Source: Pirellulales bacterium (GTDB lineage: Bacteria; Planctomycetota; Planctomycetia; Pirellulales; UBA1268). From it: a stretch of DNA of 64,000 nt. The notes beneath the pieces are model-generated. The model saw only the letters and a list, made by a program, of their open reading frames with translations. It had not been told where the DNA came from and made no database searches. The first letter of the stretch is position 1. Each line of letters starts with the position of its first letter. Shown one piece after another: positions 1 through 64,000 of this stretch. A program made the translations under genes and the position numbers. The stretch spans positions 807 to 64,806 of the forward strand of contig JALIAA010000092.1 of assembly GCA_030577455.1 (NCBI GenBank), read 5' to 3'.

Positions 1-501
1 ACCATCATAAATTGAACGCTTCCAATCAAAGTTGTAATCCGTTTTCCCCATTCTTTCCCGAGAACGATCTGTCAACGGCTGACTTCGGTAATCGAGGTCG
101 AGCAGACCACTCCCAATACACGTGTAATACCCAGCCTCTTGAAAAAGCTTCGGCACTGGCTTCACGCCGGCAGGCAAAGAAATACGATGCTCCCCTCGAC
201 CACTTCGATGGTGGTGCGTGCCTGTTGCTGTTTGATACATCCCGGTGATCAAAGCAGACCGAAAGGTTGAGCATACGGGTGAGGTGGCATACGCACGCGT
301 GAACCGTACGCCCTCAGCTGCCAGGCGATCAACATGCGGTGTCTGAATGACCGTCTCGCCATAACACGAGAAATTCGGGGACATGTCATCGACTACGATC
401 CAGAGCACATTCGGATGTTCTGCTGCTTCAGCGCGCGAGAGAATAAACAACGACAAAAAGCCAGCAACGAGAGTCAACCGAAGACGAATAACAAGCATCA
501 T
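1..501 (-). CDS. Sulfatase (type I family), N-terminal 167 codons; gene continues beyond the left edge
   Basis: Not in the ORF track because it runs off the edge. Hand translation of the minus strand from ATG at 501-499 is open to position 1: [49 protein letters not shown]...[22 protein letters not shown]... It has a signal peptide, the VVDD metal-site start and the SPVC-x3-R-x3-ITG active-site block, parallel to the neighbouring sulfatase. Confidence 0.75.
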
Positions 502-568
502 TTTGAGTATTACCTTTCGGCTCAAGCCCGTCGTGCTGCAACGAACTCACCTGGCTCTCTGATTGCCT

Positions 569-2329
569 TTAATCCACACGAGTCAGTAACAGCAAACGAA
601 AATCCATAACCGTGTCACCGGGGATCTTCTTCGCTCGTAGCATCAATGTGCCTTCACCTTCTTCAAGCAGTATTTCACCAAGAGTCATTCTCTTAAAATC
701 CTTGACATAGGACTCCGTTCGCTTGAATCGGTCATTTTCCATTCCGGTAAGTGGTGGATCATGAGCAACTGTTATCTCCCCAGAGATCGCGCTGCCTCCA
801 AAGACCAACTCAACGGTTGACCCGACATCCTCTTTGGGACAGGTGTAGAAAACCTCAGCTCGGTACAGCCCAGCAGCACCAACCTCACACTCCCATGAAA
901 TAAAATCATCTACCGTCGTCCAATTTTCAAAAAATGAATCATTCGGAAATCGGTTGGACCTCTTGATATTGCCATGCCCGACGCCGTCCCGAGCGGGAAC
1001 CTGTGTGAAACGAGCGCCGTCATACCCAACAACAAACGGCCGCGTGTCATATGGCTTGCCATACTCTGAAAGCATTTGACGCCGAAACGCATCAGCCTTT
1101 TCTTGAAGCTCGGCTACAACCTGAGGCTGTGAGTCATTGAGTTCGACCTGCTGCCCCGGATCTACATCCATGTCATAGAGTCGCCCCTCGTAATCAAGGC
1201 GAAACCGTTGCGTCCTGACAGAAACCTTGTCTTTCCAATGATGAACAAGCGATCTATCCTGCAAGGCAGTCGTCCTATTGAGCAAAAGTGGTGCAACACT
1301 CAGGCCATCTATTGGCTTTGTACCGACAACCTCAACATCTGCCAACTCTGCGAGAGTTGGCATTAAATCCATCGCTGAGCATATCTGCGTTATAACCGTT
1401 CCCGCCGGAATCACTCCGGGCCAGCAAACAACTAGGGGAGACCTGACACCTCCTTCGTCTGTTGATCCCTTACGCCCACGCAAGCCATCATTCCATCGTG
1501 AACCATTCGGGCCATTGTCACTGAAGTAGACAACGATGGTGTCTTTCTCCAAATTGAGCTCTTTGAGTTTGGAACGAAGCCGGCCTACATTCCAATCGAT
1601 ATTTTCGCACATTGCGAGTGCGGCTCGTGTGTGGTCAATTTTCTCATTGTTCTTTTTCGAGTGTTCTTGAGTGATCTCTTTATTCTTGAACTTATCCCAC
1701 CACCTATCCGGCACCTGCATTGGTGAATGCGGCGTGTTGTATGGCAGGTAAATAAAAAATGGGCTTGTGTGCTCGCCTTCAATAAATTCGATAGCGTGAT
1801 TCGTGAGATCATCCGGCAAATATCCATCTCCCTGGACAAGCTGCCCATTGTGCTCAAGCATCGGACTAAAGTAGTTTCCCCAGTGGCCTGAACAGAAGCC
1901 GTAGAACTCATCAAACCCTCGTGCATTGGGATGATATGGATGCTGCATACCACTGTGCCACTTGCCAAAGGCGCCTGTTCGGTACCCTGCGTTTTCGAAT
2001 ACCTCACCGATCATCATCTCATCCGCATTCACGCGTTCACCACCCTCGGAAGTTGAATACACGCCGCAGCGAACGTGGTGCCTGCCTGTCAAAAACTCTG
2101 CACGGGTTGGAGAACAGACTGGGCTGACGAAGAAGTGCTGAAACCGTGCCCCATCACTCGCCAGCTGGTCAATATGTGGTGTCTCGACAGACACATTCCC
2201 GTTGAGACTTAAGTCCCCCCATCCCTGATCATCTGTAAGAATCACAATCACATTTGGCTGGCCTGCTCCGAGCACCTCCTGGCATAGACATAGAAGCAGT
2301 GCGATACAGAGTGCCTTCAGACAAGTCAT
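569..2329 (-). CDS. Secreted sulfatase (arylsulfatase-type) with extra C-terminal beta-rich domain
   Basis: ORF track 569..2368. Motifs: NVIVILTDDQGWGDLS, canonical formylglycine motif SPVCSPTRAEFLTGRH, GKWH. Start trimmed to ATG 2329 (MTCLKALCIALLLCLC signal peptide), which has GGAGGG about 8 nt upstream. Confidence 0.9.
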   Translation of the reverse strand: MTCLKALCIALLLCLCQEVLGAGQPNVIVILTDDQGWGDLSLNGNVSVETPHIDQLASDGARFQHFFVSPVCSPTRAEFLTGRHHVRCGVYSTSEGGERVNADEMMIGEVFENAGYRTGAFGKWHSGMQHPYHPNARGFDEFYGFCSGHWGNYFSPMLEHNGQLVQGDGYLPDDLTNHAIEFIEGEHTSPFFIYLPYNTPHSPMQVPDRWWDKFKNKEITQEHSKKNNEKIDHTRAALAMCENIDWNVGRLRSKLKELNLEKDTIVVYFSDNGPNGSRWNDGLRGRKGSTDEGGVRSPLVVCWPGVIPAGTVITQICSAMDLMPTLAELADVEVVGTKPIDGLSVAPLLLNRTTALQDRSLVHHWKDKVSVRTQRFRLDYEGRLYDMDVDPGQQVELNDSQPQVVAELQEKADAFRRQMLSEYGKPYDTRPFVVGYDGARFTQVPARDGVGHGNIKRSNRFPNDSFFENWTTVDDFISWECEVGAAGLYRAEVFYTCPKEDVGSTVELVFGGSAISGEITVAHDPPLTGMENDRFKRTESYVKDFKRMTLGEILLEEGEGTLMLRAKKIPGDTVMDFRLLLLTRVD

Positions 2330-2427
2330 CTTGTGCCCTCCATTTTGATCCCTTTGTCTCACCATCACTGTGTGATGAATTCATTTATTGGCTGATTTTT
2401 CAATGTGCCAGAGACCTGTTCGCTTAC

Positions 2428-2460
2428 AAAAAAACGGGTGCCACGTAAACGTGCCACCCG
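2428..2460 (-). terminator. Rho-independent terminator downstream of the HU-like gene
   Basis: Hairpin 2435-2445 / 2450-2460 (cgggtgccacg taaa cgtgccacccg; 10 bp plus 1 mismatch, 4-nt loop). On the minus strand it is followed by a run of 7 T (2428-2434). Sits 49 nt after the stop at 2509. Confidence 0.7.
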
Positions 2461-2508
2461 TTTCTTGTTTATCAACAGTTCGTCGACGACTCGTGGTCGT
2501 AACTCTGA

Positions 2509-2838
2509 CTAAACTTCGACCATTGCCTTTAGGTTCTTCAGAGCGCGAACACGAACCTTCACACTTGCTGGCTTGGCAGGACGATCCTGCAGTTCGCCTG
2601 TGAAAGGATTCTTCACATTCTTCTGAGCCGGACGAGCTGGAACCGCGCGTCGTTCAATTTTGACCAAGCCAGGAATCGAAAAGACACCGATACCGCTTTT
2701 GCGGAGTGCCTTACCGATTTCTTCGGTCAACGATTCGACGACTGCAACGACGTCCTTCTTCGGCAAACCTGTGGTTTCTGAGATCGCACGCATGATCTCA
2801 GTCTTAGTCATTGGCTTACTTCCAGTCTTTTTCGCCAT
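2509..2838 (-). CDS. HU/IHF-family DNA-binding protein
   Basis: ORF track 2509..2988, trimmed to ATG 2838. MAKKTGSKPMTKTEIMRAISETTGLPKKDVVAVVESLTEEIGKALRKSG...FSIPGLVKIERRAVPARPAQKNVKNPFTGE matches the HU fold pattern (helical N-terminus, beta-arm with R-x-x-R-N-P-x-T-G). Confidence 0.8.
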   Translation of the reverse strand: MAKKTGSKPMTKTEIMRAISETTGLPKKDVVAVVESLTEEIGKALRKSGIGVFSIPGLVKIERRAVPARPAQKNVKNPFTGELQDRPAKPASVKVRVRALKNLKAMVEV

Positions 2839-3143
2839 TATCGTTCGTGCCTCCCGTATGAGAAAAGTTTTGTGCGGCAATAACTCCGACCGCATTTCGG
2901 TGCTCGACCGAAAACGGCCGCTTGCGGCGTCGATTAGAGGCATTACCCGTAAAAATGCAAGGGAAAACAGTGTTTTTTTATGAGACAAGCCAAAATGACC
3001 ACCATTTTTGCGACCTTGGCAGGCAAAAAACCCCTCAAAAAGGGTACTTTTAAGCCCTTATCTGAATTCTGGAACCTTTGATTCATTCAGAACGACGAGC
3101 TCCGAGGTCACCAACCCGGACACAAACGCAACGCTCTGTAATA

Positions 3144-6100
3144 ATGTTTTCAGGAGATGGCGGCCGAAACACAGCTGATCACCTGTGGCGTGAACTCAAG
3201 AAAGACAGAGACGGAGTTATGGCACCCTCAAAATTCAACACCGTGGCTGCTCAGCGATTCCCTCAGTTTTTCTCACACATTCTGTGGGCATTCATACTCA
3301 TTGCCAGCACATTTTTTGCTGATGCAATTCGCAGTCCCAGTTTCTTGGATTTTCTGCACGACGGCATGGTTTCTCTCGTACGAGCTGAAGATCCCTCACA
3401 AGCTTCGCCAGAAGAAGAGGCTGTAAGCAATGGTGTGTATTTACCAAGTGAGCGACTTCGTGAACGACAGTTCGATCAGGCCCAACGACTGATAACTGGA
3501 GGCCGGATGGCCGACGCTACCGCACTACTCGATGAAATGCTGACAGTCGAACAGGATGTTTTCTTGGAGGCTGGTAACGCAAATGACCAGACCTGCCGTA
3601 GCATGAAAGCACTTGTAGCAGAGATTATCGGGACGCTTCCCGAAGCAGGAGCGGATGCATATCAACTTCAGTTTCGAACGCGTGCGGATCGCGCCCTTCA
3701 GGCAGCTCTCAATGAAAATGATAACGAGGCAATCATTGCCGTTGCCCGTAGATGGTTCCATACGCAAGCTGGGCACCGAGCGGCAATTTTGACTGCGGCA
3801 CGCTTCCTTGAGTCTGGGCAACCATTAGCAGCGGAAGCATGGCTGGAGCGAATCGCCTCCACCCCCATGACCAATCTTCCGGACAATATGCTACCGACGT
3901 TCAGACTCATGCAGGCTGCAACAAGCATTGCAATCGATCCAAGCAACAAAATAAAAGCGAAGGAGTTACTTGATGACGTTGATGCACCGACCCGACTCGG
4001 TGGAGAGCCAATTCCTGAAAAAAACCTCTTGCGTGACCAACTCCTCATGAACAAATTGAGGATAGCGACTTCTGGTCCAGGGTCTCAAAACCTTGCAGCC
4101 GAAAACTGGGAAATGAGTCGCGGCACACCTGACCGCAATCCACTCCGTCCTTGCGACCGACCACTTCTGGTACCACGGTTTCGAGTCCCACTAACGCTCC
4201 ATCCTCAGGAGAAACAGCTACTCGCAGAAAGAAGAGAACTTCTTGCCGAGCAAGGATCACCAGTCCTTCCATCCGGGACGCCTCTGGCCGTCGGTAATTC
4301 GCTGCTTGTTCAATCACGTGCGGGTGTGATGGCCATCGACTTCGAATCAGGGAAACGATTATGGATAGAAGGGAAGTTAGCGGCCTCGGCCATCACGGAC
4401 CGTACGCAGCAGGAGTTCGAAGAACAAGGCACACATCCGCTCGATGCTTTGTTTTATGACACAACCTCCTCAACTCTCTCAAGTGATGGAGAACTTGTTT
4501 TTGTTGTTGAGCGAGACTCCTCAGCAATCTCTCGACAACAACTACGACAACCCGGCGGTCTACGCACGACTCAGCGCAGCAACCGCCTTGTCGCTTACGA
4601 CATTTCGCAGAACGGGCACCTTCGCTGGCAACTTCCACGAGCCAACAAGGGATCATCGGAAGAGAAACCTGACTCGCGATGGTTCCTGGGAAGCCCTCTA
4701 CCGCTCGGCAATGAGCTCTTTGTTCTTGTCGAAGAACGACAGCAGATACGACTCGACGTCTTGTCATCAGCGACTGGTGAAACAATTTGGTCACAGCCAC
4801 TCGCTGAAGTTGATGTCGAATACGACATCAATAACCGAGATGACCGTAAGCAACTTGGGCTCTCTCCCGCTTTTGCTGAAGGTATCCTGGTGTGTCCTAC
4901 CGGTGCTGGTGCGGCAATAGCAGTCGACTTGGCAGCTCGTACGCTTCTCTGGGCATACCGATTTACTATTCCAAAACCAGACGATGTACGAAGATTAGCA
5001 AATGGTATTCAACTGAGATTTCAGGTTTTGGCGGGCAATATGGCTGGCATGCAAATGAAGTCCTCGGCAGAGGGGACCGCTGACGGAGGCAAATGGGTCG
5101 ATTCACTCCCCATCATCGCCGGGGACAGAGTACTACTCACGCCATCCGGCTCAGAATTTCTTCATTGCGTTGATGTCCGGACTGGCAAACTATTGTGGCG
5201 ATCACCACGAGCTGATTTTATAACGGTCGCTGGGATCACCAATCGCATGGTCGTCCTGCTTGGGCAAAAGACCGCAGCAGCAGTCTCGCTCGATGACGGA
5301 AAGATCGCCTGGAAACAAACTATTGGACTCAATAATGAATTGGTCTGTGGACGAGGAATTCTTTCTGGAAGCCGTCTCTATGTCCCAATCGACACTCCAG
5401 CAGTCGCTGAAATCGACACGTCGAACGGCAAGATAGTGGGGACATCTCTTGGCCGGGGCTCCGCTCTGCCCGGCAACCTTATCTCCTACCGTGGTGAGGT
5501 GATTTCCCAGGGATTGGACTCTCTTGATGTGTACCACCAGACTGCTGATCTTGAACGTGGTATTGAAACCGCTCTAAAGAAAAACCCGAACGATCCATGG
5601 GCTGTCACCTGGCGAGGTGAGCTCAGGCTTGATAAAGGCAATACCACTGAAGGTCTGGTAGATATCCGCAGCATTCACGGCAGCAAAGGACCACGTCCTT
5701 CGGCTTCTACATTGAGTCAGGCGATTGAGTTTGCTTTGAAAAACGACTTTTCAGCTGCTGCCGACTTTTGGCCTGAGGGTGTTGCAATCGCGCCGTCTCA
5801 ACAGACGGCAGAAACCATTCGTCAACTTGCTGCAGAAGGTTTTCTTCAAGCACATGAACCAATGAAGGCCTGGGAGGTCTGCCAAGACTGCCTTCAATCA
5901 TCGACCTCTTTACCGCCACGAGATGACAAAACGTTAATACGCGACCCCGTAGATACGTCACTCTGGATCGCATCAAGCCGCTGGTTCCAAAGAAAACTGA
6001 ACCAGATCGTTGAAACACCATCATCTGAAAAAATACAGCAGATAATTGATGAGGATGAAAAAAATGAGCTTCAAAAAGTAACATCCATTCCAAATCCATC

Positions 6101-7994
6101 GGCTCGACACATTGCGCTCGATGTTTTTATAGATCGATTCGCTAACCGCAAGGTAGAAGCCACGGCTACAAGCAGCCTTCGAGCGACATTGCAGGAGGAG
6201 CTTTCAGGATTAACTGGTATAGCCCGACAAAACATACTCCTTGAGCTTCAGCTTCTCGCCCCAAACAACACCGGGCAGCCAACGTTTTCAACCAATACAT
6301 CAAGACAACTTGATGCCACCAAAAGCTTTGTGCACGATACGTGGCCACTTGGGCAGGTTGATGTCACCCAAAGCCAAGAAGCGACAGAAGTTGGTGATGT
6401 CCTCAATAAAACAACACAGATCAGGCTCATTCACGCAAAAAATTCTGGCTTTCCGAATGCAACCCTGGAACATACCGGACGAAGTATTATCCTTCGTGAC
6501 CAATTTGGTGCGGCAATTGGAGACGCTATCTCGATTGATCTAGAGGGGGCAAAACATCCACACCTTACGAGTTATTTTCGTCTCCGTTCGCATTCTGCTT
6601 TCCTCATAAGCCGCATTCTTCTTCTTCAAACCAGCCACTCTCTTACGGCTTTTGAAATTTGTGAACCAGCTGATGGTGAACACCGACTTCTTTGGGCAAC
6701 AACTGACAACCGTATTATTAATCCAAGACAAAACTTCACAACTCAGACTCCTAGCACCTCACTAGAACGACTCCTGCGGCCTCTCGGGCCATTACCACTT
6801 CAGTCAAAAGTTGCAGTCGAATTAAGCAATCACCAAATTCAGAGAATACCGACTTTTCGCATTGGCAATCCACAGCGCACAGGCGTCCCCATTATCTCTG
6901 GCAACACTCTTGAGCTACGCCATATTCGAACGGGTGAGATTCTGTGGAGACGACGAGACATCCCGGCAGGATCAGAAGTATTTGGTGACTCAGAGGTGCT
7001 CTGCATTACAGGAAGGGACGGCAAAAAATCCCAAATCCTCTCAATGAAAGATGGTCATCTCATTTCCTGCCATGACCTCCCCCCCCGACAGAATCGACTC
7101 AACGCCTCTGGCAAGCATCTTCTTGCCCTGAGTCCAACCGATCCCAACACAACCGAGAACGTGCAATTAGCAGTGATTGATGTACGTGACAACAGCCAAC
7201 ATATCGTTTGCGAGTGCCCCCCCTCTGCCCGCGGACTCATTGTTGATGATGATATTTTTCTGGTGATAACCCCAGATGGAAATTTAACTGCTATCGACAT
7301 TGCAGCCAGAAGAACAAAATTTACGACAACCCTGCAAGAGATGCCGACCGGGTTTCAGCAACTCCGCTGCCTCGCTTGGCAGGATAGGTACATTCTGTTC
7401 GCGATCCGAAAGGAAAACAGACAGGACGAAAAACGGTTTAACGGAATTGACGCAATAAACCGTTTTGGAACTGGCACGGGACAGCCGAAAGCTGAATCAT
7501 CAACAATGTGGTCCATCAGCCAACTGACCGGTGACATGATGTGGTCTCAACCTGCTTCAGTCCAGCGGCACATTGTTCAAACTCCACAACCCACGGGCCT
7601 ACCAACCCTCATATTTGGCCGCCGTCTGCGTATGGCAAATACGCATGCAGGCCACGGGGGAAACTACCGGGGACGCTACCGTCTAAGCCTGCTGTGCCTC
7701 GACAAACGAACTGGTTCGTTACTCCACATTGACGACAAACTTCGAATGGAGCCCGATCAGAATACAAGCACTGCAGAACTTAGCGTACGTGGCGATGCCC
7801 TGAATTCGACCGTTGAAATGAGAATCGTAAGCAGACGACAGATGGGTGGAAATATTCCAAAGATCATGCTTCACTTTACGGGGTTACCCAGGGAAAACAC
7901 TCAGCCGTTTCGCTCGGAAGAAGAGCCGCTGGTCTACACGGACATTCTAAGTGAAGTGCAACACTGGATTGAACGGGCAATAAATGGCCCATAA
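3144..7994 (+). CDS. Giant membrane-anchored protein with multiple PQQ-like (BamB-like) beta-propeller repeats
   Basis: ORF track 3078..7994 (TTG). First ATG is 3144; alternative ATG 3216 lies just before the TM helix FFSHILWAFILIASTFF. Repeated blade signatures include AGVMAIDFESGKRLW, NRLVAYDISQNGHLRW, IRLDVLSSATGETIW, AAIAVDLAARTLLW, EFLHCVDVRTGKLLW, TAAAVSLDDGKIAW, LELRHIRTGEILW. No catalytic motif recognised. Start uncertain. Confidence 0.7.
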   Translation: MFSGDGGRNTADHLWRELKKDRDGVMAPSKFNTVAAQRFPQFFSHILWAFILIASTFFADAIRSPSFLDFLHDGMVSLVRAEDPSQASPEEEAVSNGVYLPSERLRERQFDQAQRLITGGRMADATALLDEMLTVEQDVFLEAGNANDQTCRSMKALVAEIIGTLPEAGADAYQLQFRTRADRALQAALNENDNEAIIAVARRWFHTQAGHRAAILTAARFLESGQPLAAEAWLERIASTPMTNLPDNMLPTFRLMQAATSIAIDPSNKIKAKELLDDVDAPTRLGGEPIPEKNLLRDQLLMNKLRIATSGPGSQNLAAENWEMSRGTPDRNPLRPCDRPLLVPRFRVPLTLHPQEKQLLAERRELLAEQGSPVLPSGTPLAVGNSLLVQSRAGVMAIDFESGKRLWIEGKLAASAITDRTQQEFEEQGTHPLDALFYDTTSSTLSSDGELVFVVERDSSAISRQQLRQPGGLRTTQRSNRLVAYDISQNGHLRWQLPRANKGSSEEKPDSRWFLGSPLPLGNELFVLVEERQQIRLDVLSSATGETIWSQPLAEVDVEYDINNRDDRKQLGLSPAFAEGILVCPTGAGAAIAVDLAARTLLWAYRFTIPKPDDVRRLANGIQLRFQVLAGNMAGMQMKSSAEGTADGGKWVDSLPIIAGDRVLLTPSGSEFLHCVDVRTGKLLWRSPRADFITVAGITNRMVVLLGQKTAAAVSLDDGKIAWKQTIGLNNELVCGRGILSGSRLYVPIDTPAVAEIDTSNGKIVGTSLGRGSALPGNLISYRGEVISQGLDSLDVYHQTADLERGIETALKKNPNDPWAVTWRGELRLDKGNTTEGLVDIRSIHGSKGPRPSASTLSQAIEFALKNDFSAAADFWPEGVAIAPSQQTAETIRQLAAEGFLQAHEPMKAWEVCQDCLQSSTSLPPRDDKTLIRDPVDTSLWIASSRWFQRKLNQIVETPSSEKIQQIIDEDEKNELQKVTSIPNPSARHIALDVFIDRFANRKVEATATSSLRATLQEELSGLTGIARQNILLELQLLAPNNTGQPTFSTNTSRQLDATKSFVHDTWPLGQVDVTQSQEATEVGDVLNKTTQIRLIHAKNSGFPNATLEHTGRSIILRDQFGAAIGDAISIDLEGAKHPHLTSYFRLRSHSAFLISRILLLQTSHSLTAFEICEPADGEHRLLWATTDNRIINPRQNFTTQTPSTSLERLLRPLGPLPLQSKVAVELSNHQIQRIPTFRIGNPQRTGVPIISGNTLELRHIRTGEILWRRRDIPAGSEVFGDSEVLCITGRDGKKSQILSMKDGHLISCHDLPPRQNRLNASGKHLLALSPTDPNTTENVQLAVIDVRDNSQHIVCECPPSARGLIVDDDIFLVITPDGNLTAIDIAARRTKFTTTLQEMPTGFQQLRCLAWQDRYILFAIRKENRQDEKRFNGIDAINRFGTGTGQPKAESSTMWSISQLTGDMMWSQPASVQRHIVQTPQPTGLPTLIFGRRLRMANTHAGHGGNYRGRYRLSLLCLDKRTGSLLHIDDKLRMEPDQNTSTAELSVRGDALNSTVEMRIVSRRQMGGNIPKIMLHFTGLPRENTQPFRSEEEPLVYTDILSEVQHWIERAINGP

Positions 7995-8068
7995 ATTGCT
8001 TGTAACGAGTCGATATTTCAAACACCATAGAAACACCTCAATCGGGCCATCACGAGAGACATGCATTC

Positions 8069-9154
8069 ATGAATGAAAACCTGCCTAGAGGATTAGGGCG
8101 ATGTGCCAACCAGAGGTTTGTGTCATTCACGATCGTAATATCACTTCTAACTGTCTTTACTCAACCAGGTATCTGGCAGTTCCATCGCGCGGAAGCGGCG
8201 TCAATTGATGCAAACGAGGCTGTATCTGGCGGCCTTGACTGGCTCGTTTCAAATCAATCGCGACGAGGCAACTGGACTGCCAATGAGGGCCGGTACCCCA
8301 CGGCAATGACAGCCCTTGCCGGAACGGCTCTGCTTCTCGAAGGCTCTACGCCCACGCAAGGGAAATATGCTGACTCAATCGCCCAAGCTGTGGACTATCT
8401 TATAAGTCGTTCACGGCCAAACGGACTTATCGGCGATCCGAAAACAGATGATCGCTATACCTACGGACATGGATTCTCAATGCTCTTCCTGTCTCAGGTC
8501 CTTGGTGAAGAAGAGGACCTTGCTCGCCGAAGTGAACTTATTCAAGTTCTTGAGCAGGCTGTTGAATTTTCGGGGCGGGCGCAAACAAAAGATGGGGGCT
8601 GGGGGTACGTAAGCGCAAAGGATGGAAATGACTTCGACGAGGGTTCAACAACAATTACACAAGTACAGGGGCTACGAGGGTGTCGGAATGCGGGCATTCC
8701 GGTTCCTCGGGAGATAATAGATCGTGCCATTGCGTACATCCACAAGTGCACCATGCCAGATGGTGGCGTGCAATACAGTTCGAAAGGAGGAGGAGGGCGA
8801 CCAGCGATTTCGGCAGCAGCTATTGCATGCTTATTCAACGCTGGGGAATACGATGATACCCATGTTCCCCGAATGCTGACCTATGCGGAAAAGCATCTGG
8901 GAAACATTGCAAACAACGGCTTTGGCCATTGGCACTACGCCCACTATTATTACTCGCAGGTCATGTACCGCGAGGGTGGCCAGAAGTGGTCTGACTATCG
9001 TCGGCAAATCGAAAAACGCTTGGTTGCAGAGGCAACAAAAGATCGTGCAGGAGTTTTCTGGCAGCAAGGATACATTGGGCCCGTCTACACGACCGCCACA
9101 AATCTCACCATTCTTCAGCTGAACAATGGGATGCTGCCGATCTACCAGCGTTAA
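8069..9154 (+). CDS. Secreted prenyltransferase/squalene-cyclase-repeat (alpha/alpha-toroid) protein
   Basis: Signal/TM segment FVSFTIVISLLTVFTQPGIW. Repeated toroid blocks AQAVDYLISRSRPNGL, QTKDGGWGY, AIAYIHKCTMPDGG are typical of the prenyltransferase / terpene-cyclase repeat family. Confidence 0.6.
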   Translation: MNENLPRGLGRCANQRFVSFTIVISLLTVFTQPGIWQFHRAEAASIDANEAVSGGLDWLVSNQSRRGNWTANEGRYPTAMTALAGTALLLEGSTPTQGKYADSIAQAVDYLISRSRPNGLIGDPKTDDRYTYGHGFSMLFLSQVLGEEEDLARRSELIQVLEQAVEFSGRAQTKDGGWGYVSAKDGNDFDEGSTTITQVQGLRGCRNAGIPVPREIIDRAIAYIHKCTMPDGGVQYSSKGGGGRPAISAAAIACLFNAGEYDDTHVPRMLTYAEKHLGNIANNGFGHWHYAHYYYSQVMYREGGQKWSDYRRQIEKRLVAEATKDRAGVFWQQGYIGPVYTTATNLTILQLNNGMLPIYQR

Positions 9155-9300
9155 CGGGCTCCTTACGGAAATCGTGCGGTACCGACCCATGAGACACACT
9201 CATGCAGTTGGTTGGACCGGCCCAAAGGAGGTATCATCTAATCAACGATTGTTCTGTCCCAACACAACCTCAACCCTTAACAATGTTTCTGGAGCCGTGA

Positions 9301-10347
9301 ATGCAGTCCGAATCTCAAGTTCCGCCAACCACCGACAGACTACACGAGGCTCACGAAAAGATTGTTGATCAACTTTCTCGAGTGATTGTTGGCCAACAGC
9401 AAGTAATTGATGAATTACTTATCTGTCTTTTTTCTCAGGGACACTGCTTGCTGGAAGGGGTTCCCGGGCTCGCAAAAACACTGCTCATCAGCACACTTGC
9501 CAGAAGCCTCGACCTGGCCTTCAGTAGAATACAATTTACACCTGATCTCATGCCGGCTGACATCATTGGGACAGAGGTACTTGAAGAAGACCGAAGCAGT
9601 GGAACCCGGAACCTGCGTTTCATTGAGGGGCCATTGTTCTCAAACGTGATCCTTGCCGATGAGATAAATCGAACACCTCCAAAAACACAATCTGCACTGC
9701 TCGAAGCTATGCAGGAGCGGCAGGTCAGCGTTGGTCGCACCCAACATCAACTGTCCGATCCCTTTTTTGTTCTTGCAACACAAAATCCGATTGAGCAAGA
9801 AGGCACCTATCCACTGCCAGAAGCACAGCAGGATCGTTTTATGTTCAAGGTTTTCGTCCAGTACCCATCATTTTCAGAAGAATTTGAGATTGCTCAGCGA
9901 ACAACCGGAACAACGACATCTGACGTCGAACCAATACTCACGGCATCAGAAATTATTGCACTTCAGAAAAGTGTCCGGGAGGTTCCCCTCAGTGACCATA
10001 TAGCACGTTATGCGATTGCGATCGTTCGGCAAACACGTGTCGGTGGTGATGGTGTTCCCGACTTTGTGTCTGATCAACTTGCGTGGGGCGCTGGCCCACG
10101 TGCCGTTCAATATTTAATTCTTGGATGCAAGGCGAGAGCCCTTCTTCAAGGAAGGTCCCATGTAACCATTGAGGACGTGCAAGCTCTCGCCGCCCCGGTA
10201 CTTCGACACCGAATTGTTGTCGGCTTTGCTGCAGAGAGTGAGGGTGTCACAGCAGACTCAATCATTAGGCAACTTATCGAGACAACCCCCGCACACGAGG
10301 ATGAACTCACGCGTGACCCCCGCTTCCAAACAATATTTGCCTCCTGA
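9301..10347 (+). CDS. MoxR-family AAA+ ATPase
   Basis: Walker A GVPGLAKT and Walker B ILADEINR. Overall pattern ([26 protein letters not shown]..., [29 protein letters not shown]) is typical of MoxR (AAA_3). GGAG lies 6 nt upstream of the ATG. Confidence 0.9.
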
Positions 10348-11236
10348 GGTACTCGCTCGTATCGGGCGGCTTGACCTCAGAGCTCAGGCCGTTGTCGAGG
10401 GAGTTCTTGCGGGGATGCATAAAAGCCCTTACAAGGGAAACTCCGTCGAGTTTCTTCAGCACCGTGAATACACACGAGGAGACGACCTCAGACGCGTCGA
10501 CTGGAAGGTCTGGGGACGGCAAGACAGGTTCTACGTCAAGGAATACGAGAACGAGACGAACCTTCGACTGTTTCTTCTTGTTGATGGCTCTGCGAGCATG
10601 GACTATGTCCCGCCTCGTTTTGAACGTGCCCCGGGATTAACAAAATACGACTATGCAGCCACACTAGCAGCCAGCCTTGCCTGGCTTGGACTTTCCCAAG
10701 GTGATGCGGTTGGTGCGTCTATTTTTGATGACCAGATTCGAACCAATGTTCCACCAAGAACAAATCGCTCTCACCTCAACAGCCTTATTGCTGGCTTTGA
10801 AAAGCCTCGTCAGCGGCACGCCTCCGATTTTCATGCTGTCCTGCGAAACCTTGCGGAGAATTTACCGCGCCGAGGATTAGTAATAATTTTCTCAGACTTA
10901 TTTGGGGATAGGGATGCACTCAGCAAAGGACTCCAGGTCCTGAGGCAGAGAGGGCACGATGTTGCTATCTGTCACATACTCGACGACGACGAAATAGACT
11001 TTCCTTTCGATGGCCCAACCCGCTTTGAGGGGCTTGAGGCAGGCGGAGAAATCAGTTGCAATCCGCGTGCTTTACGAGATGGATATATTGAAGCGATGGA
11101 AAAATTTCTTGCAGAAGTGCGGAGTCGGTCGGCTGCCTCTCAATGCGACTATCAACTCGCAAGAACAAGTCAGGCCGTAGATAAAACTCTTGTAAATTTT
11201 CTGTCTCGACGCTCCAGAACACGCGGAAGATCATAG
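10301..11236 (+). CDS. DUF58 domain protein (MoxR partner, VWA-like)
   Basis: [61 protein letters not shown] is the DUF58 signature ending in DxSxS. ORF track start 10169 trimmed to ATG 10301, a 47-nt overlap with the ATPase gene. Confidence 0.85.
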
Positions 11237-11285
11237 TTTAGATTTTCTCATTTTTGATTCTCCACAGTGAAAAAAAGTCATACCG

Positions 11286-13586
11286 ATGCCAACATTTGAC
11301 TTCATGACGTTACTGTGGTGGGGGCTGCCATTTGCTGCAGCGCCAGTAATCATTCATCTCATAAATCTGCTACGACATCGAGTCATCCGTTGGCCAGCAA
11401 TGGAGTTCCTCCTTGCGAGCCAACGGAAGTACCGCACTCGTATTCTTTTAAAGCAACTTCTTCTGCTCCTGCTCCGAATTCTGGCAATCGTCGGCCTTGC
11501 TCTGCTATTTGCACAGCCTCGCTGGGATAGAAATCTCGGTGGTGTTCTTGGGAGCAACCGAACAAGACACGTCGTCCTCCTCGACGACAGCTACTCCATG
11601 GGTGAAGTGTTCGGCATTGGTGAATCATCTGACTTACCTGCGACGACCGCGATGAGCCGCGGCCGCAAGATGGTAGAACGTCTGCTTGAAGAACTCGCAG
11701 CAACACCTGGCCAGCAGGACTTTTCTCTTGGCCGTCTTTCCCGGCTTCAACGAACCTTCCCGGGCGATTTAAATAACACTGGCGATACAACCACCGATGA
11801 GCAACTTTTTGACATCTATGCCGAGGCGATTACACCACAAAACCTCGACTCTGTACGTACCGATGTTCAAAAGATTCGAACTTCATCCAGCACAACTGAG
11901 ATTGCCCCAGGAATTCGGAACATTGCACCAATGTTTGCCGGAGATGACGGGTCCGGTGTTCTCTGGCTCATAACTGATCTGAGAAGCAACGACTGGCGTG
12001 CTTCTGAAGACATCGCCAACCTATTAAAACCACTGGCAGACACAGGAATTGAAATTCACATCGTCGATACGGCAACAACTGAATCTGACACAGAATTTTT
12101 GCAAAATCTGGCACGATCAAATCTTACCGTCGAACGAGTTGAAATGATTGGTGGCACGCCTGTTTCCAACGTACTTCTCCCATGGGAAGTCACTGTTCGC
12201 AACTACTCGTCATCACCCTCGGGACAAGTGTCTCTTACTATCCGAGAAGATCGGCTTGAACGGCCTGGAATACAAATAGATTCAATTCCACCGGGTGACA
12301 TTGCCACCGCTCGATTTGAGTCTCGATTTCAGAACACGGGCAGTCATACGGTTGAAGTTGAATTACCAGCGGACCGTCTGCCACTCGATAACCGCCGGAC
12401 CGCCGTTGTTGAAGCGGTCGATGAGGCTGAAGTCCTTCTCATTACAACAAGTGACCGAAAAAACCTTGAGGATGATGCCTTTTATCTCGCAACTGCACTG
12501 AACCCAGGCGCAACTGCAGCAACAGGACTACGGCCACGTATTGAGCAACCTCGTGCCCTTACAACACTCGAACTCAAACGTTTTGACTCTATATGGCTTC
12601 TTGATGTGCCACGACTTGATGCAAGGGCAATCAGACCGTTGGAAGACTACGCTAGAAACGGCGGCGGTGTCGTTTTCTTTGTCGGCCCAAAGACAGACTA
12701 CAAATCAATAAATGAATTTCTCTTTCGTAACGGGCAAGGTGTTTTCCCCGTTCCTCTAGCTGGTGCTGTTGATCTTCTGAAGGACCAACAAAATCCAAAT
12801 GCCCCTGACATCGTTGCTGAAGAACATCCCATCGTCGCTATTCTTAGTGGTCGTCGAAATCCGTTTCTCGATGCTGTTGGTGTTGATCGCTATATGGCGG
12901 TCGACCGTTCGTTTCAGGCTCCTGTCGGCTCCGGCCTTCGTCGACTTTTATCGCTAAGAAACAAAGCATTTTTTGCCGTTGAGAAGCCATTCGGTGAAGG
13001 CATGGGAGTCGCATTTCTCTCAACGGCTGCACCCACCTGGAACAATTGGGCTCGCAATAACCCGAGCTGGGTTGTTGTCATGCTCGAACTTGAAAGGCAC
13101 CTTGCCAGACTTCAGCGAGAACAAGACGCAGTTCTTGTCGGGCAGCCAATCACGATCAACCTGCAACAGGGTATTGATCAAGTTGATGTTGATTTCATTT
13201 TGCCCCCAGACGATCGCATCGTGCAAGAAGTTGCGTCCATTGATCAGAACGGCAATCTTGCAACTGCGATGAAAGACACGTACGAACCAGGCACGTACAA
13301 GGCCCGCTGGCAAACTGTTTCTGGAACTCGACGAGAAGTGGCAACAGCCGTCAACATCAATCCGACTGAAGGCAATCTAGAGCGAGTTTCGCTCTCTGAT
13401 TTACCTGATTCCCTACCCGGCATCCCGTTCTCATACGACAGAGCGGACGACCTTGAGCCTCGTAATGAGAGTCATGGTGGTACATCTTTGGTCCGGCCCT
13501 TATTACTCATTTTGCTTATCGTCTTGGTCTGTGAACAAATGCTGGGCTATGCCGTGAGCTACCACAGAACAAGCAAGAGATCATAA
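11286..13586 (+). CDS. BatA-like protein (aerotolerance-regulator N-terminal double-TM domain) with VWA-like and GATase1-like regions
   Basis: N-terminus LLWWGLPFAAAPVIIHLINLLRHRVIRWPAMEFL; VVLLDDSYSMG; FDSIWLLDVPRLDARAIRPLEDYARNGGGVVFFVGP; C-terminal TM LLLILLIVLVCEQML. Confidence 0.75.
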   Translation: MPTFDFMTLLWWGLPFAAAPVIIHLINLLRHRVIRWPAMEFLLASQRKYRTRILLKQLLLLLLRILAIVGLALLFAQPRWDRNLGGVLGSNRTRHVVLLDDSYSMGEVFGIGESSDLPATTAMSRGRKMVERLLEELAATPGQQDFSLGRLSRLQRTFPGDLNNTGDTTTDEQLFDIYAEAITPQNLDSVRTDVQKIRTSSSTTEIAPGIRNIAPMFAGDDGSGVLWLITDLRSNDWRASEDIANLLKPLADTGIEIHIVDTATTESDTEFLQNLARSNLTVERVEMIGGTPVSNVLLPWEVTVRNYSSSPSGQVSLTIREDRLERPGIQIDSIPPGDIATARFESRFQNTGSHTVEVELPADRLPLDNRRTAVVEAVDEAEVLLITTSDRKNLEDDAFYLATALNPGATAATGLRPRIEQPRALTTLELKRFDSIWLLDVPRLDARAIRPLEDYARNGGGVVFFVGPKTDYKSINEFLFRNGQGVFPVPLAGAVDLLKDQQNPNAPDIVAEEHPIVAILSGRRNPFLDAVGVDRYMAVDRSFQAPVGSGLRRLLSLRNKAFFAVEKPFGEGMGVAFLSTAAPTWNNWARNNPSWVVVMLELERHLARLQREQDAVLVGQPITINLQQGIDQVDVDFILPPDDRIVQEVASIDQNGNLATAMKDTYEPGTYKARWQTVSGTRREVATAVNINPTEGNLERVSLSDLPDSLPGIPFSYDRADDLEPRNESHGGTSLVRPLLLILLIVLVCEQMLGYAVSYHRTSKRS

Positions 13587-13608
13587 ACCTTTCCTTTTCA
13601 GTCTGACG

Positions 13609-16080
13609 ATGATGCATAACATTTCTGACACCATAGCGCACACTTTATTCTGCGTGACAGAGCATGTTGATTACCGTATCTCAAGCGGCCTTCTTGACAG
13701 CTTTTCAGAATGGTGGCACATGCCCGCGCTCGTGGCATGTGTAGCAACTGTGGCAGCATTCGTATTGTGGATTTATCACTGTGATGCTGCTGAAATACCT
13801 CGCTGGAAAGGTGCGCCTCTGGCAATGCTACGTATCTTTGCGTGGATCATCTTACTTCTCGGCTTACTCGACATCAGCCGCACAGCAGAACATGAAATCA
13901 GTTTTCCATCCCGAGTGGCTGTGCTTGTTGACGGAAGTGCGAGTATGACGCTGGCTGCAAATACTGGACCCGTTGACGCGGCACCGAACCAGACAGCAGG
14001 AGAGATGAGTCGAGCAAAGGTAGCGAAAGACATTCTTCACAACGGCTCCCTTGTCACTTCCCTTCGTGAGGTGCATGAGGTGTCGGTGTGGAGTTTTTCA
14101 ACCGATTCCGAAAAACTTGTCTTACTTCCTCAGGAGACACAACAAACCGAGCGTCCCGAGGTACAGGACGCCCCTCAGGAATGGCATGATAAATTGCTCT
14201 CACAGGGAACGGAAACACGGCTCGGCGATGCTCTCCTGAATGTCGTACGGCGTGAACCTGACGAATCACTTGCTGGTATTATCCTCCTCACGGATGGTGG
14301 AAATAATGCGGGAGTGGACCCAATACAAGCGGCAGCTACGATCGCCAATTCACCGACCGAAGTGCATGTTATAGGACTTGGATCAGAACGATTGCCTGCA
14401 AACGTGCGAGTAGCTGATCTCCTCGCTCCACCACGTATTTTTCCTGGCGACAGTTTTAGTATCACTGGTTATCTCCAGAGTCAGGGCCTCGAAGGCGAGA
14501 TCGCTCAAGTTGAACTTCTTGAAGCTGAAGCGGGCACTATGATCGATGCTTCTTCCAAGGAACCTACTGGCCGCGTCATAGACACAACTGAAGTACGATT
14601 AGCGGCTGATGGTGAACTCTTAGCCGTACGTTTTGATCTAGATGGCCTGGACAATCCAGGCAGCCGTGTACTTGCAATCCGTGTAATCCCCCCACAAACG
14701 GATAGTCGCTCAGGAGATAATTTAGAAGCTGCAGACATTGAAGTTGTCGATGCAAAAACTCAGGTATTACTTTTATCTGGTGGACCGAGTCGGGAATATC
14801 GTTTCTTAAGGAATGTACTTCAGAGAGACCAGAGTTTTGCTGTTGATGTTCTTTTGAATTCGGCACCGTCAGGAATATCGCAAGATGCTCGTAAAATTCT
14901 TAATGGCTTTCCAGAAAGTAGGGAAGCACTTGATGAATATGATGTTATCGTTGCAATTGACTACGACTGGGAACAATTAGACCCCGCATCGACCGCTCGC
15001 CTTGAGCGTTGGGTGAGCGAAGACTCTGGAGGTCTTTTCTTTGTCGCTGGTAACGTTTTTATGGAAAGTTGGCTGACAGACCGACGCTTTGAGGCAATCC
15101 GAAATCTTCACCCTGTTGAACTTCGCCGCGGTGAGCAGATCATGCTTACGCCGCAACTCTCCGCCATCGATCCACTCCCACTCCGTTTCAGTCCTGACGG
15201 CAAGGAAAGTGAGTTTTTATGGCTTTCTTCAAATCCTATTGCGAGCCAGACCATCTGGAGTGAATTCCCAGGATTCTACGCATGCTTTGATACATCGGTC
15301 GCTAAACCCGGAGCCACCGTTTATGCCAGAATTGGTCGGGACGAGGGACTTGGTCGTACCCGCGAAGGACCGATCTATTTTGCGGGCCAACTCTACGGAT
15401 CTGGCACAGTCTTTTATGCAGGGAGTGGAGAACTCTGGCGAATACGTGGTGTCGATCCAGCCGCTCATGAACGGCTCGTCACGCAGACAGTCCGGCACGT
15501 TGCCAAAGGACGACTTCTACGAGGCTCAAGTCGGGGCAGACTCATGCTTGAACGCGATCGTTATCCGGTTGGAGAGACCATTATCGCGCGTATCATGGAC
15601 ACCTCGGATGACATTCGGCCCGAAATCGAAGCAGTCAGTCCTGATGGACAACGAATTCAGGTACCCATTGTCTCAGATCCAGTTCGAGCTGGTGGTCTCC
15701 AAGGCAGTTTTGTCGTAACGAGTGAAGGTAGCTGGCAGATCGTCCTCACTATTGATGGCAACAAAAATGACCGGACCGTTCGTCGGATTCAAGCAACATT
15801 ACCAGACCGTGAACTGGCCCAACCAAAACTTGAGCGAGAGATTTTAAGTCAGGTTGCTCTGACTACAGGTGGCTCCAGCTGGTTTCCAACTGGACCAACA
15901 ATGAATACGGCTGACGTCACAAAGATAGTCAACTCGCTCAAAGACCGCTCTCGTAAAGAATATGAAACCGGTGAAAATGACAAAACATTCAAAAAGACTT
16001 TGAACAGCTTTTTACTGGGTATTGGAATTTTCCTCCTCTGTAGTGAGTGGATTCTACGAAGATTGGTAAAACTCGCGTAG
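13609..16080 (+). CDS. Membrane-anchored von Willebrand factor A (VWA) domain protein (BatB-like)
   Basis: TM helices, then MIDAS elements [33 protein letters not shown]. GATase1-like block YDVIVAIDYDW...DSGGLFFVAG. C-terminal TM LLGIGIFLLCSEWIL. Confidence 0.75.
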   Translation: MMHNISDTIAHTLFCVTEHVDYRISSGLLDSFSEWWHMPALVACVATVAAFVLWIYHCDAAEIPRWKGAPLAMLRIFAWIILLLGLLDISRTAEHEISFPSRVAVLVDGSASMTLAANTGPVDAAPNQTAGEMSRAKVAKDILHNGSLVTSLREVHEVSVWSFSTDSEKLVLLPQETQQTERPEVQDAPQEWHDKLLSQGTETRLGDALLNVVRREPDESLAGIILLTDGGNNAGVDPIQAAATIANSPTEVHVIGLGSERLPANVRVADLLAPPRIFPGDSFSITGYLQSQGLEGEIAQVELLEAEAGTMIDASSKEPTGRVIDTTEVRLAADGELLAVRFDLDGLDNPGSRVLAIRVIPPQTDSRSGDNLEAADIEVVDAKTQVLLLSGGPSREYRFLRNVLQRDQSFAVDVLLNSAPSGISQDARKILNGFPESREALDEYDVIVAIDYDWEQLDPASTARLERWVSEDSGGLFFVAGNVFMESWLTDRRFEAIRNLHPVELRRGEQIMLTPQLSAIDPLPLRFSPDGKESEFLWLSSNPIASQTIWSEFPGFYACFDTSVAKPGATVYARIGRDEGLGRTREGPIYFAGQLYGSGTVFYAGSGELWRIRGVDPAAHERLVTQTVRHVAKGRLLRGSSRGRLMLERDRYPVGETIIARIMDTSDDIRPEIEAVSPDGQRIQVPIVSDPVRAGGLQGSFVVTSEGSWQIVLTIDGNKNDRTVRRIQATLPDRELAQPKLEREILSQVALTTGGSSWFPTGPTMNTADVTKIVNSLKDRSRKEYETGENDKTFKKTLNSFLLGIGIFLLCSEWILRRLVKLA

Positions 16081-16117
16081 GCTATTTGCCAGCAAACTGG
16101 CTTCAGAGTCACTTATT

Positions 16118-18421
16118 ATGATTGCTTCAAGTATTCCACTGAAAACAGAACCAGAAACTGGTCAACAACCACGTAGCAAGATGCATGGTTCACCAAACGA
16201 CTACAAGCTTTCTCAGTTTCTCAAGCGAATACGGAAACGAGCTCGGCGATGGATCTTCATTGAGGCGATTTCACTGATTGGGCTATCGATAGCGGCGTGG
16301 TTTTGGAGCACACTTCTACTTGACTGGCTCATTGAACCTCCGCCAGTAGTGCGGTTCCTGTCTGCAGGAGCACTTTGCCTTTGGGTCAGCACGATTATTC
16401 TAAACCGGCTCATCAGGAGGTTGCGTGCGCCATTACGCGATGAGCAGCTTGCATTACTTGTTGAACGAACACACCCAGAGTTACAGGACAGTCTTTCGAC
16501 AGCAGTAGAACTGCGTCTCGTTGAAACACAGTCGACTTCGTCAACAATTGATGTCACCCTTCTTGACCGCACAACGTCGATTGCTGCAGCATCTATCAAG
16601 CGAATAACGATGGGCCGCCTCTTCAGACGAACTCATCTTCTGCGGAAAGCTGGGCTGAGTGGTTTTTTTGTTGGAACAATGGCTGCGGTGCTCGTTCTCC
16701 TACCGACTGTTCGCGAAACATGGGCCCAACGGATGCTGCTGTTGAGGGACACCCCCTGGCCACGGCAGGTTACTCTTTCGATAGCTGGCTTTCCCGATGG
16801 TGTCCGAAGAGTCGCCCGGGGAGTAGATGTTGAAATTCTTGTGACGGCTCGATCCACCGGAGACTTACCCAAATTTGTTGAGCTACAACACCAAGGAAAA
16901 GATGGCTGGACGACTCACCGCATGGGGACTCGCGGTACTTCCGAGGAGAAAAGCCAACTGTTTACGTACATCATTAAGAAACCAAAAGAGGATCTGGCCA
17001 TTGAGGTTCGCGGAGGTGACGGCAGGCTTCGAGACTTGCGTCTCGACGTAGTAGAGCCTCCTTCATTAGCTAACATCAACCTGCAAATCACTCCGCCTGA
17101 GTACATCGGTGGCAAGCCAAGGCCCCTTGCTGCAACTCGTCTTGTCGAAGTACCAGCAGGCTCCACTCTCTCGATCACCGCTGAATCATCAAAGCCGTTA
17201 TCCGGAGCGACCATCCGTTCAATACCTATGCCATCGGCACCACAGAAACTCACCACGGACACACAAGCCTCCAACGCTCAGGCTATGGAAAAAGATTCTC
17301 TTGTCGCACAACTCACAACTGAGTTACCGGAAACATCTAGACAAAACGTTTCTCTTGAAAAATCACCAAAGAGCATCTCTGGAACACTCGGGCCAGTACT
17401 CGACGATTGTATTTTAGATATTCAGTTTACTGATACTACTGGCATTACAAACCAGAAGCCCATTCGCTTTCAACTACTCTCTCGGCCGGACCTGCCTCCA
17501 GAAATTGAAGTCACTCCTGATGGCATCTCATCAGTAATCACAACCTCTGCAGCCATTCCGATTACGGGCAGGATCCAAGATGATCATGGGCTCGCTGAGG
17601 CAACAGTCTCTCTTCGACGCGTCACAGACATCGCTGCTGACTCAACTGACACCGAACTCCAGCAGACATCGATTTCGCTCGCCACCGAATCATCTACCGT
17701 ACTTGATCTCGTCAAAGGGGCATCACCTCGCATTGAATCGGCATCACTGCCTGCCAAAGTGGGTGATGAACTGGAACTCATCGTCTCTGCAAAAGATATG
17801 TGCGGTCTTGCGGGTGGCCCTCAAACAAGTACTACAGAGCCTTGGCGACTTCGTGTTGTTTCACCAGAGGTACTACTGGCAATGCTCGAGGCCAGAGAGG
17901 TCATTCTGCGTCGCCGATTCGAGAGCCTGATTGGTGATTTTCAGCAGAAACGGGACCGGGTAGTAACCGATGTCACAGCAAAGGAAGCAGGCAACGAGAC
18001 AACAACATCCCAACTTGCTGAGGCGACTTCCAGGGCTAACGGAGAAACCACTGAGATCGCAGCATCATTCCGAGATATCTCGGATGAATTATTCAACAAC
18101 CGGGTTCTTACTGCACCGCTCGAGGAACGTCTTCTGAATCAGATCGCAACGCCGCTTGAAAAGATTGTAAGTGGACCAATCGAGCAATTACGCCTCGCAG
18201 TCTACGACTCGGACCAGCCAACAGACGCAAATAGCCTCATTAAGATGGCTGATATCTGCCTTGATCGCATGCGGTCTGTGCTTGATAAAATGATTGAATT
18301 GGAGACGTATAATGAAGTTATCGACTCCCTCCGCACTCTTATCGAGCAACAGCAGTCGATTCGTGGAGAAACAAGTAAGCAACAAAAGCAACGTGCCCGT
18401 GACGTGCTGAAGGGACTGTAA
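16118..18421 (+). CDS. Membrane protein of unknown function (two N-terminal TM helices, long helical C-terminus; DUF4175-like by recollection)
   Basis: 767-aa ORF with ATG start. TM helices WIFIEAISLIGLSIAAWFW and FLSAGALCLWVSTIILN, then LALLVERTHPELQDSLSTAVEL. Gap of 37 nt to the upstream gene and 14 nt to the downstream gene. Confidence 0.6.
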   Translation: MIASSIPLKTEPETGQQPRSKMHGSPNDYKLSQFLKRIRKRARRWIFIEAISLIGLSIAAWFWSTLLLDWLIEPPPVVRFLSAGALCLWVSTIILNRLIRRLRAPLRDEQLALLVERTHPELQDSLSTAVELRLVETQSTSSTIDVTLLDRTTSIAAASIKRITMGRLFRRTHLLRKAGLSGFFVGTMAAVLVLLPTVRETWAQRMLLLRDTPWPRQVTLSIAGFPDGVRRVARGVDVEILVTARSTGDLPKFVELQHQGKDGWTTHRMGTRGTSEEKSQLFTYIIKKPKEDLAIEVRGGDGRLRDLRLDVVEPPSLANINLQITPPEYIGGKPRPLAATRLVEVPAGSTLSITAESSKPLSGATIRSIPMPSAPQKLTTDTQASNAQAMEKDSLVAQLTTELPETSRQNVSLEKSPKSISGTLGPVLDDCILDIQFTDTTGITNQKPIRFQLLSRPDLPPEIEVTPDGISSVITTSAAIPITGRIQDDHGLAEATVSLRRVTDIAADSTDTELQQTSISLATESSTVLDLVKGASPRIESASLPAKVGDELELIVSAKDMCGLAGGPQTSTTEPWRLRVVSPEVLLAMLEAREVILRRRFESLIGDFQQKRDRVVTDVTAKEAGNETTTSQLAEATSRANGETTEIAASFRDISDELFNNRVLTAPLEERLLNQIATPLEKIVSGPIEQLRLAVYDSDQPTDANSLIKMADICLDRMRSVLDKMIELETYNEVIDSLRTLIEQQQSIRGETSKQQKQRARDVLKGL

Positions 18422-18435
18422 GGCAATTTCCCCAA

Positions 18436-20070
18436 ATGCTGACGCACAGCCAACACAACACCGCCCAGCTATCCTTTGTGAACTCTACTTTCACACGGTG
18501 TCTTCTTGTCGGTATAGGCATTACGATCACCTCAGCAGCACCAGGATGGGCACAAACTGTCTCACCACCAAACTCACAACTTGCCGAAAGGGAACGTGCA
18601 CTCAGCACTCGAATGCGTGAATTGGAGGCAACCTTCCTTCGCCTCGCAGACCTTCTTGACACAACCGATCCACGTAGAGCGACTACCCTTCGTTCAGCAT
18701 TCGAGCAAGCAAGAGAACTTGAGGTGACTGATCGTCTCGATACGATTGTTGAACTGCTGGAAAAGGGTCAGCTATTGAAAGCAGGTACTGGTCAAGATGC
18801 TGCTATTGACCGCCTGCGTGAGTTACTCGCCGTGCTTGAGTCTGGAGAAAACAGAAAAACAGTCACTGACTCGAAGAAAAAAGTGAAAGAGTTTCTCGGA
18901 CGAATAAATAATCTCATTGCTCGACAAATGGGCCTTGAGGGAACAACAGAAGCCGGAGGCAACCCTGACGAGATAGCAAAGAAACAAAACACTCTTGAGG
19001 ACGACACTCAGGCACTCGCTGAAGATGTTGACGCGTTTCGTCGAGAGTCCGCCAATGCTGCGGGCGTAAAGCCACAAAGTGATTCCGACGACAAGCCACA
19101 ATCAGAATCAGCGAAGGATGGTTCTCCAAATGAATCATCCGAAGGGCAGGGGGGCGAGAACAGCAACTCACCTGATCAAGACAGTGACTCAGGTGAGAAA
19201 AAAAGTAACCAACAGGAACCCCAAGGAAATGATGAAGTTTCTCGAGCAGACCGAACAAATCGACGACTTGAGGCGGCCCGTTCACGTATGCAGGAAGCAA
19301 AAGAGAAACTTGATGCTGTCGAGCCAGAAGCCGCTCGAAAAGAGCAGGAAAAAGCATTAGCCGAATTAGAGGCAGCTCGAGCTGAACTTGAAGAAATCCT
19401 TCGACAACTCCGCGAAGAAGAGATTGAGCGTCTCTTAGTCAAACTCGAGGCACGAATCCGAGACATGCTACGGGCAGAACGAATGATTCTCCGGGGGGTC
19501 GAGCAACTCTCGAATGAGACGGCCACAACAAGTAAACGAGAACGAGAACTTGAGTCCACTCGGCTTGGATCTGAACAAAATGTGATTACTGCAAACATCA
19601 CGCGGGCATTGACACTTGTCCGCGATGATGGCTCGGCGGTAGCAATACCAGAAGCCCTTCAGCAGATCAGAGAAGACTCCTCATTGGCAGCAGATCGGCT
19701 CAAGAGAAGTGACTACGGTTCATTCACACAAGGTATCGTTGAAGGCTTGGTGGGCAGCCTGGAAGAACTTCTGTCAGCTCTCGAGCGAGCAGAGCGCGAG
19801 CAGCAGGACAGGCAGGAACAGGGACAGGCTCGTGGTCGACCTGCAAAACCCGGCGAGCAGCCACTCGTAGACAAAATCGCAGAACTTAAAATGTTGCGGA
19901 TTCTCCAAACACGGGTAAACGGAAGAACATCCCGGTTTTCCGACCTACTCAACGAGGGGACTGAACAGGCTTCAGAAACTGAATTAATCGAGGCCCTTGG
20001 AAGGCTGGCGAATCGACAGGAGCGAGTAGAGCGTGCTGCTCATGATATCGCAACAGGCCGCACTGAGTAA
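18436..20070 (+). CDS. Secreted acidic coiled-coil protein, unknown function
   Basis: Signal peptide LLVGIGITITSAAPGWAQ. Heptad-like E/R/L/A-rich sequence throughout, with a D/E/S/Q low-complexity segment (KPQSDSDDKPQSESAKDGSPNESSEGQGGENSNSPDQDSDSGEKK). Confidence 0.6.
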   Translation: MLTHSQHNTAQLSFVNSTFTRCLLVGIGITITSAAPGWAQTVSPPNSQLAERERALSTRMRELEATFLRLADLLDTTDPRRATTLRSAFEQARELEVTDRLDTIVELLEKGQLLKAGTGQDAAIDRLRELLAVLESGENRKTVTDSKKKVKEFLGRINNLIARQMGLEGTTEAGGNPDEIAKKQNTLEDDTQALAEDVDAFRRESANAAGVKPQSDSDDKPQSESAKDGSPNESSEGQGGENSNSPDQDSDSGEKKSNQQEPQGNDEVSRADRTNRRLEAARSRMQEAKEKLDAVEPEAARKEQEKALAELEAARAELEEILRQLREEEIERLLVKLEARIRDMLRAERMILRGVEQLSNETATTSKRERELESTRLGSEQNVITANITRALTLVRDDGSAVAIPEALQQIREDSSLAADRLKRSDYGSFTQGIVEGLVGSLEELLSALERAEREQQDRQEQGQARGRPAKPGEQPLVDKIAELKMLRILQTRVNGRTSRFSDLLNEGTEQASETELIEALGRLANRQERVERAAHDIATGRTE

Positions 20071-20180
20071 TCGAAAAATGTGGCTCGGAGTATACTCTGA
20101 TGATGGCGTTTCTCTGCTCGAACAATACAATGACGATACTTCACATCCTGAGTCCCTCAGGAGGCAACACTTTGCAACGA

Positions 20181-21266
20181 ATGAACGCAGCTCGACTCTC
20201 TGTAGCGATTGCCTGTCTTTGCACCTGTCTTGTCTTGACGGATCCCGCACATTTGCGTGCAGAGGGAACACCGATTTCCCGAGATTCCTCCGAAAACCTT
20301 ACCCCGCAGGATGAGCTTGCACGAAGAGCCAGTTGGAGCCAACCAAGCGAGACGGAAAATACCAAGCGACTAGAAAAGTGGCTTTCGGACCAAACGAAAA
20401 CAAGCCAGGAAAGAGCAACTCTAGCAACGACTACACCACGCAAGGGCATGGATGCTCTTGACTATCTCATGCAGGTCATCTGCGCTGTTGAGAAACAACA
20501 CCAAGGATTGCTTACTGACATCTCGTCCATGCCTCCCATTGAAATCATCCGCTTAACAGAGAAACTGAATCGGACTGAAAACGATACATTTGCTATCGAG
20601 ACAATTCGTTTGTGGACTGCCCGAAAGTTAATCCGGCTCGGCCGTTATGACGAGGCAGCACTGCTCCTCGATGGGCTACCCCTTGACTCCAGTGTTGACC
20701 CCACGACTTTACTTTTCTGCAAGGCTGCCTGTGAGTATTGGCTACTGGAAATTGAGGAGGCTGCACAAAGTGTCGCCAAACTACTTGAGAGAGAAAAAGA
20801 GCTACCCGTCCGATACCGACAACTTGCCTTGCTCTTGGAAACAGACATAACCTCACTCAAAGAAGATTCTCTCGATCACATTTCTCGGCGAATGAGAGAC
20901 GTAACACGACGACTTGAACTCGGGCATGCTGGGCCCGGGGTACAAGCGGTCCAGAGTGGGGTCATTGATTCACTCGACAAACTGATTAAGAAACTCGAAG
21001 AACAAAAAAAACAGCAGGCTTCTGGAGGTGCAGGCAGTGCCGGTGGCAGCATGTCCGATGGTCGGCCGATGGAAGACAGCCAACTCGCTGGTGGGAAAGG
21101 CCGTGGTGAAGTAAAAAAACGAGAACTCGGTGAAACTGATGAATGGGGCGATCTCCCACCCCGCGAGAGAGAAGACGCCTTGCAGCAAATCGGCAGAGAC
21201 TATCCAGCGCACTACCGAGAGGCGATTGAACAGTACTTCAAGCGACTTGCAACGGGCAAGCCATAA
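20181..21266 (+). CDS. Secreted helical protein, unknown function
   Basis: ORF track 20100..21266. ATG 20181 gives signal peptide MNAARLSVAIACLCTCLVLTDPAHLRAEG (ATG 20130 is also possible). C-terminal motif WGDLPPREREDALQQIGRDYPAHYREAIEQYFKRLA. Confidence 0.55.
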   Translation: MNAARLSVAIACLCTCLVLTDPAHLRAEGTPISRDSSENLTPQDELARRASWSQPSETENTKRLEKWLSDQTKTSQERATLATTTPRKGMDALDYLMQVICAVEKQHQGLLTDISSMPPIEIIRLTEKLNRTENDTFAIETIRLWTARKLIRLGRYDEAALLLDGLPLDSSVDPTTLLFCKAACEYWLLEIEEAAQSVAKLLEREKELPVRYRQLALLLETDITSLKEDSLDHISRRMRDVTRRLELGHAGPGVQAVQSGVIDSLDKLIKKLEEQKKQQASGGAGSAGGSMSDGRPMEDSQLAGGKGRGEVKKRELGETDEWGDLPPREREDALQQIGRDYPAHYREAIEQYFKRLATGKP

Positions 21267-21285
21267 AACGAACGGAAGAAATGAA

Positions 21286-22668
21286 GTGGCAGTCCTTGAT
21301 CTCCCAAAACACGAGTCAATCAAACAGCGACAATCCGGCAGCCACATTTGCGGTAAAGCCTGGACCGCTCAACCCTACCTCCTGACAGGCGTCCTTGTTC
21401 TCTTCGCACTCTGGGCACCTTGTCTAACACCTGCCCAAGAAAACGCTCCGAAACAAGACGCCACCGTCACCCTTTCAAACGGAGACATTGTTCGTGGAAA
21501 ACTTGTACATCTAGATGATGAAAACGTCACTGTTTCCGACACGTCAAAAACTCCTGTTGAGACAAGCACGTTAAAGATACCTTCTGTCCGTAAAATAACT
21601 GTACCGGCACGCTCGACTAACGTGAACAAATTCATGATTGGGCTTATTGATGGTTCTTATGTAAGAGCAGATACCATTTCAACAGATGACTCAACGGCTT
21701 TTCTATCAATTGGAGACAGTGCGATTGAAGTACCGCGAGACACTGTCCACTGGATTGCTTTTCAAGAACCCCAGTCAAATTCACCAGACTCATACAAATG
21801 GCTTGAGGAACTCCCTGAAAACCCAGCAGCTGACATCGTTGCCATCAAGCGTGATACTGCGTGGCAATTCATTGAATGTGCAATCACTCAAATCACACCA
21901 GAAAATGTTGTAGTGCTTCTCGACGGTGAAAGTATTCCAGTCAAGCGAAGCAAAATCTTTGGCATTTGTTGGTTGCGACCCGGAGAAAAGCCAGGCAAAG
22001 ATATAGAGCCCAACCCGTCAGACATTCTATTACGCTCACCATTAGGTGAAATGAAGTGCCGTAAAATAACGTGGAATGATGACCTATATTGTTGGGAGAT
22101 AACGATGGCAGCAGTAGAAGATGACTTCGTTATTGCTCTCCCAGCAGACGCCCTATCATCGATCGATTACACCTTCGGACGACACATTGACCTTACCCGA
22201 AGGCCACCAGCAAACTCGAGAACTGACCCCTACTTCGGTGGACTTGCAGGCGATGCAACACTTTTACAGTACTTCGCACCAAGAAGCATCATGACACCCG
22301 ATGATGAGAATCAAGACTCATCAGTTCCGACACTACTTGTTCATCCTCGAACTGAAATAACATGGACTGTTCCTGACGACTCACGCCGTTTTCAGGCAAG
22401 TTTTTCACTAGCCAAGAATTCTGTCTCACCAACGGTAGTCATGGTTCAGATTGATAATTCTGAAGTTTTTCAAACCGTGCTCGGAAACTCAGAAGAAGGA
22501 GACATGAGCAATCAGCCTCTCTCTGTCGACATAGCTCTTGATGGCGGCAAACAACTAAAAATCATTGTTGACTTTTTAAAGAAACCTTTAGATGGCACAG
22601 ATGAAAAGAATGTAGCTTCTTTGCTCAGTGGCCCGATTCAAGTCAAGAATCCGAGAATCGAGCGGTAA
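21286..22668 (+). CDS. Secreted protein with C-terminal NPCBM-like beta-sandwich module (tentative)
   Basis: ORF track 21130..22668 overlaps the upstream gene and has no ATG after its stop. In-frame GTG 21286 (GGAAG upstream) gives signal peptide LLTGVLVLFALWAPCLTPAQE. C-terminal pattern LLVHPRTEITWTVPDDSRRFQASFSL...VVMVQIDNSEVF...LSVDIALDGGKQLKIIVDF resembles NPCBM-type modules. Start uncertain. Confidence 0.5.
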   Translation: MAVLDLPKHESIKQRQSGSHICGKAWTAQPYLLTGVLVLFALWAPCLTPAQENAPKQDATVTLSNGDIVRGKLVHLDDENVTVSDTSKTPVETSTLKIPSVRKITVPARSTNVNKFMIGLIDGSYVRADTISTDDSTAFLSIGDSAIEVPRDTVHWIAFQEPQSNSPDSYKWLEELPENPAADIVAIKRDTAWQFIECAITQITPENVVVLLDGESIPVKRSKIFGICWLRPGEKPGKDIEPNPSDILLRSPLGEMKCRKITWNDDLYCWEITMAAVEDDFVIALPADALSSIDYTFGRHIDLTRRPPANSRTDPYFGGLAGDATLLQYFAPRSIMTPDDENQDSSVPTLLVHPRTEITWTVPDDSRRFQASFSLAKNSVSPTVVMVQIDNSEVFQTVLGNSEEGDMSNQPLSVDIALDGGKQLKIIVDFLKKPLDGTDEKNVASLLSGPIQVKNPRIER

Positions 22669-22674
22669 ATCAAT

Positions 22675-24474
22675 ATGCGTACAACTCATAATCAAGCCAT
22701 TACTAAAAAAACAGACCGGTATATCGTCATCGTGATATTGATATCACTTCTGGCAACTACATGCCCAGTTGCATTTTCTGCCGGTAACAACGAAAAACTG
22801 CCAGACGTTCTTTCGGCTCAGCAAGAACGCATCCGCGTCATTGAAACCGCTGCAAAAACTTCGGTATCTATTTTTGCTGGCAGTTCCGGTGGAGGCTCTG
22901 GTGTTCTCATTAGCCCTGACGGATACGCCCTCACAAACTTTCACGTCGTCCAGCCAGCTGGAATTGCCATGCGATGTGGGCTCAACGATGGACAACTCTA
23001 CGAGGCCGTCCTCGTGGGCCTGGATCCGACGGGCGATCTTGCAGTCATAAAATTGATCGGAAAAGATGCCTTTCCATACGCTCCTATCGGTGACAGTGAC
23101 ACCGTTTCTGTCGGCGATGCCTGCTACACCATCGGCAATCCTTTTTTACTAGCAACCAACCTCCAGCCGTCCGTGAGTGCGGGCATTGTTTCGGGGGTCC
23201 ATCGCTATCAATTTCCGGCTGGCACTCTTCTCGAATACGCAGACTGTCTTCAGGTCGATGCCGCTATCAATCCAGGTAATTCCGGCGGAGGACTCTTTAA
23301 TGCACGTGGAGAACTGATTGGTATTAACGGCCGTGCTTCATTTGAAAAACGCGGCAGAATTAACGTCGGGGCAGGCTATGCCATTTCTTCCAATCAGGTT
23401 CACAATTTCTTAGGGATACTTAAAAGTGGCCATCTCGCAGACCATGCAACCCTTGGGGCAACCGTTGCGACAAGTGCTGATGGACGAGTTGTTGTCTCCG
23501 ATATCCTTGAATCTTCAGATACATGGCGAAAAGGACTGCGAATCGATGACGAGATCATTGAATTGGCGGGAAGAAGTGTCCGTAGCGTCAATGCCTTCAA
23601 AAACATTCTTGGGACACTACCATCTGGCTGGCGAATTCCTGTAGTCTTCCGAAGGGCTGGAAGACCGAGTGAAATATTTGTTGAGCTAGCCGGAGTTCAC
23701 ACACCTGCAATGCTCAACGAACTCATGGCTGGACGCCGAGCACCCCCATCAGAAAACAAACCTGGCGACAGACCAAAACCCAAACCAAACCCACTGGCAC
23801 CTGATCCGAAAGACCTTCCCGAATCGATTCAAAAATTCTACGAACCTCGTTTTGGCTACGCCAACTTTTATTTCAACAGAATCGAACTTGAACGGGTCCG
23901 TGATACTCTCCGACGCAGAAAATCAGCGTCTGAAAAACAGGAAATATCATGGAGATACCAAGGACGGCTTGAGGCCGGCGGCTCCTTTGAGATTGAACTG
24001 GGCGACCAGTCGGCAACAATTTCTCTTCCAACCGGAACATCTCGTTGGGAGCAGGCTGCTGCCGACGCAGGTCTTTCTGCTGAAGCTGGGTTTGACTCAA
24101 GCCCTCCAGGATCAGGAGGCATGCTAGCAGCATTAACAATGTGGCGACGCCTTCTTATAAAAGGTGCGCAGGATATTGATGGACGCATCACCTATTGGGG
24201 GCAGCAGCCTCTTTATTCAACATCCACAAATCAGTTGGCTGATGTCCTTGAACTAACAACAAGCAGTTGTCGTTCTCGATTTTTTATTGATGAATTTGGA
24301 AATGTTTCGCACGTGACATTTTTTCTTGGAGCCTCCTCTACTTCATGCGACCTGCATTTCACTGGACTACGTAAACGCGGGCCATACTGGCAGCCAACGC
24401 ACCTGACTGTCGACTACGACGGCGACCGCTTTGCTACATTCCACTTCGAGAAGGGAGAGCAAAAAAACAAATGA
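22675..24474 (+). CDS. HtrA/DegP-like trypsin-fold serine protease with PDZ domain (catalytic triad intact)
   Basis: His in GYALTNFHVV, Asp in DPTGDLAVIKL, Ser in DAAINPGNSGGGLFN. PDZ-like region GATVATSADGRVVVSDILESSDTWRKGLRIDDEIIELAG. N-terminal TM/signal segment. Confidence 0.85.
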   Translation: MRTTHNQAITKKTDRYIVIVILISLLATTCPVAFSAGNNEKLPDVLSAQQERIRVIETAAKTSVSIFAGSSGGGSGVLISPDGYALTNFHVVQPAGIAMRCGLNDGQLYEAVLVGLDPTGDLAVIKLIGKDAFPYAPIGDSDTVSVGDACYTIGNPFLLATNLQPSVSAGIVSGVHRYQFPAGTLLEYADCLQVDAAINPGNSGGGLFNARGELIGINGRASFEKRGRINVGAGYAISSNQVHNFLGILKSGHLADHATLGATVATSADGRVVVSDILESSDTWRKGLRIDDEIIELAGRSVRSVNAFKNILGTLPSGWRIPVVFRRAGRPSEIFVELAGVHTPAMLNELMAGRRAPPSENKPGDRPKPKPNPLAPDPKDLPESIQKFYEPRFGYANFYFNRIELERVRDTLRRRKSASEKQEISWRYQGRLEAGGSFEIELGDQSATISLPTGTSRWEQAAADAGLSAEAGFDSSPPGSGGMLAALTMWRRLLIKGAQDIDGRITYWGQQPLYSTSTNQLADVLELTTSSCRSRFFIDEFGNVSHVTFFLGASSTSCDLHFTGLRKRGPYWQPTHLTVDYDGDRFATFHFEKGEQKNK

Positions 24475-25541
24475 CTTTAAGAACCTCACACCCCACTGCC
24501 ATATGCTCGAGAGTACTCCAAGTAGTCACAGTACTGGCTGTTCCTACGCTCGCACTCTGCGCGACTCGAGCGATGGGTGGTGACGTCACAGCAGTAAGTG
24601 TGGAGGCTGCAAGCCGTGTTGCGAAACTCTATGGAGCCGGTGGCATTCGTGGTCTGGAGTCATATCAAACAGGAATACTCGTCTCTCCATCGGGCCATAT
24701 CTTGACAGTACTGAGTACAGCGATCGACTCAGAAGTGATTGATTGTGTTCTTGATGATGGCCGCCGCTATACCGCGAGCCTCGTTGGCGCGGACCTGCGC
24801 CGAGAATTAGCAGTCTTAAAAATAGATGGCACGAATCTACCTTTTTTCAATCTTTCGGCGGACGCTCCTCGACAAGTTGTTGGAACCCGTGTGTTGGCTT
24901 TATCAAATCTTTTTGGGGTGGCCGTTGGTGACGAGCGGGTAAGCATTCAACAGGGCGTCATTGCGGCCCACGTACCGCTTCGAGCCCGCCGTGGGTCTCA
25001 CGAAGCTGCATATCGTGGAGACGTCTATATTCTGGATTGCACAACCAACAATCCGGGCTCTCCTGGTGGATGCCTCATTAACTGGCAGGGGAATTGCATT
25101 GGCATGCTTGGAAAGGAATTGCGATCTGCTGAAAATGCAACATGGTTGAGTTACGCAATTCCAACAAGCGAGCTGGCTCTAGGACTTGAAGCCATTCTCA
25201 GTGGAAGCAACAACGAATCACTTGCAGGCGAGAAAGAGGCTTCAGATTTTGACATCCGTTCACTTGGCCTGGAATTGGTTCCCGATTTACTCAATCTGAC
25301 ACCACCTTTTGTCGAGGCGATCATGCCAAACACGCAGGCTGCTGAAGCTGACTTGCAGGCTGATGATCTTATTGTCGCGGTTGGAAATCGCACCGTCACA
25401 TCACAGCGAGGCCTTCGCCAAGAACTCTCCTATCTTATTCCTGGTGACCTCATCCAACTGAATATCATACGTAATGGAAGAATCGTTCTGGTAGATTTGG
25501 GCGTCGTTCCCTCTCTCACTGAACCCAGAGGGAAAAGGTGA
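24471..25541 (+). CDS. HtrA-like trypsin-fold protein with PDZ domain; catalytic triad positions substituted (probable pseudoprotease)
   Basis: Aligns by eye with the upstream protease, but LTNFHVV becomes LTVLSTA (His to Ser), DPTGDLAVIKL becomes DLRRELAVLKI (Asp to Glu), and PGNSGGG becomes PGSPGGC (Ser position is Pro). ATGA start/stop overlap with the upstream gene. Confidence 0.75.
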   Translation: MTLRTSHPTAICSRVLQVVTVLAVPTLALCATRAMGGDVTAVSVEAASRVAKLYGAGGIRGLESYQTGILVSPSGHILTVLSTAIDSEVIDCVLDDGRRYTASLVGADLRRELAVLKIDGTNLPFFNLSADAPRQVVGTRVLALSNLFGVAVGDERVSIQQGVIAAHVPLRARRGSHEAAYRGDVYILDCTTNNPGSPGGCLINWQGNCIGMLGKELRSAENATWLSYAIPTSELALGLEAILSGSNNESLAGEKEASDFDIRSLGLELVPDLLNLTPPFVEAIMPNTQAAEADLQADDLIVAVGNRTVTSQRGLRQELSYLIPGDLIQLNIIRNGRIVLVDLGVVPSLTEPRGKR

Positions 25542-25544
25542 CAA

Positions 25545-27644
25545 ATGAATGGTGTCTTCCGACGAATTACTTCATATCAAGTAATGCTGGCCGTATGGCT
25601 TCTTTGTGCCGTGTCTGTGAATCCGTGCTACCCGGCTCAAGCCACACAACAGACACCAGCCGAAAGAGCCCTCGCCGAACAAACAGCTTTTCAAAACGCC
25701 CTGAATGGAATTGCTGATTCCGTTGTTCGAATAGAACCAAGTGGTTTATCTGCAGCCTCCCTACAAGGTGCGCGTGAAGGGACACCGACTGCAGGTCCAT
25801 CGAGTGGGCTTGTCGTTGGAGCCGATGGTTGGATTCTTACTACTGAATTTGCCGTTCCCTCTGATATTGAAGAAGTAGTCATCACGCTGCCACCAAAGAA
25901 GAAAACAACAGGAAACACAAAGCAGTCGCCTAAACGGCTTGTGGGACGAGTCGCTGGACGAGACCTCAATCGGCGTCTGGTTCTTCTCAAGTGTGATCCT
26001 GAAGAGCCACTCACTGAAGCTCAATTTGTTCCTCAAGAAAACGTACGGACAGGTGAATGGGCACTTGCTGTTGGCCGAGTATGGGATCTCTATGAGCCAA
26101 GCGTCGCGATAGGCATTGTTTCTGCGGTAGGCCGATGCTGGGGCAGAGCCATCCAAACCGATGCCGCAATATCGCCAGTGAATTACGGTGGGCCTTTGCT
26201 CAACATTGAGGGCAAGGTTTTTGGCATCATTGCACCACTTCCTGCAGAGACTGCGGGCATGTCTACGGGAACCGAGTTGTATGACTCGGGTGTCGGGTTC
26301 GCCATACCTATGCACGACATTTTTCCGCTCATTCCTCGACTCAAGAAAGGAGAAACACTCAAACCTGGGCTATTGGGAATTGGCTACTCGACAACGGACC
26401 CTATCAATGGACGCCCTCTTGTGGAAATAGTCCGAGCTGGCTCGCCAGCAGCCAAATCGGGCCTCAAAAGTGGTGATCTCATCACACAAATAAACGGTCA
26501 GTCGATACAACGCATTGCAGATGTACGACATGTACTCACACCGAAACTGGCAGGCGACGCCGTCGAAATCACCGTTCAACGTCCAGAGAGAAAAGCACCA
26601 CTGTCAATTCGTGCTGTCCTCACTGGCAAACTACCACCGTGGAAGCGGTCAATGCTTGGTATTGCTCCAGTGCGTCAGCCATCAAAGAGTAATGCAAAAA
26701 GCACAGAGGAGGGCGTCATTGTCAAGTGGACGTGGCCGAACAGTCCGGCAGAGAAAGCTGGTATTCAGCCTCAAGACGTGATCACTGGCGCCGCAATAGT
26801 TTCACAGACCAATGAAGAGGATCTTCCTCTGCGATCAATCACATCATCAAACGAATTAGCCGGCCTCCTTGGTGGACTCACAACCAATACTGATGTCGTC
26901 CTCAAGATTCGCAACTCTAAAACATCCCGTAAGGTCCGAGTCACAACCGCATCTTTCCCAGAACAGCCTTCAAATGAGGTGCCTGAATTCGACTCAACCA
27001 ACAGGGTCACCCCACCACCTACAATCGTGAAGCTTGAAATCCCGGAGGTAGCGGAACCTTCGTGGGCATTGATTCCGGAACAGCAGGATGGCCCGCCGGC
27101 TGGAGTCCTTGTGTTTTTTGACGAGCCATCTGGAATGCTTTCGGAAAAAGCTGTGACCGCCTGGACTTCGAACTGGCGGGAGGCTGTTGCCCACTATCGC
27201 GTTGCTCTGGTTTTAGTACCATCTTCAGATTCCGGCAGTTGGCGGCAAGCAGATCTAGAGAGGGTCGGAAAGACAATCGGCGCATTGGCACAACGCTGCA
27301 AAATTGATCCAACCAGAATTGCCTTCGCTGGCTCAAAAGCAGGGGGGACGTTCGCTTGGCTGGGAGCAAATCGGTTCGACACGATAGCTCGTGGGGTCTG
27401 CTTAATCGATGCTGACATCCCTCGCCGAACACGTATCCGCGAAGCCTCTCCAGATCGTTTCCGTTGGGTACTTTTTGGCACTACAACCATGGAAAAAAAT
27501 AAGGAGGAAGGAAACCAGCAGTTTCAAAAAACCATGAAACGGCTCCGTGAAGCTGGTCTCCCTGTCGGCGAACTATCGTTAGGAAATGAAACGGAAAGAG
27601 CATCTAAACTCTGCCAATGGGTCGAATCACTCGGAGTGCTTTAG
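25545..27644 (+). CDS. HtrA-like trypsin-fold protein with two PDZ-like regions and a C-terminal alpha/beta-hydrolase-like region; all three catalytic triad positions replaced
   Basis: LTTEFAV in place of LTNFHVV (no His), RDLNRRLVLLK in place of DPTGDLAVIKL (no Asp), DAAISPVNYGGPLLN in place of DAAINPGNSGGGLFN (Ser to Tyr). PDZ-like SPAAKSGLKSGDLITQINGQSI and SPAEKAGIQPQDVITGA. C-terminal IAFAGSKAGGTFAW resembles an esterase nucleophile elbow, but with the Ser shifted. Confidence 0.75.
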   Translation: MNGVFRRITSYQVMLAVWLLCAVSVNPCYPAQATQQTPAERALAEQTAFQNALNGIADSVVRIEPSGLSAASLQGAREGTPTAGPSSGLVVGADGWILTTEFAVPSDIEEVVITLPPKKKTTGNTKQSPKRLVGRVAGRDLNRRLVLLKCDPEEPLTEAQFVPQENVRTGEWALAVGRVWDLYEPSVAIGIVSAVGRCWGRAIQTDAAISPVNYGGPLLNIEGKVFGIIAPLPAETAGMSTGTELYDSGVGFAIPMHDIFPLIPRLKKGETLKPGLLGIGYSTTDPINGRPLVEIVRAGSPAAKSGLKSGDLITQINGQSIQRIADVRHVLTPKLAGDAVEITVQRPERKAPLSIRAVLTGKLPPWKRSMLGIAPVRQPSKSNAKSTEEGVIVKWTWPNSPAEKAGIQPQDVITGAAIVSQTNEEDLPLRSITSSNELAGLLGGLTTNTDVVLKIRNSKTSRKVRVTTASFPEQPSNEVPEFDSTNRVTPPPTIVKLEIPEVAEPSWALIPEQQDGPPAGVLVFFDEPSGMLSEKAVTAWTSNWREAVAHYRVALVLVPSSDSGSWRQADLERVGKTIGALAQRCKIDPTRIAFAGSKAGGTFAWLGANRFDTIARGVCLIDADIPRRTRIREASPDRFRWVLFGTTTMEKNKEEGNQQFQKTMKRLREAGLPVGELSLGNETERASKLCQWVESLGVL

Positions 27645-29014
27645 AACCTGTCATCAGCGAATGTGGGCCTTAGGGCTGTCTTCGACACTTTGTTCCAATA
27701 CCTCGAAAATCTACCGAGATCTTTTACTTTACTGGCGTCACAAAAAGATGGCCAATCAAGAGAAACAACTGGCGTTGCATCGGACAGCCTGTCGACAACG
27801 TGACGCACGGCGGGACAGGATGTGTTCGCCATACTGATAGCGTTCACCTTATGCGCGCGAGCTCTCTCCTCCAAAACCATAGCAGTATCTCCAAACCATA
27901 TTTCCACTTCTGGAAGATCTGCCAAACACTCACAAATGAACGCTATGCGTTTATAGGAGGGAAGCTCATCAGATAGCCAGTGCTGGTCAAATACAAAAAT
28001 TGCCGGCGACTCTGGAAAGCGAAGTTTGGCGGGAGAGCAAGCAGAAAGTGAATCAAGAGTCATCCATACAAGCGATTCATCAGGGATATCCGAAGAGTCC
28101 CATGACACTACTGGCGGTATCGTCAGCCTGACTTCTCGCTCATCAGAACCATTCATGAACAACTTTTCATTAAGCTGTTCGTAAGTTCCCTCAAAATCAC
28201 AATGCCCGAAAGCAGGGCACGTTTCACAATAAATTCCAGCGGTAAAACGCTCTAAATTCTCACGGTTAAAAATATATGGCTTGCTAGAGAACGTTCCCGC
28301 AACCCACTGCCATGAAAAATTATTACTGGCGGGATCCGCGTCGAGAAGATGCTGAAGAAACCAGGCAGCTCCCACCCTCCAAGTCACTTTGCGAGTATGA
28401 ACAAGCCAGGACGCAAGCCACATTCGTTCATGATTGTGAAGCCAACCATCGTGTATAAGTTTTTTACAAAAAGCATCGATACAGTCCAAGCCAGTTTCCC
28501 CGCGAGCAACCGTATCGGGAAGGTAGTCAATGACTTGTCCTCTATGCCTAGCGGCGGGAGTTTCAAAATCATGCCAGACTCCTTCAGGGCGAGCTGCACG
28601 AACCCGCTGCCAATAATCTCGCCATCCCAATTCGGCAATAAGTTTTTCGGCTTGCGATACTTGCTGTACTTTCGAAAGAGCTTCATCACGAACCTCTGTA
28701 AGAGCCAACACTCCGTGACGAAGCCACGGAGACAATTTTGTAACATCGCCTGAAACAAAATTCCTGGTGCGACCATACCGAGCTGGTTCGATCTTCTGAA
28801 GTTGTTCAATTGCTTTAAGTCGTCCTCCACGAAATTGACTTCTGGAGAAGTTTTCCATTTCAACTGGCATCGGAGGCGGTAGCTCGTGCCCGGTTACGAG
28901 ATGGAACTCACGAGCAATTTGTGAATGCATCTCCTCAGAATCATTCCTGTAAGACTGCAGATTCTTCAAAACGGCACCTTTTTCATCTGCCCGAAATACA
29001 GGCACCAGGTGCAT
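27641..29014 (-). CDS. Photolyase/cryptochrome-superfamily protein with inverted domain order (FAD-binding helical domain first, alpha/beta domain last)
   Basis: Residues ~55-290 carry FAD-domain motifs: FRGGRLKAIEQL, TKLSPWLRHGVL, ELGWRDYW, ETGLDCIDAFCKKLIHDGWLHNHERMWLASWLV, DADPASNNFSWQWVAG. Residues ~315-425 (LVWMTLDSLSACSP...PAIFVFDQHWL...YKRIAFICECLADL...EIWFGDTAMVLEE...) match the pattern of the normally N-terminal photolyase alpha/beta domain. Confidence 0.8.
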   Translation of the reverse strand: MHLVPVFRADEKGAVLKNLQSYRNDSEEMHSQIAREFHLVTGHELPPPMPVEMENFSRSQFRGGRLKAIEQLQKIEPARYGRTRNFVSGDVTKLSPWLRHGVLALTEVRDEALSKVQQVSQAEKLIAELGWRDYWQRVRAARPEGVWHDFETPAARHRGQVIDYLPDTVARGETGLDCIDAFCKKLIHDGWLHNHERMWLASWLVHTRKVTWRVGAAWFLQHLLDADPASNNFSWQWVAGTFSSKPYIFNRENLERFTAGIYCETCPAFGHCDFEGTYEQLNEKLFMNGSDEREVRLTIPPVVSWDSSDIPDESLVWMTLDSLSACSPAKLRFPESPAIFVFDQHWLSDELPSYKRIAFICECLADLPEVEIWFGDTAMVLEERARAHKVNAISMANTSCPAVRHVVDRLSDATPVVSLDWPSFCDASKVKDLGRFSRYWNKVSKTALRPTFADDRF

Positions 29015-29385
29015 GAATACGGGGCTTCAGAGAAATCTTGACTAAGAAATGAGACGCATAGAGTGGAACGCATAAGCCGGAAACACAGGGACTTCCTAAT
29101 TCCCTGCCTCTCGCAGCATGTTCATGGAATGTCGGCACAGAACTTGCAACTACACATTTTACAGGTGTGAGTAAATCTGCCCATGAGAAATCCCTTGAGC
29201 GTGTAACCAACCATCCGGTCTTGATGCCCCAGTGAGCGATCACCTCCCATTTCCCGGCGAACATGACGTGTTTCGCTGATCCTTTTCGCGAGTGCAGCAG
29301 TAAAAACAGCAACAAAAGATCGATTTCTATCAGCCAAAAACACGTGAGCCAAGCATGCAGCTAAATATATAAACCCTCCATATAT

Positions 29386-29442
29386 GGATGCCCCAATGGC
29401 TTGGGTGAGCAGTCCGCCTAGCTCGCTCAGGTCGGGGCATCC
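29386..29442. repeat. Inverted repeat / stem-loop in the 500-nt gap upstream of the P-II gene; function unknown
   Basis: GGATGCCCC (29386-29394) pairs perfectly with GGGGCATCC (29434-29442) around a 39-nt interior with further GAGC/GCTC pairing. Followed by gtatgctttgttcg on the + strand. Confidence 0.5.
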
Positions 29443-29514
29443 GTATGCTTTGTTCGAAAAAAGGTACCATGCCGTAGGCTGGATATTGTTGTCATAAACT
29501 CAAAGGCGGATTCT

Positions 29515-29862
29515 GTGAAACTGATTATTGCAATCATCCAGCCCGATAAACTTGAACGAGTCAAACAAGCCTTGTCAGAAGTTGAGGTCTTTCGTTTGAC
29601 GATCCTCGATGTCCAGGGCTTCGGCAGGCAGCTTGGTCACGCGGAGACTTACCGTGGTCATGAAATTGCAATCAATCTCTTGCGCAAGGTACAACTTCAA
29701 ATAGCTATTAATGATGAATTCGTAGAGCCAACCATCCAAGCGATTCAGAAGGGTGGCCGATCGGGAGTAGCTGGAGAGATTGGTGACGGTAAAATTTTCA
29801 TCCTACCTATGGATGAATGCGTCCGCATTCGCACAGGAGAGCGCGGAGAAGAAGCCATTTAG
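29515..29862 (+). CDS. glnB: P-II nitrogen regulatory protein
   Basis: MKLIIAIIQPDKLERVKQAL...LTILDVQGFGRQLGHAETYRGHEI (T-loop with the conserved Tyr)...GDGKIFILPMDECVRIRTGERGEEAI is the full-length P-II signature. GTG start with AAAGG 8 nt upstream. Confidence 0.9.
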   Translation: MKLIIAIIQPDKLERVKQALSEVEVFRLTILDVQGFGRQLGHAETYRGHEIAINLLRKVQLQIAINDEFVEPTIQAIQKGGRSGVAGEIGDGKIFILPMDECVRIRTGERGEEAI

Positions 29863-29893
29863 AACATGGCTCTAGAAATGAACCGCAGTGCGA

Positions 29894-31453
29894 TCAGAGC
29901 TGCTGAGGATGAAGCCTTGGCTTTCCTCCAATTGCAACACGATTCACTGCAGCAAGAAATGCTTTTGCTGACGCTTCTAGTGAATCAGTCGACACACCTC
30001 TTCCTCGATGCAGCTGTCCTCTGTATCGCTCGGAAGTCGCTTCAAGCTCAACAGACACTTCTGCCTGAGCGTCTTTCCCAACCGTGACTGCCTGCACCCG
30101 AAAATCACGGCAGACGGTTGTGATACCTGTTATCTTCTCAATCGCAAGAAAGATTCCATCAATTGGGCCGTCGCCACTTGTGATCGACACTGCCTGACTT
30201 TTTCCATCTTGTTTAACGCGAAGCGTCACCGTCGGCGCATTGCCACTTTCACACGAAACCGAATACCCTTCAAAAACAAAAAGCTCTGGCAGTACGGCAA
30301 ATTGCTGTTCACAGAGTGCTGCAATATCTCCGTCATAGATTTCTTTCTTCCTATCTGCAAGCAGTTTGAATTGTTCGAAAACTGTCTGAAGCTGCTCTCC
30401 TGTCAACTGATAACCAAGAGCAGCTGCCCGATCTGCCAGAGCTGCTCGACCACTGTGTTTACCAAGCACAAGATCAGTCCGCTCAAGCCCAACGTCCTCT
30501 GGACGCATGATTTCGTATGTGCTTCGATCTTTCAGCATGCCATCCTGATGAATGCCAGCCTCATGGGCGAACGCATTCCGTCCAACAATAGCCTTGTTTC
30601 GTGGCACCTGAATTCCTGTGATATTCGCAACAAGGCGACTAGTTGGCACTAACCGCTGCGTAGCAATTCGACTCTGGCACTTATACAAATCGGCTCTCGT
30701 TTTGAGAGCCATCACTACTTCTTCGAGAGAGCAATTCCCGGCTCGTTCGCCAATCCCATTAATAGTGCATTCAACCTGACCAGCACCGGCCTGAACAGCT
30801 GCCAAACTGTTTGCAACCGCCAAACCAAGATCGTCATGACAATGGACACTCAGAATTGCCTTGTCGATGTTCGGAACACGATTTCGAAGCGCATGGATCA
30901 CATCAAACATCTGCTGCGGCGTAGCATACCCAACAGTATCTGGGATATTAACGGTAGTCGCTCCAACATCGATAACCGCCTCTACAACACGACAGAGAAA
31001 ATCTATTTCTGTACGAGCCGCATCCTCCGGAGAAAACTCAATATCTTCACATTTCTCTTTTGCTCGACGAACACCTGCTACCGCTCTCCGAACGACCTCA
31101 TCTTCATCCATCCGGAGCTTGAACTCACGGTGAATTGCACTCGTTGCTAAAAACACATGAATTCGGGGACGGGCTGCTTCTGTGAGTGCTTCCCAAGCGC
31201 GGTCTATATCACTGTCATTGCACCGAGCGAGTCCACAAATTATCGGTTCGCGCACCGCACGACCAATTTCGCGAACTGATTCGAAGTCACCGGGAGAAGC
31301 AATTGGGAAACCCGCCTCAATCACATCAACACCTAATTGAGCTAAAGCATGTGCCACCTCAATTTTTTCGGTGAGATTCATGCTTGCTCCAGGAGACTGT
31401 TCTCCATCTCGAAGCGTCGTATCAAAAATTTGGACTGATTGGTGAGCAGACAT
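29894..31453 (-). CDS. leuA: 2-isopropylmalate synthase
   Basis: IFDTTLRDGEQSPGASM, HCHDDLGLAVANSLAAV, ECTINGIGERAGN, and a C-terminal LeuA-type regulatory domain. 519 aa. A citramalate synthase paralogue cannot be fully excluded. Confidence 0.85.
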   Translation of the reverse strand: MSAHQSVQIFDTTLRDGEQSPGASMNLTEKIEVAHALAQLGVDVIEAGFPIASPGDFESVREIGRAVREPIICGLARCNDSDIDRAWEALTEAARPRIHVFLATSAIHREFKLRMDEDEVVRRAVAGVRRAKEKCEDIEFSPEDAARTEIDFLCRVVEAVIDVGATTVNIPDTVGYATPQQMFDVIHALRNRVPNIDKAILSVHCHDDLGLAVANSLAAVQAGAGQVECTINGIGERAGNCSLEEVVMALKTRADLYKCQSRIATQRLVPTSRLVANITGIQVPRNKAIVGRNAFAHEAGIHQDGMLKDRSTYEIMRPEDVGLERTDLVLGKHSGRAALADRAAALGYQLTGEQLQTVFEQFKLLADRKKEIYDGDIAALCEQQFAVLPELFVFEGYSVSCESGNAPTVTLRVKQDGKSQAVSITSGDGPIDGIFLAIEKITGITTVCRDFRVQAVTVGKDAQAEVSVELEATSERYRGQLHRGRGVSTDSLEASAKAFLAAVNRVAIGGKPRLHPQQL

Positions 31454-31657
31454 GATCAGTTAAAAACTTGCCTTTCCAGATAATCCCGACGGCTCTCAGA
31501 ATAAGGTGGCCTCGGAACCAAAACTCTAATTTAGCAGACCTTCTTTATTGTCCACCCTCTCGGAACTCTTGCTACCCCAAGAACCTATGGAGGTCGTATA
31601 CTCCAGCCAGAGAAAATCGCTGCTTCCACCTAATATCGGGCTCTTGCTAGCACCGAT

Positions 31658-31685
31658 GAGGCATTGTAGACCATCTACATGCCTC
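31658..31685. repeat. Imperfect 28-bp palindrome / hairpin in the leuA - mazG-like divergent intergenic region
   Basis: GAGGCATTGTAGA cca TCTACATGCCTC: 12 bp with one bulged T and a 3-nt loop. Immediately followed by a second small hairpin, CCAAAG ttttg CTTTGG (31685-31701). Confidence 0.5.
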
Positions 31686-31765
31686 CAAAGTTTTGCTTTG
31701 GTATCATCAAATGTTGGGAGTTTCGACGGTCACGACCAAGATGAACCTACTCGAGTAGATACAAG

Positions 31766-32065
31766 ATGACACTTCGTGAGTTCCAACAACTCATTCGCAA
31801 CATGTACCACGACAAGGATGCTGCACGTGGTGTCGAAGGAACATTCATGTGGCTGACAGAGGAAATCGGGGAACTTGCAACTGCCTTACGAAGCGGCTCA
31901 CCTGAAGAGCAGGCCTTGGAGTTTGCTGACGTCTTGGCATGGCTTGCAACCATTGCAAATGTTGTCGATATCGACCTCGAGCAGGCAATTGTAAAAAAAT
32001 ATGGACAGGGCTGTCCCGGCTGCGGGCAAATTTCTTGCACCTGCCCCGATGCGGAGAAGCCATGA
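31766..32065 (+). CDS. MazG-like nucleotide pyrophosphohydrolase (small all-alpha NTP-PPase) with C-terminal 4-Cys tail
   Basis: LTEEIGELATAL and EEQALEFADVLAWLATIAN are the paired E-x-x-E metal motifs. Tail is GCPGCGQISCTCP. Confidence 0.75.
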   Translation: MTLREFQQLIRNMYHDKDAARGVEGTFMWLTEEIGELATALRSGSPEEQALEFADVLAWLATIANVVDIDLEQAIVKKYGQGCPGCGQISCTCPDAEKP

Positions 32066-34254
32066 TGATTTTGAGGCAACTCTTGCTCTGCTTCTTTTTT
32101 TTGGTTGCCACGCCGGTGATTGGCATGGCGACATCTGACAGCCAGGAGTTATCGGCTGAAATTGGCCTGGATGGAATTGTTCGTGCAGGACACTGGACAC
32201 CGGTGACACTACGCATTCCACAATCTCTTGCGCAACCATCAACTCGCTACGTTGCTGTAGAAGCAAAGGACCCAGATGGACAATGGCTTCGATCACCACT
32301 GGTTCGCCCCACTTTGATAAACGACACACAATGGGCAGCAAGGCTTCTTGTGAAGATTGGAAGCCGAGACAGCACCATTCGGGCCGTGGTCATCGACACG
32401 GCGGAACCAAATGCAGATAGATCGCATCTCTCGCAAATAGTTGCTGCAAAGATAGTACCAATACCGCAACTACTGGAATCAAGCCAGGAAGTCTTGATGC
32501 TTCTTGGTGACCTGGAAAATGCGACAAGAGCGTCTCGTCTTGCAACTCGGGAAGATGGATCTCGAATGCTTGTTGTTTCTCCAGAGCCACGTTCTGAATC
32601 AATCCCACTCTCTTCTGTTTTTGGCCCTCCGGGACTAACGTTTGATGGCGTTGACAAGGCGATTATCTGCGGGAATGCGGTAACACGAGGCATTTCAGAG
32701 GATCGCCTTCTTGAGCTTGATGCATGGATACGGGGGGGAGGTGACCTCCTTCTCATAACAGGAATGTCGCTTCCTGCCGCTGCATCGACTTCTCCTTCTC
32801 TCGAGTCATGGCTCCCTGGCAAGTTCAGCCGGCTGGTCCCATTACGTCGGGCATCTGCGCTTGAAACATATGCGAGATCCAGTCGACCACTCGCCCGCCG
32901 AGCTATTGAAGAGTTACAGGTCCCAATCTTCGAAGATCCTCCAAAAATACAAGGTGTGATCGAAGCTTCAGTTGGTGGCACCGAAAACGACCCACCACTT
33001 GTCGTGCGACGTGCCTATGGCTTTGGACGGATTACATGGATAGGCATTGATCTCGACACAAGAACGTTTGCCTCATGGCCTGGCACCGACTCACTTGTGC
33101 TGAAACTACTCGATATCCAAGACCGTGGAGATTCTGAAGGAAGAGCAGGGGAGGCGAGGCGAGGCGGCCTCGACTTGGCAGGACAATTAAGGCTGGCTGT
33201 CGATAATTACCTAAGTGTCTCCGTTATTCCGTTTGAGATCATTGCACTCATCGGACTGCTCTATGTTGCTGCACTCTATCCACTTGACTGGTGGATTGCC
33301 CGCCAAAGCGAGCGTTTCAGATGGATAACCTGGCTGACCTTGCCGCTCATTGTCCTCGCCTTTACAGGGATTGCTTGGTCAACCTCACAACGATTTAAAC
33401 CTGATGGATGGCAGATCCACACTGCTGGTGTCTTTGATATTGATCAGGCAACCCGAACATGTCGATCAACCAGCTTTGCCGGCATCTGGTCTTCAAACAA
33501 TGGACGCTTCAACCTTTCGACCAGCCCTACGCAAGGCACCACCAGAGAAGACTCTCGTGCAGTGGTGAGTTGGTTTGCAGCATCCGGACGAAACATCGGC
33601 GGCCCTGATGCATTAACGCCACACCCTTCCCTTGCTGGAGCTCCATACGAATACGGGTCATCCGCAGCCAGACTTCAGAACATATCAATTGCGGCGGCTT
33701 CAAGCCAACTCTTTGAGGCCAGTTCGACCAGCCGACTGCCGACTGTTTCAATACAATCGACGCTTAGCAGAACGGGGCAGGGAACACTCCGCGGAACAAT
33801 CACAAATCAACTTCAGGTTTCACTGAGCGATTGCGTCCTCATGCATGCTGGCTGGCTTTACGATATTGGCACCCTTCGCCCGGGTGACACTTTTGATCTC
33901 GAAGCAGGAAAAGGCCCACGATCTCTGGGGGCTTTCTTAACAAAAAAACGAGCTGTTAAAGACCGTAATGTTTCAGCACGATGGAAGTCAGATGATCGAG
34001 ACATATCACGAATTCTCGAAGTAGCTGGCATGCATCGCGCGACCGGTGGATCAGAATACACCGGATTACAGTCGGGGCGACTCGAGCACATTGACATGAC
34101 TCACCTCCTTGCTTTAGACCGTATCATTCTTATGGGTAAGGGACCGTCTGCCACAAAATGGCTACCGCAAAAAACAAGTGAATCTGAACTCAAACATCTC
34201 AAAGACGCAGGAGACACAACTCTCTGGAGAATTGTTCTCGAGCTTCGCAACTAA
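32062..34254 (+). CDS. Large secreted/membrane protein, unknown function, with GATase1-like block
   Basis: ORF track 31939..34254, trimmed to ATG 32062 (ATGA overlap with the MazG-like stop). Signal peptide MMILRQLLLCFFFLVATPVIG. Block DKAIICGNAV...LDAWIRGGGDLLLITG. Two central TM helices (FEIIALIGLLYVAALYPLDWW, WITWLTLPLIVLAFTGIAW). Confidence 0.6.
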   Translation: MMILRQLLLCFFFLVATPVIGMATSDSQELSAEIGLDGIVRAGHWTPVTLRIPQSLAQPSTRYVAVEAKDPDGQWLRSPLVRPTLINDTQWAARLLVKIGSRDSTIRAVVIDTAEPNADRSHLSQIVAAKIVPIPQLLESSQEVLMLLGDLENATRASRLATREDGSRMLVVSPEPRSESIPLSSVFGPPGLTFDGVDKAIICGNAVTRGISEDRLLELDAWIRGGGDLLLITGMSLPAAASTSPSLESWLPGKFSRLVPLRRASALETYARSSRPLARRAIEELQVPIFEDPPKIQGVIEASVGGTENDPPLVVRRAYGFGRITWIGIDLDTRTFASWPGTDSLVLKLLDIQDRGDSEGRAGEARRGGLDLAGQLRLAVDNYLSVSVIPFEIIALIGLLYVAALYPLDWWIARQSERFRWITWLTLPLIVLAFTGIAWSTSQRFKPDGWQIHTAGVFDIDQATRTCRSTSFAGIWSSNNGRFNLSTSPTQGTTREDSRAVVSWFAASGRNIGGPDALTPHPSLAGAPYEYGSSAARLQNISIAAASSQLFEASSTSRLPTVSIQSTLSRTGQGTLRGTITNQLQVSLSDCVLMHAGWLYDIGTLRPGDTFDLEAGKGPRSLGAFLTKKRAVKDRNVSARWKSDDRDISRILEVAGMHRATGGSEYTGLQSGRLEHIDMTHLLALDRIILMGKGPSATKWLPQKTSESELKHLKDAGDTTLWRIVLELRN

Positions 34255-34283
34255 CTCCCTGACACAAAACCTGAAACATCTTC

Positions 34284-35267
34284 ATGATCGAAACCGTTGA
34301 CCTGACAAAAAAATATGGCGACTTTTTTGCACTTGAGTCCCTGACATTAAAACTCGAGCAAGGAGATCTATTCGGCTTTATCGGCCCAAATGGTGCGGGA
34401 AAAACAACGACCATCAGAATCTTATCGACACTTCTGTCACCGTCTTGGGGAGAAGCTTCAGTCTGCGGATACTCAATTTATACCCACCCGCGAGAAATAC
34501 GCCGGGCGATTGGCTACATGCCAGATATTTTTGGTGTATACGATGACATGCGAGTCATCGAGTACCTTGAATTTTTTGCTGCTGCCTATCGTATCAACGG
34601 GCCCGCTCGACGTAAGGTTGCGGAACGTTCGCTCGACTTGGTTGATCTAGGGGTAAAAAGAGATGAACTTGTGACCAGTTTATCTCGTGGCATGACTCAG
34701 CGTCTTGGCTTGGCCAGAGTGCTTCTCCACGATCCTCAAGTGCTTCTTCTCGATGAACCCGCCAGCGGCCTCGACCCACGAGCTCGCATTGAAATGCGGG
34801 GCCTGCTTAAACGACTCCAAGATCTCGGGAAAACCATTCTTGTATCAAGTCACATCCTTCCCGAACTGGCTGACATCTGCAATCGTGTTGGAATCATTGA
34901 GTATGGACAGCTTCTTGCTCAGGGTGACGTAACAGATCTTCTTGCCAAAGTTCGCGGCCGACCTGTCTTCTGCATCGAAGTGGAAGGCGACCCAGAGAAA
35001 TCAGCCCGACTTCTGGAAGATTGTCCTGGTATCGCTGAGGTCAACATCCGCGAGGGCATCATCCGCGCAACACTCGACGATCGCTCGGTTGACGTATCAC
35101 TTCTTCCGGCCACGATCGTCGCGAGCGGTGAGCGGTTGCTTGGGATGAGGGAAGAGGAAATAAACCTGGAAACGGCATTCCTGGAACTGACAAAGGGCTC
35201 CTTAGGCCGGCAGGCAGACGATGCTCCACAAGGGTGGGGCAAACTGCAGGATGGACACTCGGCGTAG
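34284..35267 (+). CDS. ABC transporter ATP-binding protein (ABC-2/NatA-like) with C-terminal accessory domain
   Basis: Walker A GPNGAGKTTT, signature LSRGMTQRL, Walker B VLLLDEPASGLD, H-loop SSHIL. Confidence 0.9.
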   Translation: MIETVDLTKKYGDFFALESLTLKLEQGDLFGFIGPNGAGKTTTIRILSTLLSPSWGEASVCGYSIYTHPREIRRAIGYMPDIFGVYDDMRVIEYLEFFAAAYRINGPARRKVAERSLDLVDLGVKRDELVTSLSRGMTQRLGLARVLLHDPQVLLLDEPASGLDPRARIEMRGLLKRLQDLGKTILVSSHILPELADICNRVGIIEYGQLLAQGDVTDLLAKVRGRPVFCIEVEGDPEKSARLLEDCPGIAEVNIREGIIRATLDDRSVDVSLLPATIVASGERLLGMREEEINLETAFLELTKGSLGRQADDAPQGWGKLQDGHSA

Positions 35268-35271
35268 AATT

Positions 35272-36546
35272 ATGCTTCGGCACTCTTTCACCACCGTTCT
35301 TCTGTTCTCTGGACTGCTCACCATGTCCGCCAACGGGCTTGCCCAGAACGTGGTAGCAAGGCAGTTTCAGCCCACAATACCCGGAAGAAACTTCTCTACT
35401 GACCGGTACACGAACGCTCGGGAGCGAATGGTCCGTGAAGATATAGCCGCAAGCGGTGTCACCAACACCCGCGTGCTCGAAAGCATGCGACTGACACCCC
35501 GTCACGAATTCGTTGCTGCTGCTCAACGGCCATTGGCATACTACGATATGTCGTTACCAATCGGAGATCGCCAGACAATTTCTGGCCCTTTCGTCGTCGC
35601 CTACATGACAGAACAACTCGACCCGAAACCGACTGATCGAGTGCTCGAAATCGGTACCGGAAGTGGATATCAAGCCGCGGTCCTCTCACCACTTGTGGGT
35701 ACGGTGTACTCGATTGAAATACATGAGGCACTTGGGCGACGGGCACGCTCAACACTACGACGCCTTGGATATACAAACGTTGTAACCAAAATTGGTGATG
35801 GGTTTATGGGCTGGGAAGAGAAGGGGCCTTTCGACAAGATTATTGTGACATGCTCCCCCGAAGAAATCCCATTACCACTCATCGATCAGCTTGTCGAAGA
35901 CGGCATTATGATTATTCCAGTAGGTGAACGATACGAACAAACATTGGTGCGGCTCCAGAAAAGAGCAGGGGAGTTGGAACGAACGGATCTTGTGCCAAGC
36001 TTATTTGTTCCGATGACAGGACAAGCCGAAGCACGACGTGAGGTGCTTCCGAATGGCGCGAAACCACGCTTAGCTAATTCGAGCTTTGAGGAGTGCTTGC
36101 CAGATAGCGAAACACCAACGGCTTGGTATTACGGCCGACAAGAGTCCCTTCTTGAAAACGGCAATTCACCAGATGGCCAGAAACATCTTCTTCTGAAAAA
36201 CAGTGAGCCTGGACGACCAGCGCATATCTTTCAGGGGTTTCCAGTCGATGGCCGCTCTGTACGTGAACTAAAATTTTCATATCAGGTACGCGTTGCAGGG
36301 CTCGGCAGTGGCCGGATACCTGCCGAAAAACCAGGCGTTGCGATCCGATTTTTCGACGAGCGACGGGCACGTTCTACGCGGCTTGTTGCTCCACTGAGGA
36401 TTCTGAACGGTGAATGGGGCCTCGTTACGGGCTCGCTCCTGGTACCCACATGGTCCAGAGAGGCAATTCTGCAGGTGGGACTCATGGGTGCGACCGGTCA
36501 GATTGAATTCGATGAAATCCAAATCATCCCGGTCGAAAGATCCTAA
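35272..36546 (+). CDS. pcm: Protein-L-isoaspartate O-methyltransferase domain with signal peptide and ~190-aa C-terminal jelly-roll-like extension
   Basis: ORF track 35221..36546, trimmed to ATG 35272 (5 nt after the ABC stop). Signal MLRHSFTTVLLFSGLLTMSANGLAQ. PCMT motifs PRHEFV, QTISGPFVVAYMTEQL, VLEIGTGSGYQAAVLS, DKIIVTCSPEEIP. C-terminal ...WYYGRQ...HLLLKN...FQGFPVDG...LKFSYQVRV...AILQVGLMGATGQIEFDEIQI. Confidence 0.8.
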   Translation: MLRHSFTTVLLFSGLLTMSANGLAQNVVARQFQPTIPGRNFSTDRYTNARERMVREDIAASGVTNTRVLESMRLTPRHEFVAAAQRPLAYYDMSLPIGDRQTISGPFVVAYMTEQLDPKPTDRVLEIGTGSGYQAAVLSPLVGTVYSIEIHEALGRRARSTLRRLGYTNVVTKIGDGFMGWEEKGPFDKIIVTCSPEEIPLPLIDQLVEDGIMIIPVGERYEQTLVRLQKRAGELERTDLVPSLFVPMTGQAEARREVLPNGAKPRLANSSFEECLPDSETPTAWYYGRQESLLENGNSPDGQKHLLLKNSEPGRPAHIFQGFPVDGRSVRELKFSYQVRVAGLGSGRIPAEKPGVAIRFFDERRARSTRLVAPLRILNGEWGLVTGSLLVPTWSREAILQVGLMGATGQIEFDEIQIIPVERS

Positions 36547-36792
36547 AACACAGGGAAAACAGCAAGAAAATATCGTTTTCGGCAAGAGCCAGCACAAGAA
36601 TACTGGTGAGAACGGAGCCCCTAAAGGCAGCCCACTCTTCGTATTCATTATTTTTAACCCTTCCTTCTTGCTTTACCCAGCCGTCAAACTATTCTAAGGA
36701 AGTTCGTTTATTCTGCTTCTGGTCGGTTCGCCCTGCGATCTGCCGAGGAGGCAGCCGTCATCCGTTTCAACTCGCCGTGGAGATTGCCCTAC

Positions 36793-37899
36793 ATGTTGGC
36801 TCACCGATTCATCCGTTCGGTCGGATTTTTCACCGTTCTTTCAATAGTGGCGTCTGCCTGCTGTGACGCACAGGCTGGCTGGAACCACCGCTACAACGCT
36901 GCGTATGGCTCATCAGGTGGTTCGAGCAGTAGTGGCGGAAGCAGCTCATCATCCTATGGTGGCTCTTCGTCCTATGGTGGCTCTTCGTCTTCCTATGGCG
37001 GTAGCAGTTCATCCGGTGGTCATAGAATGACGCACTGGGAACGCAAGATGGCTCGACGCGCGTATCGACACGCCGCACATTCTAGCTACGGCAGCTCAGG
37101 CGGAAGCCACTCTGCCTTCTATGGCAGTTCTGGTGGATCCAGTTCCAGTGGCGGTAGCTCGAGTGGTTCGTACGGATACTACGGTTACAGCTACGGGTAC
37201 GCCGCCCCGGCAGCAAGTGTCGGCTACTCATCGATGTCTCCAATGACATCCAGCATGCCTGTCGATGCCTACCGTGTCATCACAGATGAGCCTGTTGGTG
37301 ATGTTGCAGGAGACTCTGGTGAAGAAGTTCAAACACCAGCACCAAGCGACTCAACAGAATTCGTTCCGAAGGACGGCGTTCTTCTACTTGTCTCGGTTCC
37401 AAATGATGCCAAAGTGCTTGTGAATGGATCTGAAACAACATCGACAGGAAGCCTCCGCCGGTTTGTCTCACGTGGTCTTCAAGAAGGTGCAACATATGAC
37501 TACACCGTCACAATGGTGGTCGGTGACGGTGAAAAACCTGTTGAAGAGACTCAAGTAATAAGCGTAACGGCCGGTGAATTGAGCAAGGTTTCCTTTGAAG
37601 AATCCTTGCAATTGACAACCAGCCTTACTGTTCACGTCCCAGAAAAATCAACCGTATGGCTTGCAGGCAATATGACTGATTCAACAGGAGCAACTCGAAC
37701 CTTTGAAACATCTGCCTTACCAACAGGCTCCACGTGGGAAAACTACGAAATTCGGGTTGTAACCAAGCACGCCGGTGGGGAACAGACTGTCTCGAAGGTT
37801 ATTGATCTTGCTGCCGGAGATGATGTCGAACTGTCTTTCGAGGCAACTGATATTCTCGCTGATGCAAGCATCATCGAAAAGACTGCATCAATTCAGTAG
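36793..37899 (+). CDS. TIGR03000-type (planctomycete) domain protein with G/S/Y-rich low-complexity N-terminal half
   Basis: ORF track 36784 (TTG); ATG at 36793. Signal FFTVLSIVASACCDAQA. Low-complexity run SSGGSSSSGGSSSSSYGGSSSYGGSSSSYGGSSSSGG...GSYGYYGYSYGY. Two copies of the TIGR03000 pattern: LLLVSVPNDAKVLVNGSETTSTGSLRRFVSRGLQEGATYDYTV...VTAGELSKVSF and LTVHVPEKSTVWLAGNMTDSTGATRTFETSALPTGSTWENYEIRV...LAAGDDVELSF. Confidence 0.75.
   Translation: MLAHRFIRSVGFFTVLSIVASACCDAQAGWNHRYNAAYGSSGGSSSSGGSSSSSYGGSSSYGGSSSSYGGSSSSGGHRMTHWERKMARRAYRHAAHSSYGSSGGSHSAFYGSSGGSSSSGGSSSGSYGYYGYSYGYAAPAASVGYSSMSPMTSSMPVDAYRVITDEPVGDVAGDSGEEVQTPAPSDSTEFVPKDGVLLLVSVPNDAKVLVNGSETTSTGSLRRFVSRGLQEGATYDYTVTMVVGDGEKPVEETQVISVTAGELSKVSFEESLQLTTSLTVHVPEKSTVWLAGNMTDSTGATRTFETSALPTGSTWENYEIRVVTKHAGGEQTVSKVIDLAAGDDVELSFEATDILADASIIEKTASIQ
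36953..36988 (+). repeat. Exact 18-nt tandem duplication inside the G/S/Y-rich coding region (in frame, 6 aa per unit)
   Basis: cctatggtggctcttcgt occurs at 36953-36970 and again at 36971-36988. A degenerate third copy (tcctatggcggtagcagt) follows to about 37008. Confidence 0.8.
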
Positions 37900-37940
37900 G
37901 GAATCGAAGCAAGACGTCCAATCCAAAAATGTTCGTACTA

Positions 37941-37979
37941 ATCCCCCATGGCTGAATTAAGCCGTGGGGGATTTTTTTT
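37941..37979 (+). terminator. Rho-independent terminator after the TIGR03000 protein gene
   Basis: atcccccatggc tgaattaa gccgtggggg at: 10-bp GC-rich stem with one G-U pair, followed by 8 T (37972-37979). Sits 42 nt after the stop at 37899. Confidence 0.85.
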
Positions 37980-38093
37980 GGGCTTGTCAAAGCATCCCGT
38001 TTATCGACCATACAAGGATTATTTCTTGTCAGGCTTATTGAAAAGCCGATGGATTCTATTATTGCGTCATCCTGAAAAAGTCCTAAAGCAACT

Positions 38094-38702
38094 ATGTCCA
38101 AAGAACAGCAATCCTCAAAGATTCAAACCATCCGGCGACGGTGGCCGCTCGCTGTTCGACTTTTTGCATCTGTTGTCATCCTGTTATACCTTTTGGCAGT
38201 AGCCTTACCGCCGCTCGCAGGCCCACCACCAGCGAGTGAGCTTGCAAACGTGATCCTCCAGCCATTCCGGCCACTTGTAGGCGCGTTTAGCTTAAGCCAT
38301 GGGTATCGGTTCTTTGCGCCAAACCCAGGCCCAGGCCATTCCATTCGATGGACTATAACGACTGCGGGGGGCAGCACTCTGAAAGGCGTCATACCAGACG
38401 CAGAAACAGACTGGCCACGACTCCTGTACCACCGCCGATTCATGATTCCAGAAAAAATTGCCGCACTTGTTCCGCCACCGCTTGCACCGGCAGAAATCCG
38501 CCGCGAAGCAACTCGTGACTGGCAACCTTTTGCTGAGGATATCGCAACTCACTTGCTCACAAAACACAGTGGCCAGGAGGTCACCCTCGAGCTTATTGAG
38601 CATTACTTGCCAGATACGTTCGAACTAAAGGAGGGCAGGGCAGGGGATGATCTGAAAACTCCACTGGGCAGCTATGCGTGGCGAAAGAAGGCGTCTCAAT
38701 GA
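38094..38702 (+). CDS. Membrane-anchored protein of unknown function, partner of the HTTM-like protein
   Basis: One TM helix (LAVRLFASVVILLYLLAVALPPL), then SLSHGYRFFAPNPGPGHSIRW. The stop overlaps the next start (ATGA). Confidence 0.6.
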   Translation: MSKEQQSSKIQTIRRRWPLAVRLFASVVILLYLLAVALPPLAGPPPASELANVILQPFRPLVGAFSLSHGYRFFAPNPGPGHSIRWTITTAGGSTLKGVIPDAETDWPRLLYHRRFMIPEKIAALVPPPLAPAEIRREATRDWQPFAEDIATHLLTKHSGQEVTLELIEHYLPDTFELKEGRAGDDLKTPLGSYAWRKKASQ

Positions 38703-39625
38703 CACACGATAATGGTGAAAAAAATTCTGACCAAGAAAGCCTGAACTGGTTCGCCGCATGGTGGACGGCTTGGACAACATTCTGGTTTACGCCATCAAAC
38801 CCCTTCCTTTTGTGTGTACTACGGATTCTCGTTGGCTCACTCCTGGCATGGTCAAATTTTGTCTGGCTGCTTGATCAAGAAGGCTTCTTCGGTCTCAGCG
38901 GCTGGCAATCAGCCGGGAATGTCTGGCGACTCAATGATCAGCCCTGGCACTGGAGTTGGTATTTCCCGGCACAAACACTTCTTGCGACAAAGTCACTCAC
39001 AGTTGTAAGCCTTCTCGCCGCAATCTCGCTAACGGTTGGGTTTGTTACCCGGCCTGCGGCATGTATTGCTTTAGCCGGATATGTGAGTGCTGTGAATCGC
39101 GCACCGCTGAACACTTTTGGATTTGATGATGTTCTTGGGATCATGCTCGTGCCCCTAATCGTTGGCACTGCGGGAGCCCGCCTGTCAGTGGACAGTACTT
39201 TCCGAAAAAAACAGTCTGTACCAAATACTGAAACAACGATTGCGTTGAGGCTCATTCAGGTCCATCTGTGCATACTCTATTTCTTCTCCGGGTGCGGAAA
39301 ATTACTCGGAGCAAGCTGGTGGGAAGGTACCGCACTCTGGGGCGCCGTAGCCAACATTCAATACCGCACGATTGATCTCACATTCCTCGCTTGGCACCCA
39401 CTACTTATCAATGCTCTTACGCTTGGAACACTCTTTTGGGAAGTCTCATATGCCGCGCTGATATGGCCTCGATTAACACGACCACTGGTTTTGGTTATGG
39501 CGATCTTCGTCCACTTGGGAATTGGGCTTACCATGGGCATGATGGAGTTCGGGATCGCTATGCTAATTGCTAACATGGCTTTTCTTCCTCTACACCTGGA
39601 TACACTCCAAACACACACAGATTAA
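38699..39625 (+). CDS. Polytopic membrane protein, HTTM-domain-like (vitamin K-dependent gamma-carboxylase-related family), tentative
   Basis: ORF track 38678, trimmed to ATG 38699. FWFTPSNPFLLCVLRILVGSLLAWSNFVWL, followed by 7-8 further TM helices and GCGKLLGASWWEGTALW. The pattern recalls HTTM proteins; not verified by HMM. Confidence 0.5.
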   Translation: MTHDNGEKNSDQESLNWFAAWWTAWTTFWFTPSNPFLLCVLRILVGSLLAWSNFVWLLDQEGFFGLSGWQSAGNVWRLNDQPWHWSWYFPAQTLLATKSLTVVSLLAAISLTVGFVTRPAACIALAGYVSAVNRAPLNTFGFDDVLGIMLVPLIVGTAGARLSVDSTFRKKQSVPNTETTIALRLIQVHLCILYFFSGCGKLLGASWWEGTALWGAVANIQYRTIDLTFLAWHPLLINALTLGTLFWEVSYAALIWPRLTRPLVLVMAIFVHLGIGLTMGMMEFGIAMLIANMAFLPLHLDTLQTHTD

Positions 39626-39647
39626 AACTTGCCATAGGACAGAATTC

Positions 39648-40658
39648 ATGATCAATACGCTTGCCATTGTCGGCGCTACTGGTGCTGTTGGGAAAATCAT
39701 TCTTGAGCAAATTGTGAGCCGAAAATTTCCAGCAAAAAATATAAAACTTCTTGCTTCACCACGATCTGCAGGCAAAATGATTGAATGTGGAGAAGAAACG
39801 CTTACTGTGGAAGCACTCACTCCTGATGCTTTTCAAGGTGTAGAAATAGCAATTGGCAGTACACCGGATGAAGTCGCTGCTGAATTCGTTCCCTGGGCCG
39901 TACAACACGGCACTGTTGTTGTCGATGAAAGCGCTCACTTTCGCATGCAACCGGATGTCCCTCTGGTCATTCCTGAAATCAATCCAGAAGCAATCGGTCT
40001 CCATAACGGCATTATTGCTAGCCCAAATTGCTCTACAACGCAGATGGTCATGGTAATGAAACCACTCCACGACGCAGCGAACGTTCGACGTGTACTCGTG
40101 AGCACCTACCAAGCTGTCAGCGGCGCAGGAATAGCTGCAACGCAAGAACTCATGCACGGAATGCAAGCGTGGCTAAACAAGTCACCAGAAGAATCCAATA
40201 TTTTCACTCACCCGATTGCAGCCAACCTCATTCCTCAGATTGGATCAGCAAAGGAGGGGGGCAGCACAAGTGAAGAACTGAAGATGGTTCAGGAAACTCA
40301 AAAAATATTTAACGACAGCACAATTGGTGTGTGTGCTACATGTGTTCGTGTCCCAGTAGCCGACGCCCACAGTGAAAGTTTAATAATTGAGACTGAGAAG
40401 CCTCTCTCACCGGAGGAAGCAACCCGCCTTCTATCTCAATTCCCTGGGGTTACCGTTACTGACAACCTTTCTGAATCCACCTATCCTATGCCGCGCAACG
40501 CCGGAGGCCTGGATGATGTCTTTGTTGGTCGTATCCGACGCGACCCGTCAGGCCAAAACTCTCTTGCAATGTGGTGCGTTTCGGACAACCTACGAAAAGG
40601 GGCCGCAACGAATGCCGTTCAAATTGCCGAGCACCTTGCACGAGAAATGATGGAATGA
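39648..40658 (+). CDS. asd: Aspartate-semialdehyde dehydrogenase
   Basis: ORF track 39567, trimmed to ATG 39648. LAIVGATGAVG NAD(P) site, active-site IIASPNCSTTQMVM, STYQAVSGAG, CVRVPVADAHSES. Confidence 0.9.
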   Translation: MINTLAIVGATGAVGKIILEQIVSRKFPAKNIKLLASPRSAGKMIECGEETLTVEALTPDAFQGVEIAIGSTPDEVAAEFVPWAVQHGTVVVDESAHFRMQPDVPLVIPEINPEAIGLHNGIIASPNCSTTQMVMVMKPLHDAANVRRVLVSTYQAVSGAGIAATQELMHGMQAWLNKSPEESNIFTHPIAANLIPQIGSAKEGGSTSEELKMVQETQKIFNDSTIGVCATCVRVPVADAHSESLIIETEKPLSPEEATRLLSQFPGVTVTDNLSESTYPMPRNAGGLDDVFVGRIRRDPSGQNSLAMWCVSDNLRKGAATNAVQIAEHLAREMME

Positions 40659-41452
40659 GCCGAACACTACAACTCCGGCTTGCTTACAATGGTGAACGAT
40701 TCAGTGGGTGGCAGATTCAACCTGACCAACGAACAGTTCAGGGCGTCCTCAGTGATGCCATTCAGAGCATCTGTGGCGAAACAGTCGTACCAAAAGGAAG
40801 CAGCCGTACAGATGCCGGTGTTCACGCTGCAGATCAGGTAGCGAGCTTCACAACATCAAGTCCCTTCACGCCGGATGTTTGGCGACGAGCGCTCAATGCT
40901 CATCTCCCAAAGGATGTTGTGGTGCTCCGTTCAAGTGAAGTGCATTCTTCTTTTGATCCTATCACCGAAGCTAAAACAAAACGTTATCGCTATCGCATTC
41001 ATGACGGAGACGTTCGACCTGTACTCGCTCGGCCTTTTGTCTGGCAATGGAATTCCCGTTTAAACGTTTCTGCCATGGAGGAAGCTTCTTCCTTCCTGAT
41101 TGGCGAGCATGACTTCACTAGCTTTGAAAACCCGTCGTCTCCTCGTGCCTCAAAAGTACGCAAAGTCAATGACCTGACTATCCAGAGACGAGATGGAGGA
41201 GAGGGCACTCCTGACTCTGAGATCTGGATTGAAATCGAAGGAAATGGTTTCCTCTATAATATGGTGAGAATTATTGCTGGCACTCTACTTATGGTTGGTG
41301 CGGGCAAACGACCAGAAACATGGGTCGGCAATGTACTTGCCGACCGGAATCGAACGAGTGCAGGCCCAACTGCGCCACCGCAAGGCCTTTTACTTTTACA
41401 AATCAATCTCAAACCACAAACAGTCACAGTACGTAATGGCTCGTCCTCCTGA
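40655..41452 (+). CDS. truA: tRNA pseudouridine(38-40) synthase
   Basis: ORF track 40571, trimmed to ATG 40655 (ATGA overlap with the asd stop). LAYNGERFSGWQIQP, catalytic GSSRTDAGVHA, GEHDFTSF, FLYNMVRIIAGTL. Confidence 0.9.
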   Translation: MSRTLQLRLAYNGERFSGWQIQPDQRTVQGVLSDAIQSICGETVVPKGSSRTDAGVHAADQVASFTTSSPFTPDVWRRALNAHLPKDVVVLRSSEVHSSFDPITEAKTKRYRYRIHDGDVRPVLARPFVWQWNSRLNVSAMEEASSFLIGEHDFTSFENPSSPRASKVRKVNDLTIQRRDGGEGTPDSEIWIEIEGNGFLYNMVRIIAGTLLMVGAGKRPETWVGNVLADRNRTSAGPTAPPQGLLLLQINLKPQTVTVRNGSSS

Positions 41453-42305
41453 ACAACTTGGTTCCCTCAGACTTGTTCGTCAACTCGGCGTAGGCCGTAA
41501 ATGCCAAATTTGGGAGGCCTCCGATGAGAGCCAAGCGAAACGCGTTGCGGTAAAACTCGTATCCCCTGAGTCGGCATCCGACAAGGGCACCCGTCAACTT
41601 CTCAAGCATGAACTCATTGTGAGCAAATCACTTAACCATCTAGGAATAATTCAGATAGAACGCTATTCAACGGCTGGTCAGCTACCTCACCTTGTCATGG
41701 AACTATTCCGTCACCCGAATTTAAAAATGCGTCTTACGTCTGGCATAGAGTCAATCATCGGTCAATCGCAACTCGTTGCACAAAATGCAGCCGATGCAAT
41801 TAGTCATCTTCACGCGAACCGCTGGGTTCACCGTGACCTCAAACCAGAAAATGTTCTTGTTGATGACTCAGGCAACATCCGACTCATTGACCTTGGCATC
41901 GCTTCACGACCACCAGGAATCCTCTCTCAATTGATACCAATGAAGAGGACAGTCCAGGGCTCACCAAGCTACATGTCACCAGAACAGATCCGGGGGAGTC
42001 GTGTCGGGTATGCTGGAGACATCTACTCTTTTGGCTGCCTCCTTTACGAACTGGTCACCGGACACACTCCATTCACCGGATCGACTCAACAGGAACTTCT
42101 CAGCAAGCAACTGTACGCGACACCGCCATTTGCATCAGCAACAAACCCTGGCGTCACACCGGAACTCGACCGATTTATTCGTGAACTTCTTGCTAAACGC
42201 CCCACGGAAAGGCCTTCTTCCATGGCCGAAGTTGCTGCACACCTTCGCAACACACCATTCCTGACTCCAAAGGCTCGCTCTGCGGCATCTAAGAAAGCCG
42301 ATTGA
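41436..42305 (+). CDS. Stand-alone Ser/Thr protein kinase domain (Hanks type)
   Basis: ORF track 41274, trimmed to ATG 41436 (17-nt overlap with truA). VAVKLV, HRDLKPENVLV, DLG (in place of DFG), GSPSYMSPEQ, DIYSFGCLLYELVTG. The Gly loop reads GVGRKC. Confidence 0.8.
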   Translation: MARPPEQLGSLRLVRQLGVGRKCQIWEASDESQAKRVAVKLVSPESASDKGTRQLLKHELIVSKSLNHLGIIQIERYSTAGQLPHLVMELFRHPNLKMRLTSGIESIIGQSQLVAQNAADAISHLHANRWVHRDLKPENVLVDDSGNIRLIDLGIASRPPGILSQLIPMKRTVQGSPSYMSPEQIRGSRVGYAGDIYSFGCLLYELVTGHTPFTGSTQQELLSKQLYATPPFASATNPGVTPELDRFIRELLAKRPTERPSSMAEVAAHLRNTPFLTPKARSAASKKAD

Positions 42306-42366
42306 CGTCAGTTCGGTCTGCCGGCGAGAATACGTGAGTTGTTTTTGTTACTCCAGGGATACCACC

Positions 42367-43326
42367 ATGGCCCGCGGACTCCATCGTTTGCCTTTAGAAA
42401 AACCTATTTATGAACTCGAGGACAAAATTGCTGACCTCGAAACAGCACCACTGGGCCAACAGTCTCAAGAAGAGGTTCAACAACTTCGTCGAGAATGTGC
42501 TGATCTCCAAAAACAAATCTTTGGCAATCTTGACCCATGGCAGACCGTTGAAGTCGCGCGACATCCAAACCGACCAAAAACGAGTGACTACTTGGGGCTT
42601 GTTTTTGATGAATTTGTTGAACTCCATGGTGACAAGGCTTTTGGTGATGACCCCGCCATGCTCACCGGATTTGCAAAAATTGACCGTCACAAAGTCCTTG
42701 TTATCGGTCATCAGAAAGGGAAAACACTCGCTGAGAAACAGGCCTGTCACTTTGGGTGCGCTCATCCAGAGGGGTATCGCAAAGCGATGGGAAAAATGCG
42801 ATTGGCAGCTAAGTACGGCCTGCCCGTGATTTGCCTTATTGACACGCCTGGCGCCTATCCGGGGGTCGGCGCTGAAGAACGCGGACAGGCACAAGTGATT
42901 GCAGAAAGCATGTTTTTAATGGCTTCACTGAAGGTGCCGATTATCTGTGTTGTAATTGGTGAAGGGGGTTCTGGAGGAGCGTTGGGAATCGGTGTTGGGG
43001 ATCGTGTTGCAATTCTCGAACATGCGTATTACAGCGTAATCTCGCCCGAGGGTTGTGCTGGCATTCTCTGGAAAAGCGCTGAATTCAAAGCCGATGCTGC
43101 TCGGGCATTAAGGATGCGAGCGTGGGATCTAAAAGAGTTCGGCGTGATCGATAAAGTCATTGATGAACCTCGAGGTGGCGCTCATCGCGATCCGCGTTTA
43201 ATGGCAGCACGACTCAAGACATTCCTCGAGCGAACCCTCAAGGAATTGGTCAGCCTGCCGATTGAAAAACTAGTCGAGAATCGTTACGACAAATTTCGCC
43301 GCATGGGTTCCTTCCTGGAAGACTGA
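42367..43326 (+). CDS. accA: Acetyl-CoA carboxylase carboxyltransferase subunit alpha
   Basis: ORF track 42334, trimmed to ATG 42367. RHPNRPKTSDYL, ICLIDTPGAYPGVGAEERGQ, VVIGEGGSGGALG, SVISPEGCAGILWK. Confidence 0.9.
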   Translation: MARGLHRLPLEKPIYELEDKIADLETAPLGQQSQEEVQQLRRECADLQKQIFGNLDPWQTVEVARHPNRPKTSDYLGLVFDEFVELHGDKAFGDDPAMLTGFAKIDRHKVLVIGHQKGKTLAEKQACHFGCAHPEGYRKAMGKMRLAAKYGLPVICLIDTPGAYPGVGAEERGQAQVIAESMFLMASLKVPIICVVIGEGGSGGALGIGVGDRVAILEHAYYSVISPEGCAGILWKSAEFKADAARALRMRAWDLKEFGVIDKVIDEPRGGAHRDPRLMAARLKTFLERTLKELVSLPIEKLVENRYDKFRRMGSFLED

Positions 43327-43505
43327 ACAGCCTGAGAATCATCGGCCGAAGCAGGGGATACTGCATGACCAGAAGAGCAAATGCCGGCTGTTTCCACCCC
43401 TTCTCCAACGTCCGATAATGTCTGTTATGTCCGGTTTCCGTCCTATTTTCCAGTACGTATGGAACTTTTCAAAGTCTCTCTCCCCTGGTGGCTCTTGCCC
43501 CCGCT

Positions 43506-44384
43506 CTAAGGGCGAACAGGAAGCGGAGTCTGCGAGCCAACTGGAAACCGCTGCGGCACATTTCCTGGCTGCTGATGCAGAATCCCGGCGGGAACTGATG
43601 CGTTGCTGCCACCAAATGCAGACTTCTGATCGAGATACCGACCGGCGGCTTGTACGCCCGTTTCTAAAGAACTTGGTGAACTCATCCACGCGGCAGCTGC
43701 CTCCACTGAGGATGGCATTGCAGCCCCCTGCTCTCTGGAAGAAGGATCTGTTTCAACGCCAGCCCAAGCGGCAACTGAGGTCACGCCCTCCAACACACTC
43801 TGCCAGGAGGTGCCTCCGTTTTGACCAGATTCATCTGCAACACCACCTTCCGGTGAACGCCCACCATCACCATCGAATTGCTGACGAAACTGCTGAAGGA
43901 ACGGATCTACGGTCTCGTGGATATCTGCCGGCAGGAATTGATCTGCCTCACCAATGAGCTTTGCGACAATCTGACCACTCTGACTACCGGTTATTTCTCC
44001 CCGGTAGGCTGGCATCATTGTAACTGCAAAAAACGTTACAACCACACAAATGAGAGCGCCTTTCGCAAGACCGAATAGCAAACCCAACTGGTGATCAAAC
44101 GCCGAAAGATGAACTGCGTCGATCAATGTCGACACGAACCGAAATGTGACCCAAACAACCAGCGATGTGGCCACGTAGAGAGCAAGCATTGCCAGAAGCC
44201 TGTTCCAAGGTGGCTGCTGACCAATAAAGGGAGCAAGTTCCCCACTAAAACGGAGTGAAACGTATGAACTTAGGCAGATTCCAGCGATCCATGCGATCTG
44301 CCAGACAATTCCCTTAAAATAGCCGAGGACGCCCGCAGTAGCTAGAAGCCCAAGCATCACCATGTCATAGCTATCTATTGCCAC
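43506..44384 (-). CDS. cvpA: CvpA-family membrane protein with long low-complexity C-terminal tail
   Basis: ORF track 43506..44471. GTG 44384 is preceded by AAGGAG 7 nt upstream and gives (M)AIDSYDMVMLGLLATAGVLGYFKGIVWQIAW..., the typical CvpA N-terminus with 4 TM helices. The C-terminal ~130 aa are G/S/A/P-rich. Confidence 0.7.
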   Translation of the reverse strand: MAIDSYDMVMLGLLATAGVLGYFKGIVWQIAWIAGICLSSYVSLRFSGELAPFIGQQPPWNRLLAMLALYVATSLVVWVTFRFVSTLIDAVHLSAFDHQLGLLFGLAKGALICVVVTFFAVTMMPAYRGEITGSQSGQIVAKLIGEADQFLPADIHETVDPFLQQFRQQFDGDGGRSPEGGVADESGQNGGTSWQSVLEGVTSVAAWAGVETDPSSREQGAAMPSSVEAAAAWMSSPSSLETGVQAAGRYLDQKSAFGGSNASVPAGILHQQPGNVPQRFPVGSQTPLPVRP

Positions 44385-44817
44385 TCGTTCTCTCCTTAAT
44401 CGACACTCTTTAACAAACACGCCGCCTGAAGTTGAATCGAGTGAGACTGTAGGGTGTCCGGCAATGCCCAAAAAGTCCAGTTTTGAAGAGAAACCGACCT
44501 CGCCGTCATCCGACCTAAGCCCCGCACTTCACCTAAGCCTCCCAGCATCTCATTGTTTCTTGTTGCGATGCTCGCTTTATTCTCAAAACTCCTGTCTTGC
44601 TGGTTAGGCAGAATAAAACACGTCGGTAGTGCAGGGGGTGCAAAAAAAAAGGCCCTCTGTATAGATGACCAAATAAGCCGAAGTTCATCTAGAGACGTTG
44701 TTTTGTGGCGCCCTGTGCGCTTGGTGATTGAGGGAACGATTGCCAGCAGCGGCCGAAGTTGGTGCAATTTGCAGCAACTTTTAACAGAGGAACGCCTCTC
44801 GAGGAGGGATTCGCAGA

Positions 44818-45540
44818 GTGCCGGGATTCCGTGAGCATATCACCGGTTCGACGATCGTTGGCATCGGCTACGGGACTGCCGCTTGGTATGTCGGTGAAAT
44901 TCCTCCGCTGACATGCATTCTTGGGGCTGGCTTATGTTCCGTTTCAGGCATGCTCCCTGATCTGGACAGCGGACCCGGAATTCCGCTTAGAGAAAGCGTT
45001 GCCTTTGCAGCTGCTGTTGTGCCCGTAATGCTGTTGCCTCGAATTCAACAAATCGGCATGCCTTCGGAGGCACTCATACTCGTCTGTGCTGGAATCTATC
45101 TGGCGATTCGATTTGGAGTCACATATCTCCTGAAGCAATTCGCGGTCCATCGAGGCATGTTCCATAGCGTGCCGGCAGCAGCCATCGCAGGCCTCACTGC
45201 ATTTCTCATTTTTGCATCCGAAGAACCAATACGCCGATATTTTGTGGCTAGCGCTGTTGTTCTTGGCTTCCTAACCCATCTGATCCTTGATGAAATCTGG
45301 TCTGTGAAACTTGGCATGTTTGGCCCAAAGATCAAAAAGTCATTTGGAACAGCAGTAAAATTTCTTGGCAATGAGGCGTGGGCAAATATTGTGACATACC
45401 TCCTTCTCATAATCCTCGGTGCCTTGGCTGTGAGTGATGCGGCTGTGAACGAGAACATGTCGGTCGTTCGCCAGCAAATGGAGCAGGCCGCCCGTCAATA
45501 TCCTACCTACCCCACAACGCAGCCGCTTTATAGACGCTGA
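44818..45540 (+). CDS. Membrane-bound metal-dependent hydrolase (YdjM / DUF457 family)
   Basis: GTG start with GGAGGG 9 nt upstream. EHITGSTIVG, GMLPDLDSG, HRGMFHS, THLILDE. Confidence 0.7.
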   Translation: MPGFREHITGSTIVGIGYGTAAWYVGEIPPLTCILGAGLCSVSGMLPDLDSGPGIPLRESVAFAAAVVPVMLLPRIQQIGMPSEALILVCAGIYLAIRFGVTYLLKQFAVHRGMFHSVPAAAIAGLTAFLIFASEEPIRRYFVASAVVLGFLTHLILDEIWSVKLGMFGPKIKKSFGTAVKFLGNEAWANIVTYLLLIILGALAVSDAAVNENMSVVRQQMEQAARQYPTYPTTQPLYRR

Positions 45541-45692
45541 TTCGCTCCAGATGTTGACCGGTAGACTTCTCTACAGGGAATACTCGGTCACCCTCTTGCT
45601 TGACTCCTTGTCCTGAGGGATCATGCAGGAGGTGTACCCTCTGTGCTGCAAGAAAATTGAAAATTCAGGTTTTCCAGAAAGAACTATGTCCC

Positions 45693-46640
45693 ATGGCTCC
45701 TCCGCTGGAAGCAACAGGCACTACTTACTTGGGCATCCAACCGCTACTTGCTGGCTACCTATTTTTTATCGCGCTCGCGGCATTCGCAGGTGGCGTTTCC
45801 ATTAGCTTCCTGACCCTGGGCCACCGCAGGCTGCAGGTCTTACTATCGTTTACCGGCGGTGTTTTACTCGGTGTTGGAATGCTTCATATGATACCGCACG
45901 CATTTCTCGAACTAAATAATCGTATTGATAAAACAATGAGCTGGGTCCTGCTCGGCTTTTTTGTGATGTTTCTGCTTGAACGAGCATTCCATGGCCATTC
46001 CCACCATACAGCTGACGGTTGTGAAAGCACCACAACATGTCTTCACGGCGTAGCTGATCATGATCGATTACACGGTCACGCCCCAGACCCTGCGCACCAT
46101 ACGCATAAACCAAGTCAATGGGGATGGAGTGGAGCCTTTATAGGGCTCGGGTTGCACAGCCTCGCTGATGGTGCGGCGCTTGCTGCAGCCGTGCATTCAG
46201 ATATTGGGCACGGCGTTACGTGGTTTGCGGGACTTGCAACATTCCTAGCAATTTCTCTTCACAAGCCTTTCGATGCTGGCATCATCTCCACCCTTATGCT
46301 CGGCTCAGGCATTCCACGAAATGTACGGCTTGCTCTCAACTTTCTCTATGCTCTTGCAGTCCCTGTAGGCGCTTTCGTCTTTGTTTTTGGAATCAATTTT
46401 CTTGGTGATTCCCAATCATCACTTACAGGCGCAGCGCTTGCCCTGGCAGCTGGAGCATTTCTCTGTATAGCTGCAGCGGACCTATTACCTGAAGTGCAGT
46501 TCCACAGTCACGATCGCATTCTTTTGACAGTCGCTCTTGCAGGCGGAATTGCGTTGGCATGGGCAATAACCGCGTTCGAACAGATGAGTCATCCCCACAG
46601 CCAAATCTCGCCTATCCCTGCTGAGAGTTCTCCGTTCTGA
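45693..46640 (+). CDS. ZIP-family divalent metal transporter with His-rich loop
   Basis: ORF track 45600, trimmed to ATG 45693. His/Cys-rich loop HGHSHHTADGCESTTTCLHGVADHDRLHGHAPDPAHHTHKP. Motifs GLHSLADGAALAAAV and HKPFDAGIIS. 7-8 TM helices. Confidence 0.7.
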   Translation: MAPPLEATGTTYLGIQPLLAGYLFFIALAAFAGGVSISFLTLGHRRLQVLLSFTGGVLLGVGMLHMIPHAFLELNNRIDKTMSWVLLGFFVMFLLERAFHGHSHHTADGCESTTTCLHGVADHDRLHGHAPDPAHHTHKPSQWGWSGAFIGLGLHSLADGAALAAAVHSDIGHGVTWFAGLATFLAISLHKPFDAGIISTLMLGSGIPRNVRLALNFLYALAVPVGAFVFVFGINFLGDSQSSLTGAALALAAGAFLCIAAADLLPEVQFHSHDRILLTVALAGGIALAWAITAFEQMSHPHSQISPIPAESSPF

Positions 46641-46657
46641 CGCTACTAAAGGAGAAC

Positions 46658-47245
46658 TCAAGCTTCTACCGAGCCCACCGTCACTTCGTTCGGCTCAACA
46701 TCTAAGCCACGGGCTTCACGCATCGCTCGGACTTCTACAAGGACATCTTCAATCAAGGATTGCTGCTCGGATATCTTCGCTCGCTGGCACTGAAAACATG
46801 CAGCAATAACACCTGTTAACGCAAGCCCACCAAGAAGATGCGGAGTGACCCATGCCTCACTCCCTCTTCGACCTGCTGCCGGGTCTGCGGCACCTCCCAA
46901 CGCAACAATCCCAACAACACTGAGCATGCCAAATAAAGCAAACGGGAACGACCGTCTTTTTATCACCTTGCTTCTCAGAATAAAATTATCCGACAGACGG
47001 TATGTCTCCACAACCTCTCGGCACCACCGAGCGGTGCCAATAAAGTACGTCACCGACATACTGTTTACGAGAACGACTACCAACGCTGCTAAGACACCAG
47101 AGAGCCGATGAACTGTTCCCCAACGAAGAATCGCCTGATCCGTTTGACCATGAAGGTCACCAAGCCACAGACCAAGCCCGGCGGTTGCTACCATGAGTGC
47201 TACTGCAAAAATCGCCACCGATGTAAATATTTTTTCCATCATCAC
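46658..47245 (-). CDS. Four-TM membrane protein, unknown function
   Basis: 195-aa ORF with four clear hydrophobic helices (IFTSVAIFAVALMVATAGLGLWL, VLAALVVVLVNSMSVTYFI, FALFGMLSVVGIVALGG, LLGGLALTGVIAACF). No family recognised. Confidence 0.55.
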   Translation of the reverse strand: MMMEKIFTSVAIFAVALMVATAGLGLWLGDLHGQTDQAILRWGTVHRLSGVLAALVVVLVNSMSVTYFIGTARWCREVVETYRLSDNFILRSKVIKRRSFPFALFGMLSVVGIVALGGAADPAAGRRGSEAWVTPHLLGGLALTGVIAACFQCQRAKISEQQSLIEDVLVEVRAMREARGLDVEPNEVTVGSVEA

Positions 47246-47375
47246 TCCCTAGACACGTGAAGCCGCGTTGATGCTATGTACGTCTTTTTCTCTACAACAG
47301 AATAGTCTGCCTGCCTACAACGAAACAGCGAAACGCATCTCATGCCGGAATAAACTGCATCGGGTTTGGGTAACC

Positions 47376-48326
47376 CTACTGTCTTAGTGGCTGGATTGCT
47401 TGAACGAACTGCTCTGTCACATCAAGAAGACCTTCTGCCGACGGCTTATACACAAATGCAGCTGAATCTATCGGTTCCCCCAGCCTCACTTCGTAGAGTT
47501 CGAGAATTGATATTGGTTCAACTTTGCCATCATCACTCCGACCACTCCACGTTATTCGAAAGGGAAATAGCTGTTCACTGCCTATGATTAGTTCTACAGA
47601 ACAAGGCGTGCCTGCAGGAACCTCCTCAGTAACGCTCTCTGAAGAATTCGTTGACTCCTTAAGGTGCGGGAAAATATCTATTAGCCGACTTGAGTTCCAC
47701 CGACCGACTACTCGCCAGACCGGAAGCCCATCAATCGATTCCCTCTCGGCTGATTCAAATTGAAAATAACGCCGTATGAGTGCAAGTGATCCTTGCAATC
47801 CACCCAAATGAGGAGCAACGGCCTGATTTTCCTCGATACCAAAATCTTTGAGCTTTGCCCGAATTTGAGAAATGTCCACTCTGGCCAGCCGTACTGGAGT
47901 ACTGCTTCCCTTCTGAAATCTCCAAAAAGAAATCCCATCAGAAACTTCAAGCAACTCAAATGTTTCGGTATCTGCTTTATTCACTACCTCGAAACGAAAT
48001 TGCTGATCTACCCCACTGCCCTGTTGCAGATAACGACCTGTTCCAACAAGCACCATTCCTTCAGCCCGGGTGCGCTGCCTGATACGTGCGGAGATGGACT
48101 CTACACGCCCGAGACGCGACAGCATTGAAGCAACCAGTCGTTCAGCCTGCTTCTCAGAGGACACCAACTCAGCAGTCTGGCGGACACCTGAACCGGCTGA
48201 CTGCTTATAGACACTGCTCTCGGCTTTCTCTTGAGATCTACTTCTCCCACCGAAAAACAAAGACGTTACCCAGACTAACAGCAGAACAACACAGCGTAAA
48301 AAACGTCTGAAATCCAACGTAAACAT
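47376..48326 (-). CDS. Secreted protein, unknown function (possibly LolA-like fold)
   Basis: ORF track 47376..48431, trimmed to ATG 48326 (MFTLDFRRFLRCVVLLLVWVTSLFFG signal/anchor). Beta-rich body (FRFEVVNKADTETFELLEVSDGISFWRF). The fold guess is weak. Confidence 0.55.
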   Translation of the reverse strand: MFTLDFRRFLRCVVLLLVWVTSLFFGGRSRSQEKAESSVYKQSAGSGVRQTAELVSSEKQAERLVASMLSRLGRVESISARIRQRTRAEGMVLVGTGRYLQQGSGVDQQFRFEVVNKADTETFELLEVSDGISFWRFQKGSSTPVRLARVDISQIRAKLKDFGIEENQAVAPHLGGLQGSLALIRRYFQFESAERESIDGLPVWRVVGRWNSSRLIDIFPHLKESTNSSESVTEEVPAGTPCSVELIIGSEQLFPFRITWSGRSDDGKVEPISILELYEVRLGEPIDSAAFVYKPSAEGLLDVTEQFVQAIQPLRQ

Positions 48327-48567
48327 CTTGGGACTTGGGGGAAAATCTACCAATTTCGTGATTTCTACGGGTTTTTCCAAAGATTTCGGTGCGGGAAAGT
48401 CGAAGTATGCCAAAGCACTGATTTTCGTCACACAGGAACGTTCGGGTGTCGAGGTATCAGGAGTCTATGAAATGGAAAACGAAAGGCACATGCCGAATTT
48501 TTGGTTAACCCATAAATAGCAAGAAACGCCACAACCCACCCGGTTCCAAAAGGCTGGAGACTCTGAA

Positions 48568-49830
48568 GTGAAATTCAACATCTGTACTCAAAAACTTATA
48601 GGGCTTTCGTTGGTGACAGCGATTACTGGCTGCCACATCCCAGCAAATTCCCCTCTTTCAGGGATTGCCGGCCTTGGGACTGCTGCTCAGCCACACACAA
48701 ACGTCTTGCCGCCTCCTCAAATGCTTGCCCACCCAGGGCCTGGTGTTGATGGTCCCGGCCCTGGAATTATAGCCCCCGTTGGATACGAAGAGTTTGTGTC
48801 CGAGAACGGCGTCTCTGCCTTAGCAACGGGCGGCATGGCCCCTCTTGTGGCCAACGGACCACCAATGTCCCAGGTAGGATTCTTGGGCCCAGATGGTATG
48901 CAGGTTCGTTGGGACGTCGCTACAGCGGGAGGGTTTGACTCAACCCCACTTGTTACCCCTGGCCGCTACGATTTTCCACAAGGAGCAATCTATCGTCTGA
49001 AGTTGACGAATATCCCCGGCCGGGAGGGAACAGAACTATATCCGACGCTTGAAGTCGCTCCCACAACACCAAGAACCGCTGCATTTATTGCGCACAACAC
49101 CGTTCCAGTCCAACTTACTGATGAAGACCTCGACCAAGTAACAACCGGGAACTTTGTCACAAAAGTTGTCTATTTGCCTGATCCAGACTATCAGGAACTT
49201 GCCGTGGCCGGAGTTGAAACGCTCGTAAGCACACGCCTCGACCCGGGCATTGATCCTGTCGTCGAAGCTGATCGCCGGGGCTCAATCCTAGCCATTATTC
49301 GAATCGGTAACAAAGATCTTGAATCCATCGTGATGCAAGGAGCTGTGCCTACTGGTGGCCTTTCACAAACCGCGGCAGGCATTCCTCTTGGACTACCTTG
49401 TGGTGACACATCAGGACAATTACCGCCTGCCTTTGTAGCAGGCATGACAGCTCCAAGTTATGGAATGCCTATCACTGGCACACCCATTGGACTTCCTGGT
49501 CCTGCACACATTCCACTGGGTGGACCAGCTGGGCTCAAGAAACATTCGATCACGAATCACACCAGAACGAATATTCCTGGCCCAACAAAACACCTGAATT
49601 TGCATGTGCAACAGGCGCCTGGTTTGAGCTATCCAAAACCGGCGTCTCGTGCGTACGTCTCAGAACGTTCAGATGTGCCACACGTTCGCCTCAAGCAGCC
49701 TCGTGAAGACCGTACCCGCTGGGTTGATAACGGTGGCCCGGATCCGGACGCTGAAGCAGCAGCGGCAATCATTTGCCGGGGATGCGGACACCGTGATTGT
49801 ACCTGCCCCCCAGCTCCACAAGCTTTTTAA
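48568..49830 (+). CDS. Lipoprotein with P/G-rich regions and a conserved central domain shared with the next gene
   Basis: GTG start with GGAG 8 nt upstream. Lipobox LVTAITGC. Central domain YRLKLTNIPGREGTELYPTLEV...VPVQLTDEDLDQVTTGNFVTKVVYL...ILAIIRIGNKDLE. C-terminal CRGCGHRDCTCP. Confidence 0.65.
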   Translation: MKFNICTQKLIGLSLVTAITGCHIPANSPLSGIAGLGTAAQPHTNVLPPPQMLAHPGPGVDGPGPGIIAPVGYEEFVSENGVSALATGGMAPLVANGPPMSQVGFLGPDGMQVRWDVATAGGFDSTPLVTPGRYDFPQGAIYRLKLTNIPGREGTELYPTLEVAPTTPRTAAFIAHNTVPVQLTDEDLDQVTTGNFVTKVVYLPDPDYQELAVAGVETLVSTRLDPGIDPVVEADRRGSILAIIRIGNKDLESIVMQGAVPTGGLSQTAAGIPLGLPCGDTSGQLPPAFVAGMTAPSYGMPITGTPIGLPGPAHIPLGGPAGLKKHSITNHTRTNIPGPTKHLNLHVQQAPGLSYPKPASRAYVSERSDVPHVRLKQPREDRTRWVDNGGPDPDAEAAAAIICRGCGHRDCTCPPAPQAF

Positions 49831-49902
49831 GGAAAGCTGCACAAGGGACCAACACTCAATCGATAGACCGTTCGATAGACCAAAAAACCTACACCACAAT
49901 TT

Positions 49903-50565
49903 ATGTCCAAAACTGATACTTCCATCCAGACAGGGTCCGCGCTGCGGAACTTCGGCGGAATGCCGGCGATTGCCACGGTGGTCCTTACAATGACAGTAGC
50001 CCAAGCTGGCGACATTGAAGGAACACAGTTGGAGAAATCATTCGCCGTAAAGACAGAACCGGGAGCGATTGGCAGTACCCGCCCCCCGCAGTTCGGTCCC
50101 CGTCTGGATGAAGTAGGGCAGTACCAGCAACCCGTCGAATTAAGAGGGCCGAAAGGCCTTCTTGTTTCGATTCAAACAAAAACCGGCTGGTCGCAATCCG
50201 AGGCCCTTCCCCTAAGGATCGGTTTATTGCCAGGCCTCAGCTATCGGTTGAGGATTACAGGAGTGCCTCATCGTCCTTCAGATGAACTCTATCCTTCTCT
50301 CCGTATTTTATCTCCTCTGGTAACACCACGCGGACAGAAGTGGCGTTTTCCAATTGAAATTGTAATTGATGAAGATGATCTGAACGAGGCGTTCTCGGGA
50401 AACCATGTGCAACGTGTTGTATACGTTTCGAATGAACCGGAGGCTTCTGACGTTCTCGCAGACAGGTGGTTTGATATCCAGCCAGGCGATAGCTGCCTCG
50501 CAGTTGCAAGCACCCTTGGTGCCCCAGTCGCTGAATTGCGAATTGGCAACCGCTTGCCTCTGTAA
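49903..50565 (+). CDS. Secreted protein, paralogue of the central domain of the upstream lipoprotein
   Basis: Signal MPAIATVVLTMTVAQAG. YRLRITGVPHRPSDELYPSLRI...FPIEIVIDEDDLNEAFSGNHVQRVVYV...VAELRIGNRLPL aligns block by block with 48568..49830. Confidence 0.65.
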   Translation: MSKTDTSIQTGSALRNFGGMPAIATVVLTMTVAQAGDIEGTQLEKSFAVKTEPGAIGSTRPPQFGPRLDEVGQYQQPVELRGPKGLLVSIQTKTGWSQSEALPLRIGLLPGLSYRLRITGVPHRPSDELYPSLRILSPLVTPRGQKWRFPIEIVIDEDDLNEAFSGNHVQRVVYVSNEPEASDVLADRWFDIQPGDSCLAVASTLGAPVAELRIGNRLPL

Positions 50566-50582
50566 TTCTCGCAGGAATAACA

Positions 50583-51704
50583 ATGTTTTTTTTGTATCGA
50601 CATCACGCACGATTCATACAAAAAATAGTTGTCACTTTTTTTTCCTGTACTGGACTTGTGAACTTCCAGCTTTTGGCCGCTCCACCGTCACAGCAGATCT
50701 CCTCGTTCCACACAGAGTCTTGTGAATGCTCGGTATATCCTAGTCGTACAAATATCATGCACCTTCCACCGATCCTTCCACCACTTATCTGTAATGGGGG
50801 AGACGGAAGAGACTCCGCATACCCCGTTGGCCGCACGGACATCGAAGGCCTCTCGGCTGGCGATACCGTGGCTCGCTATCGAAGAGATGAGGATTCCGAC
50901 CTAAACGACATCAACGCTGCCAGATCGTCACGTATCGCGCGCACAAACTGCGAATGCATCTACGCACCTCGCTTTGGAAGTGTCCGAAACGTGACACGGC
51001 TCCACGAGGAATCAGTCCCTCAGGGACCTGCTGGAGTTTCTAGTGACAAAACCCTCGCCAGTCAGACAATTCTTCAACCACCAGGTAATGCAGCTCAGCT
51101 AACAAGCCTGCAGATGGCACGGAAATCAAAATCTGGTCTGGCCGTTGAAGAACGTTCAGGGCCACTTGGCGTCGATGCGGCGATGCTTCCGAACCAATCA
51201 CTCGGTCAGGCAAAAGCTGGTGAACGTGTGTACGACACACATGTGAAGTCTGCGGACAAAAAAGAACATATCGCCGAGTCCGTTGGCATTGATATCCCAA
51301 TAGCATGGACACGACTCACAGCAGCTAACGCGGTCTTCAATGACCAAAAGGCTGATATTACTTCTGCAAGTCAGGGAATTGCCACACTGCGAGTTGAGTC
51401 TTTAGGACGGGCTGAACTGACCCTATGCAAACGATCCGGAAGTGATTCCGCACGAATAGGTGAAGAAATTGACTTCACAATTGCTTTTTTGAATTCGGGA
51501 GACGTGCCACTCACTGACATTGTGATTATGGACGTCTTGCCACAGCGGTTAAAACTCATTGAGTCCTCACCTGCGGCCAGCCTGCCCTCCGAGATCAAAA
51601 TAGCCCCGGCAGCCGATGGCACAACGTCCATATCGTGGCAGCTAGAATCTCCTCTTAAGGCCGGACAGAGTGGATTTGTTCGCATGAGGACTGTTGTTCA
51701 ATAG
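50583..51704 (+). CDS. Secreted protein with C-terminal DUF11 (conserved repeat, TIGR01451-like) domain
   Basis: N-terminal hydrophobic segment IVVTFFSCTGLVNFQLLAA. C-terminal ELTLCKRSGSDSARIGEEIDFTIAFLNSGDVPLTDIVIMDVLPQRLKLIESS...SISWQL..LKAGQSGFVRMRTVV is the DUF11 pattern. Confidence 0.65.
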   Translation: MFFLYRHHARFIQKIVVTFFSCTGLVNFQLLAAPPSQQISSFHTESCECSVYPSRTNIMHLPPILPPLICNGGDGRDSAYPVGRTDIEGLSAGDTVARYRRDEDSDLNDINAARSSRIARTNCECIYAPRFGSVRNVTRLHEESVPQGPAGVSSDKTLASQTILQPPGNAAQLTSLQMARKSKSGLAVEERSGPLGVDAAMLPNQSLGQAKAGERVYDTHVKSADKKEHIAESVGIDIPIAWTRLTAANAVFNDQKADITSASQGIATLRVESLGRAELTLCKRSGSDSARIGEEIDFTIAFLNSGDVPLTDIVIMDVLPQRLKLIESSPAASLPSEIKIAPAADGTTSISWQLESPLKAGQSGFVRMRTVVQ

Positions 51705-51848
51705 GCTGTTTTGAACTCCTTAAGGCGAACTTTTAGCTATCAATTGCCGAAGCGGTCTGTCTCAGAGTAGGCTGGAGCAATATGGGATTAGCATCTGGCC
51801 AATCCTTTTACTCAGTCACCATTTCCAGACTCAGAAGAGGCTCCCCTG

Positions 51849-53027
51849 ATGGTTCGTTTTTTCACCGCACTTAGCATTCCACTTTTCTTGCTACTTCTTT
51901 CAGGAAATCTCGGCACGTTGGCCTTTTCCGCTGAACCAGGAACCGCCAACCAAAGCGAAGCCACCAGTTTGGAAATTCCTCCTGTTCCAAAAGGAACTCC
52001 CGAGGAAATGCTGGACTACATTCGAACAATAAGGAAAAACGCTTCACAGCCAACATCACGTGAAGAAATGATGAAATCCATGCAAGCCATTGCAACAGCC
52101 ACAGTGGAGGCTGCTGACAGAGCACTGTCACAACTCAAGGATTCCGATGAACTCTTTGATGAGGCCGCGACTGCGAAACTTCAAAGCCTCATGATGCTCA
52201 GCCGACTTGGCGATACAGCCGCTTCTTCAGACCTGCAGGCATTTGCCAAAAGCCTGATTGAAGGGCCCTCCCCTGCCCTTGCCGTCGAGGCAAAACGGTT
52301 ACTGCTGGTGCAGGAAGCACAAGAACTTTTCACAAAACGAGACCTTGAGAAGGCACCTGCCATAATCAAACGAGCCGGGGAACTCCTGACGGCCAACCCA
52401 GATGATGCCGCGACTGCTGGTCTTGCAATGCAACTCGCAAGTGCCTTTGAACATATGCCTGGCGGCGACGCTTTATCAAAGCAGGCCTACGAAACATTTG
52501 GCCCTATTTTTGCGAAGAGTAAAAACGACAGTATTCGACAAATGGCGGAAAGCTTTCAGGGAACACTCCGTCGACTCTCTCTTCCTGGAAACCCCATGAA
52601 GATCACCGGGACTCTGCTTAACGGGCAACCATTCGACCAGAGCACGCTTACTGGAAAAATTGTTCTGGTTGATTTCTGGGCAACATGGTGCGGCCCTTGC
52701 ATTGCAGAAATACCGAACGTACTGGAGCAATATGAAAAATATCATTCCCGGGGATTTGAAGTTGTTGGGATCAGCTTAGACCAAGAACGTGATGCACTTG
52801 AAAAATTTGTTACTGACAGAAAAATCCCATGGCCCATTCTGTTTGAGCCGTCGGAAGGATCTGGCTGGCAACACCCACTTGCCACATACTATGGCATCAG
52901 TGGTATTCCTACAGTGATCCTTATCGGCAGAGATGGCAACGTTGTAAGCCTCAATGCTCGAGGAGAGCGACTGGGCGAATTGCTCGATGAGCTCTACAAA
53001 GATTCTTCGAGCGCAGGAGGCAGTTGA
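51849..53027 (+). CDS. TlpA/ResA-like periplasmic thiol:disulfide oxidoreductase with ~250-aa helical N-terminal domain
   Basis: Signal FFTALSIPLFLLLLSGNLGTLAFSA. Thioredoxin-fold motifs GKIVLVDFWATWCGPCIAEIP, GFEVVGISLDQ, YGISGIPTVILIGRDGNV. Confidence 0.8.
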   Translation: MVRFFTALSIPLFLLLLSGNLGTLAFSAEPGTANQSEATSLEIPPVPKGTPEEMLDYIRTIRKNASQPTSREEMMKSMQAIATATVEAADRALSQLKDSDELFDEAATAKLQSLMMLSRLGDTAASSDLQAFAKSLIEGPSPALAVEAKRLLLVQEAQELFTKRDLEKAPAIIKRAGELLTANPDDAATAGLAMQLASAFEHMPGGDALSKQAYETFGPIFAKSKNDSIRQMAESFQGTLRRLSLPGNPMKITGTLLNGQPFDQSTLTGKIVLVDFWATWCGPCIAEIPNVLEQYEKYHSRGFEVVGISLDQERDALEKFVTDRKIPWPILFEPSEGSGWQHPLATYYGISGIPTVILIGRDGNVVSLNARGERLGELLDELYKDSSSAGGS

Positions 53028-53033
53028 TCTTCG

Positions 53034-54167
53034 GTGAACGATTCTTCCGAAAATCAACGACCCGCTATTTCTCGCCGGGCAGCTCGTTTTGACTCGTCTG
53101 GGATCAGGCGTGTGTTCGAGTTAATGCGGACACTCGACGACCCGATCAACCTCTCTATTGGCCAGCCTGACTTTGCAATGCCAGAGGCCGCTCGTAACGC
53201 AGCCTACGACGCAATGATGAGTGGCAAAAATGGATACACGGTCACGCAAGGAATACCAGAACTTCGTTCACGCATTTCGAGCGAGGTCGAAGAACAGCTC
53301 GGGCAGACCGATCGAGCATTCTGTATCACGAGTGGTACGAGTGGAGCATTAGTCCTAGCACTTATGGCACTCATCGACCCGGGTGATGAAGTCATTATTT
53401 TTGAACCAGCGTTCGTCATGTACCGACCGCTTATTGAATTCTTCGGAGGCCATTGTGTGGCGATCGATCTATCTCCGACCTTTGAGATAGACATAGATGC
53501 AGTTACGTCTCGTATCGGACCAAAGACTCGTGCCGTGCTGCTGAACAGCCCAAACAACCCGACAGGGAAGGTGATTTCGTCCGAAACATTGAAGCGACTG
53601 GCTCATCTAACAGACGAGCATAATGTGACGCTTATCAGCGACGAGCTTTATCGGGGCTTCTGTTACGACCAGCCTTTTTCCTCAGCTGCAATATTTAGCG
53701 AAAACTCTATCATCCTTGATGGCTTTTCAAAATCTCACGCTATGACCGGGTGGCGAGTTGGTTACATGCACGGTCCGCCGGAAATCATTGACGCGTGTAT
53801 TACGCTGCAACAATACACGTTTGTCTGCTCACCTCAAGCAGGGCAATGGGCCGCTCTTGCAGCAGCTGACTGCAACATGACAGAGTCTTTAAATGCCTGC
53901 CGAAGAAAAAGGGACCGTCTTGTCGAGGGCCTGCGTGACCACTATGACTTCACCCATCCCGATGGAGCTTTCTACCTGTACCCAAAAACTCCTGGTGGTT
54001 CTGCCGAGCAATTTGCGGAACTCGCCGTGAAACAAGAGCAACTACTTGTTGTGCCGGGCACTGTATTTGGCAGTGCCGACACTCACTTCCGCATCTCGTA
54101 TACAGTCTCCGACAACATGCTTGAGCGAGGAATTGAAGCCCTTGTTCGACTTGCTGACAATCACTAA
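53034..54167 (+). CDS. Class I/II PLP-dependent aminotransferase (aspartate aminotransferase-like)
   Basis: LSIGQPDF, NSPNNPTGKV, DELYRGF, PLP-lysine block DGFSKSHAMTGWRVGY. The GTG start is the only start near the TlpA stop. Confidence 0.8.
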   Translation: MNDSSENQRPAISRRAARFDSSGIRRVFELMRTLDDPINLSIGQPDFAMPEAARNAAYDAMMSGKNGYTVTQGIPELRSRISSEVEEQLGQTDRAFCITSGTSGALVLALMALIDPGDEVIIFEPAFVMYRPLIEFFGGHCVAIDLSPTFEIDIDAVTSRIGPKTRAVLLNSPNNPTGKVISSETLKRLAHLTDEHNVTLISDELYRGFCYDQPFSSAAIFSENSIILDGFSKSHAMTGWRVGYMHGPPEIIDACITLQQYTFVCSPQAGQWAALAAADCNMTESLNACRRKRDRLVEGLRDHYDFTHPDGAFYLYPKTPGGSAEQFAELAVKQEQLLVVPGTVFGSADTHFRISYTVSDNMLERGIEALVRLADNH

Positions 54168-54175
54168 CAAGCCGA

Positions 54176-55465
54176 CTACGCACTCTTCGGCCGAGCTGCT
54201 GGAACTGGAAGAATCGGCTGTTTTTCATCAACATGCCCTGCTTCGATGAGATAGCTACTTCCCGTGTTATCAGGCAGATCGAACATCACATCGAGCATTA
54301 CATCTTCCATGATTGAACGCAGACCTCGGGCTCCGGTTTCTTTCTTCAGGGCACGACGGGCAATAGCCAACAAAGCATCATCAGTAAACTCAAGCTTGCA
54401 ACTCTCCATCTCGAAGAGCTTCTGATATTGCTTCACTAATGCGTTCCGAGGTTCGAGGAGAACTCGAACGAGGGCCTCTGCGCTCAACGGCCCAAGTGAA
54501 GAAATCACAGGCAGTCGACCAACAAGTTCTGGTATCAGGCCAAACTCCAAGATATCGTCGGAATCAATCTGCGGGAGCAACTCCGCCAAGCCTGCCTCTG
54601 CTTCTACGCTATTCGACTGACCGAAACCAATGGTTCGCTTGCCAAGGCGACCGGCGATAATCTTGTCCATGCCAACAAAAGTTCCGCCACAGATAAACAA
54701 GATATTCGAGGTGTCAATCTGCAGGTACTGCTGTTCAGGATGCTTCCGGCCGCCCTGCGGTGGCACATTTGCTACCGTTCCTTCCAGCATTTTCAAAAGC
54801 GCCTGCTGCACACCTTCTCCTGAGACATCGCGGGTAATTGAGACGTTCTGACTCGTTTTCCCGATCTTATCGATCTCGTCGATATATAAGACACCCCTCT
54901 GGGCAGCTTCCACATCAAAGTCGGCTGCGCTGAGCAGCTTCAGCAAGAGATTTTCTACATCTTCGCCGACATAACCAGCTTCTGTCAGAGTAGTCGCATC
55001 ACCGATGGCAAATGGAACATCAAGAATCTTTGCAAGTGTCTTCGCAAGAAGAGTCTTTCCACAACCTGTTGGACCCATCAGCAGAATATTCGATTTTTCA
55101 ACATCAACGTCGCCCCCTTCTGCTCCAATCATCAGCCGCTTGTAATGGCTGTGCACTGCTACAGAAAGAACTCGCTTCGCATGATGTTGCCCGATAACAT
55201 ACTGGTCGAGATGCCCGACGATCTCTCGTGGTGACGGAATAGACGTAAAGAGCTGCTTGCTCGTTCCTCTTCTACGCTTTTCTTGATCGAGAATTGATTG
55301 ACACAATTCAATGCATTCGCCACAGATGTAGACATCACCAGGTCCTTCAACCAGTGGCCCAACATCCCGGTAACTTTTTCTACAAAACGAACAGAAGGCA
55401 TTTTTCTTCGTTGTGCCACCGGCCCCCCGGCGTCCAATTCCATTCCCGTCTTTTCCGGTCGGCAT
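54176..55465 (-). CDS. clpX: ATP-dependent Clp protease ATP-binding subunit ClpX
   Basis: Zn-finger [31 protein letters not shown], Walker A GPTGCGKT, Walker [14 protein letters not shown], plus the sensor-2 region. Confidence 0.95.
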
Positions 55466-55469
55466 CTAT

Positions 55470-55766
55470 TTACTTCCTCCTGTCCTCTCCTGTCACCCAT
55501 GTTGTTATCGGTGACGTTTCGGGTAAATTCCCGGCCACCTTTGAAAAAGAATCACCGAGTGTTCTTATTCTTCGGTATTCATCTTCTTCCAGCACACCTC
55601 TATCCCGCAGTTTTTTATATTCCGTGAGTGTTTGCTCCCACGTTTCGTCGCAATCGCCACGACCCGCACCAGTTCCACGGAGTTTTTCACGGATCGAAAC
55701 GATAACAACGATCCCACAGGCGACAACAGCCAGAAGGATCAACGAATTGACCAGCAACGGAACCAA
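55470..55766 (-). CDS. Small membrane protein with SHOCT-like C-terminal motif
   Basis: TM helix LLVNSLILLAVVACGIVVIVSI, then LTEYKKLRDRGVLEEDEYRRIRTL (SHOCT-like L-x-x-L-x-x-G-x-I/L-x-x-E-E-Y). Stop lies 4 nt before the clpX start. Confidence 0.55.
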   Translation of the reverse strand: MVPLLVNSLILLAVVACGIVVIVSIREKLRGTGAGRGDCDETWEQTLTEYKKLRDRGVLEEDEYRRIRTLGDSFSKVAGNLPETSPITTWVTGEDRRK

Positions 55767-56058
55767 AGTTACCTACCTCCCTTTGAAAAGCTGTCTTCGA
55801 GTAGGAAACAGTGATCTTTCGCCTCGAATTTACAGGAAAATGAGTATGCCTATATCCTTTCGTCGCCTCAGGCCACTGCAGGCCACCCTTCTTTCGCCGC
55901 TCGCTTCAATAGCCCTGTTTCCGTGAACCGCGAAGTTGAACGACACATTGTGCGTTTGAGCCCATGACCCAAATCTGTTGTATCGGAAAAGCACGATTTT
56001 CGGAAACAAATGGCCGATATCGATTGTGAGGCCAATGTACGGAGATTTGGAAAGATTC

Positions 56059-57756
56059 ATGAAGTCTATGGATATATTTCGCTTAAACACCCTGCTATTC
56101 CTCTTCCTATGCCTTGTTGCTGGCTTTTCTGAAACCTTTTCGGCAACAACGTCAGGGAACTCAGCGAGGCTTCCAGAGCTGGTTCGCACCACCCAGCGAC
56201 AATTCGCAATACCGTTCCGGCTGCCTAAGCCGGCAACACCAGATGCCCAAGCGCAGCAAGTGGAAATGAGTGTCTCAACTGATTTTGGACTTACTTGGAC
56301 ACCAGCAGGTTCAACTTCACCACCAAATTCATCCATCCCGTTTGAAGCGAATACTGACGGTGAATATTGGTTTCGTATTCGTGCAATTGACCAAAAAAAT
56401 AGAGCCCGAGGTGGTGAGGGGCCTGATGCACGAGTTCTTGTTGATGCCGCAGCCCCCCGACTCTCTGGTCGCGTGTGGAAAGGAGCAGATGGTGAAATCG
56501 TTTGCCGCTATGCTGCAGCAGACGACTCGATTGATGTAGATTCGATTCTCTTCCAATACCGGCAAACAAGTGGCGATTGGAAATCAATTGCCACCGAGCC
56601 CGTTCTTTCAAGACTCTCACCGGCGCATCTTATTGGAGAAGAAATATGGTGGGCTGGACAGGAAGTTGATGAACTGACTGTAAAAATATCTGTTGCAGAT
56701 AGTGCTGGTCATCGCACAACGAAGCAATTCTCAATGTTGCCTACTGATCCAAACGTATCTCAATCTGATCTTGCAAATGAAATAATTACACCTGCACTTC
56801 CATCACCACTTGCCAGATCCAATCGCCAGACCCAATCTGTTATAGTGAAGAATCCGATCTCAGAAACGAGTACCACAGGTGTGGGGTGGCAACCAACTCC
56901 TGGCAATCCGTGGTCAGGAGGGGAACCTGTTGCCTACGCTCAACATTCGCCTGCACAAGCCAGAACTGCAGAAGAACGTAATGATGAAGGCGGTTCCACG
57001 GCCCCCCTACTCACAATTTCCACACCAACACTCGCAGACGCCATAGAGGAAAATCTTCGAAAACCTAACTCTTCGCAGAATCTGGAAACTGGATTTGTTT
57101 CGCAATACCAAGGCAGACCACTCCACCTCATGCGAGTGCAAAATTTTAGCTGGGAGTACAGTTTTGATGTACCTGAAGACCTGCAAGGTCCTTTCCGAGT
57201 GGAACTTTGGAGCACTCGAGATGGTGGACACACCTGGGAGCGAATCGCGATTGACGAAGACACAGCAAGTCCCATCAATGTTGAATTCCAGGGGGAGGGC
57301 CTCTTTGGATGTCGTCTGGAAATTGTCAGAGACATCCCTGGCCCTCCAATCTCCCCTCGGGCAGGTGAATCACCATCAACCTGGATCGGAATCGATACAA
57401 CGCCACCACAAGTCACGAGCCTTGACGTGACAATGGTTGATGGAAATGACTCTGATGCTTTCGATATTCAATATACATTCGAAGACCCCTTGGCGATTCC
57501 AAACAGCGTTCGGTTGTCATATTCTCCTCATAAAACTGGACCGTGGGCCACGATAGCAACGGACCAGGCTACCAACGGTACCTTCAGTTGGAAGCCACAT
57601 CGATCCCTCCCAAGTCGTGTATTTGTTCGAATTGAGATGCCTGATGCAGCTGGAAACATCGGTGAGAGCATTACGCTTGAGCCAATCACTTTACGCACGG
57701 CTCGTTTCATTGGCACACTTGGCAGTCCTCAGATCTTGCCTACGGACAGCCCCTGA
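56059..57756 (+). CDS. Secreted protein with four internal repeats carrying Asp-box (BNR)-like motifs
   Basis: ORF track 55978, trimmed to ATG 56059 (signal LNTLLFLFLCLVAGFSETFSA). Repeats centred on VSTDFGLTW, QTSGDWKSI, STRDGGHTW, SPHKTGPWATI. Each is followed by a ...F.W... then V.I.V.D.AGN-like strand pair. Confidence 0.6.
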   Translation: MKSMDIFRLNTLLFLFLCLVAGFSETFSATTSGNSARLPELVRTTQRQFAIPFRLPKPATPDAQAQQVEMSVSTDFGLTWTPAGSTSPPNSSIPFEANTDGEYWFRIRAIDQKNRARGGEGPDARVLVDAAAPRLSGRVWKGADGEIVCRYAAADDSIDVDSILFQYRQTSGDWKSIATEPVLSRLSPAHLIGEEIWWAGQEVDELTVKISVADSAGHRTTKQFSMLPTDPNVSQSDLANEIITPALPSPLARSNRQTQSVIVKNPISETSTTGVGWQPTPGNPWSGGEPVAYAQHSPAQARTAEERNDEGGSTAPLLTISTPTLADAIEENLRKPNSSQNLETGFVSQYQGRPLHLMRVQNFSWEYSFDVPEDLQGPFRVELWSTRDGGHTWERIAIDEDTASPINVEFQGEGLFGCRLEIVRDIPGPPISPRAGESPSTWIGIDTTPPQVTSLDVTMVDGNDSDAFDIQYTFEDPLAIPNSVRLSYSPHKTGPWATIATDQATNGTFSWKPHRSLPSRVFVRIEMPDAAGNIGESITLEPITLRTARFIGTLGSPQILPTDSP

Positions 57757-57882
57757 AAACAACGTCTATCTATCGAAGGCGCCCTTCTCTGCCGGGTTTT
57801 CGCCAGAGGCTTGACCTCTCCCTGATAAATCTCGCTACACTGCGTATGAGGGATTTTCTTTCATTCCCAGAGGAGGAGACCA

Positions 57883-59007
57883 GTGGCAAAAAAAACGGCG
57901 GGAGTGCTGGGACTGGATCTGCTGCTCAATCCGAAAAACCTCAAAAATCTGATCATTGGAGGGGACAGTAAGCCATCAATGGTTGTGCTCGTTGGTGATG
58001 ATCAGTTTGTGAATCGCCTGATCCTATCTCGGCTACGAAAGTGCATACACCCGGACGAAGATGACACTTCATGGGCATGCCGTGAATTCTCAGGTGACGA
58101 TCAGCCTGACCCAAGAGATATTCTTGACGAAGTTGCAACAGTCCCAATGTTTAGTGATGCAGCACGAATTGCTATCGTTCGACGAGCTGATTCATTTGTT
58201 TCAGCGCATCGAGAAATTCTTGAACGTGTTGCAAGTCAAAAACCCGGTCCCGATGGATTCCTCATTCTCGAAATGCGAAGTTTTCCTTCCAACACCCGGC
58301 TAGCGAAAGCGGTTCATCAACACGGGCTCGCTATTACCACTTCAACACCTCCCCGATTCGACCTTACAAAATGGCTTCGCCAATGGGCGCGAGAAGCACA
58401 CTCAATTGATTTGCCCGCAGCAACAGCAGGCACGATACTCGAACGTCTCGGTAACGAACTTGGTCAAATCGATCAGGCTCTCACAACCTTCGCGTCAGCC
58501 TTACCTCAGGAAGGAAACCGGACACTTCTGCCAGAAATGGTTGATTCACTCGAGGGTATGGGGAACCAACGAACCGTCTGGGAAATGGTTGACGCAGCGG
58601 CGGCAGGTCGAACGACTGAAGCCATCTCGCTCCTTGACAAGCTTTTGCAATCTGGCGAAAGCCCTATTGGACTGACTGCTCAGGCAGCAACCGTACTTCG
58701 ACGCTATTCGACAGCAGCACGATTGCTGGGAGGTCCCAAACGTCCAGCCAGTCTTGCCGCGGCACTGAAAGAGGCCGGAGTCGCGAGCTGGCCAAAAGCC
58801 ATGTCACAGGCTGAAATGGCTTTACGGAGTCTTGGTAGCCATCGATGTCGCCAACTCCCAAACTGGCTGGAGTCTCTTGATCGATCACTGAAAGCGGAAG
58901 CATCTCGAGGCCCACGAGCAAGGCTAGCTATTGAGCGTTTCTTCTGCATGATGTCAACATCGACCGGAAAGCCACAGAAGCAACCCAAGAACCGAACACA
59001 CTCTTAA
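57883..59007 (+). CDS. holA: DNA polymerase III subunit delta
   Basis: GTG start with GGAGGAG 4 nt upstream. Architecture matches HolA: VVLVGDDQFV, EVATVPMFSDAARIAIVRRADSF, LILEMRSFPSNTRLAKAV, LERLGNELGQIDQAL, VWEMVDAAAAGRTTEAISLLDKLL. Assigned by pattern, not by a strict motif. Confidence 0.6.
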   Translation: MAKKTAGVLGLDLLLNPKNLKNLIIGGDSKPSMVVLVGDDQFVNRLILSRLRKCIHPDEDDTSWACREFSGDDQPDPRDILDEVATVPMFSDAARIAIVRRADSFVSAHREILERVASQKPGPDGFLILEMRSFPSNTRLAKAVHQHGLAITTSTPPRFDLTKWLRQWAREAHSIDLPAATAGTILERLGNELGQIDQALTTFASALPQEGNRTLLPEMVDSLEGMGNQRTVWEMVDAAAAGRTTEAISLLDKLLQSGESPIGLTAQAATVLRRYSTAARLLGGPKRPASLAAALKEAGVASWPKAMSQAEMALRSLGSHRCRQLPNWLESLDRSLKAEASRGPRARLAIERFFCMMSTSTGKPQKQPKNRTHS

Positions 59008-59016
59008 CAAAGGCTA

Positions 59017-60471
59017 GTGATGACTGAAAAAATGGTGAACGAGCAATCCGAGGGAACTGAACGGTGGGGCAATCCATTAGCCGACCGTTATGCCTCGAAA
59101 GAGATGGCATATATTTGGAGTGATCGGCATCGATATGGGTTATGGCGAAGAATGTGGCTCGCACTTGCTGAGGCAGAAGCTGAGATGGGATTACCCATAA
59201 CGCCCTCCCAGCTTGATCAGATGAGGTCACATCTAGACACCATTGACTTTGCGAAAGCGGCCGCATTCGAACGCCAAACACGACATGATGTATTCGCTCA
59301 CCTTCATACCTTTGGAGAAGACTGCCCCGAAGCCAAGCCTATTATGCACCTCGGGGCAACTAGTGCCTATGTAACAGACAACACCGATCTTTTCTTAATT
59401 CGTGAATCACTTGACCTAGCAACAGCACGTTTGGCAACTGTCATTGAAAGGCTGGCAAGCAAAGCACGTGAAACCAAGTCAATAATCTGTCTTGGGCGTA
59501 CGCACCTACAGCCAGCTCAACCAACTACCATAGGAAAGCGGATCTGCCTCTGGATTCTTGACCTCCTTCTCGACCTCGAGGAACTCCATCATCGACGTGC
59601 GCACCTGTGTGCCCGTGGCGTGAAAGGCACAACTGGTACACAAGCTAGTTTCCTTGAGTTGTTTGACGGAGACCACGAGAAAGTACGACACCTTGATGAA
59701 CTTGTTTCGAAAAAAATGGGTTTTGAGAAATCGTTTCCAGTCACCGGACAGACATACCCTCGGAAAATTGATTCCCAAGTTCTGGCAACTCTTGGTGGCA
59801 TTGCAGAATCGTCCCACAAAGCTGGGAACGATCTTCGAATTGCAGCGGCATGGGGTGAACTCGAAGAGCCTTTTGAAACTGATCAAGTTGGATCATCTGC
59901 AATGCCGTACAAGAGAAATCCAATGAGGGCGGAACGAATGTGCGGCCTAAGTCGGTTTACCATGGGTCTTCAGCAGACGGCTAGCCAAACGGCTGCAGTG
60001 CAGTGGTACGAGCGAACACTCGACGACTCGGCTCCTCGCCGCCTCGTACTACCACAGGCTTTTCTTGCAACGGATGCGGTACTCGTGATCTATTCAAACA
60101 TCGCTGGCGGACTTGTCGTCCTTCCCGGAAGCATTCGTCGCAACCTTGAGCAGCATATTCCATTCTTGGCTAGTGAACGCCTCTTGATGGCTGCAACAAC
60201 TGCCGGAGGTGATCGACAAGAACTTCATGAAGCCATTCGTCGCCACAGCCACGCAGCCACAGCAGGCATCCGCGATGGTCATGATAACGATCTGGTTGAA
60301 CGCCTCGCCGAAGATCCGCTTTTTAAGAACGTTGATCTACAAGCTGCACTGACAATAGAAGGCCTTGAGGGACGCGCTGTTACTCAGGTTGATGAGTTTC
60401 TCGATGGCCCAGTGAAAGAAGCTTTAAAGAACTGTCCTGAACGGACTGACGAAAGCGAACTGCGCGTGTAA
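59017..60471 (+). CDS. purB: Adenylosuccinate lyase
   Basis: Fumarate-lyase signature GSSAMPYKRNP, GATSAYVTDN, GRTHLQPAQPTT. The start is GTG 59017 or the adjacent ATG 59020. Confidence 0.9.
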   Translation: MMTEKMVNEQSEGTERWGNPLADRYASKEMAYIWSDRHRYGLWRRMWLALAEAEAEMGLPITPSQLDQMRSHLDTIDFAKAAAFERQTRHDVFAHLHTFGEDCPEAKPIMHLGATSAYVTDNTDLFLIRESLDLATARLATVIERLASKARETKSIICLGRTHLQPAQPTTIGKRICLWILDLLLDLEELHHRRAHLCARGVKGTTGTQASFLELFDGDHEKVRHLDELVSKKMGFEKSFPVTGQTYPRKIDSQVLATLGGIAESSHKAGNDLRIAAAWGELEEPFETDQVGSSAMPYKRNPMRAERMCGLSRFTMGLQQTASQTAAVQWYERTLDDSAPRRLVLPQAFLATDAVLVIYSNIAGGLVVLPGSIRRNLEQHIPFLASERLLMAATTAGGDRQELHEAIRRHSHAATAGIRDGHDNDLVERLAEDPLFKNVDLQAALTIEGLEGRAVTQVDEFLDGPVKEALKNCPERTDESELRV

Positions 60472-60476
60472 TCACA

Positions 60477-61187
60477 CTACCTATTACGCTGCCACCGCAC
60501 CTTTGGATCTGCTCGCAGGCCCTTTAACTCTTCACGCAACTCATTCGGAGTCATCCGAATCTTTCTTTCAAAACGGAATCGCTGGAGCCACCAATCCATA
60601 GCAGAGACAATGCTTGCGACTGCCAGCATGCCCCACAGATAATTCACAGCTGCAGACAGCACTTCACTACCCTGCCCTGCCCCACGACCGAGACGCACCG
60701 GCAAATCACCCAGAACAATAATGAGCGGACCTGCCAATAACCAAGCCGCAGTGACAAGAACAGCAAAACCAACAAAAGAAAGCACGGCCCGAACAACAGT
60801 GGCCGCGGAGACAATACGTTGCAAACCAATGCTCGGGTCAATCCGCTCAAACCGAAAAACAAGGCGGTCAATTCGCCATGCCGCACCGTCAAAAAGTGTA
60901 CGGACTAGCAACAGAACACCGAGAGCAAGTACGACAACAACAATTGTCGGAAAAATGAGTGGTAGAAAAATATGATACGTCCCACCCTGTCCAGTCATTT
61001 GAATATTTTCAATTGCAGCGACTGCAGCTGAGACTGTCGCACGAAACCACATTGGCAGTGCAACCAAAACCACGGCTGCCATAGCAGGCCACCCCAACAC
61101 AGCACCCGTTGGAGCCAGTCCTTTATTCCGAGCGTCCTCTCTGCGGCGAGGCGTGGCAGGAAGGGTTCGATCATGACTTTCACTCAC
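60477..61187 (-). CDS. flhB: Flagellar export protein FlhB, transmembrane domain only (ends before the NPTH autocleavage domain)
   Basis: ORF track 60477..61319, trimmed to GTG 61187 (4 nt after the fliR stop). This gives (M)SESHDRTLPATPRRREDARNKGLAP, the typical FlhB N-terminus. Four TM helices. Ends MTPNELREELKGLRADPKVRWQRNR-stop, i.e. in the linker where full-length FlhB continues for ~130 aa. Confidence 0.75.
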   Translation of the reverse strand: MSESHDRTLPATPRRREDARNKGLAPTGAVLGWPAMAAVVLVALPMWFRATVSAAVAAIENIQMTGQGGTYHIFLPLIFPTIVVVVLALGVLLLVRTLFDGAAWRIDRLVFRFERIDPSIGLQRIVSAATVVRAVLSFVGFAVLVTAAWLLAGPLIIVLGDLPVRLGRGAGQGSEVLSAAVNYLWGMLAVASIVSAMDWWLQRFRFERKIRMTPNELREELKGLRADPKVRWQRNR

Positions 61188-61191
61188 TGAC

Positions 61192-62067
61192 TCAACCTCC
61201 CGTCTCAACAGCACCTTGACTGGCTGCAGGATAGACCGAATCTGCTGATTCAAAACTAGCTTCGAATGGAGCGCGGAGAATTTCCCCTGCATGACCAGCC
61301 CACTGCTGACTTCCAACAATCAGGCCACCGAGCATCACGGCAGCTGCGATACCCTGCAGAAGTCCCGGGCCAGGCGTGACCGCTATAGAACGCATACAGA
61401 TTGTTGCCGTCAGATGTGCTGTTATCACGGCAACCAGAATAGGAGCGGAAATCATGAGCGCCAGCTGAAGGCAAAGAGATGGCAACTCGATCAACCTCAT
61501 TACAATTGGCACTCCGAGTAATTCAGTTGTTCCAGCAAGTGCACCTACAGGCATCTGCAGGAAACTATCGATTAATCCTGCAACTACTAACTGTTGGCCG
61601 CCGGCTACGACAAACGAGGCAAGGCCTACCCATCCACAAAGACGGGCGACACCAGGGCCTCCACTACCGCCCGGCGTAAAAACATCTGCCCAATTTAGTC
61701 CTGCGACATTGGCAAACACACTACCCACAGACTCGAAAACTGTAGCCAGAAAGCTTATCGACAAACCAAGACAGCCACCGACAAGTAGTTCTGAAAATAC
61801 CATAGGGAAAAACAATTCTTCGGTCACGTTCTGCACCTGCACCACGGAGATCGCTACTGGTGCAGCGGCAAGACCAAGAATAAAAAGAATCGCAAGTCGA
61901 AGATGAACAGTCCCACCTGGAAAAAGCCGCATACCACCGCCAAGCAAAACACCAGCAATGCGAGTCAGGACTCCGGCAGATACGAACAACGTTGACTCCG
62001 AAAACAAGTCGAAGAACCCTAGGTTGGCTACTGATTCGGTGGCCAGCAAAACACACGTCAATGTCAT
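61192..62067 (-). CDS. fliR: Flagellar export apparatus protein FliR
   Basis: Polytopic 291-aa protein placed between fliQ and flhB. N-terminus ...FVSAGVLTRIAGVLLGGGMRLFPGGTV and overall hydrophobic pattern fit FliR. Confidence 0.75.
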   Translation of the reverse strand: MTLTCVLLATESVANLGFFDLFSESTLFVSAGVLTRIAGVLLGGGMRLFPGGTVHLRLAILFILGLAAAPVAISVVQVQNVTEELFFPMVFSELLVGGCLGLSISFLATVFESVGSVFANVAGLNWADVFTPGGSGGPGVARLCGWVGLASFVVAGGQQLVVAGLIDSFLQMPVGALAGTTELLGVPIVMRLIELPSLCLQLALMISAPILVAVITAHLTATICMRSIAVTPGPGLLQGIAAAVMLGGLIVGSQQWAGHAGEILRAPFEASFESADSVYPAASQGAVETGG

Positions 62068-62085
62068 GAGGAACCAAGACTCCTC

Positions 62086-62340
62086 TTAAGGCGAAAGAAC
62101 ACTAGCCTGAAAAAGGCTCACAAATCGTTCGATCATCCAACCTCCTGTTATAAATATGACAGCCACCATGACCACAAGCCGTGGAACCATACCAATGAGC
62201 GGCTCGTGGATTCCGGTAGCTGACTGCAGAACACCAACCACCAAAGCCACGGACAGGCCAGCCAAAAGAGCCGGAGCCAGCAGCAAGCCGCCTTCGATGA
62301 GTGAAGACCGAACGAGTGAAACAAGATCAAAGCTTGCCAT
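62086..62340 (-). CDS. fliQ: Flagellar export apparatus protein FliQ
   Basis: 84 aa with two TM helices. LLLAPALLAGLSVALVVGVLQSATGIHEPLIGMVPRLVVMVAVI matches the FliQ pattern (Q-x-x-T-x-I-x-E-x-x-L-x-x-V-P-[KR]). Confidence 0.85.
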   Translation of the reverse strand: MASFDLVSLVRSSLIEGGLLLAPALLAGLSVALVVGVLQSATGIHEPLIGMVPRLVVMVAVIFITGGWMIERFVSLFQASVLSP

Positions 62341-62398
62341 ACAACACTTCCTGAAAACTGTCAGACCAGAGTGACGAAAACAATAGAGCCGCGGAAAA

Positions 62399-63274
62399 CT
62401 ATGAAGTATTCAGGCGAACCCCGTCGAGCAACCCCCGAACAACAAGTGACCAGCCATCCGCCATGACAAAAACGAGTAGCTTCAACGGCAAAGAAACGAT
62501 CGTAGGCGGCAACATGACAAGACCCGTTGAGACAACCAGCGTTGCAACAACGCAATCAAGAACAAGAAATGGCAACAAGATACGAAAGCCGATCATAAAT
62601 GCGACCTCCAGTTCACTCACAAGAAAAGCTGGCAGGAGAACCTCGGTAGGGATTTCGTCATAACTATCTACCTGCTTCATACCGCCCGGGTGTCGCTGAA
62701 GAAACAACGCAACCGTATCACGATTATCCGCTTCCTCTATCTGATATGCCATCCATCGCCGAACCGGAAGACTTCCACGTTCCAGCGCTTCCTGAAGAGT
62801 AATTTCTCCTGCCTGATAGGGCTCAATCCCTGCTTGATAGGCAGTGGTCCAAATTGGCCACATCACAAGTGCGGACAGAAACAATGCCAGCGATGTAATA
62901 ATTTGGGTTGAGGGAAGATTCACAGTACCGATAGCCTGCCTTGTGAGTGACAAGACGACCGACATTCGAACAAAGCATGTTGTCATGAGTAAGAGCGCTG
63001 GAGCCAGACTCATCACTCCGAATGTCAATGCCGCTGGCAGGAGACGATCGGCCCAACGACGATCAAGGAAACCTGTTATGACTCCAGGTAATTGATCTTC
63101 ATTCGATGGCAAAACACCCTCGGCAGTGTCTCGGGCATCGGGGCCGCCATTCACTGTTTCCAACTGCGACGGATCAGCAACGGGCTGAATTTCTTGAGCC
63201 TTGGCACCTGATGCAATCAGAGCCAGCACCAGAGTGAGGATAATTTTTTTTAATCTCAACTCGGAGGCAGTCAT
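62399..63274 (-). CDS. fliP: Flagellar export apparatus protein FliP
   Basis: Signal peptide, then LAPALLLMTTCFVRMSVVLSLTRQAIGT...PSTQIITSLALFLSALVMWP...AFLVSELEVAFMIGFRILLPFLVLDCVVATLVVSTGLVMLPP: FliP signature blocks. The ATG overlaps the fliO stop by 1 nt (TAATG). Confidence 0.9.
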   Translation of the reverse strand: MTASELRLKKIILTLVLALIASGAKAQEIQPVADPSQLETVNGGPDARDTAEGVLPSNEDQLPGVITGFLDRRWADRLLPAALTFGVMSLAPALLLMTTCFVRMSVVLSLTRQAIGTVNLPSTQIITSLALFLSALVMWPIWTTAYQAGIEPYQAGEITLQEALERGSLPVRRWMAYQIEEADNRDTVALFLQRHPGGMKQVDSYDEIPTEVLLPAFLVSELEVAFMIGFRILLPFLVLDCVVATLVVSTGLVMLPPTIVSLPLKLLVFVMADGWSLVVRGLLDGVRLNTS

Positions 63275-63894
63275 TACGCCACCTCAGACTGATGTGAACG
63301 AACAGAGCTACTTTCATCTTCTTTCTGAACCGACTCAAGAACATGAGCAACATCAGCGCCACTCGAATCATTACCAGTCATTGAATGGCTCGCCAAAGAT
63401 CGGAGAGTCTGTTCTCCACGACAGGCTGCAGCAATCCATTCTGTAGCGAGAGGGTCATCAAGTTCCGAGAGCGTCTTCGGACCACCACTTCCTACACTCA
63501 CCAAGAGCGTCTTCGGTCCGAAACGTACAACTCTCACTGGTTGCCCTCCGCCTAGCGTTGCTTCGCCAAGCAACTCAAACACATCACTAGGCATCTTAAA
63601 GACTGTCCGGCGACTAATGAGTCGAATGCCGACCAACACAATTCCAGCAAAACCAACCACGGCCCACGCCTTCCAGTCAAAAGCCACCTCGCTGTTCCAT
63701 GCAAGGTCACTTGACCGCTCGGAAGGTTGACTTGCCGAAGTTCCTTCCAAAGAAAGTGGAATACTAGGCAAACTACCGATCGTCCTGGGGGCGTTAGGCG
63801 CGTCATCTGCACACATCGCAGCAGGAGCAGAGACGGACATTACCACAATAAAAATATGGCCCAACCACTTCTCGTAAAAAGAAAAAGCTTTCAT
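63274..63894 (-). CDS. fliO: FliO-like flagellar export protein
   Basis: ORF track start 63903 (GTG), with ATG at 63894. Single central TM WAVVGFAGIVLVGIRLISRR, followed by FELLGEATLGGGQPVRVVRFGPKTLLVSVGSGGPKTLSEL, the FliO core pattern. Position immediately upstream of fliP. Confidence 0.55.
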   Translation of the reverse strand: MKAFSFYEKWLGHIFIVVMSVSAPAAMCADDAPNAPRTIGSLPSIPLSLEGTSASQPSERSSDLAWNSEVAFDWKAWAVVGFAGIVLVGIRLISRRTVFKMPSDVFELLGEATLGGGQPVRVVRFGPKTLLVSVGSGGPKTLSELDDPLATEWIAAACRGEQTLRSLASHSMTGNDSSGADVAHVLESVQKEDESSSVRSHQSEVA

Positions 63895-63902
63895 AGGGCT
63901 CA

Positions 63903-64000
63903 CTATGCCTCATCCTGCCCTTCGTACTGATGCGACCGCCTGAGTGTCGCCCAATCAATCACGTCACGATCATGACCATGATCATGTTCTTTTAAAGAAT
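63903..64000 (-). CDS. 3-prime end (32 codons) of an upstream gene continuing beyond the right edge; product unknown
   Basis: Hand translation of the minus strand: ...SLKEHDHGHDRDVIDWATLRRSHQYEGQDEA-TAG (stop at 63905-63903), open to the window edge. Presumably part of the same flagellar operon, but the tail matches no family I recognise. Confidence 0.35.
   Translation of the reverse strand, partial: SLKEHDHGHDRDVIDWATLRRSHQYEGQDEA

Follow-up and report, generated by a model that had tools for sequence, protein, structure and literature searches.

An HtrA-type protease and two paralogues without a catalytic triad form a conserved gene trio at the end of a planctomycete MoxR/VWA operon

At the end of a 13-gene operon, the 64,000-nucleotide window (i.e., the whole stretch of DNA that was analyzed) carries three consecutive HtrA-like genes on its + strand: G1 (22675..24474, 599 aa), a predicted active HtrA-type protease, G2 (24471..25541, 356 aa), a DegS-like pseudoprotease, and G3 (25545..27644, 699 aa), a DegQ-like pseudoprotease. 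The active sites of G2 and G3 were lost long ago, and both genes are still kept by selection. We consider it fairly probable (about 0.6) that the three products are subunits of one periplasmic mixed HtrA machine, in which G1 would be the single catalytic subunit and G2 and G3 would act in ligand binding or regulation, the whole serving a MoxR/VWA envelope system.

The original prediction had described this tandem trio as one intact protease followed by two paralogues with substituted triads; it holds at these coordinates, and every motif it quoted is present in the translations. HMMER alignment to solved DegP, DegQ and DegS chains assigned the triad to the same columns as had been read by eye: H90/D121/S203 in G1, S82/E112/P198 in G2, and F102/R144/Y214 in G3, where all three residues are lost. 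Trypsin_2 (Pfam) was above the gathering score in each protein (G1 2.9e-31, G2 7.3e-16, G3 2.1e-19), and the TIGR02037 Do-family scores were 196.7, 96.2, and 160.5 bits for G1, G2, and G3, all below the curated NCBIfam cut-off of 416.2. PDZ domains exceeded the Pfam cut-off once in G2 and twice in G3; the single PDZ of G1 fell below it, yet aligns to DegP PDZ1. Carboxylate-binding loops are conserved in all four of these PDZ domains, and Sec-type signal peptides are predicted for all three proteins. Judged from these alignments, the trio belongs to the HtrA fold, and G2 and G3 are not peptidases.

Behind its signal peptide, G1 comprises a protease domain (residues ~60-250), a divergent PDZ (residues ~256-340) whose DHATLGATV loop is invariant among orthologues, a Pro-rich linker, and a C-terminal LolA-like domain. 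His-Asp-Ser was found in 106/106 database homologues and in 61/61 genome orthologues with residues at the triad columns, the remainder of the 66 alignment rows being gapped or fragmentary there. The C-terminal domain (residues 380-599; 23812..24471, + strand) has no Pfam match at the sequence level, is restricted to G1-type proteins (437 clusters), and carries the invariant motif PPGSGG.LAAL..WR. Its AlphaFold model (pLDDT 82.7, pTM 0.82) points to a LolA/LolB/RseB-like half-barrel: the leading Foldseek matches all belong to the LolA superfamily (9tpm, a LolB, at 9.6e-5; 4mxt; 9tp6; 3buu; and 2v42, which is RseB), with a probability of ~1.0, E-values of only 1e-4 to 1e-2 and modest TM-scores of 0.43-0.49. 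In the sigma-E envelope stress response, the LolA-fold lipid sensor RseB works alongside DegS, as a separate protein that shields RseA from that protease. The G1 arrangement is alike in pairing a putative LolA/RseB-like domain with an HtrA-type protease; in G1, however, the domain is fused to the protease, its likeness to RseB does not go beyond the fold (TM 0.2-0.5), and the operon has no evident anti-sigma factor.

G2 consists of a signal peptide, the protease fold, and one PDZ (residues ~261-345) with an intact SLGL loop. Ser-Glu-Pro occupies its triad columns in 107/121 homologues. Among 69 genome orthologues, the His column holds Ser in 66, Asn in 1 and a gap in 2; Glu predominates in the Asp column and Pro or Ala in the Ser column, where 3 orthologues have Ser. 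In G3, whose AlphaFold model (pLDDT 82) matches DegQ/DegP at an E-value of 1e-29, a signal peptide and the protease fold are followed by two PDZ domains (residues ~273-358 and ~367-470) and a dead alpha/beta-hydrolase domain. Phe and Tyr are kept in 119/120 G3 homologues at identities down to 30%, and F-x-Y in 79/81 genome orthologues, while the Asp column varies freely (R/G/M/H/K/Q). The NYGGP oxyanion loop is retained along with the invariant Phe and Tyr, and Ser210 is invariant. The original prediction had named other residues taking over the active sites as a finding that would overturn it: no alternative His is conserved at >=90% in the G2 protease domain, and none is conserved anywhere in G3.

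The alpha/beta-hydrolase-like region with a changed nucleophile elbow that had been proposed for the C-terminus of G3 (residues 490-699; 27012..27641, + strand) was likewise recovered. Its family profile matched PDB esterases (3wyd 1.3e-9, 4zrs 1e-7, 8iy8, 8daj, 2h1i, 1auo), Abhydrolase_3 was matched by 12/21 family members (the window copy alone has no Pfam match), and strands and helices alternate in the model. The elbow reads GSKAG, with Lys598 in the nucleophile place, and the other two esterase triad residues, Asp and His, are missing too. Ser is present at the elbow column in 2/121 homologues and 1/81 genome orthologues, and a full S-D-H set (GYSSG + CGDxD + H.YP) survives only in two family members, P0231 and P0236. 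By these criteria the domain is an alpha/beta-hydrolase fold that is predicted to be itself dead.

The triad states hold in ~60 planctomycete genomes as well as in hundreds of homologues from the databases, and the combination of one active and two dead members recurs in ~60 genomes, far beyond chance: the 62 genomes with all three genes read active, dead, dead wherever the G1 triad columns were resolved. The reading frames of G2 and G3 are intact in ~60 genomes, and purifying selection on them (omega 0.10-0.17; 0.10-0.155 for G2 and 0.12-0.17 for G3) compares with 0.07-0.12 for G1. Because the substitutions are fixed across orthologues and dN/dS is low, the triad losses are not decay, strain-specific or otherwise. 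The view that G2 and G3 are functionless duplicates on the way to becoming pseudogenes has in its favor only the triad loss in the window sequence, and is refuted by the intact frames, the same substitutions down to 30% identity and the omega values; we give it practically no weight. Could G2 and/or G3 still be enzymes, with non-canonical catalysis through G2 Ser82/Glu112, G3 Tyr214, or a displaced nucleophile such as G3 Ser210? The replacements are strongly conserved (Ser/Glu in G2; Phe/Tyr and Ser210 in G3), and the nucleophile column of three G2 genome orthologues does hold Ser. However, neither protease domain has a conserved His to serve as general base, the nucleophile column is Pro/Ala in most G2 proteins and Tyr in G3, and the G3 Asp column is variable, making continued catalysis very improbable.

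Joint function of the trio is suggested by its genetic arrangement. In the window, the 4-nt overlap and 3-nt gap noted originally are an ATGA shared by the G1 stop and G2 start (24471..24474, + strand), a translational-coupling junction, and the G2 stop TGA, gap (25542-25544), and G3 ATG spanning 25539..25547 on the same strand. Across loci, the order G1-G2-G3 is conserved, mostly with ATGA-type start/stop overlaps: a -4 overlap joins G1 to G2 in 61/96 loci and G2 to G3 in 46/98 (-4 or -1 in 57/95), as measured by taking for each gene the start codon closest to the preceding stop, a choice that is biased to short distances but not to exactly -4. In addition, 13 clusters are G1-G2 fusion proteins with the first triad intact and the second dead. 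They fall into two separate clades of a tree that took in 119 of the 120 listed G1 homologue clusters; one fusion was seen on DNA (locus L035) and one in the same operon slot (locus L161). In one clade (B) the signal peptide of G2 is gone, as would follow if the two halves shared a compartment. Fusions are a minority (1/160 fetched loci; 13 among the 120 G1 homologue clusters listed), and none involving G3 was seen. Taken together, the conserved order, the -4 overlaps, two independent fusion clades, and a fusion in the same slot support a joint role.

The operon that the trio ends is conserved across Pirellulales-type planctomycetes, in the order PQQ-propeller, prenyltransferase-like, MoxR, DUF58, BatA-like, VWA, four unknowns (U5-U8), and G1-G3, all on the + strand. 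Upstream of MoxR, every sufficiently long locus encodes a PQQ/BamB-like beta-propeller protein (3078-7994 in the window; 1638 aa) and an alpha-toroid protein that resembles prenyltransferases and squalene cyclases (8069-9154). They are followed by a MoxR-type AAA+ ATPase (9301..10347; AAA_3 1.9e-63), a DUF58 protein (10169..11236; DUF58 6.3e-44) whose actual start probably lies beyond MoxR, near 10350, a BatA-like membrane protein (11286..13586; BatA 3.2e-10, TIGR02226 1.5e-14) that has a double-transmembrane domain at its N-terminus and matches VWA weakly, and a VWA-domain protein (13609..16080) identified by a weak VWA match below the Pfam cut-off (2.7e-4) and by its conserved position. The four conserved genes of unknown function (16118..22668) gave no Pfam, NCBIfam or PDB match: U5 (16118-18421) is membrane-anchored, U6 (18436-20070) is an acidic coiled coil, and U6, U7 (20100-21266), and U8 (about 21283-22668) have signal-peptide-like N-termini.

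Attachment of the trio to the MoxR/VWA cluster, also part of the original prediction, extends well beyond the window. The U5-U6-U7-U8-G1 order is conserved, the linkage from MoxR to G3 is whole in 25 complete loci, MoxR and DUF58 both occur in 40/40 U5-centred loci that extend far enough upstream, and G1 and G2 lie upstream of G3 in 60/62 loci. The linkage is usual, not absolute. The cluster is split after U6 in L096 and L113, and in L152 a gene with an FGE-sulfatase domain occupies the trio's place after MoxR..U8; the trio is therefore dispensable to the upstream genes at that locus. In L058 and L067, G3 has no G1 or G2 upstream, so it can be encoded apart. Bat-type operons (PMC3557215, PMC5700661) resemble this cluster in combining, within a single operon, a MoxR AAA_3 protein with DUF58, the BatA double-transmembrane domain, and VWA proteins. 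Those described end in TPR proteins (BatC/BatE) and BatD (PMC3557215, PMC5700661), whereas U5-U8 matched no BatD or TPR family above threshold. Beyond the Bat layout, the planctomycete cluster has the four unknown genes, the giant PQQ propeller, the prenyltransferase-like protein, and the trio, of which we found no mention in the Bat operon literature retrieved.

How might such a machine work? One mRNA with mostly overlapping stop and start codons would favor matched amounts of the three proteins. Because HtrA proteases are built up of trimers joined via their protease domains, the three products would most simply form a mixed trimer (G1.G2.G3), or a stack of trimers. None of the observations points in particular to the cage suggested in the original prediction. 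G2 and G3 would supply three PDZ domains with intact carboxylate-binding loops, their dead clefts could hold a peptide without cutting it, and the dead esterase domain of G3 might be a further binding module; G1 would contribute a fourth PDZ as well as the LolA-like domain, a possible binding site for a lipid or lipoprotein tail. For DegS, DegP, and DegQ, it is established that the subunits form trimers and activate one another in trans via the L3/LD/L1/L2 loops. As in DegS and DegP, ligand binding could be relayed to the neighbor's activation loops and switch on the only active site, that of G1. We infer that the likely clients would be exported products of the trio's own operon (BatA-like, VWA, U5-U8).

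Two further explanations accept the loss of catalysis and part from the mixed machine on what the dead proteins do. G2 and G3 may be independent non-proteolytic chaperones or holdases, each homo-oligomeric, that bind unfolded envelope proteins via PDZ and dead cleft and share the operon with G1 only through a common pathway. Active-site mutants of DegP (DegP S210A) keep chaperone activity, the PDZ loops are conserved, purifying selection on G2 and G3 is strong, and G3 can be encoded away from its partners (L058, L067). This reading nevertheless seems rather unlikely: two independent, long-kept fusions place a dead protease domain on the same polypeptide as an active one, overlapping-codon coupling and invariant order argue for matched production, and HtrA paralogues are able to co-assemble. 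Alternatively, G2 and G3 could be built-in brakes, i.e., co-assembled dominant-negative subunits holding G1 off until release. Each dead subunit in a mixed trimer necessarily lowers the number of active sites, the subunits of an HtrA trimer act cooperatively, and the same genomic evidence applies as for the mixed oligomer; present data do not tell a brake apart from activation or adaptation. We judge it unlikely, and the more doubtful of the two, as the invariant Phe/Tyr and conserved PDZ loops suggest that particular ligands are bound and that the subunits do more than dilute G1, and as proteolysis is promoted by the dead partner in the one precedent that has been studied (PMC4794232).

That precedent, MamE/MamO of magnetotactic bacteria, couples an active HtrA with a repurposed HtrA pseudoprotease that promotes its partner's proteolysis (PMC4794232), and is the closest to the trio. 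Common to both are an active HtrA and a degenerate-triad paralogue in one functional gene cluster, with the dead copy under selection; duplication followed by catalytic loss arose independently in each. MamE/MamO has one dead paralogue and lies in the magnetosome island, whereas the trio has two, with different fixed substitutions, and lies in a MoxR/VWA operon in Planctomycetia. Unlike MamO, the trio lacks a TauE-like membrane domain and a di-His metal site (His is nowhere conserved in G3), and the MamO family NF040961 (NCBIfam) scored 62.4, 25.2, and 15.7 bits for G1, G2, and G3 vs a cut-off of 800. The trio also has LolA-like and dead-esterase domains and G1-G2 fusions that MamE/MamO does not.

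E. coli DegS/DegP/DegQ, the best PDB/Foldseek matches of the trio, share its protease-PDZ layout (G2 resembles DegS with one PDZ, G3 DegQ/DegP with two), periplasmic location, and PDZ carboxylate-binding loops, but each of them assembles from identical subunits that are all active, while G2 and G3 have no triad. Paralogous subunits do form one complex in Arabidopsis Deg5-Deg8 and other hetero-oligomeric HtrAs, and Deg8 (PDB 4ic6) is among the structure matches of G2 and G3. To our knowledge, plant Deg5 and Deg8 both keep their triads, are not operon-encoded, and include no fixed pseudo-subunits. The likeness is one of paralogous HtrA subunits, whereas the trio is operon-encoded with fixed dead members and its assembly is one that we propose. 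On the mixed-machine reading, the trio would be a dedicated processing or quality-control protease of the MoxR/VWA envelope system, with dead partners that may assist G1 much as MamO aids MamE-dependent proteolysis.

The three adjacent HtrA-type genes lie on the forward strand at 22675–24474 (G1, 599 aa), 24471–25541 (G2, 356 aa) and 25545–27644 (G3, 699 aa). All three score above the Pfam gathering score for Trypsin_2, with one PDZ domain in G2, two in G3, and a sub-threshold one in G1; the carboxylate-binding loops are kept in all four PDZ domains. Triad columns were set by aligning the proteins, with HMMER, to DegP, DegQ, and DegS chains of known structure: at the His, Asp, and Ser columns, respectively, G1 carries His90, Asp121, and Ser203, G2 carries Ser82, Glu112, and Pro198, and G3 carries Phe102, Arg144, and Tyr214. 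The AlphaFold model of G3 (pLDDT 82.1) matched DegQ and DegP at E ~1e-29. G1 and G2 are joined by an ATGA overlap, G2 and G3 by TGA-caa-ATG, and 6 nt separate G1 from U8, the last of four conserved genes without family match (U5–U8, 16118–22668). The original prediction of one live protease followed by two dead-triad paralogues thus held in every detail, its ORFs, quoted motifs, substitutions, and junctions all being found in the translations and alignments. The HtrA fold family is the home of G1–G3, but G2 and G3 fail its defining triad. None of the three reached the cut-off of an NCBIfam curated model, including that of the Do family. In public databases, G2 and G3 are annotated as “serine protease Do” or “S1C family serine protease”. 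In G1, Cys101 (22975–22977) and Cys191 (23245–23247) are ≥90% conserved in both orthologue sets, and may form a periplasmic disulfide within the protease domain.

Next, the triad states were compared across homologues. Among 120 database homologues of G2 (53–99% identity), Ser/Glu/Pro occurred in 107 of the 121 aligned sequences, the others being SQP or SEA. Of 120 G3 homologues (down to 30% identity), 119 had Phe in place of the catalytic His and Tyr in place of Ser, with an unconstrained Asp column (R/G/M/H/K), and His-Asp-Ser was present in 106/106 full-length G1 homologues. When a single genome per species was scanned, >565 relatives of G3 were returned, of which the best 80 loci were all planctomycete MAGs, mostly labeled Pirellulales, Pirellulaceae, Thermoguttaceae, Planctomycetaceae, or Planctomycetia. 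Every relative comes from a MAG or a metagenome contig, and the taxonomic labels are in some cases questionable: five MAGs labeled Candidatus Kuenenia (L013, L019, L022, L026, and L033) carry a Pirellulales-type cluster, and these labels look doubtful, their G3 identity (~41%) resembling that of neighboring freshwater Pirellulales MAGs. For the 62 loci with all three genes, G1 displayed His-Asp-Ser in 58 and was gapped or fragmentary at the triad columns in 4, while G2 displayed Ser-Glu-(Pro/Ala) with rare variants and G3 Phe-x-Tyr. Computed against close relatives, dN/dS was 0.07–0.12 for G1, 0.10–0.155 for G2, and 0.12–0.17 for G3, with values of about 0.2 for U8 and 0.05 for the upstream MoxR gene.

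The trio is also one unit in its gene order. G1 and G2 preceded G3, in order, in 60 of the 62 G3-centered loci with ≥3.3 kb of upstream sequence, the exceptions being L058 and L067. Using a junction-distance method that is biased to short distances, not to exactly 4 nt, an exact 4-nt stop/start overlap was found at 61/96 G1–G2, 46/98 G2–G3, and 45/96 U8–G1 junctions. In addition, 13 homologue clusters (907–1030 aa) were natural G1–G2 fusions, in which G1 residues ~14–592 are followed by G2 residues ~16/46–352. Their first protease domain reads TNFHV/NPGNSGG; in their second, the His column is occupied by Ser and the nucleophile column by Pro, Ala, or Ser. In a simple, crude neighbor-joining tree without support values, the fusions formed two separate monophyletic clades nested within the unfused sequences, with considerable divergence inside each clade, and therefore reflect at least two fusion events, long kept. 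One of these clades is missing the G2 signal peptide. One fusion runs through 1029 codons without interruption in a genome assembly (L035), and at another locus (L161) the order is BatA, VWA, U5, U6, U7, U8, fusion (P0325), and G3, with a 4-nt overlap between the last two. G2–G3 fusions were sought in 160 loci and none was found.

By analogy with characterized HtrA systems, the interpretation best supported is a mixed HtrA oligomer in the periplasm, in which a catalytic G1 would be accompanied by G2 and G3 as ligand-binding regulatory pseudoproteases. HtrA trimers are built through their protease domains, PDZ domains bind C-termini, and activation is passed to the neighboring subunit via loops L3, LD, L1, and L2. 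Translational coupling would supply G1, G2, and G3 in matched amounts, and the mixed oligomer would then serve exported products of its own operon. This reading rests partly on such established HtrA biology and partly on the known case of MamE/MamO, where the inactive HtrA stimulates proteolysis by its active partner (PMC4794232). The likeness to that pair would be one of mode of action: G1–G3 are not members of the MamE or MamO families, with MamO scores of 16–62 bits where the cut-off is 800, and with no di-His site. For the mixed oligomer itself, we infer the assembly, the direction of regulation, the clients, and any cage form.

The same observations can be set against four other explanations, namely that G2 and G3 are independent holdases, built-in brakes, enzymes with non-canonical catalysis, or products of decay. 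Pseudogenization is ruled out by the conservation and dN/dS values, which show the substitutions to be old and fixed across orthologues and not strain-specific. Non-canonical catalysis was addressed by seeking conserved His, Ser, Lys, or Cys residues in both dead families. The top alternative-His candidate in G2, H76, is ~80% conserved and the single His of the G3 protease domain is unconserved, no His reaching 90% in either family; neither paralogue thus has the alternative catalytic His that was named as a potential objection to the original prediction. Because the triad states are fixed, dN/dS is low, and no alternative His is present, both objections fail. As for independent holdases or brakes acting within the set, the natural fusions back a partnership of G1, G2, and G3, and the MamE/MamO pair offers a case in which the dead member stimulates the live one.

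Beyond their protease and PDZ domains, G1 and G3 carry additional domains. G1 residues 380–599 had no Pfam match, and their predicted structure (pLDDT 82.7, pTM 0.82) had best structural neighbors that all belong to the LolA superfamily (LolB 9tpm, 4mxt, LolA3 9tp6, 3buu, and RseB 2v42), with a probability of ~1.0 but TM-scores of only 0.43–0.49. A profile of this domain detected 437 clusters among 1.84 billion representatives, where it was placed after ~residue 350 of unfused 560–690 aa proteins, or otherwise in the middle of 920–980 aa fusions or in apparent fragments; judging from these sequence matches, the LolA-like domain is confined to the G1 family. G3 residues 490–699 form an alpha/beta-hydrolase domain whose esterase nucleophile, Asp, and His are all missing in the window copy. 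With both its protease and esterase triads lost, G3 is thus a double pseudoenzyme. Only two of 121 G3 homologues, both distant (P0231 and P0236), had a complete GYSSG/CGDxD/H.YP esterase triad, and it may be that the ancestral G3 had an active esterase, inactivated afterward in almost every lineage. TAL-effector matches of the G3 C-terminal profile were rejected as repeat artefacts without a significant single stretch.

The trio closes a larger conserved cluster. A second scan, centered on U5 and seeded with an 8-sequence alignment, returned 80 metagenome loci: MoxR and DUF58 were found in 40/40 loci with enough upstream DNA, G1–G3 in 29/33 with ≥8 kb downstream, and the complete series of MoxR, DUF58, BatA-like, VWA, U5–U8, G1, G2, and G3 in 25. 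Upstream of MoxR (9301–10347), window positions 3078–9154 encode a 1638-aa PQQ/BamB-like beta-propeller protein and a 361-aa prenyltransferase/squalene-cyclase-like alpha-toroid; this pair heads the series in every locus reaching far enough upstream, so that the conserved cluster may comprise 13 genes. From MoxR to G3, intergenic gaps in the window are ≤49 nt. A promoter and terminator scan of 8000–27990 found terminator-like sites only within genes and fewer promoter-like sites than expected from shuffling, which indicates no obvious internal terminator and nothing beyond that. At the distal end, the G3 TAG stop (27642–27644) overlaps the minus-strand TAA (27641–27643) of a convergent photolyase-like gene, leaving zero intergenic room for a terminator. 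The listed DUF58 ORF begins at a TTG at 10169, overlapping MoxR by 179 nt (10169–10347), and probably starts near 10350; likewise, the listed U8 ORF begins at 21130, but its true start is probably near 21283, past the end of U7. Searches of U5 and U8 against Pfam (E ≤ 1), NCBIfam, and PDB gave nothing usable on function. U6 (18436–20070) is a strongly acidic, coiled-coil-rich secreted protein without family match, and its low-complexity Asp/Glu/Ser/Gln stretches account for the high AT skew (0.23) at 18–20 kb. One 57-kb JGI metagenome contig (L081, Ga0209631_10000421) shares 99% identity with the window over U5, has the same gene order, and probably derives from the same population.

A few loci depart from this layout. 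In two freshwater contigs (L096 and L113), the cluster breaks after U6 and is followed (L096:13997–22299) by minus-strand hopanoid genes (a radical-SAM/DUF3463 HpnH-like gene and a squalene-hopene cyclase), a histidine kinase with a response regulator, and a polyprenyl synthetase; U7, U8, and G1–G3 must lie elsewhere or be absent. The divergent lineage L152 has intact MoxR-to-U8 genes, and its trio slot (L152:13930–16077) is occupied by a 715-aa protein that carries an FGE-sulfatase (formylglycine-generating-enzyme-like) domain at its C-terminus and whose gene has a 4-nt overlap with U8. The operon end may be an exchangeable cassette. At L155, where the sequence runs off the contig, an insertion of ~3 kb separates U6 from U7 (L155:2717–5871).

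The textbook HtrA protease is a homo-oligomer. HtrAs with pseudoprotease partners are already known; what is undescribed, as far as we can tell, is a fixed module of three paralogues that has these domain combinations, together with natural fusions and this operon context, and the literature searched, which left most subscription journals outside, gave no prior description of the trio or operon in Planctomycetes or of LolA-like HtrA fusions. The LolA-like and mostly dead esterase domains are new domain combinations for the family. The first part of the operon resembles a Bat operon (MoxR, DUF58, and BatA), and the Bat-operon papers retrieved (PMC3557215, PMC5700661) do not mention HtrA genes. 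In its most specific form, which we consider tentative at roughly one chance in three, the mixed oligomer would be an obligate asymmetric assembly with exactly one active site, in which ancient pseudoprotease sensors, G2 (Ser/Glu) and G3 (invariant Phe/Tyr pair, dead cleft), aided by the LolA-like lipid-binding and dead esterase domains, gate a single catalytic subunit responsible for maturing or policing a MoxR/VWA envelope machine specific to planctomycetes. The mixed active and inactive beta-subunits of the proteasome follow a comparable logic. If true, this assembly would rank as the first bacterial HtrA complex of three fixed paralogues, and a lineage-wide trio of one live and two dead members would show allosteric control handed to dedicated non-catalytic subunits. 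The “serine protease” labels on G2 and G3 homologues are wrong for hundreds of sequences. Finally, the trio provides a way into a large envelope operon conserved in planctomycetes (MoxR, DUF58, BatA-like, VWA, and U5–U8), because the substrates of the protease would point to what this system builds.
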